DNA from: Takakia lepidozioides
Lineage: Eukaryota > Plantae > Bryophyta
Reading direction: 5' to 3'
DNA length: 64,000 nt
Assembly (NCBI GenBank): GCA_030704615.1
Contig: CM060732.1
Span: forward strand, 21,142,001 to 21,206,000
Numbering within the stretch: position 1 is the first letter of the stretch; the number at the start of each line of letters is the position of its first letter. Below are positions 1 to 64,000 of the stretch, in pieces. The notes under the pieces are model-generated. The model saw nothing but the letters and a program-made list of their open reading frames with translations. It made no database searches and had not been told where the DNA came from. Position numbers and translations under genes: made by a program.

Positions 1-1054
1 GATTTGCTAGTTTGCAGGGGAGGGTCATGCTCCCAGTGTGGTGGGTGATGCACATCAATGCCCACCGCTCCACAAATATATTCAGGAACCCACCTTTTAT
101 CTATGACGCCCTCATGAAGCAGAATTGGGACACTGAAAGCAGGCTACATATGGGCGCCAACACAATCTGGGTGCATCCTAATCTAGAGGGAGACGGAGAG
201 AGTAGGTACTACTCTGCACATGTGTAGAGCTGTGTCTTTTCTATACAAAACTCATCTCACAAAGTCTATCTATGATGTCCTCGTGAACCAGGCTGGGGAC
301 TAAAAAGCACTGACACTATCTGCAGCTATCCTGTGTTAGAGGGTGATGGAGACAGGGAAAGAGACAGCAGAAGTGATGTTTGTACTCTGGACGTGTATAG
401 CAGTCTGTTGCTAACCAAATTTGAACTTCTGTCAGTTGCACAGTCTATCTACATTGATATCAGTTCTGACCTAATCATATGACCTGATCTTTGTGAATTG
501 AGAGCACCATATGCAAGAGGCTTTGTTCAGCTGGGCTTCATTTCTGTCTCCCTCTGTGTCTGTTCCATGGCAACTCATCACGTTTCTGTAGCACAAAATA
601 TAACCTCTCTAGGAGAGAAGAAACACACTGTACAAGCACAACACCCTCTACTTGTGTCCCCGGCCAGTGCATCATTCTGCATCCTTCATATCTTGCTTAT
701 TCAGGGGTGTCACTGTGATGTAGCGCCCCTCATCACAGATATGCCATGATTGCACTTTCAGTCTCCATATGGTGAGCTTGTGCTGGCCCACAGCAATCAC
801 ATTCCAAACAGCTATGGTCGAGAAGATTTAGGTTTCCCCTGTCCGTGACGAGAATTACAAGTGGTACAAATACGACCAAAAGGATTCGCACCACTTAATC
901 TCTGCTGCCAAGAACAACCAAATCACATGAAGGTGGGTGGGTGAGTGCCAAGATCGGCCTCCTTTCACGTAATGGTCGTACTCGGACGATAAACCCCACC
1001 AGCCCGAAGAGAGAGATTGTTTGCATTAATTGCGATGAAAGAATTCCTCGTGGA

Positions 1055-2089
1055 TCAAGCGGTGAAGTAGGCGATGCGAAAGAACCAGGGAACGATGAAA
1101 ACCACAATAAGGCATGCCAGCAGAGAATTTCGTACGAATTGTCGCTGCCAGCAGTACCCCAACTGCGCTACTGGGAAACTTCTCGCTCGTCTCTCCCCCT
1201 CGAAGGAAGCTACACCTCCTTCCGTGTGTGCTTGTGATTCAGAAGCCCTCTCCTGTTCCATCACAGGGAGATTTTCTACAATTGCACCGCATATTTCACA
1301 TACACGGTTGCCCCTAATTTTAAACCAAGCTTCTGCACAGTGGCGATGAGCAAGCGCCAACTCCTGCTTGCAAGCGCATCCCAGCTCCATAGAATCGTTG
1401 CCCTCCGCGCTCAGCCCAAGATGGCACACACGGCACACCTTGTCCCCATCATCATTGATTGGAACGTCGTTTACCCCCTTCCCTTGAGAAACTGTGCAGC
1501 CCATTTCCACATCACGATCGAAGCTTCCGAATGCAAACTCCTTGTAAGATTTATCCTCCATCTCACGATTGGAACCCTCCCCCTCACTCCCGGCATCCAC
1601 AGATCTGTCCGTGCCCAAATAATAACTCTTCGCCAGTTGGAAGGCCTCCCTTCCGCTACCATCGTGAGGCTCAAAACTTCCTAGGTCGAATACAGAGCAA
1701 ACAGCACCAGTATCTCCAACTGCATGCCCCTCCCTGACATCGAGCACAGACCGTCCAGCTTCACTGCTCTTGGCCCTCTCATCCCCTCCAACTCTGCCAT
1801 CAGACGGGCTTCGGTCTTGCCCTACTGGAGAACGATCAGATTCACCCCGCAACTCGGCAAACGAACCCTCCCGAATCCTCTCACATCCCATTCCCCCGCT
1901 TCCTCCTCCCTCGCCATTTCCAACCTGCACAGCCCCGGCTGAGAATCCCGTCTCTACATCCGAGCCCAAGATGCTGCTGCCCCTCTCACTCGATTCCTGT
2001 CGACCAACAAAAGCACCACCATGATACGGTGCTCTCGGAGATGACTGAGGAGGGAAGCGGGGCGAATTTTCAGGCATGATTGGGAGCAT
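1055..2089 (-). CDS. RING-CH (RINGv, C4HC3) zinc-finger protein, MARCH-type membrane E3 ubiquitin ligase
   Basis: 344-aa ATG-started ORF containing CRVCHL...LGCACKQELALAHRHCAEAWFKIRGNRVCEIC, then a C-terminal hydrophobic segment (NSLLACLIVVFIVPWFF) as in plant RING-CH proteins; no intron needed. Confidence 0.9.
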   Translation of the reverse strand: MLPIMPENSPRFPPQSSPRAPYHGGAFVGRQESSERGSSILGSDVETGFSAGAVQVGNGEGGGSGGMGCERIREGSFAELRGESDRSPVGQDRSPSDGRVGGDERAKSSEAGRSVLDVREGHAVGDTGAVCSVFDLGSFEPHDGSGREAFQLAKSYYLGTDRSVDAGSEGEGSNREMEDKSYKEFAFGSFDRDVEMGCTVSQGKGVNDVPINDDGDKVCRVCHLGLSAEGNDSMELGCACKQELALAHRHCAEAWFKIRGNRVCEICGAIVENLPVMEQERASESQAHTEGGVASFEGERRARSFPVAQLGYCWQRQFVRNSLLACLIVVFIVPWFFRIAYFTA

Positions 2090-2534
2090 TCACGCGCCGA
2101 GCTGCACATAGCGCGCGACAGCCATGGATCTGCAGCCAGAGCTCCAAGCAGCCCGCCTGCGAGCGAGAGAGAAGAGAGAAAGAGACGAGGACCCACCAGC
2201 CCGCTTTTTACTTTTCACTCTCAAAAGCTGTTCCGTCTTTTTACTGTTTTGTTTTTTTTATAATTGTTTTTAAAAATAAAACAGGGGATAAAACAGAGGC
2301 ACCAGGCAGTGAAATGCTTGAGTTTCTTGTCTTTCAAAGAAAAAAGAAAAATAAATAATAATAACAGTCTGTGTTTGACACAGTCTCCTCCAACCGAAGC
2401 TTTTGAGGTGACCATCCACGTGGAAGCTCCGTCCAGAAGCCAACGTGTACCCACAGAGGGTCCGACGTGCACGGAGTCAATCGTCTTGCAAAACTAGTTC
2501 GTTCGCAGGAGTAGGGTAGCGATTGTAGTTATTC

Positions 2535-2607
2535 CGCGCCAGACAGGGGTCGAACCTGTGACTTTCTGCTTAGGAAACAGATGCTCTATCCACTGAGCTA
2601 CAGGCGC
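2535..2607 (-). tRNA. tRNA-Arg(CCT): tRNA-Arg (anticodon CCT)
   Basis: Reverse complement GCGCCTGTAGCTCAGTGGATAGAGCATCTGTTTCCTAAGCAGAAAGTCACAGGTTCGACCCCTGTCTGGCGCG (73 nt) folds into a cloverleaf with A/B boxes and anticodon loop TT-CCT-AA; a T4 run lies ~40 nt downstream. Confidence 0.95.
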
Positions 2608-2770
2608 TACGTGTACTTGGTTGCACGTCATAATGTTTACAACACAAGTGAAAAATAGCTAACTTCTGAGAGCAATGTGGCTTTGGTTGGAAATATATTT
2701 TACGCGAAACACATAAAATAGCTAGTGCTGGCTTGAAAAAAACATAACCATGCCAATAATTTGACACATG

Positions 2771-2973
2771 GACAACCAAGTTGTAGCCCAGTGGTCATGG
2801 GCACATACCACATGGGCACATACCACCTCGGAAGTGGTTGTGGGTTCAATCCACCCTTGGTGTCACAGAGGTGTCCACCTTCCTAGAGGAAGGCAGTAAT
2901 CCTTCTGGGTGAGAGACACCATAATTTACGCTTCCTTGGGGAGGCGACAAATATTATAAATATTAACATTATT
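2771..2973 (+). mobile_element. tRNA-derived SINE
   Basis: A-box-like TAGCCCAGTGG, B-box-like GGTTCAATCC and an AT-rich tail; flanked by a perfect 12-bp direct repeat ATTTGACACATG (2759-2770, 2974-2985). Confidence 0.75.
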
Positions 2974-3598
2974 ATTTGACACATGTTTCAATCGAGTGAG
3001 ATGAATGTGGATGACATAGGATCGACAGTTCATGGATGGAGAACAGAGTGTGAAGCGAACACTAAATAGATTGTTAGAATAACTACCGCACCGCCTTGTG
3101 TTGCATACTTTCTAGTACCTGTCCACACTCTCTTACTTACCTCTTCAAATCCACTATTCGCACTCACCGTGTCTCTTCAAATCTAGAAATCCATTCAAAT
3201 CTAGAAATCCACAGGAAAATATATAAATCATCGGATGGCCTATACAACCCATCCATAGGTCCATATTCTTTTGGGGGTCTAAATTTATTGAAATTCACTC
3301 TAAACGTTCGTTTACTAGTGCGTCGTTTGAATTGCAAATATTTAAATTCCAAGAGTCAATAAGGATATGAAAGGCCCAAATTCTCAAGATTCATAAGGTA
3401 GGTGGTTACACTCATCTCTCTCTCTTCTCGATTCTCATGTAGAAGCAAATGTGAGTTGTCTTTTTGATGTAGTAGCCGGTAAACACGGCCTCTCGACGAT
3501 CCAAGACTAGGGAGGCGAGGATCGGCAGTGCTGCTGAAATCGCTGCAGTCAATTCCCCAAAGTTCACAAAAGAGGTCTCTGTACATACGTCTCCAACA

Positions 3599-5599
3599 GT
3601 GAGCCCATTGTCCAGAAATCCCCCTGAAAAATCCGCCCATGTTGTTGAAGGATCCCCTGTGGCCCGTGCAGAAGTTGCTAAAGAGCCTGCATCTCCTGCG
3701 AATCATATAATAGTCACAAGTACATCAGCTCCAACACCTCCGCCACCAACAGAATACTTCAACCTTGCACATAGATCCAGCACCCAAGCCTTGTCAGGTG
3801 ATCCAGAGCCTTCACCGGAAGCTGAGTACTATAGACAAAGTAGCAGACCAGCGCCTACCACGAGCCAAGGTGGTCCTATGACGGGTGGAGCCACTACTAT
3901 CGAATCTTCCTCCTGTCTAGGCCGACACATTGCACGACGATTGGTTGAAGTGGGGGTGACTGATATATTTTCTGTGCCAGGAGACTTCAATCTAATCTTG
4001 TTGGACCATTTGATTGCTGAACCTGATCTCAATAATGTCGGTTGTTGCAACGAGATCAATGCAGGCTACGCCGCAGATGGATATGCCCGTTCTCGTGGTG
4101 TGGGGGCATGTGCTGTCACTTTCACAGTTGGGGGCCTTAGTGTAATCAATGCCATTGCTGGAGCTTACAGCGAGAATTTGCCGGTCATCTGCCTTGTAGG
4201 GGGCCCAAATTCGAATGATTTTGGCACAAACCGTATTTTGCACCACACCATTGGTATCGCTGACTTTAGCCAAGAGTTTCGATGCTTCCAACAAGTAACA
4301 TGTTTTCAGGCGGTGATTATGTGCTTGGATGATGCGCACGAGCTAATTGACCGTGCCATCTCCACAGCCCTCAGAGAGAGCAAACCTGTGTATATCAGCG
4401 TGAGCTGCAACCTTGCTGGCATCCTGCATCCTTCCTTCAACCGTGACCCTGTTCCTTACGCTCTGACAAAAAGGGTAAGTAACCAACTCAGCTTGGAAGC
4501 AGCAATTGAAGCAACAGTCAAGTTTCTAGATAATGCAGTGAAGCCAGTTTTGATTGGAGGACCCAAATTACGGGTAGCGAAAGCTGGGAAGGCATTTGTA
4601 GAGTTGGCAGAGGCATCTGGGTATGCAGTGGCCACCATGCCATCAGCCAAGGGGCAAGTCCCAGAGACACTTCCTTGTTTTATAGGTACCTATTGGGGCG
4701 CCGTAAGCTCTCCTTTTTGCCTCGAGATAGTAGAGTCAGCCGACGCATACATTTTTGCGGGGCCTATTTTCAATGACTACAGCTCAGTGGGGTACTCACT
4801 ACTGCTCAAGAAGGGAAATATGATCGTGCTACAGCCTGACCGGGTCACCGTCTCGGGCGCTTCCGAGTTTGGGTGTGTTCTCATGAAAGACTTCATGGAA
4901 GCACTGGCCAAAAGAGTGAAGAAGAATACAAGCTCTTATGACAACTATAAGCGCATTTTCATTCCGGGTGGCGAGGTCCCCAAATCTGAATCAGGAGAAG
5001 CATTGCGTGTCAATATCCTGTTCAAGCACATCCAGGACATGCTTTCCCATGACACGGCAGTGCTAGCAGAGACAGGAGACTCGTGGTTCAACTGTCAAAA
5101 ACTGAAACTCCCTGAGGGTTGTGGGTATGAGTTTCAGATGCAATATGGCTCGATTGGATGGTCTGTGGGGGCATTGTTGGGCTACGCACAAGCAGCCACA
5201 GACAAACGCGTAATTGCTTGCATTGGTGATGGCAGTTTTCAAGTGACGACACAAGATGTCTCCACCATGATCCGGTACGGCCAGAAGAGCATAATCTTCC
5301 TCATCAACAATGGGGGGTACACAATTGAGGTCGAGATTCACGACGGGCCCTACAATGTCATCAAGAATTGGAGCTATACAGGAGTTGTAGAAGCTTACCA
5401 CAACGGTGAGGGAGCCCTCTGGACTACCAAGGTCAACAATGAGACTGAACTAGTGGCTGCCATCAAAACTGCACAAGACAAGAATGATTGCTTGTGTTTC
5501 ATAGAAGTGATATGCCACAAGGATGATACTAGCAGGGAGTTGTTGGAATGGGGGTCTCGTGTGTCAGCTGCAAACGGCAGGGGTCCCGGCCTTGGGTAG
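3599..5599 (+). CDS. PDC: Pyruvate decarboxylase (ThDP-dependent); core uninterrupted; start uncertain (first in-frame ATG at 3878)
   Basis: Motifs [49 protein letters not shown], ThDP motif IGDGSFQ...NNGGYTIE and C-terminal [14 protein letters not shown] are typical of plant PDCs. Confidence 0.95.
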
Positions 5600-7014
5600 A
5601 TGCAATATGCCTCACATGTGACATGAACACTTTCCAGAGCAGAACATCACAACCTTGTGCTGAATCCTTCCCCGACGTTTTTTCCCTCCCCCTCCCCCCT
5701 CTGGAAGCACACCAGTGCAGGATACTAAGGAATGTCATCCTTTGGTTTGCAAAAATATTGGGCTTGGTGCGCTACTTTTATTTTATTCATATGTGGTGTT
5801 TATTGTGGTCTACCTATTAATTAGGTGGTAGTCACTAAGAGCAACTTACACTTCAAATTTTTTGTCACTTGGAGTCCAGGCTACCATGGGGTATTGAATT
5901 GTGGATAGGATCAGTCTTTTTTAGAGGGACCAAGAATGTAATGTATCCACTGCAATTATCCCATAATGTTTGCCCACATGCAGCGCCCCAAATTGTATTT
6001 ATAAGTTGTCTGCTCTGCTCCTAGACACCTGTGCTAGTTATGGCATCAATGCTGCCAAAGCCATCTGCGACACGAGGAAACAAAAACTGAAGTAAATATA
6101 GAGTGAACGATCGAATGAACGAGAAGTCGGTCCGTCTCACGTTCGTCTATCAACAGCACCTCGTGGTGGTTCCTTCGTCTCCCCGCCCTCCGTCTGCCTC
6201 GCGTTCGTCGATCGCTGAGACCGAGAGAGAGAGAAGCATATTGCAGTTGGGCTTCCAAGGACTGCAAGTTGGAGAGTGCCCATGAAACGGCCCAGCCTTC
6301 GTGGTAGCGGTGGTATGCCACCCGAAATGGTGCTTGTGGTTCTGATTCTCCAATGGGAGTTTGGAAAAACAAAACCTGCTTCGAGCAAGGCGATTACTTG
6401 CATCGATTTATGTTGTATTTCGGCACTTTGCCAGATGCGTTGTCTTAGGACCGGCGGTGTTAAAGGTTTTGGGGTTCTTGTGTGTGTTACGCTCACTTTT
6501 CTCTGTCCTTACGGTTTTGAATCTTCACTTGAGGTGCGTGAGAGGTACACATGTGTATGATATTTTCTGTCTCTCGATGCTGATATTACATGCGTGGAAG
6601 AATTGTGTACTGATAGTGGATCTCTCAACACGGGCCTCCTGAAATCTGCTGTGCAGGGATGGCAGAAAGGGTATTGACAGCTGCGTAATGATCCCTTGAC
6701 TGGGACACGCTGCCTTATGGTCTTCCTATCTGACAGACTCTTACTCAACTCTGGCTTCTTCTTGGTGCCGATTTCTGGGTATACTTGATGTGGTGATTGA
6801 TTTGATGGTAAAAAGGATTGCATCGAGATTGGTCTCAAATAGCCTTAAGCCCGTTGCTGGGCAGTGGAGATCATTAGAGGAGGGCTACCTGTATGGCGAG
6901 GATGATGACCAAGCTGGGAACCTGGGGGCCGAGCGAATTGAGTGGTCACATTTGCCCGTGGTTACCTGCAGCAGTGAAGTTGCCATCACAGCCTCATTTC
7001 CAGAAAGCCACTAT

Positions 7015-7090
7015 AGAGGCAAGGAGAAGCTTTGGAACGAATATTTTTCAAACTCCAGTCGTTGGTGGGACAGTCAAGGCAATAAGGTGA
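7015..7090 (+). pseudogene. OSB/PDF-like motif remnant (KEKLWNEYFSNSSRWWDSQGNK)
   Basis: Resembles LWxxFFxNPxxWWDNRxxK of OSB-type PDF motifs; paralogous copies at ~26220-26290 and ~27815-27890 (minus strand). Confidence 0.45.
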
Positions 7091-7529
7091 ATGCCTGTTA
7101 TGTTACAAGCAGACAACCAGATGAAATGAAGACTTTCTAACAGCATAATGGTAGCACCTCTCTCCTCTCTCTCTCTTTTTGCTGTCCATTTCTCTGCAAC
7201 ATTGGCTGGCAGTGCCTACACATTCACACATGTCACATCTGCTGCACTCTAGAGGGCTAGAGGAGCAGTGCTGGTGACTCAAATTCCTTCTCTATAGCGC
7301 CCTGATTATAGCTCCCATGCTCTCTTCTTTGGCCCATGGGCCCCTAAGGACATTTCGAAGCGTCTCTTGTCTCTCATAGTTGAGGAGTGTTTTGTTTGGG
7401 CTGGTTGTTGGGGCCCAGGTGTTCTGTTCTTTTTGGTTGCATTGTCTTTCTGAGCTTTCCATGGACGTTGTAAAGTTCCATGCTTTCTTTCTCTTTCTCT
7501 TTCTTTCTTTCTCTCTCTCGCAAGGACCC

Positions 7530-8890
7530 TAAATGAAGTTAGGCATAAAACTTCCCTGAACTTGTTTCCAGTCTATGACATGGGCAAGGACCTTAAGGAT
7601 GATCTGAAGGGCCTACCTACCCGTGGCACTTGACTGATATTTAAATTCAGGGCGGGGAGCCCACCTTTGAACAATAAACAGATGCAGAGAGGAAAAATGA
7701 GATTGTAATTGCCGCAGTGTGGGCAACCTGAAGACAAAATCGATTTTCTGATACATTGTCGGGGGTATTCTCACCAGAGAGTGACCCTCTTCAGGAACGT
7801 CAAGAATGTGGTTCCTGCTCCTCTGTTCACCAACTTTCAAAATCTCGAGGCTGAGCCTAAATCCCTGGCCCTGTTGGGGTTTAACTTTTGGGCTGCTCAC
7901 GGACGGCAAAATGATGCTTGTGTGAAGGGCTTTCCAGAGGATATCTGGAAAGACCGAACTAATTGTTTATATCAAGGTAAGTTACACTACTGAGTGAGCA
8001 GCTCACAAAGGTAGTCCTATTCTGTATGTTTCCGTCCAAACTGGTCGCGGGGTCTATGGCCACAAGGCTACGGCAAACAAAGTCTTATGAGTATATTTTC
8101 CTCTCTCGCCAGGGTAGAAGAGATTTTTTAAGTACTTGAATATAGCCCAGAAGGATAGACCCTGCTAGATGAAGCTGACTTGGAGACTCAAGTGTGTAAA
8201 AGCTGTGTCGGAATGCTCGGAGGCTGGCCGATGAAAATGAAGTTAGGCATAAAACTTCCCTGAACTTATTTCTAGTCTGCGACATGGGCAAGGACCTCAC
8301 GGATGACCTGAAGGACCTACCTCCCTCAGCACTAGGCTGATATTTAAACTCACAGTGGGGAGTCTACCTTTGAACAATAAACAGATGCAGAGAGGAAAGG
8401 GAGATTGTAATTGCCCGATGGGTGGGCAGCCTGAAGACGATATCCATTTCCTGATACATTGTCCGGGGTAATTCTCACCAGAGGGTGACCCTCTTCAGGT
8501 CCATCAGGAAATTGTTCCTGAACTTCTGTTCACCAATTTTAGAATCTCGAGGCTGAGCCTAAAGCCCTGGGCCTGTTGGGGTCTAATTGCGGGGCACTTC
8601 ACACACTGCTTGTGTGAAGAGCTTTCTAGTGAATATCTGGACAGCCCGAACTAATTGTTTATATCAAGGTAAGTCCCACAACCAGAGTGAGCCCCTCACA
8701 AAGGTAGTGTCTGTTCCCTCTTGTTCTGCCCCACACTGGGTGCGAGGTGTTGGAGGCTACCGCAAACAACGTATTATGAGTGCATTCTCTCTTTCTGTTC
8801 CATTAGGGGTTGTCATTGTCAGCTACTTGCAATTAGGAAAGGAGGCTACCGCAAACGTCTCATGAGTATATTCTCTCTCTCTCTCTGCTT
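7530..8890 (+). mobile_element. Two tandem 3'-terminal fragments of a LINE (ORF2 C-terminal Zn finger and 3' UTR ending in (TC)n)
   Basis: Two similar ~600-bp copies (from ~7530 and ~8235) encoding degenerate CPQCGQPEDKIDFLIHC; the same sequence occurs inverted at ~43865-44420 next to a LINE endonuclease ORF. Confidence 0.65.
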
Positions 8891-9540
8891 TTGCTCTGTA
8901 CATTAGGGGTCGTCATTGTCAGCTACTTGCAGTTAGGAAAGGAATCTACTCAATTTTTGTTGTGGAGGCTGTAATGGCTGAAGGAAGAGTGGATGGACTG
9001 CTGGTGCAGATCAATACTAGAGGAGATTCCGGGCACAGGGCCACCAACATCATACTGGCCATTGATAGCATCAAGAAGCCTACGCTTGTTGATGGGCAAT
9101 TGGAGAGGCTGGAAGCAGCCAGGCCGAAGTCTGTGCCAAGTCCCAGTGGAGGAGGATCGTCGAGGCACTTCTGGTATCATCGTCCCTCCTCTTTCATAGA
9201 TCCTGACCTCACATATTTGTGATTCTTTTTCTGTTAGTGGCATGGGATGTCACTTTCATTATAAAGGTCGGAGGTAGACAGTAACCTACCAATTGCATAT
9301 CCAAGGACCAGAGCCTTATCTGTTTGACACTAGACGACAATTACTTTCTTTCATGAATGCAGCAGACATTGTGTATTTGTATGAGGAGTTTTCTGAATGT
9401 GAAGGCACTACGGTTGTTAGAAGTGTTTATGTCATAAAGAATCTTTGACAATGTCATAAAGAATCTTTGACAATGCATAGCTTCGCCACATGGAGCAGAA
9501 AAAAAAAAGATTTTTCTTTCCCCTACCAACCCAATTCAGG

Positions 9541-9698
9541 ATTTTGAGCGTGGTGGCCTCGCTCCCTAAGACGCCAATTTGGTTGGCAATACATATGAAC
9601 TCGGAATCCCAGGACACTGATTTTGAGCGTGGTGGCCTCGCTCCCTAAGACACCAATTTGGCTGGCAATACGTGTGAACTCGGAATCCCAGAACACTG
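9541..9698. repeat. Tandem duplication, 2 x ~79 bp
   Basis: ATTTTGAGCGTGGTGGCCTCGCTCCCTAAGAC...CACTG occurs at 9541 and 9620. Confidence 0.85.
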
Positions 9699-10114
9699 TC
9701 ATGGGGATGGTTGGCCCCGAGGTGAATTATGGATACAAACGTTTGTTTCATGGTAACTTCCGTAAGGGAATGGGCTGTGATAGCCATATAGCAAACCATG
9801 CAAGACCCTATTGAAACCGCGTAAGCAGATACCTTTGCGTGGTAGTTAATCCATGAAAGGTGAGTAATGGCATTGCAGCTGGTGTCTGAATTGGTATATG
9901 TGTCACAATCATGCACCTCAATCCTTATGGGAAAGTGGGGTAACCAGCACAAAACCCCTTTCAAGATATATCAAGAAGCCTGTGCTCTCCTCTTTGAAGT
10001 ATGTAGGAGCTTTAAGAAGTGTTTTGTAACATAGAGTTTGTAAGTAAGAGTTTTGAGGCACGCAGGGTGGCAGGGTTGAATCAGGCTCAGTTGTTTGAAT
10101 CAAGCGCCTCCACC

Positions 10115-12000
10115 ATGACTATTCCTTTGAAAAGACGGCCTAGAGGGGTAGTCAAGAAGAACTCTTCTGGCACTTGTGCGGTTGTGCGGGCACTATGTAA
10201 GGCTGGACAACTAAAAGAGGCGCTGCATATTTTGAACCAAGGAGGCATTTTGGCAGACTCCGACACATGTGTGTGTCTCTTGCAGGAGTGCATCAAGATG
10301 AAAGGTCTAGAAGAGGGAAAGCAGGTGCACGCCTACATTATCCGAAATGGATTCAAGCAGAACATCTTCCTACTAACCACCCTTGTCAACATGTATGCCA
10401 AGTGCGGAAGGTTGCTGGATGCACGCCTCGTCTTCGACAAAATGCCTGACCGAGATGTATTTACGTGGACTATGATGATGGCCGGATATGCCAACCATGG
10501 GTATGGTAAAGAGGCCTTTGATATCTATCAGCAAATGCTAGGGGAAGGGGTGACACCCAACAGGGTCACATTCCTTTGTGTTCTCAAGGCTTGTGCTTGC
10601 CTGGCTGTCCTGGAAAAGGGCAAAGAGGTCCATGCTGACATCATTAAAGCTGGAATTGTACAAGATACAATTCTGAAGAATACCATTGTTGACATGTATG
10701 CCAAATGCGGGAGCATGAAGGATGCGCATGAAGTGTTTGGCAGTATGACTCAACGAAGTGTTGTCTCATGGAGTGCAATGATTGCAGGATATGCTCAGCA
10801 TGGATGTGGCAAGGAGGGTTTGGAGGCCTATGAGGAAATGATACGAGAAGGGGTGATGCCTAACCAGGTCACATTCGTTGGCGTTCTGAATGCGTGTGCC
10901 AGCCTGGCAGCGCTGAAGATGGGCAAAGAGGTCCATGTTGACATCGTCAAAGCCAGAATTGAACCAAATATCATTCTGGAGAATAGTCTTATTGGCATGT
11001 ATGCCAAATGTGGGAGTGGAAAGGATGCACGTCGTGTGTTTGACAATATGGCTAAGCGGGATGTGGTCTCATGGAGCACTATGATTGCAGGATATGCTCA
11101 ATACGGCTGTGGTAGGGAGGCGCTGCAACTATTTGAGCAGATGCAACAGGAAGGCTCAAGGCCAGACCATATCACCTTTACATGTGTTCTCTCTGCCTGT
11201 AGTCATGTGGGCTTAGTGGAGGAAGGTCGTCACTACTTTGATTCCATGAGTCAAAATCATGGCCTCGCTCCTACAGTGGAGCATTTTGGCTGCATGGTGG
11301 ACCTTCTTGGCCGTGCAGGTCGAGTGGAGGAGGCAGAGGACTTCATTAACAAAATGCCAATTGAACCAGCTGCCGCAGTGTGGCAGACCTTGCTTGGTGC
11401 TTGCAGAATTCATGGCAATGTGGAGGTGGCAGAAAGTGCAGCAAAATGCCTTCTTAAATGGGATCCACAGGATGCTGCTATTTATGTGTTACTATCAAAC
11501 ATCTATGCCACGGCTGGCAGGTGGGACGATACTACCAAGGTGAGAAAAATGATGAGGGACAGAGGTCTCAAAGGAGCCAGGTCACTGCTGTATTGAGGTG
11601 GACAACCAGGTGCATACATTTGTTGTGGATGACAAATTGCATCCACAAATTACGGAAATCATGCTGAGCTGAAGAGATTATCTGGCAGATGAAGGAGGCT
11701 GGGTATGTGCCTGACACGCGCTTTGCATTGCATGATGTTGAGGAAGAGCTTAAAGAATTCTCTTGCCACCACAGTGAGCAGCTGGCCATTGCTTTTGGGC
11801 TTATCAGCACACCTGCTGGGATGCCTCTGCGGATCATCAAGAACCTTCGGGTGTGTGGTGACTGCCACACAGCCACCAAATTCATCTCGAAGATTGCTAA
11901 GCGAGAGATTGTTGTACGGGATGCCAACCGCTTTCACCACCTCCAAAATGGTGTTTGTTCTTGTGGGGAGTACTGGAGAAATGAAATGCTTGTCACCTAA
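10115..12000 (+). pseudogene. PLS-class PPR protein with E and DYW deaminase domains (organellar C-to-U editing factor); frameshifted in the E/PG region
   Basis: PLS triplets (MYAKCG, DVVSW, PNxVTF) and E domain in ORF to 11596. PG box PGHCCIEV lies in another frame. DYW domain HSEQLA...CGDCH...RFHH...CSCGEYW is in ORF 11689-12000. About three small deletions between 11570 and 11690 break the frame. Confidence 0.85.
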
Positions 12001-15000
12001 TGTCATTTGTTTGGAAGCAAAGAGCACAGTTGGAAGAATGACCAGCATTGAATGCACTCTCTGCCAGCTGCGAATCGGGTTGGACTCCAACAGTAGCAGC
12101 AAAGGCGCAGGAAATCTTTTCGGACTCAACAGTAGGTTTTGAAGATAATTGGACCTTGAGAAGGTTGAAACTGTAGAACCCAACAGGATTCTGTGATGAA
12201 ATCTCAAAAGACCCAAGGACCCGGGAGCTGACTCACAGTATTAAACACTCTGCCAGTGAATATACCCGATTAAATGTAGCAAACATTCCTCCAGAGACCC
12301 GGGATGATAGCCTCCCAGTCATCAACCAAGCACTCCTCAATTATGTTTGCCAGGACCGGATTTGGCTTCAGTATATATTCTAAAGCGTTTCTAACAGCGA
12401 GATCAGTGATCAGTGATCAGTGATCTTGTCCCAATTCTTATGTCCTAGGAAAATTTCGGGCCAGCCCTTTTGAAGAGCTCTCACCACACTAGTGACTATA
12501 GCAGCAAAAAGCGTCTGAGCCACTCTGGTTATAATTTCTTGCGTCTCACAGAGGGCACAGAGGAGATGGCAGTACATGCCGTCTACTGTCGTTACAAATG
12601 CCACTTCATTCGAACTCGCACATACATTGTTGGCGTCATATTTCCGCTCTCTGCACATTGGGATCTTAACACAATTGGTTGTCACTGCTCCAGCATTGAT
12701 TCCGCTTGGGGTGTCAATCTGCTTTCCTACTCTCAGTTAAGAGATTTCCATATGCATGTCTTCAGATGGGCACGACAATTCGATTGTGACAAAGAAAGTT
12801 CAAAGCTGCTGACGAGGTGACAGATGTGATGTAATAGAGAACAAAATGTTTCCGGCAGATTCGGTGAAGAAAAATCCGGGATGCTATCCTCTAGCTAGAT
12901 CCTCAGATATTTTTAGCGGCACAGATCTGGAAACATCTGCCCAATTTAGGCTCTGCCGTGGAAAAATCTTCCGTCCACATCTGGACGTTCTGGTCTGAGT
13001 GCTAGTCCTGACTCCTGACAATGGTAAGTATGGTAAGAAAAAAAAAGAAAAAAAGTATGGCCTCAGTATGGCGTTGACTACTCGATGACGTTGTGAGGTA
13101 ACATAACACAACTCGTGCTCTTGCTCTCAAGTTTAAGAAGAATTAAATTGTGTCGGGGATCATCTAGTTATGTACTGACTAGTTCGGGCCGATTCTTCTG
13201 TTTTCCTTGACCTCCAATATTGCAATCACTGCTGCAGCTCTCAATTGAGATGTCTCCCTCAGTGCTGACATGTATATTGGTCGGATCTTCCCTCCTGAGA
13301 TTAATTTTGTAGTTGTGCGCACAATGCATTTCCCATTTAAAGAATCTATTGAAGGATTGGACCCAAGACCACCCTGGCCGGCAGAAAAATAATTTCATCT
13401 AGAAAGTAGATCACCAAAAATGCCATCAATGCCCTGATAGGCTTTCAAAGGAGACTAGAAGCTACGAGTAAGATTGTGCTTGTCATAGACTAAATTAGCA
13501 CTAGAATGGCAAGTCTAAATACCTGAATCTGATCCTGGAGCAAAATGATGGACTGAGCTCAAGAATCTTCATCGAAGAATCACCAGGAAACTGCAAAACG
13601 TTGGCGGGTTGTAAAGTGAGCTTACTGACTACGCCCATGACGTCGGCATCATTGTGACCAAAGGCCTATCAAATTTTATGTATCCATTTGCTTTCATCAC
13701 TGCCACCTCATGTGATCGATAATCATCACCACCCATATCAACCGATGCTATAGAGACTCAGGATCATATGATACAGTTCTGGCAGTATGTTGTTAATTTG
13801 CAGATTGCACTTTTCTATGCTCCTCTATGCTGCCCGGATTTCCACTCTCTAAATGTTATATTCTCTACAAATGTTAAAACAAAATTACTTCCCTACTAGT
13901 GCACGCTAATGTTAAGTTTCTTTATGAACAATGTTTTACTCCCCTCTTCCCTTAATAAATCTTAAGCCGCACCGTAAAGACTACGAGATATGCTCCAGCT
14001 ACATCCCAAAGTAAGCTCCAGCTGGGTTAAGATAACTGTAACATAACCAATCAGAAGATTGAAGGTAATCAGAAGGTAGCACTAAAGGTAGTAGTCCAGT
14101 CCCATCCTGGATGAATGTTAACCCTCAGTAATAGGAAAAATTAGTAGTGGAATATGGTTGTGGGTGGTTGCTTGAAATGACATACTTTGTCCTGAGTTGT
14201 GTGACATGGGTTTTTTCAACCGCATGGGCAGAGTTACAAGGAGGATAGAAATGGTCATCCAAGCGAAGGTTTGGACTGGATTGCACGCGAAAGTAGAGTT
14301 GGGCAAGTCTCAAAATTTGGATTGGTTCAATGTTTTGTTGGAGAGGTGAGGTATGGGACCTGGGTGTCGACTTCTTTTGTCAGACTCCAAGAGTACTACG
14401 GCCGTAACAGCTAACTAAGAGCCACTCGGCCTACTAGATAACCTCAACGAAGGGACCACGCTGTGATTGTGATAGCCACTATGTATCATACGAAGAGGCA
14501 GGTTCTTCTTTCAAGTCTATCTGAGAGTTTTGAAATCTATCGTGAAATTGGATGTGACACATTGGCCCATATTTTCCTACGTCTATTGGGATTAGCATTG
14601 GGATTAGCAGGAGCCAAGCATTCAAGGAGGGTCCAGCAAAGAAGGTGGTTGAGGTGTTGCAACAAGTGGAACTCTTCAATGATTTGGATTAATTACGATC
14701 GAGCTATCCGACGATCTTAAATGAATGTGATATGTACCAACGGTTGTATGCAATATGTGGAGCTGAGTTGGATATATAGCACTGGGGCTAGGAATTATTT
14801 CTAAGACCATGTTCTTCTTTTAAAGTCCCTGGTTCATGCCAAATATTATATCTTTTCGTCCTTCAGGATCTCATGAATTAATGTACTGCATACAATCTAC
14901 GCAAACACATCGGGTCTTCAAGCTCTAGAGCAGATTCACACATGTGTATTAGGGCTTTCTAAAACAGCAGGTCTCCAGACCGGGGCCGGTGGACTGCCGG

Positions 15001-15899
15001 CTATGTTTTGGACGTTTGCGTTTATTCCACTCTGTGGCACTGCACAAGTTGAGCTAATTCTGTAGGTATGTTTCATATCGTTTCGAAGAAAAATTCTTCC
15101 CTGAGTTCTAGTAGCTGCTGGGAGACCATGGTAACTGTAGCTCAACACTGTTCTGACCCACTTAAATATTCGCTCATATATGTTCCATGCCTTCCTATTT
15201 CTTTTCACTGTAAAGGCTTTCTTTTCCAGCTTGATAATTGTCCTATACTGATGTACCTGTAGCTAGGACTATGATCATGGAGGAAAAATGAAGATGGTGC
15301 CAGGCTTGACCAGGGTAGTGAATACATCTTTATAAAGAGATTGCAAGACAAGGCACTTGATGCCACACAAGGCTTATCGACTATGATACTGATCAGGACA
15401 TTAGATTGTGCGTCTACAGCTGTGATATTTGTGGCGAAGTGCAGAGAGTGGTGGAAGCAGTCTGGATCATCGTCACCTCACTCACGCCACCTCTTTGGCG
15501 TTATCGTTCTTGGATGCTGTGGGAGGGATGTCTCAACTTGGGCACTGCAAAAGATTAAACGATTAATCAATATATGAAGCAAGAGTTTTGTTTGTTTGTT
15601 TTGTTTTGTTTTGTAGCGTTGAGATGTCCCCAACCGCAAGGCCCCAGCCGCTGGCGCTTGGTACAGTTGGAAAGTCCTCCAAGAGGAGGGGTGTACCAGC
15701 TTGGTCTCATGATTTTTGGACATGCGGTGTGGGAGATACGAAATTCCAAGTACTTTTGGTTGCTGGAAATTCACAAAAAATAGCAAAAATGGCAAAGTGG
15801 GCATTCCTGGAAAATGGTTGGAGCCTGGACGGAGAGATATCAAGGGAATGGTCTCCGGTTCAAATCTGGTCGTAGGCTCTCTGAAAAAAAAAAATGATC

Positions 15900-16260
15900 A
15901 GATATGGGATTGCACTTGGACTTAGATGACATTGGACACTTGGGCATGTACACGAGATATGCACTTGGGTACTTGAATAGAAGATTGCACTTGGGCCTCG
16001 ACAGAGGAGACCCACTTTGGATACGTAAGAAATTGCACTTGGGCTTAGATTTCAACTCTTCACACATGGGCTTGACATAGGAGACACTACTTGAATACAT
16101 AGGGGATTGCACTTGGACTTAGATTTCATTCTTAACCCATGGGCCAATGGCGCACGCTACCCTAGGCCTAGATCTCCCAAACAGGAGGGTCTCTAGATAC
16201 ATAGGGGATTAGACTTGGACTTAGATGACACTGGACACTTGGGCAACGGCACAGGCTACC
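15900..16260. repeat. Degenerate tandem repeat built on TTGCACTTGG(A/G)C(T/C)T
   Basis: GCACTTGG / TTGGACTTAGAT motifs recur about 8 times with variable spacing. Confidence 0.55.
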
Positions 16261-17289
16261 CTAGTACTTTTTAAAGAACAACAACTTATGATGACACTTA
16301 TGCCACGTGCTTTATATCCCATATTTGATGAAGGATGAATTACCGTTAGGGTAACGACGGAACTATGAGTTGGAGTGTGAAACCAAGATTCTGCACTCAA
16401 GGGTTTATTCCCCTCCTCTGCGGGATTGTGCTGACAGAGGGATGTAAGCTCGGTAAAGTTTGCAAGCAAGGAAGGGAGGATCTTCTTTTGAGGACGTCAG
16501 ATCTCACACATCAACACTTAGTTCATCGAGGCACACTGCATCCATCCGCCTCAAACACTTCGTACACTAGAGATTAACACCAGAGAAACGTACACCCGCT
16601 GCCTAGGTTTGCAGCCGATCCCCTTTTATAATCAAGGGCCTAAGATTAAATCACCACAGGATGGCACATCCTGATTGGTCCGCTAGATTACAACCAGATG
16701 CCCATCTAGATAGGATGACACATAAACTAACTTAGAGATAGGGTAGCTGTTAACATAACACAATCCTTAGTTTATAAATAGATCCGTCAATCTGTCTTCA
16801 TTCCTACCTTTTCATAAGGGTCATTCATCCACGTTTATCATCTTTGTTCCTCCAGTGCCCAATAATAAGGTAGGTGGGAATCTAGTCTTTACAGGAGTCT
16901 CATCCATATTAATTAAGTTAAACGCTTGTCTTTTCTTAACAGCTAGCTTATTTCTAGGATGCCAGCAATGCATCTGATGTGGCCAGATACGTGGATGAGA
17001 AATTGGCCAAGCCGGCTGATAAGATTAAGGACTAGGGATTATATAAAGCAGAAGGCTAAGAGCTTTGGCGGCCGATGTTCATGGATGAAATCTGAGGTGT
17101 ACTTACTTGAGTGGATGAAGCGTGAATGTATGATCTGGCATCCGTGTCCTCTGCATGATATCCTTTCTATCTCGCTAGCACGTTCTGCCGAGTTGCATTC
17201 CCATATTCTATTGGTGCCCGTAGAGGAAGTGGAATAACCCTGGGGCTCGAGAATCTAGCTTCACAAGAGTTAAGGAGATAGAGTAGCCG

Positions 17290-17906
17290 AGCGTCTTTTT
17301 ACTCAACACCCTCGTCAACATGTATGCTAAGTGCGGGTGTGTGGTGGATGCACACCAAGTGTTTGAGAAAATGCTTAAGCGGAATGTGTTTACATGGACA
17401 ATAATGATAGCAGGATATGCCAAGCTTGGGTGTAGTAGGGATGCTCTTGAGATGTATGAACAAATGCAACGGGGAGGGGTGACCCCTGACAAGGTCACGT
17501 TCATATCTGTTATTAATGCGTGTGCTAGGCTAGGAGCCCTAGAAAAAGGCAGAAAGGTTTATGCTGACATTATCAAAGCCAGGATTGGATCATATATAAA
17601 TTTGGAGAATACCCTTATTGACATGTATTTCAAGTGCGGAAGCATAAAGGATGCAAGACAAGTGTTCGACTACCTGGTGAAGCGAGATGTGGTCTCATGG
17701 AGTGCAATGATCACAGGATATGCTCAGCATGGGTGTGGCGAGGAGGCTTTCAAGATCTATGAGCAAATGCAGCAGGAAAGGGTGATGCCTAATAGGGTCA
17801 CATTCATTTGTGTTTTGAATGTGTGTGCCAGCCTAAAAGCTTTGGAAAAGGGCGAAGGAGGTCCACAGTGATATGATCAAAGCTGGAATTACATCGTATA
17901 TAAATT
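17290..17906 (+). pseudogene. PLS PPR gene, 5' part, interrupted by CACTA-A
   Basis: ORF 17320-17871 has PLS motifs; after a frameshift it continues ...KAGITSYIN up to CACTACAACAG at 17907. Confidence 0.85.
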
Positions 17907-18304
17907 CACTACAACAGATCGCGGTAGTTATGACTGCCAAACCATGGTAGTCATGGTTTTCATGACTTTGACCATGACTGCACCATGTTTTTATATGAAA
18001 TTGACCTCCCGCAGTCGTTCATACGACTGTAGTCATATGAATGACTATCTAAATAGTCGTCTGTGTGACTACATGGCTTCGGAATGGGCGGAAGGCTGGT
18101 CAACAGCAATTGACCAGATTTAGCTCACCATTCATAGTCATTTCCATGACTACAGTGTACATGGATGAGGTTACATAGTCATGATGACTACTGGGGATTT
18201 TGTAATTTGGTGTGTATAATACATGTCGTGCACCTAAGCATCGTGCCACAACATACATCGCTGTCCACCACACAATCTAAGCACACAATCCTAGAAAGCT
18301 ATAC
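17907..18304 (+). mobile_element. CACTA-A left terminus (TIR and subterminal ATGACT repeats)
   Basis: TIR CACTACAACAGATCGCG preceded by ATT (17904-17906); dense ATGACT/AGTCAT repeats; matching terminus at 58577. Confidence 0.8.
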
Positions 18305-21300
18305 CAAAGGTCCTGAGTTCTCATCTGAATCAAAGACCTCTCCATGTCACTGTATCTATAGGGTCTCCGAAAGATTGGCGTGTCAGTAGTCAATTCAATG
18401 CGAATCTCTTGACCCTTCAGTGCTCCTAAGTCCTTCAAACTAAAGGCAAAGCAGTTCCTGTAAGCCCTCAAGAACCGCTGTATACGTCGTCTCTCTCCTC
18501 CGGTGACTATAGGTCCAACATCAGGCTCCCAGTTGTACTCCGTGACTGCAACCTTGAGTCCAGCAGGCTTAGAGGTAGAAGATGCGTCTCGTGGTTGCTA
18601 TGTTGCAACCTCTTAAGCAGTGACCACTGCCTCCTCTGTCAGTGACAATGTCTCATCCTGCCCTATCATCCCATCCTTGAGGACCTCCTCAATCCGAGAA
18701 AAATCCCCAACCTGATCCATCACCGCCGCCTTGGCTGCCAACTCCTTTTGAACCTCGAGCACCTCCCATGTGTGCCATGGATGCGGCCTGCACCTCGTGG
18801 TCCTCACCTGCTCGCCCCCACTCGCTGCCTGTACCGTCTCGGTAGGCAGGGAGACCATGAATGGAAGTGTACTCCGTACTCTGCGCTGCTCAACCATAGC
18901 CAAGCTGATAATCCAGGTCAAGCAATTGAGATCCATTGCTTGCCCCAACACCTGACGACGTGATGCCTCAGAAAGAGATGGCACCGCCGTGGTACCTGTG
19001 GTAAAACCCATCGCCCGCTCGCGCTCGTCAGCATTGGGCTCCACTAATTGTTGCAACTGGCTATCCCACAAGAAGTCAGGTCCACCATCCCGAAAGCATG
19101 GGATCCTGGGAAGCTGAGCAGTGTAGGTAATGCTGCTCGTGGTTGACCCACCCTGTTGACCACTGCCAAAGGCGAACGGTCATCGTGTCTCACACGTTGA
19201 GACTGCCTCCATGTGTTTAAAATGCTATCCACTGCGAGGTGTGCTCGCCGATGCACCCCATCAAATGCAAGCTTGAGCAGTGCGGGTGGCATCAAGTTAG
19301 TCCACCATAGCCGTGGACGATGAGGCCATGACCCCACTGCAGCTGCATCCAGCAACACTGCTGACCCAAGCTACAACCGGACTTGATACACACTGGTCAT
19401 CACCCTGGCCCGAGAATCACCCATCAGTGGCACATTCTCCAAGATGTATGCTGGAGATACAGCTTGATGAAGCTGCAAGTGGCGCAAAATCCGCACCATC
19501 TCCCAAAACAGACCCGTCCTCGAGTCTCGCAATCCATTGCCATGCCCGGCTGATGAATGCCCTTGGCAGGGCCAACTTGTCACTACCAGATCAATGGAGC
19601 CAACCCGCTCCAAATCATGCGCCCCCAGCAACGAAATGTCTGCTGGCAAGGCTTGTTGGTATCCACGAACTGCAGACACTGGCAACAAATCAGGGTACTG
19701 CTGTACCAACTGAGCAACATGGCGCAGTGAGACGTGTCGTGCAGTCTCATCCCTCTCCACATACAGGTAACGTCGAACTCGTACACCTGCCTGCAGTACT
19801 ATAGCCAATCCAGTGCTGATCCCGCCAAACAAGTCCAGAAGGCATATGCCTTCATCCGGGCACTGCCACACAAGAGGTGTGGTGTCCAATGGCGACAACT
19901 GAGGTGGTCTTGGTGCAATCACCGCATTCTCCTCTTCTCCTGACGGTACGAAGGCCTCTACCCAGGCTTGTTGTACCCGTCCATTAGCAGCCTGCTGCAA
20001 ATCCTTGCTCGTACCCCATAATGGAGTGTGAGCAACCATGGCAGGCAACTCCGCCGTACCATCCTGCTCTGCTGGAGGTGGCACATCCTCTGCATAGGCA
20101 TTGCCTTCCAACAACTCTCCAGGCCAACTAACTGCAGCTGTAATGGCGGCTAGTGTTGGCAGCTTGCCCCGCTGGGCAGCCGTAATATCCCCAATGAATG
20201 TCACAGGGAGCTGTGCACGACGACCATCCCCTGACTGCCTTCCAGGCCTGTAGGATGCTGACTCCTCCCAAAAGTCCAGGGTGAAGCCCATGGGATATAA
20301 CACTGCCCCACCAACAAGGACATCGTAAGAGACCGCGTCTATCACAATGGCCTTGGCTCGCATCACTGAACCATCTACAGGATGATCTGGTTGTAGTCCA
20401 ATGGCCAACTCACGCCGTGTCATGCCCCGAGCCTGCTTTGATCCTCCCAGAGATGTTTGTATCTGGAAAGGACAAGGCTCCATATCCGCCTCCATGAGGC
20501 CCAAACCTGCAATAGCAGCTCTGCCCAACATCAGTGGCTGAGCTCCTGAGTCCAACAAGACCCGCAGTGGCCGGTACTTCTTGCCTGCCGGTCCACTCAA
20601 AGTGAAAATGCCTCCCTGGTTGTCTAACAAGACAACTCCAGGTGTCACCATGGCGCGCTCAAAGGCTGGCCTAGCTGGCAGCTCCGTCAACCTGGCAGCT
20701 GCAGCTTGCCATGGCGCAGCCGTGGCAGTCTTGACCCTCAAATCCAATGATCCCTCTGCCACTACACCTTCCAGTAACTCCGCAGAAGATGAAGTGACCT
20801 CCTCACTCTCGCAGAGTGTTGTTGCTAGTCTGAACACTGCAGCTGGTCTTATCCCCGGCGTCGCAATCATGGTTGCCGAGAACAATGGGGCTTGACACAC
20901 AGAGGTGGCTGCCCCCAAAAACACACAGGCTGCACTAGCCTTGGTAGCAGGTGTCAGTGCTGCACGTGTAGCTCTCCCCAATGGCATAGTAACCTCCGCC
21001 TCGGTAACAGTCGGGCGAGAACTAGGTGCCATGGATGGCGTCGACACTATCTCCGCCAATGTAAATGACTGAGGAAGCCTCGCCTGACGGCTTGCCTCCC
21101 CACGCTGTGGATCCAATTCCACCTCTGCACCTCGTGGCTCAGGAACTCGTGCTGCTCCTCGAGTCACGGCTGCAGCAGACTCCACCTGCACTAGTGGTAG
21201 TGCTGCTCCGCACATGAATCCCATGCCTCCCATATCTCCTCCCTCAGGAGCAGGAGGTGGACCATCCCGCCTGGGAGCCGGTACCACATGAGCTGTAGCC

Positions 21301-21744
21301 ATGGCAGCGAGCCTCTGCTCTAGCTGCTGAAGCCGGTTGGCCATGTCTTGGTCAACACCCTGACCTCCGCGTCCTTGGCCATGTTGAGCTTGCCCTTGGC
21401 CTGCACCTCGTGCCCGACCACCTCGTCCTCTCTGGGGTGGTCCACCTCGCCCCCGGCCACCATTGTTCCCTTGGAACTGGCCTGGGCGCAACTCAGGGTG
21501 CAAGTCATAACACTGGGCATCTCCATGCCCATACTTGCCACAATGCCCACACTGCAACTGTGCAGGCTGTGCTTGTGTCGGCCTTCTACCACTCTCTAGG
21601 CAATCTCTCTTGACATGGGGTCCTCCACATGTCCAACATATCACCCCTGGTTGTTGTTGGCCTGCAAAAGATGCCACGGGCCTCTGCACCTGAGGTCCCC
21701 TGTAAGCTCCATGGAACTTGGGTTGGGCAACCTTGCCCCCCTGA
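18305..21744 (-). mobile_element. Ty3/Gypsy retrotransposon copy 1, internal part: Zn knuckles, aspartic protease, C5 DNA methyltransferase, RT N-terminus (truncated)
   Basis: CWTCGGPHVKRDC and CGHCGKYGHGDAQC; protease VLLDSGAQ; DNMT motifs; RT lead-in CFAFSLKDLG...IRIELTTDTPIFRRPYRYS. Confidence 0.9.
18900..19850 (-). pseudogene. DNMT3-like cytosine-5 DNA methyltransferase domain in retrotransposon copy 1
   Basis: Motif I LLDLFGGISTG, II YVERD, IV SWPCQG, VI ILENV, VIII HRPRLWWTNL, IX ERERAMGF, X VLGQAMD; one TGG>TAG stop (19371-19373) and one frameshift (~19090). Confidence 0.9.
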
Positions 21745-23099
21745 CACTACTACAGAAACCGGTTTTTCCAACACCACCCATAGTTCACACCTGGCACTTT
21801 GAACAGCTCCTCTTACACCCATGTGAGAGGAGGCAAGGTGTGATCTGGACCATTGTAGGAAAACCCACATGGTGTTACAAATTTCACACTCGAATGACAC
21901 CCATACGGTCAACGGGTGTTGACCAAGATAATGCATATGGGGCATTTGACATGAGTGTGAAATGAGTCATGGAGTGTGAGGTTAGTATGAGATGTCCTAC
22001 AAGAATTTGGGGCAACTATATGGCGTGGCACATTGACCATCTAGGTGGAAGATAGATGGATGAAATGACTTCCACCTCTATTCAACATGCCTTGGACGAC
22101 ATAACACATAGACTTTTGTTTAGAGAATTTAAAAGTTCAAAAATGTTATTAGGGTTATGGGGCCTGCATGTAGAGGGCTGTGGGACTTGTAGTTTTTCTT
22201 TGCCAGCTCGTTTAGAATCTGAATGCCCACTAGTGCAGGCCATCCATTTAAGTTGATGCCAAAATGCATTTTCATCCAAACATCAAAGCTCTCAAAATAG
22301 ACAACCTCAAGTAAAATGAGAAGGAGATCGACAGAACCGAAAGGGCATAGAATTCTCTTCAATATTGAACACTACCTGCAACTATTGGCTATAACTTGCC
22401 CTCTGTCCTGTCACATATAATCCCTTCGGGAACCAACAATCCAAAAAGATGCACTGCTCATGCAGCTGACGACAATATCGTTATGAGAATGTCACACTAT
22501 AATCAACAATGTACAACAATTGCTTTGAGAAGCTATAGATAAAACTACCACATGTCGTCTCAGAGATTTGTGAGCGCCAAAAATGTCAATCCCATTTCTG
22601 TCCAGTCAACCTTGACACGCAGTTCGGGACACACAACAGAGAGGGCGTAGGCGCATGTGCACAACAACCCTAGGCCCCTCACAATGAGACAGTCTGAAGC
22701 TGAGCTGAGCACGAATTTCAATATCTACTAGTCCAACCGTACTAGAGAAATATCCAATGATCCTCAGACAAGGCTTTCTTCACCACCTTACAAAAATTGT
22801 TCCCAATGACTACCTCCCTGTCCACATTGTTGCTTGATAGCTTGGACAAAGTGCCTTGCTCTTTGTGACTGGCTCCCTTTTTGAGACAGCAGGGTTTTTT
22901 TTTGACGGGTGTACTTCACTCACAACCGTCTTTTTTACACTGCGTCCGGGATATCAATGATCGCCCCAGCCTGAATTTTGCCCCACCCTATCAAGCGCCA
23001 GTGTTTTTTAACTAGTGCTTTTCAACTCGTCTGCTGAGGGCCCCACTTTCTCCCCTCTTCTGGTACATGTCAAAATCACTCCAAGAGCCATAGTGTTGG

Positions 23100-25495
23100 A
23101 AAACTGCCTTCGCATCCTTGATGCTCCCACATTTGGCATACATGTCCACGAGGGCACTGTCCAGAATCACAATCAGGTACAATTCCAGCTTTGACAATGA
23201 AACCATGGACCTAATCTTCCCTTTTCCAGAGCTGGCAAGCTTGCCCTTGATGCTCCCACATTTGGCGTACATGTCCACGAGGGCATTGTTCAGAATCACA
23301 TCAGGTACAATTCCAGCTTTGACAATGAAACCATGGACCTCTTCCCTTTTCCAGAGCTGCCAGGCTTGCCCTTCATGCTGACACATTTGGCATATATGTC
23401 CACGAGGGCATTGTCCAGAATCACATCAGGTATAATTCCAGCTTTGACAATGAAACCATGGACCTCTTCCCTTTTCCAGAGCTGCCAGGCTTGCCCTTGA
23501 TGCTCCCACATTTGGCATACATGTCCACGAGGGCATTGTCCATAATCACAATCACGTACAATGCAAGCTTTGACAATGAAACCATGGACCTGATCGGAAC
23601 CTTTTCCAGAGCTGGCAGGCTTGCCATTGATGCTCCCACGTTTGGCATACATGTCCACGAGGGCATTGTCCAGAATCACAATCAGGTACAATGCAAGCTT
23701 TGACAATGAAACCATAGACCTGATCTTCCATTTTCCAGAGCTGGCAGGTTTGCCCTTGATGCTCCCACATTTGGCGTACATGTCCACGAGGGCATTGTTC
23801 AAAATCACATCAGGTACAATTCCAGCTTTGACAATGAAACCATGGACCTCTTCCCTTTTCCAGAGCTGCCAGGCTTGCCTTTCATGCTGACACATTTGGC
23901 ATACATGTCCACGAGGGCATTGTCCAGAATCACATCAGGTATAATTCCAGCTTTGACAATGAAACCATGGACCTCTTCCCTTTTCCAGAGCTGCCAGGCT
24001 TGCCCTTGATGCTCCCACATTTGGCATACATGTCCACGAGGGCATTGTCCATAATCACAATCACGTACAATGCAAGCTTTGACAATGAAACCATGGACCT
24101 GATCGGAACCTTTTCCAGAGCTGGCAGGCTTGCCATTGATGCTCCCACGTTTGGCATACATGTCCACGAGGGCATTGTCCAGAATCACAATCAGGTACAA
24201 TGCAAGCTTTGACAATGAAACCATAGACCTGATCTTCCATTTTCCAGAGCTGGCAGGTTTGCCCTTGATGCTCCCACATTTGGCGTACATGTCCACGAGG
24301 GCATTGTTCAAAATCACATCAGGTACAATTCCAGCTTTGACAATGAAACCATGGACCTCTTCCCTTTTCCAGAGCTGCCAGGCTTGCCTTTCATGCTGAC
24401 ACATTTGGCATACATGTCCACGAGGGCATTGTCCAGAATCACATCAGGTATAATTCCAGCTTTGACAATGAAACCATGGACCTCTTCCTTTTTCCAGAGC
24501 TGGCAGGCTTGCCCTTGATGCTCCCACATTTGGCATACATGTCCACAAGGGCATTGTCCAGAATCACAATTAGGTACAATTCCAGCTTTGACAATAAAAC
24601 CATGGACCTGAGCAGAACCTTTTCCAGAGCTGGCAGGCTTGCCATTGATGCTCCCACGTTTGGCATACATGTCCACGAGGGCATTGTCCATAATCACAAT
24701 CACGTACAATGCAAGCTTTGACAATGAAACCATGCTAACACATTTGGCATACATGTCCACGAGGGCATTGTCCAGAATCACATCAGGTACAATTCCAGCT
24801 TTGACAATGAAACCATGGACCCGATCTTCCCTTTTCCAGAGCTGCCAGGCTTGCCCTTCATGCTGAAACATTTGGCATACATGTCCACGAGGGCATTGTC
24901 TCGAATCACATCAGGTATAATTCCAGCTTTGACAATGAAACCATGGACCTCTTCCCTTTTCCAGAGCTGCCAGGCTTGCCCTTGATGCTCCCACATTTGG
25001 CATACTTGTCCACGAGGGCATTGTCCACAATCACAATCAGGTACAATTCCAGCTTTGACAATGAAACCATGGACCTGATCTTCCCTTTTCCAGAGCTGGC
25101 AGGCTTGCCCTTGATGCTCCCACATTTGGCATACATATCCACGAGGGCATTGTTCAAAATCACATCAGGTACAATTCCAGCTTAGACAATGAAACCATGG
25201 ACCTGATCTTCCCTTTTCCAGAGCTGCCAGGCTTGCCCTTCATGCTAACACATTTGGCATACATGTCCACGAGGGCATTGTCCATAATCACAATCAGGTA
25301 CAATGCAAGCTTTGACAATGAAACCATGGACCCGATCTTCCCTTTTCCAGAGCTGGCAGGCTTGCCCTTGCTGCTCCCACATTTGGCATACATGTCCTCG
25401 AGGGCATTGTTCAGAATCACGTCAAATACAATTCCAGCTTTGACAATGAAACCATGGACCTCTTCCCTTTTCCAGAGCTGCCAGGCTTGCACACG
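23100..25495 (-). repeat. PPR-derived tandem array: ~19 monomers of 125-130 bp with a 509-bp four-monomer higher-order repeat
   Basis: CACATTTGGCATACATGTCCACGAGGGCA recurs at about 129/125/125/130-bp spacing; near-identical ORFs at 23296, 23805 and 24314 (offset 509). Confidence 0.9.
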
Positions 25496-26295
25496 CACTG
25501 CAAACGCACACAAATGTGTTGTGGTCAGGCTTCATCCCTTCCCCCATCATTTGGTCATGATAGGTCTCCAAAGGCTCCATCCCACTTCACTGTTGTGCAC
25601 ATCCTGCAAGCATCGTGCTCCACGACACCACATCTTGTTCAGCCATAGTGTTGAACACTCCCTCCACATCCTCAATGCTCTCACATATATTTGGCATACA
25701 TGTCCACGAGGGCATTGTTCAGAATCGCATCTATTACAATTCCAGCTTTGGTGATGCAACCATGCACCACTTTGCCCTTTTGCAGGGCTGCCAGATTTGC
25801 ACATGCACTGCAAACGCACAATCTTGTTCAGCCATAGTGTTGAACACTCCTTTCGCATCCTCAATGCTCCCACATTTGACATACATGTGTCCACCAGAGC
25901 AGTCATGTTCAGGATGACATCTGGTACAATTGCAAATTGTCACGATGGATCTCTTTGCCCTTTTCCAAGGCTGCCAGGCTCCCACACTCACTGCCAACAC
26001 ACACAAATGTTATGTGGTCGGGCTTCACCCTTCCCCCATCATCTGCTCATAGGTCTCCAAAGCCTCCATCCCATGCCCCTGCAAGCATCGCACTCCACGA
26101 CACCACATCTCGTTTAGCCATAGTGTTGAACACTCCCTTGGCATCCTCGATGCACCCACATTTGGCATATATTTCCACCAGGGCAGTGTTCAAAATGACA
26201 TCTGGTAATCTGCCAGGCATTCATCTTTTTGCCTCGGTTGTCCCACCATTGACTGGATCAGAAAAGTATTCATTCCACACCTTCTCCTCATCTCT
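25496..26295 (-). pseudogene. Degenerate PLS PPR fragments preceded by a PDF-like motif
   Basis: EEKVWNEYFSDP / SQWWDNRGKK (frameshifted) adjoins VILNTALVEIYAKCGCIEDAKGVFNTMAKRDVVSW. Confidence 0.75.
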
Positions 26296-26299
26296 TGTA

Positions 26300-26558
26300 C
26301 CTATTTTTGGATACCCCATTGCGAGATACAACTCTCTGGTTTTAGCCCGGTCAAATTGCTCACTTGCAGTGACCACCATAGGAGCTGCTCTATGTTCCAC
26401 ATGTCCATTAAAGTGGGACGAGTTATTCCTATAGGGATGAATAACAGGCAAGTATCTCCTATGACCAAGATACAAAACTTTTTTGCATGCCTTGGAGTAC
26501 CTGGAATCAACATTAGGGCCGCAAGCTGGGCAGGCCTTGTATCCCCCGTGTGCGCATC
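26300..26558 (-). pseudogene. CACTA transposase (Tnp2/TnpD, Transposase_21-like), downstream piece
   Basis: CAHGGYKACPACGP...LYLGHRRYLPVIHPYR...FNG continues in frame from ...DFPAYGLLAG at 39441 once CACTA-C and one TSD are removed. Confidence 0.85.
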
Positions 26559-28376
26559 CACTACAACAAATTGCGGCTTTTACGTCTCTGTGTTATGACT
26601 GCAAATGCAGTCATGGAAGCCATTTACGACTTCCTGACTCTGCAGACGTAAAGACCTAGTCAGTTGTGACATGGCATACGGACAGTGTAGTCCATGTCAG
26701 CGGCTGTGCAAGAGTGGCACGTGCTCGATGCAGGAAATGACACGTGGCAGAGTGTTTAGCTCTCCATGACTGCGAACTATGACTACGGGTGTGCTAATCC
26801 GGTTGCAACACGTGGCGCGTTGCAGTTTTTACATGTGGTCCATCAGCAGATTGACATGTGTCATGATGGGTGTTTTTTTGGGGTGTATTGCTATTTTTTT
26901 ACATATTTGTGTATTTCTGCCACGTGGTGTAGTACTATTGGAGAGTGAAAATAGATGTAGTCATTATTATGACTATGATAGCAGTCATGTACATGTCTAT
27001 TACAACAATGAAATATAATATATAATACAAAGAGAACAAGGCAGCAAGACATAACTGCAACAAGCTGAGCAAAACCAAGAGATTGCATACCATCTCTATT
27101 TACCAATCTATTTTGTTGCGATCTAAAAATACATTAAATAGTCGCATGTTCTCATGTGAATTATTTTGTCTAACTATAACACTTTGAAAAGTGTTCACCC
27201 AAAATCTTCTAACTACTCATGTATTCCATCAATCTGCAACCCATCAAAAACGGCTTGCATGGCTTTAAGAATTACTACAGCAAGGACATTTGTTTGTTTT
27301 CCAAGTTCTTGCATAAGATGCACCAACCAATATTGCATTGTGAGACACTCACTCGCTATACTCCAAAGCGTCCAGGGAAGGTCACTGAGCAACCTGCCAA
27401 GGCGGAAACAATTAAGAGAATTATCTAATACCATATATGAAAAACCAATGCCAGTGTTGTTTATGGTAACTTCTATCCCATGTCCTAAACAAACCAAAGC
27501 AAAAAGGTTGGTGTGTATTGGCGAAGTCGTCAGATACTTCACAAAGAAACATGCACTAAAAATGAAACCCAGGATGATAGGAAGGTCACTCACGTTTATA
27601 CAAAGACATCTTGCCCATTGCCCAGCACCCTGCGTCACCCACACTCTATCTCTATTCCTTCAGCTATCCATGCCTCTGCACAAATCAAGCATTCATCCTT
27701 GCCTTGCTGCTAGCAGCTGACAATGACAGCCTACATTTGTTCTAGGAAACACCCAACTCAGCGTAGCACACTAGTTCCTATGCTGAATTGCGTCTGCTAC
27801 TCTCTGAAATGTAGCAGGCATTCACCTTTCTGCCCCGGTTGACCCATCAGTGACTGGGCTCAGATAAGTATTCATTCCACAGCTTCTCCTCATCTCTGTT
27901 ACCTATTTTTTGACATTTTCCTGTTGTCACATTGGCAGTATCATGTCAAAGTCACTCCAAACTAGATTCACTCAACCAGCTAACTTGCAGAATTGAACAT
28001 GTAAATTTAGGGCCGATTCTGATAAGAGGGAAAAACAAGGTGAAATGTGTTGAAGAAGATGCCTTCATTAGCAGTGCCTGATTTTATCACTTGTGCGCTG
28101 CTCCCAGTTGACCATCTACCCATGCAGGTTTCTTGTAGCTATTGATCCACAAGGAATCACAGGTAATCTTGTGCTTGAAATCTGGCCTTCTTGGATGAAT
28201 CTGGACCCACACGAAATCCCTGCTCCTTCAGCTATCCATGCCTCTGCACAAATCATGCATACATCCTCGCCTTGCTGCTAGCAGCTGACAATGACAGCCT
28301 AGAATTGTCAAAGCAAACACTAGCAGGGAAAACAGGGTGAAATATGTTGAAGAAGGTACCTTCATCCTTTTCTCCA

Positions 28377-28871
28377 TCATTTGCTTTCAGGTGTCCAAAG
28401 CCCCATCCCGCGCTCCTGCTCTGCACACCCTTCAAGCATCGCATTCCACGACACCACATCTAGTTCAGCCATAGTGTTGAACACTCCCTTGGCATCCTCA
28501 ATGCTCCCACATTTAGCATACATGGCCACCAGAGCCATGTTCAGGATGACATCTGGTACAATTGCAGATTTGATGATGTCACCAGGGATCTCTTTGCCCT
28601 TTTCCAGGGCTGCAGACGCACTGCAAACGCACACAAACGTTATGTCGGCGGCCTTCACCCCTTCCCCCATCATTTTCTCAAAGGTTGGAGCCTCCATCCC
28701 GCACCCCAGCTGTGCATACCCAGCAAGCATCGCACTCCACGACACCACATCTCGTTCAGCCACAGTGTTGAACACTCCCTTTGCATCCTCAATGCACCCA
28801 CAATTGGCGTACATGTCCACCAGGCAGGGGCAGTGTTCAAAAGGACATGTGGTAATTTGACAGGCATTCAC
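28377..28871 (-). pseudogene. PLS PPR gene fragment inside CACTA-C
   Basis: LVDMYANCGCIEDAKGVFNTVAERDVVSWSAMLAGYAQLG...MYAKCGSIEDAKGVF; no complete gene. Confidence 0.8.
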
Positions 28872-29649
28872 CTCCTGACTTGGCTATTCCCAACCCATCC
28901 TGCCATTGGCAAGCGATTCCACAGAAACTGATAGTTGTCTGTTTGACTATATAACTATGTATCTCTTGCTTTCTTACAGCTTGTACTGTGACACGCGTAA
29001 TGCTCTTGTTGTGTTGAATCATTTCACGCCTTCAGGTTTCAAAACAAACATTACCGTCTTTCTTTATCAGACATGTGCACCAAGACAGAATCTCACCAAA
29101 AGATTGTTGGTGTTCAACAGTACCATACATGAAGATAACTAGCACCAAAAAGGCATATGAAGCTTATTCTGTTCTCCACTGGTATTAACTTGCACCAGGA
29201 CTTTCAATGGCTGTCTTCCAGTCCACCCACGGCCCGCTGTAAATGGCTTGCAACCTACAGATTTTCAAGAGAGCTGATTACCATGAAAATTTCAAAACTG
29301 GCTTTACAAACCTAATAATTCAAGCATAATCAGCATTCAAGCTAAGGAAGCTTTACAAGCATCGTGTTGCGAGTAAAGCCTTGGCAATGTCACCAGGAAA
29401 TCCCTGGCTGAATGGATGACACTGAAATAATGGAGCTTGAAATCCGGCCCTCTTGGACGAATTTGGGCCCACACTCTATCCTAATCCTTCAGCTATCTAT
29501 GCCTCTGCACAAAATCCTTCAGCTATCTATGCATACATCCTTGCCTTCCTGCTAGCAGCTGACAATGACAGCCTAGAATTGTTCCAGCAAACACCCCCAA
29601 CCCTACTTATCAACGAGCAATGAGCTAACTTACAAAATTCAATATGCAT

Positions 29650-30349
29650 CTCAGGGCGTCTGATGAGAGGGCAAAACATGTTGAAATAGGTCGAAGAAGA
29701 AGGTGCCCTCACCACACTGTCCTTGACCTTGTGTCATGACCCATGGAGGATTTGACCTTGTGTGTGATGCTTGTGTCTGTAGTCAGGTAATGTCGGATTG
29801 GTCAATGAGAACCTGCACCACGGTGCAGCTGAGCAGGCAGACTTTGAAACACGGTCTGCTAAGACCAAGCTGACTCTCCCAAGAACCTTGTAAACATCAG
29901 GAAGAATATCAAATCATGGTACTAACAGGAGCCAACAACCCACATTTGCAGGATGGACAAAATTCTGCACATCGTACATTAAAAAAAAACCACACCTTGC
30001 GATTGCGGTCGCACCCTCGTGAAGGATCTTAAAAAAACTCATGCCAGCTCTGCTCCATGATTCAAATTCAGGGCCGAGTCTGATGAGAGGGCAAAATAGG
30101 CTGAAATAGGTCGAAGAAGAAGGTGCCCTCACCACATTGTCCTCGACCTTGTGTCATGACCCATGGAGGATTTGACTGAACATGAACCCAAGATGACCTC
30201 TAGTGTGTGCTGCTTGTGTCTGTAGTTAGGTAATGTCGGATTGGTCAGTGAGAACCACCACGGTGCAGCTGAGTGGGCAAAGATTGAAACACGGCCTACT
30301 AAGACCAAGCTAACTCTCCCAAGAACCTTGTAAACATCAGGAAGAATAC
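29650..30349. repeat. ~420-bp tandem duplication; the second unit is interrupted by the MULE and resumes at 38292
   Basis: TCTGATGAGAGGGCAAAA...GTCGAAGAAGAAGGTGCCCTC at ~29660 and ~30080; the first unit shows the empty site CAGGAAGAATATCAAATCATGG. Confidence 0.8.
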
Positions 30350-30534
30350 GGGGGCTGCTATTTCATGAGCGGCATGAGCATGAGCGGCATGAGCATGAGC
30401 AGAAAAAAAAAAAACATGAGCAGACCATTGTAAGTCCACGGAAATAGGGTTAGGAGGCACGGAAATAGGGTCATGTGAAGTTGGAATGTGGCACCAGTGG
30501 ACTTGAAATGCAACATTTTATTGCATTTACTTGC

Positions 30535-32030
30535 CGAAAATGGCTAAGTCCCAGATCTGACTAGGCCCGGAACTGGAAAAATGGCGCCGAATTTCCGATT
30601 TTGGTGCCAGTCAGATCTGGGACTTAGCCATTTTAGGCCCCGAACTAGAACAATGGCGTTTTTTTTGTTTTTTTTGTTTTTTTTTCGGTGCCATTTTACC
30701 AGTTCGGGGCCTAAAATGGCTAAGTCCCAGATCTGACTGGGCCCGGAACTGGCAAAATGGCGCCGAATTTCCGATTTTGGTGCCAGCCACTCTAGGGACT
30801 TAGCCATTTTCGGCCCTGAAAGTACCCACTGGCTATGCCTCTGCTTTCAAAAAACATGTGGTCAAACAAAAGTTGAGCCAATTGAACTCGCTCTAGTACT
30901 TGAGATGGAGAGTGGGTGAGGTCTGTATGGTGGAGTCTTTTAGCAAAGGTGCCATTGGCTTGACTTATATAACGTGATAGAATGGTTTCTCCTCTTTTCA
31001 CCATTTCCGTATCACTAGAAGAAGACCTGCTTACATCTATAAGTGCAAGGTGTTAGCATAGTTAACACTTGTGTGTGGAAAAGAGCTTGATAGATAGCTC
31101 TTAAGTTACAAGCTGTTGCAGGGTTTGCAAGAAGAAAATCTTGTGGTGTTTATGTACAAGAGGAGGTCTTCAAGAAGAGCATCATTGAAAGTTTGAGAGC
31201 TTGTGAAGAAGCTCTTGTTCTGCAAGTGTTGCAGGGTTTGAGGAGTTCAAGAAGAGCTCGGGTGTTAAGGAAGCAAGTGGTGCATGTGTGTAGAGTATGG
31301 TTTCAGCTTGTGGGAGTCTTCAACTTCCATTTTTCCTGTTCGGGGCCGAAAATGGCTAAGTCCCAGATCTGACTGGGCCCAGAACTGGAAAAATGGCGCC
31401 GAATTTCCGATTTTGGGTGCCAGTCAGATCTGGGACTTAGCCGTTTTCGGCCCAGAACTAGAAAAATATCGGTTTTTTTTTTTTTTTTTTTTTTTTTTTT
31501 CGGCGCGATTTATCCAGTTCGGGGCCGAAAATGGCTAAGTCCCAGATCTGACTGGGCCCAGAAATGGAAAAATGGTGCCGAATTTCCGATTTTGGGTGCC
31601 AGTCAGATCTGGGACTTAGCCGTTTTCGGCCCCGAACAGGAAAAATGGCGTTTATTTATTTATTTTTAATTTCTTTTTATTTTATTTTCGGCGCCATTTT
31701 TCCATTTCGGGGCCGAAAATGGCTAAGTCCCAGATCTGACTGGCACCAAAATCGGAAATTCGGCGCCATTTTTCCAGTCATGCAGGTAATTCGAAGAGCG
31801 GATGGATGGAAATCCGGCGCCGGATTACCATCCGCCAACTAGGTCGGCGCGCAAAATTTCCGTCATGCAGGTAATTCGAAGAGCGGATGGATGAAAATCC
31901 GGCGCCGGATTTCCATCCATCCGCTCTTGGAATTACCTGCATGACTGGAAAAATGGCGCCGAATTTCCGATTTTGGGTGCCAGTCAGATCTGGGACTTAG
32001 CCGTTTTCGGCCCCTAACAAGAAAAATGGC

Positions 32031-32062
<32 letters not shown>

Positions 32063-32402
32063 CGGCGACATTTTTCCATTTCGTTGCCGAAAATGTCTAA
32101 GTCCCAGATCTGACTGGCACCAAAATCGGAAATTCGGCGCCATTTTTCCAGTCATGCAGGTAATTCCAAGAGCGGATGGATGGAAATCCGGAGCCGGATT
32201 TCCATCCACCAGGTAAGTCGGCGCGCAAAATTTCCGTCATGCAGGTAATTCGAAGAGCGGATGGATGAAAATCCGGCGCCGGATTTCCATCCATCCGCTC
32301 TTGGAATTACCTGCATGACTGGAAAAATGGCGCCGAATTTCCGATTTTGGGTGCCAGTCAGATCTGGCACTTAGCCGTTTTCGGCCCCGACATGGAAAAA
32401 TG

Positions 32403-32434
<32 letters not shown>

Positions 32435-35400
32435 GGCGCCATTTTTCCATTTCGGGGCCGAAAATGGCTAAGTCCCAGATCTGACTTGCACCAAAATCGG
32501 AAATTCGGCGCCATTTTTCCAGCCATGCAGGTAATTCGAAGAGCGGATGGATGGAAATCCGGCCCGGATTACCATCCGCCAACTAGGTCGGCGCGGAAAA
32601 ATTTCCGTCGTGCAGGTAATTCGAAGAGCGGATGGATGAAAATCCGGCGCCGGATTTCCATCCATCCGCTCTTGGAATTACCTGCATGACTGGAAAAATG
32701 GCGCCGAATTTCCGATTTTGGGTGCCAGTCAGATCTGGGACTTAGCCGTTTTCGGCCCCGACATGGAAAAATGGCGTTTTTTTTTTTTTTTTTTTTTTTT
32801 TTTGGGGCGCCATTTTTCCATTTCGGGGCCGAAAATGGCTAAGTCCCAGATCTGACTTGCACCAAAATCGGAAATTCGGCGCCATTTTTCCAGTCATGCA
32901 GGTAATTCCAAGAGCGGATGGATGGAAATCCGGCGCCGGATTTCCATCCACCAGGTAAGTCGGCGCGCAAAATTTCCGTCGTGCAGGTAATTCGAAGAGC
33001 GGATGGATGAAAATCCGGCGCCGGATTTCCATCCATCCGCTCTTGGAATTACCTGCATGTCTGGAAAAATGGCGCCGAATTTCCGATTTTGGGTGCCAGT
33101 CAGATCTGGGACTTAGCCGTTTTCGGCCCCGACATGGAAAAATGGCGTTTTTTTTTTTTTTTTTTTTTTTTGGGGCGCCATTTTTCCATTTCGGGGCCGA
33201 AAATGGCTAAGTCCCAGATCTGACTTGCACCAAAATCGGAAATTCGGCGCCATTTTTCCAGTCATGCAGGTAATTCCAAGAGCGGATGGATGGAAATCCG
33301 GCGCCGAATTTCCATCCGCCAGCTAGGTCGGCGCGCAAAATTTCCGTCATGCAGGTAATTCGAAGAGCGGATGGATGGAAATTCGGCACCGGATTTCCAT
33401 CCGCAAGGTTGGTCGGAGAGCGGATGGATGGAGATCCGGCACCGGATTTCCATCCTGCAGGTAAGTGGAATCCCGGATGGATGGAAATCCGGCGCCGAAT
33501 TTCCATCCTGCAGGTAATTCGAATCCCGGATGGATGGAAATTCGGCGCCGGATTTCCATCCTGCAGGTAAGTGGAATCCCGGATGGATGGAAATCCGGCG
33601 CCGGATTTCCATCCTGCAGGTAATTCGAAACCCGGATGGATGGAAATCCGGCGCCGAATTTCCATCCTGCAGGTAATTCGAATCCCGGATGGATGGAAAT
33701 TCGGCGCCGAGTTTCCATCCTGCAGGTAATTCGAATCCCGGATGGATGGAAATTCGGCGCCGAATTTCCGTCCTGCAGGTAATTCGAATCCCGGATGGAT
33801 GGAAATTCGGCGCCGCATTTCCATCCAGCAGGTTACTGGAATCCCGGATGGATCGAAATCCGGCGCCGAATTTCCATCCTGCAGGTATTTCATAGCTGAG
33901 AATTACCTTCCTGCAGGTAATTCTGATCAATGAATTACCTTCCTGTAGGTAATTCTCTGCAATGAATTACCTTCCTGCAGGTAATTCTGAGCGAGGAATT
34001 ACCTTCCTACCTTCGTTGATAAGAATTACCTGCAGGAAGGTAATTCATCGCTGAGAATTACCTGCAGGAAGGTAATTCATCGATCAGAATTACCTGCAGG
34101 AAGGTAATTCTCAGCGATGAATACCTGCCTAATGGAAATTCGGCGCCGAATATCCATACGCCAGCGATCCGACTTACCAGCTGGATGGAAATTCGGTGCC
34201 GGATTTCTATCCATCCGGATTCAACTTACCTGCTGGATGGAAATTCGGCGCCGAATTTCCATCCATCCGGGATTCGAATTACCTGCAGGATGGATATGCG
34301 GCGCCGGATTTCGATCGATCCGGGATTTCACTTACCTGCTGGATGGAAATTCGGCGCCGGATTTCCATCCATCCGGGATTCGAATTACCTGCAGGATGGA
34401 TATGCGGCGCCGGATTTCGATCGATCCGGGATTTCACTTACCTGCTGGATGGAAATTCGGCGCCGGATTTCCATCCATCCGGGATTGCACTTACCTGCTG
34501 GTGGAAATTCGGCGCCGAATTTCCATCCGGGGGCTGGTCTCTGTCGGAGAGGTGCCGGCCTCTCCGCCGCTCTGTTGGATATTCGGTGCCGAATTTCCGT
34601 CCGGCGGTTGAAATATGACGGCCAGGTGCCGACCTCTCCCCCTCCCCAACCGCATTGGAATGGCCCCGGATTGAAATTCGGCGCCGTTTTCCCATCTGGG
34701 GAGGTTTTTATGTCGGCCAGTTTTCAGTCTGACACCCCGACAAGACTTCCTTGGGGGGCCCGGATGGAAATTCGGCGCCGAATCTCCATCCAAGGGATGC
34801 TCTCTGTCGAACACGTGCCGACCTCTACGCCCGAGGCGACTTCATCCGGGTGTCCCCTGTTCGATATTCGGTGCCGAATTTCCGTCCGGGGGTTGAAATG
34901 TGACGGCCAAGTGCCGGCCTCTCCCCCCTCCCCAACCGCATTGGAATGGCCCCGGATTGAAATTCGGCGCCGTTTTCCCATCTGGGGAGGTTTTTATGTC
35001 GGCCAGTTTTCAGTCTGACACCCCGACAAGACTTCCTTGGGGGGGCCCGGATGGAAATTCGGCGCCGAATCTCCATCCAAGGGATGCTCTCTGTCGAACA
35101 CGTGCCGACCTCTACGCCCGAGGCGACTTCATCCGGGCGTCCCCTGTTCGATATTCGGTGCCGAATTTCCGTCCGGGGGTTGAAATGTGACGGCCAAGTG
35201 CCGGCCTCTCCCCCCTCCCCGACTGCATCCGAACCGCCCCGGATGGAAATTCGGCGCCGTTTTTCCATCTGGGGATGTTTTTATGCCGGCCAGTTTCCGG
35301 CCTGACCCCCCGACACGACTTCCTTTACCTGCTGGATGGAAATTCGGCGCCGAATCTCCATCCAGGAGATGTTCTCTGTCGCACACGCGCCGGCCTCTGC

Positions 35401-35470
35401 GCCCGAGGCGACTTCATCCGGGCTTCCCCTGTTGGATATTGGGTGCCGAATTTCCATTCGGGGGTAGTAA
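30535..35470. repeat. Arrays of palindromic GGCGCC-centred motifs: ~370-bp poly-T units, ~57-bp units in inverted arms centred ~34010, three ~286-bp units
   Basis: Consensus GGATGGAAATTCGGCGCCGAATTTCCATCC is a 30-bp palindrome; variants recur dozens of times with CCTGCAGG and CAGATCTG palindromes; interrupted by unique sequence ~30820-31325. Confidence 0.9.
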
Positions 35471-35733
35471 TGTGACGGCACGGTGCCGGCTTCTCCCCTT
35501 CAGCCGTCATCATCCGGACGGCCCCCCACTTTCTGACTGCATATTGCGCAAAGACCAGGGGCCGCATTCCGGAGACAAGGTTCATTAACACTCTGACTGT
35601 GGATTTTTGAGATAGTTGGCTCCCTGGATTTGGATCAGGCTTCGTCGCTCGGACAAATCGGCATCACATTCATTCCCATCGCTGCATCCCCCTTCTACCA
35701 GGGAGCTTCCCCGCACTCCATCCTGGGAGTCTT

Positions 35734-37908
35734 GTGTGCACATCTCCCATGGCGGAAAACCCGAGCGCTACAGTGTACTGCCCTCCTCACGAGCATAGAG
35801 CTTCATTTCCGTGCAGAGGGGACACCTGCCGGGTGATGGAGAAATATCTGTGCGTTCGATACCACCTGAAACCGGGGTCGGTTTTTTTGGAGGAGGAAAG
35901 GAAGGACTCTAACGGCCTTGTTGTCGACAGTATTGTTGTGCTCCACGATGATTTCGGCGATGGCAGAGAATGGCGAGTTCCACCATTGGAAAGCGTCATA
36001 TACAGGGCTGTTGGGGACTTTATTTGCCCGCCAAATGCACCTTCTATCCTGGCGCCTTCCACGAAACAATCCGCGAATCAGAGAGTGGCTACCTCAAAGA
36101 GAGAAGTCCGCAACGAAGTAAATCCAGAGCCGAACCCATCCATGAAGACGAGCCAGAACCGGGTTGTTCACAACCTGTCCGACTCAGACGAGGTCATGGA
36201 AGTTCCGAGGTCGTCCTGGAGATCAGGCAAGTCCTCAATGGACGTCAGTGGAGGAGGGAGTCATATTCCCAGCACGAGCACCGCAGTTCGATCTATTCTT
36301 GAAATTCTGCGAGGGCTTCACCTGGAGGGACACCGGTCGGAGCTGGCCGGGCTGGACTACAGCAAGTTCGCAATTAAATCGGTTACATGCCTTCCCGCCG
36401 ACGTCGACGGTAATATCTTCTTTGAGTTCCCTCCTCGGGCGGACTACTCGAGGGCGTCCGGAATGTTGACAGATATGGATAGAAAACATGACGGTCATCC
36501 TTGGTGCGTTACCAAAACCACCAGCATGAAGATGCTCGATGGTGTGCGGGTGCGCTACGTTGTTTGTGCGGGCGCGTTGCGGTGTTTCTCCCCAACTTGC
36601 TTCCACTTTAAATCCAGAGGTCACAGGAACGAGACCGATTGGACAGGCACAGCTCATCAACCATTTCGAGCTCAGGAGAAGGTTCCGAACTCCACATTTA
36701 AGTGTGCGCATTGCAAAGAACCACCACACTGCATGTCTGTTTGTAATGCCAAGCAGTTCTATGTGTTGCACCGTTTCCCTGACCTCACACCAGCTTGCAT
36801 ACACGTTGGTTCCCATTGTCACAAATTGGCGAGGGGGAACTCGCGGGAGGCTGCCCACGAAGCAGAGCAGCTCGTTCAGGAGGAGGTTAAGTTGAGATCG
36901 GGTGCCAAACCCAAACAGATACAGCTCCAAGCCGCCCATAAGATGGCATTGGCCAGAATTATGTCGGAAGACGGCTCCGATAGAGTTCCTCTCGACGAGA
37001 AGGAAATGGAGGCATTGCTGGAGTCGGTGTCCCACGTATGTTCACCGAATGTCCGAAACCACATTGTCTCATGCAAACAGAAAATTGGGCGTGGCTCGGA
37101 TATGCACTCCATTCTGGAGGTGAAGCGACGATGTGGATATGACTACATTCATGGAAGTAGGTTTCCAGGACAATGGACTGAGGCAGATCGTTGTTTCGTA
37201 TTCAAAATGTCCACGTGTGGACCTGGCAGCGGCGTCGAACTGGTTGACAGGATGACGAGTAGGAACTTGTCAAACAGTTTGGTCATGTTCGACCATATCA
37301 AGTGAATTACAAATCACCAGTGGGTGACAATGGGTGCACATGTCTACGACACCCACTGCAGGATGCTAATGACAATTGCTATTTGTGAGATGAAAGGAGA
37401 GGACACACAATCGGAGATGCTTCTTTGGCAGGGAATAAACGAACAGATGGCCAAGGCGGGATTGCCCCCTCCGAATTTCCGTGGTTTCATGGCAGACAAC
37501 GCACAAGCAAATTGGGCTGCCATCCGAAGGGTGTACGGGCAAGACCCCAATGTTCCCATGGAAGGCAAGGAGAGATCTTGTGGGTTCCATTTTCTGCAAA
37601 GCCTTTCGCAGTACACAACCAGGCTCGTGGCGCCAGATTTCAGAGAGGAGCACCGTTCCATGTGCCTTGCGTGGAAGCGCGCTCCTACCTTGGATGATGC
37701 AGAGACACAGTTTGCATGCATACGGGCTTGGTGGACATCGTCAGGTGTTGTAAGGAAATCAGACGAGGGAGCAATGGTCAGTTGGCTAGCATGGTGGCAT
37801 TATCGTTTCCTCCAGTTCGGCGACTATATGCGGGAGGTGAGTTGCACGTCTGAAAATGCTAAGTCCGAACTGGCTAAGTCCGAACATGCACTGGAAAAAT
37901 GGCGCTGA
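35734..37908 (+). pseudogene. MULE transposase with N-terminal Cys/His (WRKY/GCM1-like) DNA-binding region; one in-frame stop
   Basis: ORFs 35734-37305 and 37324-37908 share a frame, separated by TGA (probably CGA>TGA). Motifs VMFDH, FRGFMADNAQANW and CxxH (RSCGFH) fit MULE DDE transposases. The C-terminus may be spliced or deleted. Confidence 0.75.
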
Positions 37909-38780
37909 ATTACCTGTCATGAGGGGACCTATAGCCGCGGAATTCGTTCCCATTTTTCGCCAGAGAGACCTATTACCGCGAAATACGTCGCCGTTTTTCA
38001 GGTTACGGACCCTATTACCGCGAAATTCGGCGCCATATTTGCACATGTCGCTGGGAATTGGCATGAGCGGAAGACGAAATATCATGAGCACAACTGTCAA
38101 AAGTGCAATTTTCCCTTCAAGGGGCCGATTAATATATTTGTTTTTCCTGACACATTGCATTAAATTATTGTTTTTTATTGTTTTTTATTTTCGAAATTTG
38201 TACTTCTGCTCATGAAAACCGATTGTGTTACTACTCTGCTCATGCCGCTCATGCCGCTCATGCCGCTCATGCTCATGAAATAGCAAACCTCGAAGAATAC
38301 CAAATCATGGTACTAACAGGAGAGCCAACCCACATTTGCAGGATGGACAAACTTCTTCACATCGTACATTAAGAAAAAGCCACACCTTGCGATTGCGGTT
38401 GTCCCACCATCGTGAAGGATCTTTTAGAAACTCATGCCAGCTCTGCTCCGTGCTGTAAAATCAGGGCCGAGCGGGTAGAGATCGAAACACGGCCTGCTAA
38501 GACGAAGCTGACTCTCCCAAGAACGGCGGGCTCCCAGCCGAAACCTCCTCGCATACATACCCTAGCGTTTCTAGGGTTGCTTGCTCCAGATGCGAAGGTT
38601 GATCCAACTGCGGGCCTCCCATGCATGTTTGCCCTCTCTCCCGCTCGCTCGCTCTAAGTCCCAACCCTCTCTCTCTCTCCTTCCCGCTCGCTCTAAGTCT
38701 GTTCACGCTACTGTGATGGGCAACTTTTTAAGTTTTTTAACCTTTTTGTAAACCCTAAGAGCCCATTTTTGATTTTTTTT

Positions 38781-38981
38781 CTTTTTTTTTTTTTTTCTTA
38801 AAGGAAACCACAAGCCCTTGAGGAGGGGGAAAATTCACCCGCCTTCATTTATGGGCCATAAGACCTACAGGACGATCAACGTCAAGACATACCGTCTCGA
38901 ACAATCCCACACACGGGATAAGGGCAGCGGGTTTGAACCCCAAACCACAAGGGCGACACACTGTGCACTTACCAGCCGATG
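38781..38981 (-). mobile_element. Probable tRNA-derived SINE
   Basis: B-box-like GGTTCAAACC and an A-rich tail on the minus strand; possible TSD TGATTTTTTTT (38770-38780, 38982-38992). Confidence 0.5.
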
Positions 38982-39440
38982 TGATTTTTTTTAAATCTTT
39001 GTTTTTTTTGGGTTTTTTTAATTCATTCTAGTGGTAAGAGTCTCCGTTTTTTTAAGATATAAATACTCATATATTATATATATAACCAGAAAAGCATGTG
39101 TCGACACGTGTAGTCATGTAGTGATTCATCCATGTGATGATCTGGCATAATGCATTAGAGTGAGAGTCATGAAGTCATATGTCTGTCTTGCAATATGCAC
39201 ACGTCATTCTAGTGTAGCCATGACCGTGACTGGTAGTCATATCTGCCATGCCAATATTCGTGGTCAAACATGTTTGACCTGTGTTGCGCAGAGTCCGAAG
39301 CCATGCAGTTGCATATACGCCTTCTCCAGACCTGCATTATGACTTCAAAAGCATTTTACGACTGCAAATGGCATTTCTGCCACAAATCTGTCATGACTGC
39401 GCACCCATGGGAGTCATAAAAGCCGCAATCTGTTGTAGTG

Positions 39441-41025
39441 ATCCTGCTAGCAACCCATAAGCTGGAAAGTCGTGGATTGACCACATCAAGATGGCCCTCA
39501 TGCGAAATGACTGTTGCCCCACTAGGCTACTTCCATCCAATGCCTCCACACCAACTTCCCACAACAATTTCAGCTCATCCACAAAGGGCTGCAGATAAAC
39601 ATCTGCATTGTCATTTCCCACAGATTGTGGTCCAGGAATCAATAAAGCCAACATCGTGAAAAATGGTTTAGTACACAGCCAGGGTGGAAGATTATAGTTT
39701 ACCAACATGACAGGCCAAGTTGACCATTTGTTTGATTTATCACTGTAAGGATTGACACCATCCCATGCGAGACCCAATCGCAGATTTCTGGGGTCCGCTG
39801 CAAACTCAGGCCATTTTTGGTCAATGTGGGCCTAAGCCTTGCTGTCTGCTGGGTGCCTAACCAAGCCATCTAGACTTCGATTCTTAAAGTGTCATGACAT
39901 TAACTCTGAGATGGATTTGGCTTTATACATTCGAAGCAGCCTTGGAATGATAGGGAAATGTCGAAGGACCTTACGAGGTACTGGTGTCTTCGTACCCACC
40001 ACATAACGACGTGCCTGACATTTTGGACAAACCTCCAAATTCTGAAGCTCCCTTCTGAACAACACACAACCTTTCGGACATGCATGTATACTCTCGTAAT
40101 GAAGCCCGAGTTCCATTATGAGTTGTTTTGCCTCATAGTGGGACTTTGGCAGGCAATTGTCTGCTGGCAACAGTTGTCTTCCTAACAATGTAAGGAGTTC
40201 ATCGACAAAGGTGTTTGACACACCATGGGTTTGACAAGCATTTAACAGCAGTAAGGTAGCAGACAATCGAGAGGAAGAACTCCCTACATATAAAGCCCTG
40301 GATGCCTCGTGCTCAAAACGTAAGGCACTCGCTGCACCACGATCACCATCACTCTTCAGTCCACCATCAGTCTGCTCTGGCACTCCATCTGTGTCCCATT
40401 GGCCCTGTGTTCCATCTCCCGGTTCCTCATGTGCATCACCAGTTTGCACCCCATTATCTATAGTTGCGAATGTCTCCCGGAGCATTCTAAGCATGTCAAG
40501 ATTACGATCCAAGGTATCAGGACCACCTGCAGGGCTGGTTTCCGTTCTAAACCCCTCATGTTCGTCTCCAGAGTTTTCCTGCTTAGTACATATCAGACGC
40601 CACATGTCAATCCACTATAAGATGGGGAGTTTTTTCATTTGAAATAGTGGATGTGGAACGTGCCATTATACAGGCACGTGGCAATAGGAAAACGGGCATG
40701 TACAATACTCTACACCTTACAACAATACCGCTACCAGGAATTTGAACTGTTTCTTATAATTTCAAAGTATGCATCTGCAAAGGGAAGACAATCCAGAGAT
40801 ATGCACCGGGAGTTCTCGTAAATTAGGATCTCGCAAGTTCAAAAGTAGATGACGCTTAGCCCGGCCAATGGTTTGCCAGTTTCCACCATGACAGGCATTG
40901 CATGGAGATAGAATTTTCCGAAGACCCAGTCTTCTTGCTCGCGCTTCCTCTAGTTTCCACAATCTGTCATCGTCATGTTCTGCTTGTGTCCGCCTTTGCA
41001 ATCGATGGGCAGTAGGAGGGATCAT
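39441..41025 (-). pseudogene. CACTA transposase (Tnp2/TnpD), upstream part, with transposase-associated N-terminal region
   Basis: SPCNAC (40762-41025); LPKSHYEAK...IHACPKGCVLFR...CPKC...LRHFPIIPRL (39892-40605); DPRNLRLGLAWDGVNPY...WPVMLVNYNLPP...DVYLQP...SIHDFPAYG; TGG>TGA/TAG stops at ~39892 and ~39832. Confidence 0.9.
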
Positions 41026-41054
41026 CTTGGCGAGTAAGTGAGACTCGTCAGGAA

Positions 41055-41689
41055 ATGGAGACCCAAATAGAGTGTCTAGAAGTTACACCAGGGCGCAAGC
41101 CTACAGCAAGGGAGGTAAAACGAGCAAAGCGTCAAGCGGAGAACAAGGCATTCTTCGCACGACTGAAGATCTACGACATTGCAAAGAGGTCCGAACTTCC
41201 GTTTTTTTCATATCCCCTACCTAGCCCTAGCCATGAAACCGCATTAAAAGCTCCAAACCTGTAGAGAGGATATGTTAGGGTTTTGCAGCTGCTGACTTTG
41301 TCTTTCTTCTTCTTTGCAGCGTCGAAGAGAGCTTGAGTCGCCCTAAACGACTCGTTGAGGAAATCCTCAAACACACAGGTCCTCCTCGCCGAAGTCACAG
41401 AGTTCAACTCCTGCACTCTGCAATGTCACAACGGGAGAAAGAGGTAGAGCAAGAGGAGGAAGCGCAGGTTCAAGCGGAGTCAGACACAGAGGAGGCACAA
41501 GAGCAAGAATTGCAGCGAGACCAAGATTATGCCGCACATGAAGACTTGAATGAGACCAGCTCGGAGTCAGAGATGGAAACGATAAAAGAAGCCCCAACAA
41601 AGACAAAGCGCGCAAAGCACCCTGCAAACTCCCCAACCCATCAGCAGGTTTGCGATCTGCACCAAAGTTCTGTCTCCATGTGCATATGA
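41055..41689 (+). CDS. Probable 5' exons of the CACTA-B accessory (TnpA-like) gene
   Basis: ATG at 41055; basic coil REVKRAKRQAENKAFFARLKI, then RRSHRV and an acidic tract; acceptor-like TTCTTTGCAG at ~41319; the exon linkage is inferred. Confidence 0.4.
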
Positions 41690-42175
41690 AAAGGCAGTGA
41701 GGGTAAGAAACAATTGCAGCAAGGTTGTTGGGCATGAGTCTTGCATATGAATTTGGGTGGGAAAAGGCTCACTGGAATGTCAACTCCAGTTGCCTGCTTT
41801 CTGGCTTGGTCTGGATTGTAATGAGGCCAACAGTTGTGGGGGTCATACTTCTTCTTCAACAAAGCCAGATAGACAATGCAGCACTAGAGGCACTTGAAGT
41901 CCTTACCCCTAAACCCTCCAACATCTCTTTGCCAATTCAACTTGTGGACCATGTGCCTTTGTTTTCAGCAATGTGAGTGTTGGTACTCTTATGGTATGCT
42001 TGACTCTCCTTCATGATGGTATATAAATGTTGCCTCTTTTTCCTTTTTCATCTTGAACCCATAAACTGAGAATAGTGGTTTTGACTTGGTGATTGTCTCT
42101 CACCAATCCATGGACCAAGAAGAAGAACAACATGAACGGTAGTGACAAGCCACTTTGTCTAACTTCATTTTCATC

Positions 42176-43826
42176 AGAGAGAGAGAGAGATTGTACTCAT
42201 AAGACGTTGTTTGCCGTAGCCTTGTGGACATTGACCCCGCGCCCAGTTTGAGCGGGAACAAAAGGGACAGAACCTACCTCTGTCAGGGGCTGACGTTGGT
42301 AGTAAGACTTACCTTCATATATAGAATTAATTCGGGTTTCCAGATATCCTCTAGAAATCCTTCTTGTATAGATTGACAATGACGCCCTGTCACCAGCGAA
42401 AGGGGATCGTTTCAGTCTTCTAGATCAGGTTAAAGAGGAGAACTAGGGATTGAATTCTGTCTTGAAGTTGATGGATTGAACCGTCTCTGCCAACGCTTGA
42501 TTGATGTTGGCAACCCGCATGGGATCGCCACCGTGCTTGATAAGCTCGTTGACAATACCATCAGGTCCACCAGCTTTATATCCATTTAAATGTTCAATTG
42601 CTTCCACAATCTCAGAAGGACTAATGGGAGCGTTATAAGCCATTGAAATATACTCCAGTTCATCAGGGCTGTTTTGCATCATAGGAACAGTTTTTCCAAC
42701 TGTGTCCCTCCATTCAGTAGAAGACCCCTCACTGTTAGACCTAGAAGTTATGCCAAGGATACTGTAGTGAGTTTCAAAGGTTTTGACAATGTCAACCGAT
42801 GAAGTCACCACTGCACCTTTAGTAGTCTTCAGCGCTTGTACTTGCTGACCGTTTTTCGGCTTGTACAAATGTTGAAGGGCCAACCAGAATTTCTTGTCAT
42901 TACCACCATGGTGGTTTGAGTTTATTTCATTGTATAACTTGTCCCAGTATAATTTCTTCTGAGACCTAACAAGCTGTTTGATATCTTTACGGAGCTGGTA
43001 GTACCTCGCCCACAATTCTCTGTTGGTTTCCAAATTGCAACACTCTTTATAGAGGGCTCGTCTCTCAGCTATCTTGAGTTTAATCTCATTGGTCCACCAA
43101 TTAACAGCTCTACCACAGACAATTAGTTTCATCCCAATGATCTTGTCAACCACGGAGGAAACGAAACTCTCCCAAGAGTCCCCTGCTCTTTCGACTTCAT
43201 TTCTTGCGTTATCAGAGCGAGACTGAAGTTCTTGGAGCGATTGGACAAAATGAGGGAGAGCCTCTTGCAAGGCCTGGACATACTCAGCCTTGACCTCCTC
43301 ATTATGGAGTTTTTCTATGCGCCACTTCCGAATCGAATGTTTCACATATCTCTTGGTGTTGGGAAAACACCTTTTGATCTCATTCCAAACCAGGAACTGG
43401 TCAGAGGTACCAATATCAGTTCTGTCGATCAACACATTGGCACACTGGGGGAACAAATTTTTGTCCATTATGATATAATCCACAATGGAACGTTCCCCAG
43501 TTTGGGATTTCTCACGAGTCCACTGCACTTGGTCACCTCTTGTCCTGTTATTCAAGGTCAAAAGCTGAAGATCTTCTAGACAGTTAATTAACCGTCTGCC
43601 ATTAGAATTCAGTTCGTCCTCACCAAAAGGTCCAATGATATCGTCCTGATGGAGCCCTTTGCCCACCCGGGCATTGAAGTCACCCAATAGCACCACCTGA
43701 CCTTTGGCAAGGAACGAAGCACAGTCCAGCTTTACATCTTCGAAGGCTTTGTCTGCATCAGCACAAAGTGTCCCCTCTGTGGGCATGTAAACACAACCCA
43801 CAAAGAGGTCCTTCGTCCTCGAGACT

Positions 43827-43869
<43 letters not shown>

Positions 43870-45590
43870 CACTCCTGAGAAGTTGCTTATCATAGCCTTG
43901 TGGCCACAGACCTTGCCCGTGCCCAGCAGAACAAGAGGGAACAGACATGAGGGGCTCACTCCAGTAGTAGGACTTACCGTGTTATAAACATTAGTTCAGG
44001 CTTTCCAGATTCCTTTTAGAAAGCCCTTCACACAAGCATCAATATGTTGTATGTGGGCTACCAAGCAATGAGACCCCAACAGGGCCACCGCTTTAGACTC
44101 AGCCTTGAGATATTGAAAGTTGGTGAACAGAGGTGCAGGGACTATGTTCTTGATGGTCCTGAAGAGGGTCGCTCTCTGATGAGAATACCCCGGACTTGTA
44201 TCAGAAAATGGACATTGTCTTCAGGCCACCCACACCAGTGAGCATTGACAATCTCCCTTTCCTCTCTGCATCTGTTTATTGTTCAAAGGTAGACTCCCCA
44301 TCCTGAGGTTAAATTTTCAGTCTAGTGCCAAGGGTAGGTCTGCCCTTCAGATCATCCTCAAAGTCCTCACCCATGTCACAAACTGGAAACGAGTTCAGGG
44401 AAGTTTATGCCTAACATTGTTTTGTTCGGACATTCTTCATGCTTTTGACATGGCCTTAGACACTTCAGCCTCCACGTCAGATTCATCTAGCAGGGTGAGT
44501 TCTTCCTTCCTAATATTCAGGTATTTATCATAGGGTCGCTGGTATGAGGCATGCGATTCAGCTGACTGTACCATCTGACCTTGAACTCATCATGTTGAGA
44601 GCTCAAGGCTGGTACTCCAAACTCGCCCTGAGCAGCCACGTCAGTTGTTCTACAGCTTCTGGGGTCAGGGGAAAGATATGGAGGATGGTTCACAACCTGC
44701 ATGCGAACACCAAAGCTTGTGTTGTGGTCAATAGCGAGAAGTCTAATTTCTTTGACATTGACCAAGGTGTAGCTCAAGGTTGTACCCTCTCCCCATTGCT
44801 CTTCAATGTTTTCGTTTATCAGCCCCTTAAAAATTAGGAAAGCAAGAGATTTGGGTTACAGGTGGGTGATGCCGCCATACCAGCACTTATGAAGAGATCA
44901 GGCCTTATCAGGCCTTGGAGTACACATCTGCCGTGTGGGTTGGCCAACTCCAATCATGCTAAAACTTTAGAATCCATTCAGCTTTTGGTGCTCAAAGAGA
45001 GCATGTCAGCGCGTGCACCATAAGATGTCAAGGAAGGAAACCTTTGTAGAAGGAAGGTGTCGTTCTAGGACAGAGGTTTCCTTAGAGGTTTCTTTTTTTT
45101 TCCTTCCTTGAATAGGCCAGCTCAGGGACATGGTTGACACAGCCCCAGGAAGCTTGCCTCACCTTCATGGAAAACACTTCCAGACTCCAAATCAACCTCA
45201 AGATGGGTGCTTATTATCCTACAGAACAGCTTGCAAACTGTGGTAAGAAGTGTAATGCTACGGTAGTTCCCAGGCTGTCATCTGTCACCTCAGATTGACA
45301 CTGACACCCTCTCTCCAGCGAAAGGGTATCATTTCAGTCTTCCAAATAAGAAAGAGGAGTGCAAGGGCATCTACCATATGATCACACCAGGCTTGACAAT
45401 CGTATCAGACACACCAACTTTATAGCCCTTTAGATGTTCTATTGCTTCACAATCTCAGAAGAACTAATGGGCACGTTGTACCCCTTTGTGATGTACTCCA
45501 GTTTTTCAGGGTTGTCTTGGATTGTAGACAGTCATTTCCACTGTACCCTTCCATTCTTTAGAAGACTCCTCACTGTTATAGGCAGGTCTG
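42176..45590. mobile_element. Scrambled LINE fragments: APE endonuclease and linker (42443-43830, -), RT piece (44520-44990, +), 3' ends with (TC)n tails
   Basis: VGCVYMP, LLGDFNARVG, NSNGRRL, SIVDYII, SDQFLV, KAGGPDGI; RT motif GVAQGCTLSPLLFNVF. Confidence 0.85.
43830..43866. repeat. (GA)n microsatellite (LINE tail)
   Basis: Uninterrupted GA run between a LINE 3' end and the endonuclease fragment. Confidence 0.95.
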
Positions 45591-45696
45591 ACTGACAGGG
45601 TCTTCTTGCATAGGCCTTTGGGCTTCGCTTACCCACTAGGTTTGCCATCCCTAGTAGTATGGTGGTATTGTTTCTCATGTTTATGTTGAGCAATGT

Positions 45697-48600
45697 GTGC
45701 AGAGTTCAGTAAAAAAAAGGAAGGGAATTGCAGGGAAGGATGCGAACGAGCATAAGTCTCTTACTCCAGCAAAGTGTGCACCAACTATTGCGCCAACTGC
45801 TGTGATGAGTGGCGCGGTTGTTCCAACTTACGAAAAACCAGCCCCGCCCACTCCACAGACTGACGTTCCAGCTCCCTTGTATCCACCAGTATCGGCTCCT
45901 CCCTCGTATCCGCTTATGTACCCGCAGTATCCTGCCATGTCAGGGTATAATCTGCATGGGCACATGCCGTATCCTCACTATCAACCTCCAAACAATGATC
46001 CTCAGTGCCAGAATTACAATTCTTTTGCTCCACCTGCAGGCGCTCCAATGCATGATCCTAGTCAAGGTGGGTATTCCATTTACCACCATTATGGAATGCA
46101 TCCCCATAGTATGTATCCTCCTCGGCCTATGTACAACCAACCTACTTCCTCCCTCTATCCTACCAGCCCTGCAAGACCACACCAGGGGCAGGTCCAGTAT
46201 GGTGGCCACCAACCTTCAGGATCCAACTACAGTGGAGTACAACAGCCGGCACCTTCGAGCTTCACTGCACCATGGCCACCTCTTTATCCAACATCTCCAG
46301 GTACACCTAATACCCTGAAAGGGAAAGGCATTCTGAAACAGACCGAGGATGCATTTGCTCCGCATCATCCTGTGGGGTGGGAGACAACAGTCCAGCCCCA
46401 ACAAGAGTGAAGGTGGTAACATGCAAGGTATTGCTGAAACCTTGCAGGATTCCAGCCTTACTCCTGGGGGGACATCAGGTGTGACTCCTATAGAACGCAA
46501 AAATGATTTAAGGAGGGAAAGAAGGGCACTTGCAAAAGATCTGAGAGACCAGGCTGCTCAGAATGTGGCTGTAGGGAGGAGGAAATTTTTCATTTCTTGT
46601 GATGAACTTGGAAAGCCTGAAGGTCCTGCTCGGAACCAGTGGATGACAGCTCTGCGAGGGCAGTGTCAACGTTTGTTGGACTGGTCATTGTATGCTCAGG
46701 ATCAACCATTACACTTAATTGAAAAGATCATGGAGATCTTGGCTTCAGATTGGGAATACGGACCTCCTGGTCTTAACATAAAGGCTATTACAAAAACAAT
46801 TTGCGGGCAGCTCAAGTACCAACGAAATAAGCTGTTCAAAAATTACTATAGTGTGGGGCTGCCCAAACCCCATCATGTGCTAGACAAGACATGGGCACAA
46901 CTAGTTGTTAGTTGGGGTTCCACTGATTTCAAGAAATTCCAGGCAAATGGTGTCAAGGCGCAGGGATGTGTGAAGAATACATCTCGATCGGGTCGCAGTG
47001 GAATCAGCGGTGTTGTAGCACGACTGGAAGTTCCCACAGCATTGACAAACTTTATGTGTTGGGTTTTTTTGGTTGGAGCTCAGAGTCTATTCCTATATGG
47101 ATGGAATTAGTACACATTGCTACTATTTGGAGGCCTTCTCAGAGTTGGGCGCCAGCAAGAAACTAAGCACTCTTATTGAGGGGGAGTCATTGACGCTATC
47201 CTAGATAATTCTTTACTGTTGGCAGTGTGCTATGCTAGTCATTACACTTGCAAGTTTGTTGCAATCACAGGAGAAGGAGACTGGACGTACACCAAGTTTG
47301 CAGGAGATCGCCGGTAGCGCCAGGAGTGACAAAGGCTACGGGTCGGGGTGTATAGGCAGTGCAGCCACAACGGTATATAAACTCAGTACCAATTCTGGTG
47401 TGAATTACATATTCGTGATTTCCATGCCATTGCTAGTTGCCGTTTGGTTCTCTTTTCTTACTAGTTCATCAGTCAGTGTAGTGAATTGTTACTTTGGAGG
47501 TGTTCTATGTGATGGGGCAGGGAATTGGTTCACTAGCAGCTCGCCTCGATGCTATGGAAAACAAACAAGTGCAGATGGAAGCCAGCTCCAAGGCAGCTTT
47601 GGAAGCAGTCCAAGTCCAACTGGAGGCAGCAGCTGCATTCAACATTGCGCTCGCAGCTAAACTTGGCATGAATGTGCCAGATTCACAGCCTACAGGTCCA
47701 CCATGCACCACCTTTGCGCCACAGACAACAAATGAGACTATTTCTCATGTTATGGGCTCACCACTCAACCTGTTCAAGGCAGTTTCTTCACCGCCACCAA
47801 AGCCAAACACAATAGGCTCATTGTTTGGGCTTTCAGAAATGGAGGGGGATGATGACATGGAGGGTTGGTCTGAAGGTGAACTCAATCCATCCCCCCATAT
47901 TGTTGAGGCAACTGCAAAGTGTTCATCAGTTTTGTTGTCCCCTACACCAGTAGCACTGCCGGCATATATACTACCCTCTCAATATGCCTGTGAGGTCTCC
48001 ATGAATTTGCAGAGTGCCCCACAGAAAGGTGTGTCTTTTGTACATGATAATCATGTACAAGTTGTAGGTAATTGCCCTTCGGCAACCGAGAGGCAGAAAC
48101 ACATCCTTATACTTGACTTGAATGGATTGTTATGTGAGAGCAGACTACGAACAAGAGAATACCTAGAGCCCACTGTCACCTCCAGACCTGGGTGTCAAGA
48201 GTTTATGGACCGATGCCTTCAGATTTTTGATGTAGGTGTATGGTCTTCCATGTCATTGAGTAATGTCCTTCCAGTTGTGAAAGCTTTGTTTCGTGGGAAA
48301 CAACCAAAGATGGTGCTTCACCAAGACTATTGTGACCAGCCTGTGGGAATGGTGGACCCTTTTAATCCTTCTAAAACTGTCATGTACAAGAACTTATGTA
48401 AGTTTTGGAAGGACTACAACCATTACAATCCAACCAATACTTTGCTGGTGGACGATTCCCCACTCACTTGCTTACCCAACCTTGCAAATAATTGCATCTT
48501 CCCGTATCCATGGAAGTTGAGGGATCAGCCAAACTGCAAGAGGCTTATGAAAGAATTACTGCCTTGGTTAGAGGGTGTATCCAAGGCTGCACACATCCCT

Positions 48601-49529
48601 GAGTATGTGTCAGGGCACCCATACAGATATGGGCAGCCCAACTACTTGTTCAATACTGCAGCCATGGGTAGTGGATCACAACAATCTGCAAAGGCATCCG
48701 AACCAGGGCTTCCTGCTGCCAGAGTTCCAATGCTACTTCACAATGTGTGTCATTCGTGCTATTCTCATTTTTTGATCGTTGTGTCATTCAATATATAGAT
48801 GGTGAAACCAGTGAAGCGTTCAATGGACAGGGAGAGTACAATATGTGCTATCAATCAGACTACAACCACAGTGGATCTAACTGAACCACAGGGTGACCAA
48901 CAAAATCCGCACAGTGTAAGTACTTCCTTTGTGCAATTTTGTTTCCTTGTCTAATGCTGGATCAATACACCCCCTATGTATCGCCACATAGCTGCAGGCC
49001 CAACAACCTACAAAGGTAGTTTTGTGACATCGTCTTACCACATCCATGTTGACCATGCATAACCTGCTACCAACTAGGTATGGCACCATTCCAGCTTTGA
49101 TCATGTCAGCATGTAGTATAGAGACAAGCAAATGCAATTCGGAATTGGAAGTACTGCAATAGGTAGGGTTGGGGTGTTTGCTGGAAGAACTTCAATGTCA
49201 TTTTGCAGGAGTGCCAAGCTGTCAGTCTCTGTTCTCCAAGGTTCATTTCTGATATAGGAATCTGGTTTTTGTTGCAGTTTCAGATCGGCGACAAGGTGTT
49301 ATTGTTTGATCCTTGTGCACCAAAAAGAAGGGCAGGTGTGGGATATATTGCTGGATTTCCGAAAGCAAATGTGCCAGACAACTATTACCGTATCCATGTG
49401 AAATCGGTCATGATTTCAGAGGTTGTGTTGCCGTACCCGGACTACTCTGTTACCCCTAATTATACCACATTGGGTGACACGCAGGGAAGTTCCACCTTAT
49501 GGTCTGAAAAGTTTCTTAAACATGCGTGA
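45697..49529 (+). CDS. CACTA-B accessory (TnpA/Ptta-like) multi-exon gene: Pro-rich region, Transposase_24-like region, coiled coil, NIF/FCP1-like HAD domain, Tnp1/En/Spm-like C-terminal domain
   Basis: KPHHVLDKTWAQLVVSW...SRSGRSG (46349-47110); ILILDLNGLL...RPGCQEF...VGVWSS...NTLLVDDSP (47494-48798); GDKVLLFD...AGVG...LPYP...TLGDTQGSSTLW (49203-49529); GT/AG borders between the ORFs. Confidence 0.6.
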
Positions 49530-49937
49530 TATTGAAGGTGCTACTAGTTTAGTTTAGTTTTCATTATGGATTGAGGGTTGCTGAGACAGGTGAACAAAAC
49601 AGCTCTTCTCACATGAACAGTATTTTTTGAATTGATGCTCTTGCTATTCTCATGTATGATCACAAGATCCCCTTGTTCAAGGGCAACTTCATTTTCCCAC
49701 ATCAAGCCAAATTTTTCTTGTGTAGACATGAATGTGGTATTTTGCTGGTTGTTTGCTATATTTAATATTAATAACATTACTATTGGTCAATGTGGTTAAT
49801 AATACAATTATTATCCATGTTTTAAATAAGCTTTTGTTTAAATGAAACAAAACAAATAAAAATTCTAAAATAATAATATATTACATATTAAAGTCAAGCA
49901 GCCAATGGCTTTTGGGGTGCTATCCCATTTATTATAA

Positions 49938-49968
<31 letters not shown>
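49938..49968. repeat. (AAT)n microsatellite
   Basis: About 10 AAT units. Confidence 0.9.
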
Positions 49969-49969
<1 letters not shown>

Positions 49970-50510
49970 TGACTATTTATTTTGGCATTTGTCAACAAAT
50001 AATAATTGTTTACTTTTCGTCCAATAGGAACAAAACAATGGATATGACAGTATTCACACTAGTGTCATTGCGATCACACCACGACTTGAACCTGGTGTTA
50101 AATCTGTGTGAGAGAATCCGTAAGAAGAGCCCTTAATATCTATTATTTATTTAATAATTCTGATGGACTCTATTGCGTGACATTCCCTTTGATATACATG
50201 TGGCAGACATGGTGGCAATGAGGTGTAATAAGTACCGTAGAAAGACCATTAAGATTACTTAGTCAAAATAGTAGTTGAACTAACCAGTCAAAACGGCCGT
50301 CAAAATATCCGTCAAAAGAGCCACCTAAACCTACTGCCACATCAGGTGCAAGTTTGGTGTGAGATGGTTTTTTTCACAGGACCAAGAAAATTCACATGTG
50401 GTGCAAAGGACTAGGTTAACCTAACACCAAGGGGGGGGTGTGAACTTGGGCTCTTTTCACACCAAAATGTGTGAGAAGAGCCGTTAAAAAAACCGGTTTC
50501 TGTATTAGTG

Positions 50511-52100
50511 TGACCACGCTATTGGGCAGTCCCTTGTACCTGTTGGCTGGCAGCTACACCTCGTGCAGGCATGTCCTTGCCAAATCCAATTGTAACAACT
50601 CGCTCCTCCACCATGTTGAGCTCAATCCGCTCAGCCAGCAGAAACACATCCGCTAATGTGGGTTGGACCGCTTGTAACAGGGTTGCATCCCGCACCCTTC
50701 TCTTGAGCTCCTTGTCCAAAATTCCATACCAGAACTGGACTGCCTGAGATTCAGTAACCCCTTGGGTCACACTTATCAAGCGCCTCATACGAGTGTAGGC
50801 CTCTCGCAAGCTCTCACTGGATTTGCGCTGGAAGTCTTGCAAACTTCGCAGCTTCTCTGTCCGTACACCTTGGTAGTTCCTCCGCAACTCCTGGAAGAAC
50901 TCCACCACCGGGTTGAATCTAGGCACATGTGTTGTAATTGTGGCAGGAGGAGTAGTAGCACCTTTTGAACTGGTACCACCTGCAGAAGTGCCGACACTAC
51001 TTGTTCCACTACTAGTGCTTGTAGTTGGAGATGTTTGTGTAGCTGCTGGTGTCACCGCTGTCCTTGTGCCTCTAGTGATTGAGACATAGTTAGGTGACCA
51101 ATACTCTCGCCACTCCTCAATCTCCACCGCATGTCCCCGCCTAAATTCATGGTAATCATCCATGGGCGGCCCCTCAAGGTGCTGGAATAGCCCCTTCCAC
51201 GCCATAAAGGGCGTAAACAGTTGTGGATTGCGCATTTGCTGCAAATCACACCAACTGTCAAACTCTTGTATAAAGTCATCAAGCTCGATGGTGCCCACAG
51301 CTCCAGAGTACCTACGTGGCCCCTTGGTAGCTCCATACATCTCCTCCATCGTGTCCCACAACAATGGCACGGAAATGACTTGCACCCTCGGCGAGAATCC
51401 TCTTGACTCCGAGTCTGAACCTTCCTCAGAAGACACTGAAGGTGAAAGTGGCCTAAACCGCACACCTTGTCTTGTGTACCCACTAGTATTGCTGGTGCTT
51501 GTACCGGCACTCCCCTCAGCAGCTGGTGGCACCTCCGTGATGAAAACTCACAATCCAACCAGTTGTCAACCTGTCTCTAATCCCCACTTTCTACAAGGTA
51601 ACCGGGTAAAGAACCTGTTGCGGCTACTGGTTCAAGCAGGAATAATAGGTTTCTAACGTAGACCTGTACCTGCACCTACATCCACCGCAAAGCACTCCTA
51701 TGGTCTGCTGGTCATCAACCCAGCCTCACCATAGAAGAAACACTGGTGGTCTTGCTGGTCATCACTCCAGCCTCACCACCGACAACATACTCTAGGATTG
51801 GCCGGTGATCACCCAACCTCCTATGAAAACAAGCGCCCACACAAAGCTAACATGGCGCACAGTCAAGCATGCAGATGTGGAGGAGATCCAAACACAAGAA
51901 AATCAAGACAGCAACTCCCCCACACCAAAAACACTCCACAGTGTCGCTCCTGCAATGACACCCCAGCCCAAACCCGCACTGACTCTTGCCTACACCTACG
52001 GAAAGGTTTTGGCCTACAGAGAGGGTGAAAGACTATGGAGAAGAGAAACTAAAGCAATTCCTAACCCCAGAATGCTCTCATCCCACCACTCTCCCTCCTG
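50511..52100 (-). mobile_element. Ty3/Gypsy copy 1, 5' part: leader and gag (ORF 50519-51532)
   Basis: Gag-like GPRRYSG...DDFIQEFDSWCD...FQRKSSESLREAYTRMRRL...QFWYGILDKEL; joins the Zn-knuckle ORF at 21741 in frame after removing CACTA-B; leader similar to 54200-54720. Confidence 0.85.
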
Positions 52101-52339
52101 TCTCTATCCACTCGCTTGTATGGCCGTGGCAAGTATCCTTCAATATCCCTCAATCAATCCTTCAAGAGCTCTTCAACATTGTCCACCAAAGCTCCTCGAA
52201 GGGTCCTCCAAGGACCCCAAAGATCCTCCAAACACTCCTCCAAGGACCCCAAAGATCCTCCAAATACTCCTCCAAGGGCCCTCAAATATCTTCCAAACAA
52301 TCCTCCAAAGGCCCTTAAATTTCACTAAGTCCTTTCACT

Positions 52340-52735
52340 GTTGATACCTTAACAGAGGTATAGTCTGAGGTTGCTAGGGTCCCTTATGTTGATGATACCT
52401 TTACAGAGGTATAGTCTGAAAATAAGGGTTCTGTTTGGTATACTAACAGAGGTATAGTCTGAGCTGATTAGGGTCCACATATGGTGATACCTCAACAGAG
52501 GTATAGTAAAAGGGACAAGCTCCTGTTTGGTATACTAACAGAGGTATAGTCTGAGCTGATTAGGATTCACATATGGTGATACCTCAATAGAGGTATAGTA
52601 AAATGGACAAGCTCATGTTTGGTATACTAACAGAGGTATAGTCTCACATTAGGGTTCACATATGGTGATACCTCAACAGAGGTATAGTCAAAGGGACAAG
52701 CTCCTGTTTGGTATACTAACAGAGGTATAGTCTGA
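52340..52735. repeat. Tandem array of 9 A(C/T)AGAGGTATAGT cores with an alternating ~93-bp dimer period
   Basis: Every second unit contains the hairpin ATACCTC-AACA-GAGGTAT; the spacers are related to each other. Confidence 0.85.
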
Positions 52736-53269
52736 GCATACACTACTAGGGTTTGTAATGAAGAGCTAGAATGCAAGTCCTTGACTTCTATGCTTCTACT
52801 CAAGCAAAAATATGGTCTCTAGGTGGTCATAAGAGGCATCTTCTTGCTCTCTTCCACCCCAATGTGCAACCAAGAGTGGTCCAACTCAACTTGCAAGTCA
52901 TTGTCCACCAAATCAATCCCCCTTCTAGTCCTTGGGATTTGATTGCAAACTACCATATCTCCATTGCCGAGCAATCATGCATTTGTCTCCTCATCACTTG
53001 ACAATTGCTCCAAATCAATTCAAATTATCTCAATGTGTAGGAGCAATCTTGTCACTTACAATAATGCTCCCAAGCAATCCGCCTTGGATCCCACTCTGAC
53101 GCCATATGCCTCATTTGGGGTCTTGCACCAATCCATCATCCATGTGCTCCCCGTGGTCATTTGAATGCATGTTTCATGACCTCTTGGCCTATGTGTTGCT
53201 CTCCTTCATCATAACATGAATCAATACCTCTCCACTTCACACACAAATGGATCTCAAAGGCCTTCACCA

Positions 53270-56200
53270 GCCACTACCGCACCAGCACTAGTGCCCGTGC
53301 CTGCCTTCAACCCTGTTGTGGAGTTCTTCCAAGAGTTGAGAGGGAACTACCAAGGGGTGAGGATAGAGAAGTTGCGGAGCTTGCAAGAGTTCCAACGGAA
53401 GCCGACCGAGAGCTTGAGGGAGGCTTTCACTCGCATGAGGCGCTTGATAAATATAACCCAAGGGGTTACGGAAGCTCAAGCAGTCCAATTCTGGTATGGG
53501 ATATTGGACAAGGAGCTGAGGAGAAGGGTGCGGGATGCAACTCTCCTACAAGCGGCCCAACCCACCTTAGCAAATGTGTTTTTGCTGACAGAGCGGATAG
53601 AGCGGGTGGACGTCGTAGCTACTGTACCACCAGTCCCACTAGTCCCACTGCTACTTGCTGAAGCTGTCGGTGCAGCTGCAGGTGTAGCCACGGCCCTCGT
53701 GGCTCTAGTGCCCCTAGTGATGGAGACATAGTCGGGTGACCAGTACATCCTCCACTCCTCGATCTCAACCTCATGCCCCCGCCTGAACTCATGGTAATCA
53801 TCCATAGGTGGCCCCTCAAGGTGCTGAAACGGCCCCTTCCATGCCATGAAATGCATAAATAGTTGTGGATTGCGCATTTGCTGCAAATCACACCAACTAT
53901 CAAACTCTTGGATAAAATCATCTAACTCGATGGTGCCCACCGCCCCAGAGTACCTTCGTGGCCCCTTGGTAGCTCCATACATCTCCTCCATTGTGTCCCA
54001 CAACAATGGCAAAGAAACAACTTGCACCGCCGGTATGAGTCCTCCTGATTCACAATCCGAATCAGAACCTTCCGTAGAAGACACAGGAGGTGAAGGTGGC
54101 CTAAACCGCACACCTCGTCTCGTGTACCCACTAGTATCGCTAGTACTCGAACCGGCACTGTCCCCAGCAACTAGTGGCACCTCCGTGTTGACACTCAACC
54201 GGTCATGAACATGTCCCTAACCCCCTCTCCACAAGGTAACCGGGTAGAGAACCTGTTGCGGCTTATGGTTTGGAATACTAAGTTCCTAACATAGCCTACA
54301 CATGTACCTGCATCCACCGTAAGCACTCCTATGGTTGGCTGGTCATCACCTCCAACCTCACCACAAGAGAAACAATGATGGTCTGGCTGGTGATCACCCC
54401 AGCCTCACCATCGACAGCATGCTCTAGGACTGGCCGGTGATCAAATCCGGACCAATCACCTATAAAAACAAGCGCCCACACAAAACTAGCATGGCGCACA
54501 GTCAAGCATGCAGGTATGGAGGGGATCCAAACACAAGAAATCAGAACGACAACTCCCCCACACCAAAAACAACTCCACGGTGTTGCTCCTGTAAGGACAC
54601 CTCAGCCCAAACCCGGACTGACTCTTGCCTCCACCTACGGAAAGGTCTCGGCCTAATGAGAGGGTGGAAACTACGAGGAAGAGAAGCTAAGGCAATGCCT
54701 AACCCCAGCATGCCCTCATCCCAACACTCTTCCTCTCCTCTCTTCCCTCACTTGCATGACCATGGGAATATCATGAAGATACTCCTCAAACCGCCCTCCA
54801 CGAGCTTCAAAATTCGGCCTTCAAGACCACATGCCAGTCCTTAGGTAGTCCACCAGTGCTTCCACGAGTTAGCACAGGCCGTCCTTAGGTCAACACGGGC
54901 AACCACAGACCAGCACAGGCCCACATAGCTCACTGGTCACAGCCGTCACAGCCCCACACAGGCCACAGCCTATCACAGCCCTACACAGGTCACAGGGCCA
55001 CAGCCCCAAAGGCCACAGCCTATCACAGCCCCTCACAGCCCCATAGGCCACAGGGCACAGTCTGTCACAGCCCGCCACAGCCTGTCCCAGCCCCTCACAG
55101 CCCGTCACAGCCCCACAGGCCACAGGGCACAGCCTGTCACAGCCCCTCACAGCCCGTCACAGCCCCACAGGCAACTGGGCACAGCCTGTCACAGCCCGTC
55201 ACAGCCCCACAGGCCACAGGGCACAGCCTGTCACAGCCCCTCACATCCCCACAGGCGACTGGGCGCAGCCTGTCACAGCCCGCCACAGCCCCTCACAGCC
55301 CCTCACAGCTCGCCACAGCATATCACAGCCCGTCACAGCCCCACAGGCCACAGGGCACAGCCTGTCACAGCCCCTTATAGCCCATCACAGCCCCACAGGC
55401 CACAGGGCACAGCCTATCACAGCCCCTTATAGCCCGTCACAGCCCCACAGGCCACGGGGCACAGCCTGTCACAGCCCCTCACAGCCCCTCACAGCCCATC
55501 ACAGCCCCACAGGCCACTGGGCATAGCCTGTCACAGCCCTTCACAGCCCCACAGGCCACAGGGCATAGCCTATCACAGCCCGCCACAGCCTGTCCCAGCC
55601 CCTCACAGCCCGTCACAGCCCCACAGGCCACATGCCACAGCCTGTCACAGCCCGTCACAGCCCCACAGGCCACAGGGCAGAGCCTGCCACAGCCCGTCAC
55701 AGCCCATCACAGCCCCATAGGCAACTGGGCACAGCCTGTCACAGCCCCTCACAGCCCCTCACAACTCGCCACAGCCTGTCACAGCCCGTCACAGCCCCAC
55801 AGGCCACATGGCACAGCCTGTCACAGCCCCTTATAGCCTGTCACAGCCCCATAGGCCACGGGGCACAGCCTGTCACAGCTCGCCACAGCCAAGCCTTCTT
55901 TCTCACTTAGACTCCCCAAACACGCCACTAAACTCAATGGCAAACAACCAAGCCTTGCTGGTTTCCAGCCCTTATGAGCACTCATTCAAGCGTTTCCCTT
56001 GGCCATAGCATCTGTCTTAGAGCCTATTCCAGCCCCCTACACCTGCCACTTCAAGAGCCATGCTCTATCTAGGCTTGAGGTTGAAACCCCAACTCAGAAC
56101 ACGCTCTACAAGTGTCGGACTGCCACATAAGAGCATATCAGCCCCTTACCTTCTCTTCTAGTTCTCTAAAACTTGAAAACAAAAGCCCAATGGACTGAAG

Positions 56201-57443
56201 GCATGCTCCACACATGCCCCACTCTCACCACCAAAGAATCAGCCCCTTTGCTTTCTTTCTTGCACCCACCAACCTGAAAATACATGCTTCAGTGGGCTGG
56301 AAGCATGCTCCACACATGCCCTACAGGGAAACCAGCCCCTTCCTTCCTTTCTTGCTTGCCCTCCAAGCTTGAAGATGGAAGCTTCAATGAGCTGAATACA
56401 TGCTCCACACATGCAACCTCTTCACACAAGAGGTATCAGCCCCCTATTGGCTCCTTGGCTCCTTGATGCTCTCTAAGACAAGACTAAGCACTCCACAGCC
56501 TTTGCCAAGCTCCTGAAACCCTAAGGCTTACATTTCCAGCCACAAGACACTCCTCTTGTGGTGCAAGAGCTCTTCTTCCAAGCTCTGAAACCCTAGGTGC
56601 ACATTCCATGGCCTTGCCGCACCTCTTAGCTCTTGTTCTGCCATGACAAGAGCCCTCTCAATGCTGAAGCTCGAGATTGAAACCCAATCTCAACATACTC
56701 CACAAAGTGCACTGATTTGCCCCAAGCCTAATCAGCCCTTTCGCTTGGTCTTGCAATCCTTCACACAATGAAAGCTCGCATTCCCAAGTCCAGTTCTCAA
56801 CTTTGCCACCAAAGCCACTATAACCTGCTCTTGACTGGTCCTCTTCCCAATCGTGCTTGCTCATGCATGTACACAATTTGAAACCATCAAGGTGCTCTGG
56901 AATTACCTGCAACATGGGGCTTTCATCTTTGAAGCTGAAGATTGAATGCCAAGGTCTACCACCTCGTAACCCACATCGCCTCCGCTTCTAACAACCAAGA
57001 GCTCCACGGTGCTCCTTGCATAACAACCTGGTTTCTCTCATTCTCAAGCAAAAACCACAAGTGCTACAACTAACTCGTATTTGACACTCACAAATACGAG
57101 CTCATCTTTATCGAGTGATAAAGACGAAGAATACAAGCACAAGCTCATGCGAGCTCACAAAGCTGAAGCATAAACTCATGCATATATAAACCTCATCACT
57201 CAAATACAAGTCAAGCCAAGTGTACCCCACGCCATGGGGAATCCACACTACGGCGCCATAGCTAGGCGCGGTGAGGCTCAACTCAAGAAAGATGAGCCTC
57301 CCGCGCTTGCCGTGAAGATAACCACTCCAGGGCCTAAATTTGCCTTGACCCCTGGATTGACACTTGGGCCAATCCCAAATGTCAATATGTAAAAACTAGC
57401 TATTTCCTAGCTAGTTTCACACTAGTGGTAAAATAACTTGACA
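53270..57443 (-). mobile_element. Ty3/Gypsy copy 2, 5' part (putative LTR start, leader, gag N-half 53606-54198) plus a locally inverted gag mid-piece (53270-53605, +)
   Basis: Gag closely similar to 50519-51532; on the minus strand TGTCAAG begins at 57443 where PPR E-domain similarity stops. Confidence 0.7.
54930..55890. repeat. CACAGCC-based minisatellite in the retrotransposon leader
   Basis: ~950 bp of (T/C)CACAGCC(C/T) and CACAGGC variants. Confidence 0.95.
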
Positions 57444-58576
57444 TATTCAATAGCAGCGCACAAGTTGCAGCCTACAGTGGATCCATTAGAGAAGACATTT
57501 TGATGCACGTTCTGCTAGTTCCACATTGCCATGAATCCTGCAGGCACCAACCAAGGCTCTCCATACCGAAGCATCTGGTTCCATTGGCATTTTGTTAATG
57601 AAATCCTCTACTTCATCCAATCGCCCTGCACGCCCAAGAAGGTCCACCACACAGCTAAAATGCTCCACCATAGGAGTGAGGCCATGATCGTGGCTCATGC
57701 AATCGAAGTAATGTCGACTTTCATCCAATAGACCCACATGGCTACATGCCGAGATGAGACATATAAAGGTGATTTCATCCGGCTTCAAGCCTTCATGTAG
57801 CATACGTTCAAATAGCTGGAGGGCCTCCCTTCCACACCTATGCTGAGTATATCCTGCAATCATCGCATTCCATGAGACCAAATTTCGTTCAGCCATATTG
57901 TCAAACACTTGATGTGCATCCTTTATGCTCCCACAGTTGCAATACATGTCAACAAGGGTATTCTGCAAAACAATATCAGGGGCAATTCTACTCTTACTGA
58001 TGTTGGCATGTACTTCTTTGCCCTTTTCCAAGACTGCCAAGCTGGCACACGCATTTAGAACCTCAATGAACGTGACTTTGTCGGGCATCACCCCTTCCTG
58101 TAGCATTTGTTTATAGATCTTGAAAGCTTCCATGCCACGCCCATGCTCAGCATATCCTGCAATCATGGCATTCCACGAGACGACATTTCATTTAGCCCTA
58201 TTGTTGAACACTTAACGGGCATCTTGTACACTCCCGCATTGGGCATACATATCCACAAGGGTTGTCCCAAGAATGATATCTGGCACAATTCCTGCTTTCC
58301 TGATTTCCTCATGAACCTCGATGCCATTTTTCAGGGCCCCTAGGCTGGCAAACACATTGAGAATGCAAATGAATATGACCTTGTTGGGTATCACCGCTTC
58401 CTGTATCATTTGCTTATAGATCAGAAAAGCTTCCCTACTATACCCATGCTGGGCATATCCCACGATCATGGCATTCCACGAGACCACATCTCGTCGGACC
58501 ATTTTGTCGAATACTTGACGGGCATCCTTTACACTTCCACATTTAGCATACATGTCAACAAGGGTGTTCTCCAAAT
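57444..58576 (-). pseudogene. PLS-E PPR gene, 3' part (continuation of 17290-17906)
   Basis: Begins LENTLVDMYAKCG straight after a CACTA terminus and TSD; ORF 57486-58166 reaches the E domain (VWRALVGACRIHGNVELAE); premature stops near 58200. Confidence 0.85.
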
Positions 58577-59465
58577 CACTACAACAGATCGCGATATTTA
58601 TGACTGTATATATGACTATTCTGCAGTCATAAACGTAACATATGACTTCTATGACTGTAAGTCGTGCAAACCAAGTCAATACAATGAGTACAGGATGGTA
58701 CGGTCCGATGACTACAGTCATATGAACCAAGTGATATCTCTCACTGCAGTCATATATACCATACTGTAGCCGCCGCTGCTGCGCCACGTGACGAGGCGCA
58801 ATTGATTTAAAAAATTAAATTAAATTAAAAAATTGAAAAAAAAACAACATATGTCAAACGCCGCGTCGCACCGCATTGTGCCACGTGGCATAATGCATTT
58901 TATAATAATGAAAAAACCACGTGGCACTCCATCTACATTCTAGGGTTTGAGAATCCTTTGTATGCATTATGGAGTCGATGGTGTGCGCCATGGCTTGTGG
59001 AGAGTGACAAAAGGCTTGTTAGTGCTCATTTCACTATCAAGCTAGGGTTAAGCAAGTTCAAAGTGTGGATGTTGTGGAAGAGAAGCTAAGGAGCTATATA
59101 TGCTTGGGCTTGAAGACAACAAGGGCAAGCACTTGGAGAGCACTAAGAAGCTCAAGAGGTTTTGAAAGGGAGCATGTGAAGAAATCTTCCAATCATGGTG
59201 GTGTGGAGCCAAGCTTGGGGTGCCATTGGAAGGGCTTGGAGAACATGTGGTGGGAAATCCTTGAAGGGAAATCATCATTCAATGTATGCATAGCTTCACC
59301 CTAACTATGTAATGTGACAAGAGGGGGAGGCAATACTTGGCTATTCATGCTCTGGTAGTGCGAGCTTTGTGGTGGATAGTTGACCAAGCAAGTGGTGCAT
59401 GTGTGGAGCATGCTTGCTTGAGTTGTAAGTTCAAGTTTTGAAAAATGAGCTCTTGAACTAGCAAG
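58577..59465 (-). mobile_element. CACTA-A right terminus (inverted relative to expectation)
   Basis: CACTACAACAGATCGCG identical to the 17907 terminus; flank AAT (58574-58576) is the reverse complement of the ATT TSD; ATGACT repeats. Confidence 0.8.
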
Positions 59466-61449
59466 AGGTGGAGGAACGAGTGGTCATGGTGGGATTTGCT
59501 AAGGAGACACCACGGGGTAGTGGTGCTCCTAGCCAACCACTACCTCAACGTGCCAAGGCAACCAAAGGGGCTCAGATGAAGCTCAGGGAAGGGCAGAGAG
59601 GACCACATATGCAGGGTCTCTCCCTTCATTTGCTGCCTAACAACGGGCGGGATGTGTGTGCTGGACATGTGGAGGACCCCATGTCAAGAAGGATTGCCCA
59701 GAGGGAGGCAAAGGGCCGGCACATGCACAGCCTGCACAGTTGCAGTGTGGGCTTTGTGGCAAGCCACGGGCATGGAGAGGCCCAGTGTTATGGTTTGCAT
59801 CCTGAGTTGCGCCCAGGCCAGTTCCAAGGGAACAATGGTGGCCGGGGCGAGGTGGAGCAGCCCAGAGAGGACGAGTGGCCAGCCACGAGTGCAGGCCAAT
59901 GGCAAGCTCAACATGGCCAAGGACGCGGAGGTCAGGGTGTGATCAAGGCATGGCCAACCGGCTTTCAGCAGCTAGAGCAGAGGCTCGTTGCCATGGCTAC
60001 AGCTCAGGTGGTACCGGCTCTCAAGGCCGGATGGTCCACCTCCTGCTCCTGAGGGAGGAGATATGGGAGGCATGGGATTCATGTGTGGAGCAGCACTACC
60101 ACTAGTGCAGGTGGAGTCTGCTGCAGCCGTGACTCGAGGAGCAGCACGAGTTCCTGAGCCACGAGGTGCAGAGGTGGAGTTGGATCCACAGCGTGGGGAG
60201 GCAAGTCGTCAGGCTAGGCTTCCTCAGTCATTCACATTGGCGGAGACAGTGTCGACGCCATCCATGGCACCTAGTTCTCGCCCGACTGTTACGAGGCGGA
60301 GGTTACTATGCCATTGGGGAGAGCTACACGGGTAGCACCACTACCTAGTGTTGCCAAGGCTACGGCAGCTAGTGTGCTGCTAGGAGCGGCCACATCTGTG
60401 TGCCAGGCTCCATTGTTCTCGGCTACCATGATTGCGACGCCGGGGTAAGACCAGCTGAGGTGTTCAGGCTGGCAGCTACACTCTGTGAGAGTGGGGAGGT
60501 TACTTCATCTTCTGCGGAGATAGTGGGAGGTGTAGTGCCGGAGGGATCCTCGGATTTGAGGGTCAAGACTGCCACGGCGGCGCCATGGCAAGCTGCAGCT
60601 GCCAGGTTGATGGAGCTGCCAGCTAGGCCAGCCATTGAGCGCGCCATGGTGACACCTGGAGTTGTCATGTTAGACAACCAGGATGACATTTTCTGTTTGA
60701 GTGGACCGCAGGCAAGAGGTACCGGCCACTGCGGGTCTTTTGGACTCGGGAGCTCAGCCATTGATGCTGGGCAGAGCTGCTATTGCAGGCTTGGGCCTCA
60801 CGGAGGCGGATATGGAGCCTTGTCCTTTCCAGATACAGACGTCTCTGGGAGGATCGGAGCAGGCTCGGGGCATGACACGGCGTGAGTTGGCTATCAGACT
60901 ACGGCCGGATCACCCTACAGATGGCTCAGTGATGCGAGCCAAGGCCATTGTGACAGACGCGGTCTCATACGATGTCCTGGGTTGGGGCAGTGTTGTACCC
61001 CATGGGCTTCACCCTGGATTTTTGGGAGGAGTCAGCTTCCTATAGGCCTGCATGGCAGTCAGGGGAGGGCCGGCGTGTGCAGCTCCCTGTGACGTTCATA
61101 GGAGGAGTTGCGGTTGCCCAGCGAGGCAAGATGCCGACACTAGCAGCATTCACAGCGGCAGTGAGTTGGCCTAGAGAGTTGCTTGAGGGCAACGCTCATT
61201 CAGAGGATGTGCCACCTCCGGGAGAGCAGGATGACATGTATGGATGGCGGAGTTGCCTACCATGGTTGCTCAGACTCCATTGTGGGGCACGAGCAAGGAT
61301 TTGCAGCGGGATGCTGATCGACGGGTGCAACAAGCCTGGGTGGAGGCTTTTGTACCGTCAGGAGAGGAGGAGAGTGCGGGGATTGCACCAGGACCACCTC
61401 AGTTGTCTCCATTGGACACCACACCTATTGTGTGGCAGTATCCGGATGA

Positions 61450-62400
61450 AGGCATTTGTCTTCTGGACTTGTTTGGCGGGATCAGCACCGGATTGGCTGC
61501 TGTGTTACAGGCAGGTGTACGAGTTCGGCGTTACCTGTATGTGGAGAGGGATGAGACTGCACGACGCGTTTCACTTCGCCATGTTGCTCAGTGGTGCAGC
61601 GGTACCCTGAGTTGTTGTCGGTGTCTGCAATTCGTGGATATCAGCAGGCCTTGCCAGCAGACATTTCGTTGCTGGGGGCGCAGGATTTGGAGCGGGTTGG
61701 CTCCATTGATCTGGTAGTGGCAGGTTGGCCCTGCCAAGGGCATTCATCAGCCGGGCATGGCAATGGATTGCGAGACTCGAGGTCGGGTCTGTTTTGGGAG
61801 ATGGTGCGGGTTTTGCGCCACTTGCAGCTTCATCAAGCTGTATCTCCAGCATACATCTTGGAGAATGTGCCACTGATGGGCGATTCTCGGGCCAGGGTGA
61901 TGGCCAGTGTGCATCAAGTCCGGTCGTGGCTTGGGTCAGCAGTGTTGCTAGATGCAGCTACAGTGGGGTCACGGGCTCATCGTCCACGGCTATGGTGGAC
62001 TAACTTGATGCCACCCGCACTGCTCAAGCGTGCATTTGATGGGTGTGCAGCGGCCAGCACATCTCACAGTGGATAGCATTCTGGACACAGGGAGGCAGTC
62101 TCAGCGTGTGAGACACGATGACCGTTCGCTTTTGGCAGTGGTCAACAAGGTGGGTCAACCACGAGCAGCATTACCTACACTGCTCAGCTTCCCAGGATCG
62201 CATGCTTTCCGGGATAGTGGACCTGGCCTCCTGTGGGATGCTCAGTTGCAGCAGTTAGTGGAGCCTAATGCTGACGAGCGTGAGCGGGCAATGGGTTTTA
62301 CCACTGGTACCACGACGGTGTCGTCTCTTTCTGAGGCATCATGTCGTCAAGTGTTGGGGCAAGCAATGGATCTCAATTGCTTGACCTGGATTATCAGCTT
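61450..62400 (+). pseudogene. DNMT3-like cytosine-5 DNA methyltransferase domain in retrotransposon copy 2
   Basis: LLDLFGGISTG, VAGWPCQG (61729), ILENV (61861), SRAHRPRLWWTNL, ERERAMGF, VLGQAMD; frameshifts at ~61590 and ~62045. Confidence 0.9.
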
Positions 62401-63138
62401 GGCTATGGCTGAGCAACGCAAAGTGCGGAGTACACTTCCCTCGATGGTCTCTCTGCCTACTGAGATGGTACAGATAGTGAGTGGGGGCGAGCATGTGAGG
62501 ACCATGGGGTGCAAGCATCCATGGCACACGTGGGAGGTGCTCGAGGTTCAGAGGGAGTTGGCAGCCAAGGTGGCGATGAAAGATGAGGTTGGGGATTTTT
62601 CTCGGGTGGAGGAGGTCTTCAAGGATGAGATGATGGGGCAGGATGAGGCCTTGTCATTGACTGAGCAAGCAGGGAGTACTGCTCAAGAGGTTGCGGCATA
62701 GCAACCATGGGACGCGTCCTCTACCTCTAAGTCTGCTGGACTTAAGGTTGCAGTTATGAAGGGCAATTGGGAGCCTGACATTGGACCTATTGTCACTAGA
62801 GAAGAGGGACGACGTATACGGCGGTTCCTGAGGCTTACAGGAATTGCTTTGCCTCTCGTGCTACGGTGGAGGAGCATGAGAGACATGTTCAGGTTGTGCA
62901 TCGACCGGGTTTGGTCAATAGGGATGTGGATGGATTGAGTCGCAATCCATGCACGAGCCAGCAGGATGACACTGGAGCTCGGTTGCATGGTGAAACGGAC
63001 GAGGAGATGGTGTCGGGATGGCATGCATCTGCCTTTTTGTGTATCTTGGCATCGGAAGGTCGGGTTGGACCTACAACAGGGATGACTGTAGACGGAGTGT
63101 CTGAGGACCCTGAGGCTAGTGATGAGCCAGGTGGTGCC

Positions 63139-64000
63139 AGAGATATACATGAGGATTCGGTTGTGTTGGACTACCTCCGCACTAGAGACACAGCAGCTAG
63201 TGTGACTGCCAAGGAGAGGGATCGGATCCTACAACGAGCCAAGAGGTTCAAGTGGGAGGGGATACACCTACTTCGAGTGTGGGAGGATGGTTGGGTGAGG
63301 ATTGTGCCTCACCCCACACAGCGTGCACGGTTAGTGCGGCATGCCCATAAGGAGTTGGGGCATTTTGGAGTGCGACGCACTCACAGTTTACTGCAAGGGC
63401 AATATTGGTGGCGTGGTATGCATACAGAGGTGCAACAGTTCGTGGCTAGGTGCATGGTGTGTGACAGGGTGCGTGCTTCATTCAACACCCCTACACCACA
63501 GTTGCATCATTTACCAATCATGGGATTGGGCTACAGGTGGAGTCTTGACTTTGCAGGACCGTTGCCACTGACTATGCGCCACCACAGATATGTGTTGGTG
63601 ATGGTGGAGCACTTCTCCAAGTGGATTGAGTTGGTTCCATTGCTTGACAAGGCTAGTGAGGGGGCTGTGTATGCATTCTTGGATCGTGTGCTTAGCCGAT
63701 TTGGTGCTCCAGCTGAGGTACTCACGGACCAAGGGAGAGAGTTCTTGGGGGAGTTTCAGGCTTTGTGTGATAAAGCCTTGATAGACCACCGCACCACTTC
63801 TCGGGATCATCCTGAGGCCGATGGCTTAGCAGAGAGAGTTGTTCAGATGGTGAAGAGGGGTTTGCGCAAGTATGGCTTGCAGAAGGGACACCTAGGAGAT
63901 TGGGATCTTCAAGTTCCTTGGTTAGCCATGGGCTACAGGTTCAGCAAACAAGCATCACTTGCCTCCTTCTCACCATATTTCCTTCTCTTTGGCCGAGAGC
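63139..64000 (+). CDS. Retrotransposon integrase (HHCC and DDE), open to the window end
   Basis: Manual translation: HAHKELGHFG...YWWRGM...CMVCDR, WSLDFAGP, VLTDQGREF, HPEADGLAER, SPYFLLFGRE; no stop seen. Confidence 0.92.

Follow-up and report, generated by a model that had tools for sequence, protein, structure and literature searches.

Organization of the two copies

The window, a 64,000-nucleotide stretch of the Takakia lepidozioides genome, holds two copies of a Ty3/Gypsy-type retrotransposon in which a DNMT3-like C5 methyltransferase follows the protease (Table 1). In copy 1, a single stop-free minus-strand frame (21746-19374) runs from the zinc knuckles through the protease into methyltransferase motifs I, IV and VI, as a sequence-only reading had described, although its length, given there as 772 residues, is 791 codons from stop to stop. 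The knuckles gave no Pfam zf-CCHC match at E 0.1, and the protease matches are weak (E 0.01-0.02). The same reading had motifs VIII, IX and X leading on to the reverse transcriptase (RT) N-terminus; this order stands, but a premature TAG (19373-19371) separates motif VIII from the motifs before it, and motifs IX and X come after a 1-nt frameshift near 19092, where the missing base is present in other copies. Beyond 18304, copy 1 lacks about 3.1 kb with the RT core, RNase H and integrase, and in the X9 contig 3.1 kb separates the two parts that match copy 1.

The 791-codon frame lacks its own start, being the downstream portion of an ORF that a 28.8-kb CACTA transposon interrupts (terminal inverted repeats matching at 25/30 nt; TGA target duplication at 21742-21744 and 50511-50513); for the same reason the gag 5' half of copy 1 lies at 50.5-51.5 kb. 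This half carries one TAG close to the CACTA break, and the leader beyond it includes a tandem array of about 92-bp units (52350-52737). The candidate start of copy 1, TGCTCAGAC at 52738, ranked second among 10,527 sites beginning with TG when compared with the first 32 nt of a relative. Its spacing from gag is roughly as expected, and TACA flanks the copy on both outer sides; an nhmmer profile of the relatives' 5' end did not recover this start. The 3' end ranked third of 10,523 sites in a pairwise scan with the last 60 nt of a relative and was singled out by the nhmmer profile; two X9 contig matches end at the same position, 18224, and the flanking TACA occupies 18220-18223.

Copy 2 is 89% identical to copy 1 over 3.3 kb, with 20 indels. 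The domain order, RNase H tail and integrase attributed to it earlier are present, with rve and H2C2 Pfam matches in an integrase that extends past the window edge, but the copy is frameshifted and a deletion of about 1.3 kb near 62850 has removed the RT core and part of RNase H. Some of its 15 one-base frameshifts may be assembly errors. A rearranged leader and gag 5' half at 53297-54814 likely belongs to this copy. Both window copies are dead, and no paired long terminal repeats were found in the window.

Table 1. Features of the two element copies and the inserted transposon (window coordinates).
Feature	Position	Strand	Basis
Copy 1, 3' end (B segment), terminating GCACGACA	18224..18303	-	nhmmer E 0.0022, profile of relatives' 3' ends
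Copy 1, RT N-terminus	18304..18597	-	sequence
Copy 1, in-frame stop TAG-CAA-CCA at methyltransferase/RT boundary, predicted readthrough site	18592..18600 (TAG 18600-18598)	-	family alignment
Copy 1, DNMT3-like C5 methyltransferase	18881..19880	-	sequence, PF00145, PDB, fold and profile searches
Landmarks: motif I; catalytic PC; ENV	~19835; 19571-19566; 19439	-	
Landmarks: HRPR; motif IX; motif X	19322; ~19026; ~18948	-	
Copy 1, aspartic protease, LLDSGAQ	20240..20650 (Asp 20552)	-	sequence, Pfam
Copy 1, two Zn knuckles, CX2CX3HX4C and CX2CX4HX4C	21510..21638	-	sequence
CACTA DNA transposon within copy 1 gag	21745..50510	.	terminal inverted repeats, target duplication
Copy 1, gag 5' half, weak Retrotrans_gag match, in frame with 791-codon ORF	50514..51547	-	Pfam, frame
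Copy 1, leader and probable 5' end	51548..52738	-	TG-site scan
Rearranged leader and gag 5' half, likely of copy 2	53297..54814	53604-54814 -; 53297-53603 +	sequence comparison
Copy 2: gag 3' half, protease, methyltransferase (~61400-62435), TAG-CAA-CCA at 62699 (TAG 62699-62701), RT N-terminus, RNase H tail, integrase	59462..64000	+	sequence, Pfam

A DNMT3-type methyltransferase under purifying selection

HMMER matched PF00145 at E 3.9e-11 for copy 1 and 8.6e-14 for copy 2, in each case with a score above the curated cut-off. Motifs I, IV (PC), VI (ENV), VIII, IX and X, numbered by the usual labels, follow one another unpermuted as had been proposed, which rules out a DRM identity. The suggested likeness to DNMT3 was likewise borne out, as the motif residues, those of motif VIII included, align with DNMT3A, the top PDB match by sequence (E 2.7e-8). 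In a profile search against the PDB (DNMT3A 2e-22, DRM 5e-14, HhaI 5e-10), DNMT3A/B/C ranked above DRM, HhaI and DNMT2, which is a similarity ranking and not a rooted tree. Foldseek also paired the predicted model with DNMT3A (E 2e-6); this model has a mean pLDDT of 57 and is poor past motif VI, and the full natural domain folded without an alignment was uninformative (pLDDT 34). A search of the atlas returned only generic PF00145 clusters. The domain shares its fold and catalytic motifs with host DNMT3 and DRM2, DNMT3A being the best solved relative, but is without their PWWP, ADD and UBA modules.

All 67 aligned rows, among which one protein occurs twice, keep the catalytic Cys; EN and HRxR reach 90% conservation or more across the same rows, which span 29-80% identity. 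Conservation of ENV among the 80 related loci described below was not counted because the scan pattern required ENV, making the argument circular. Between the window copies the methyltransferase has a dN/dS of 0.36 (95% bootstrap interval 0.21-0.60), indicating purifying selection, and comparison with metagenome relatives gave pS 0.71 and pN 0.23 (protease pN 0.32). Among the metagenome loci themselves the methyltransferase has a dN/dS of 0.61, compared with 0.43 in RT and 0.35 in RNase H; of 58 full-length methyltransferase spans, just 4 are open. This weaker constraint relative to RT would suit a domain whose role is non-catalytic or directed at RNA (nucleic-acid binding, structural spacer, RNA methylation) or a decaying passenger, as would the Klebsormidium domain, which did not methylate yeast DNA in an assay that its authors, in extracts of PMC5890265, call inconclusive. 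With the catalytic Cys invariant, the motif VI and VIII residues conserved over such divergence, and DNMT3 rather than DNMT2 as the nearest family, we regard that explanation as very improbable.

Family architecture and phylogenetic placement

The same domain order recurs in dozens of relatives, which upholds the earlier view of a family architecture and rules out the chance insertion of a host gene. Among 80 loci (related copies, some of them duplicates, found via the methyltransferase itself), the protease is the immediate upstream neighbour of the methyltransferase in 59, a further 14 being at a contig edge; RT is the immediate downstream neighbour in 49, with 13 at an edge. In run X1, the contigs covering the methyltransferase add up to the same depth as those covering the protease, and joints lacking the methyltransferase reach single-contig depth only. 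Run X8, which is RNA by guess only, covers parts of the element and was left out of the evidence. The order gag-protease-RT-RNase H-DDE integrase, seen in copy 2, is complete in relatives such as L019, L051 and P0141. No relatives were found in viral contigs.

Phylogenetically, the window domain falls into one clade with proteins of Marchantia, Riccia, Calypogeia and Sphagnum (support 100/99), and fragments from Marchantia polymorpha, M. paleacea, Riccia sorocarpa, Calypogeia fissa, Sphagnum troendelagicum and S. tenellum adjoin a knuckle, protease or RT as in the window element, filed as hypothetical or unnamed proteins. The PDC gene of the window's host is 78-79% identical to every one of its best matches, which sets the host apart from all of these species. 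Bacterial contamination is ruled out by this clade and by the nesting of the copies in plant PPR and CACTA sequence. The domains are arranged alike in Klebsormidium and Closterium proteins, and clade and order together make the element a probable bryophyte branch of the known Gypsy-DNMT3 kind. The proposal of a land-plant LTR lineage holds for the host and the Gypsy-type architecture but not for the terminal structure, which is not that of a conventional paired-LTR element; a literature search found no description of such an element in embryophytes, in keeping with the earlier impression.

A conserved stop between methyltransferase and RT

The methyltransferase does lie between protease and RT, as first read, but an in-frame stop separates it from RT. 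Both window copies and 48/49 loci (33 TAG, 15 TAA) have a stop at this position of the alignment, and the RT reading frame goes on past it in indel-free copies. The natural proteins P0285 and P0290 terminate there; P0141 and Closterium P0169 read into RT without a stop. A decay mutation is ruled out, as the stop is common to lineages whose synonymous sites are saturated. The TAG-CAA-CCA of the window copies fits the readthrough signal UAG-CAR-YYA (PMC2754532, PMC4132726, consulted as extracts), and the family's TAG-CAA-CC[A/C] is likely a readthrough site.

The products downstream could instead be made from a start of their own, by reinitiation, an internal promoter or splicing, which would leave the methyltransferase on the Gag product. 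Most metagenome loci have an in-frame ATG two codons past the stop, and most have CAA-CCC after it, one base off the CARYYA signal; a comparable gag-pol stop was reportedly examined in a study of Tca2, which we count on the same side. The ATG is missing from both window copies and from L001, however, and TAG-CAA-CC has been retained across the saturated lineages, so that we find a separate start decidedly unlikely. Because the stop precedes RT throughout the family, the methyltransferase is not simply part of Pol, and readthrough at this site would likely place it on the abundant Gag-protease product.

A model for the methyltransferase and its DNA target

The reading we prefer, to which we give slightly better than even chances, is of a high-copy Ty3/Gypsy-type element whose first frame fuses Gag, protease and the DNMT3-type methyltransferase and ends at the conserved stop. 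Occasional readthrough would yield RT, RNase H and integrase, the protease would release the methyltransferase, and the enzyme, packed in bulk into particles through its fusion to Gag, would mark the element's own new DNA before integration. We infer these steps, whereas the domain order and the stop are observed.

The enzyme might alternatively act on chromatin, at the integration site, on sister copies or on host DNA, possibly guided by a PHD finger at the integrase C-terminus. A PHD-type Cys/His stretch does follow the integrase in L051, PF00628 is common in the clade of elements with an RNaseH-methyltransferase order, and effects on the host methylome are discussed in extracts of PMC5890265. 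CpG observed/expected ratios point the same way: they are 0.49-0.51 in the window copies, 0.53 in the window and 0.46 in a LINE, and 0.49-0.59 in eight relatives, with flanks clearly lower in five and about equal in three. Element-specific CpG depletion is therefore absent from the window copies and these relatives, leaving no self-methylation footprint. Against action on chromatin, the Gag fusion ahead of the stop fits particle loading and the methyltransferase has no targeting module of its own; we hold it to be unlikely.

Termini and integrated forms

The relatives end in TG...CA, and their termini can be described by two segments, A and B. Among 21 loci with > 500 nt of 3' flank, 17 have the form A...B and four the form A...B-A-B (L019, L051/L057, L056, L062), and the ordinary paired form B-A...B-A was found in 0/21. 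Exact 4-bp target duplications flank 5/7 A...B loci and both distinct A...B-A-B sites having both ends. The B/A junction reads CA-nn-T[G/A] in 5/5, whereas A/B junctions vary. Copy 1 appears to be of the A...B form, with a probable target duplication.

These termini suggest that the true LTR consists of B+A and is preceded by a polypurine tract, and that a primer site of the self-priming type follows A. Tract and primer site are both seen in relatives, the self-priming complement reaching 10/11 nt in only 10/18 loci; the complement was not found in window copy 1. Integrase would cut at the internal CA-nn-TG B/A junction and not at the LTR ends, producing mostly A...B copies that lack a terminal repeat and are probably dead ends, and two-LTR circles would give A...B-A-B copies able to replicate again. 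The A...B form could also have arisen later, from A...B-A-B copies that had integrated in the ordinary way and whose two 115-nt B repeats then recombined. Solo-LTR formation keeps the target duplication, and a B-B exchange would preserve it too; such exchange would have to be frequent over a 115-nt repeat to account for 17 A...B against four, which makes this route improbable. Even then, integration at the B/A junction would remain, because 0/21 5' ends are preceded by a B end.

Comparison with known elements

The closest counterpart is KnitGypsy-Dnmt3 of Klebsormidium nitens (de Mendoza et al. 2018), in which, according to extracts of PMC5890265, Gypsy domains accompany an intronless, unpermuted DNMT3-type domain under purifying selection, and whose DIRS-like repeat layout recalls the A...B-A-B arrangement of our four loci. 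The K. nitens protein GAQ93235.1 has protease then methyltransferase, and an unrooted split in the methyltransferase tree, with a support of 96, leaves it and the window domain on one side. The window element differs in residing in a land plant at very high copy number and in sharing only about 30% identity (P0324 and P0334, 32-36% to the query); a sister relation was not recovered in the tree. Here the domain ends ORF1 at the conserved stop, whereas the paper, in the extracts, puts it in Pol, although 2/3 K. nitens proteins likewise end 6 residues past the methyltransferase. The commonest integrated form among the window element's relatives, moreover, has no terminal repeat. What is new here is the conserved stop after the methyltransferase and the mostly A...B integration of the relatives.

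C5 methyltransferases are carried by other retrotransposons too. Gypsy elements ordered RT-RNaseH-methyltransferase-integrase-PHD (for example, Scenedesmus sp. PABB004 KAF8056149.1) carry a related methyltransferase (35-43% identity) elsewhere in the polyprotein, and form a separate clade (methyltransferase tree 98/96; RT tree 97 for 21/22 rows). SymbioDIRS-Dnmt3, whose enzyme methylates CG de novo in yeast, has the A...B-A-B layout (PMC5890265, extracts) but, like DIRS, uses a tyrosine recombinase, whereas the window element has a DDE integrase (rve, H2C2) and its relatives 4-bp duplications. EpiLTRs, as far as extracts of the preprint describe them (bioRxiv 10.64898/2026.05.21.726589), carry a DNMT4-related enzyme with a paired adenine methyltransferase.

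Implications

Why retrotransposons carry silencing enzymes has been a question since 2018, with known hosts that are hard to handle; because relatives exist in Marchantia polymorpha, it can be put to the test in a genetic model. With the conserved stop, the enzyme would be expected at another dose and in another place, on an abundant Gag product instead of scarce Pol. The termini suggest a DDE integrase using an internal junction; such a mechanism would account for the DIRS-like repeat layout seen in the Klebsormidium element, and would mean that an abundant class of bryophyte retrotransposons escapes tools that require paired LTRs. More tentatively, and with rather less confidence than in the model above, we envisage an ancient lineage running from streptophytes to bryophytes that makes Gag-fused DNMT3 at capsid stoichiometry via readthrough, pre-methylates its cDNA, is cut at an internal LTR palindrome and leaves LTR-less copies missed by LTR finders, perhaps 10^4 of them in the host, and that could provide a large share of the plant's capacity for de novo methylation.

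Coding capacity and anatomy of the two copies

The sequence-only reading had described, in a Gypsy-type element, one frame running from two zinc knuckles through a protease into C5-methyltransferase (MTase) motifs I, IV and VI, followed by motifs VIII, IX and X. Six-frame translation of copy 1 upholds this for the knuckles, the protease and motifs I, IV and VI, which share a stop-free minus-strand frame; motif VIII lies downstream of a premature TAG and motifs IX and X downstream of a one-base frameshift near 19092. A scan of 17 frames placed PF00145 in copy 1's main frame (E 3.9e-11) and in a single frame of copy 2 (E 8.6e-14); copy 2 yielded integrase matches as well. The proposed kinship with DNMT3 was borne out by each comparison: 29 of 30 PDB sequence matches are DNMT3A/B/C, the exception being the last; a family profile search ranks DNMT3 above DRM, HhaI and DNMT2; and the first matches of the predicted MTase structure, a partly confident model (pLDDT 57), are DNMT3 structures. 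The catalytic cysteine does not vary across 67 aligned rows. The feature is real and its architecture secure.

Both copies are dead. The gag 5' half of copy 1, displaced by a CACTA transposon, is collinear with a complete relative, and in a contig from another organism 3.1 kb separates the matches at 18304 and 18281-18306, indicating that the RT core to integrase has been deleted. The diverged second copy with integrase is likewise present, being 89% identical to copy 1 across 3.3 kb, but it carries many frameshifts, and some 1.3 kb of its RT and RNase H is missing. Both CACTA ends in a nearby, apparently split PPR gene face right, implying a later inversion that may also account for the rearranged gag of copy 2.

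Outside the element, an intronless pyruvate decarboxylase gene shows 75-79% identity to every one of the 120 matches listed, and a 29-row tree, from which fern, liverwort and hornwort rows are absent, separates it and two Sphagnum proteins from the vascular plants (100/99), making a bryophyte the likely host.

Features of the two copies and of the surrounding window
Feature	Coordinates	Observation
Copy 1 main frame	21746-19374	minus strand
Copy 1 gag 5' half	51547-50514	beyond CACTA; in frame with MTase-bearing ORF
Copy 1 3' end	18224	nhmmer E 0.0022
Copy 1 candidate 5' end	52738	with it, both flanks are TACA
Copy 2 gag 5' half	53297-54814	apparently rearranged
Large CACTA	21745-50510	ends match; target duplication TGA
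Nested CACTA	26559-39440	within large CACTA; ends match; duplication ATC; 53-bp and ~371-bp tandem arrays
ORFs in nested CACTA	35611-37908	no Pfam match
Tandem array	23020-25540	125-130-bp units from PPR-gene fragments, captured in large CACTA
LINE fragment	42443-43981	endonuclease-RT; within large CACTA
NIF/FCP1-like phosphatase ORF	47485-48798	domain E 7.5e-16; within large CACTA
PPR gene	17287-17906 + 57480-58576	apparently split by CACTA element; duplication ATT
CACTA ends in PPR gene	17907; 58577	
Tandem array	54900-55890	C/A-rich, 10/42-bp; upstream of second gag piece
Pyruvate decarboxylase	3881-5599	intronless; uninterrupted
RING-CH-type ORF	1055-2089	uninterrupted
PLS-type PPR ORF	10016-11596	uninterrupted
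tRNA-Arg(CCT)	2535-2607	minus strand; single call

A conserved stop between MTase and RT

In both window copies MTase and RT are separated by TAG-CAA-CCA; the tobamovirus readthrough signal is UAG-CAR-YYA, with 32% readthrough in a plant reporter according to the accessible text of PMC2754532 and PMC4132726. Of 80 loci surveyed, 49 show MTase and RT with the expected spacing; an aligned stop occurs in 48 of the 49 (33 TAG, 15 TAA), and in indel-free copies RT is in frame behind it. Most loci continue with CAA-CCC and an ATG two codons further, which makes production of RT onward from a separate start a serious alternative to readthrough. Among three K. nitens proteins, two terminate 6 residues past the MTase domain; the related natural protein P0141 and a Closterium protein continue into RT with no intervening stop. 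Under readthrough or a separate start alike, Gag, protease and MTase constitute ORF1.

Split termini and integration

In the loci, segment A (339 nt) opens the element with TGTCATGACC, and segment B (115 nt) closes it with CA[C/T]GACA. The 3' flank exceeds 500 nt in 21 loci, which include duplicates or internally deleted copies; a single B terminates 17 of them, and B-A-B the other 4. Seven A...B loci retain both ends, with an exact 4-bp duplication in five, a single mismatch in one and none in one; both distinct A...B-A-B sites likewise have an exact 4-bp duplication. A polypurine tract precedes B in 8/8 loci shown, the B/A junction reads CA-nn-T[G/A] in 5/5, and A/B junctions are variable. 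In 10 of 18 loci the 11 nt following A are complementary at at least 10 positions to a site within A, mostly ~30 nt past a TATA-like box, resembling the self-priming of Tf1/Sushi and Tcn1 as the available portion of PMC6317226 describes it. The functional LTR would then be B+A, and integrase would open the internal B/A junction; there is precedent in a foamy-virus integrase that cleaves a palindromic LTR-LTR junction (PMC1180852, abstract).

Abundance and relatives

Contigs assembled from sequencing run X1 reach a summed depth of 0.3-1.15 million along 18262-21649 (single contigs ~50-110), similar over MTase and protease; this hints at roughly 10^4 element copies, although summed depth is not a copy number. 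A full-library search returned 2,706 matches at E 0.001. Among the best 150 of these plus 4 cluster members, the MTase follows the protease or precedes RT in 17/154 and follows RT or RNase H in 61/154; in the rest it precedes integrase with the 5' part cut (14), stands alone (61) or is unassigned (1). In a 151-row MTase tree (rows <130 residues left out), a branch with support 96 leaves the window with all 17 on one side and all 61 on the other, and the RT tree shows the same split save for one long-branch pair. Members identified by name come from Klebsormidium, Closterium, Marchantia and Calypogeia on the side of the window and from Scenedesmus on the opposite side. A second large clade of Gypsy polyproteins, including Scenedesmus, has the order RT-RNaseH-DNMT3-like-integrase-PHD (proteins P0131, P0132, P0137 and others), of which no description was found in the papers searched.

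Among 120 of 189 profile-search matches listed, the 14 named to species belong to liverworts, Sphagnum, Closterium and Klebsormidium and none to vascular plants, a statement about annotated proteins from which genomes may differ. The MTase phylogeny (49 rows) places the window in a 19-row clade (100/99) with every liverwort and Sphagnum row, leaving the links of this clade to Klebsormidium and Closterium unsettled.

Selection and base composition

The MTase, taken in the sequence-only reading for a working part of the element, has a dN/dS of 0.36 (0.21-0.60) between the window copies, and the protease 0.16. Among metagenome loci, mostly decayed copies with full spans open in just 4/58, dN/dS is 0.61 for MTase and 0.43 for RT; comparison of these loci with the window gives pS 0.71 and pN 0.23. 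The CpG o/e of the copies (0.49-0.51) equals that of the window (0.53), so composition carries no sign of self-methylation. CHG o/e is ~1.0-1.2 in the window copies versus 0.44-0.62 in metagenome relatives (loci L019-L073), which suggests hosts with different histories of CHG methylation.

Comparison with published elements

KnitGypsy-Dnmt3 of Klebsormidium has DIRS-like repeats, a Ka/Ks <0.2 and no activity in yeast, a comparison based on part of the text of PMC5890265 (de Mendoza et al. 2018), whose figures may show domain order. Later papers, in the portions available, cite the Gypsy-DNMT3 kind as streptophyte (PMC12344493; bioRxiv 10.64898/2026.05.21.726589). In literature outside subscription journals and Repbase we found no description of Gypsy-DNMT3 in land plants or of a Gypsy element with split repeats, and likewise none in the accessible parts of PMC11982613, PMC9033089, PMC8557442 and PMC6317226. 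The most likely reading, which we favor by a modest measure from sequence, is that the enzyme would be packaged in bulk and would methylate the element's own cDNA.
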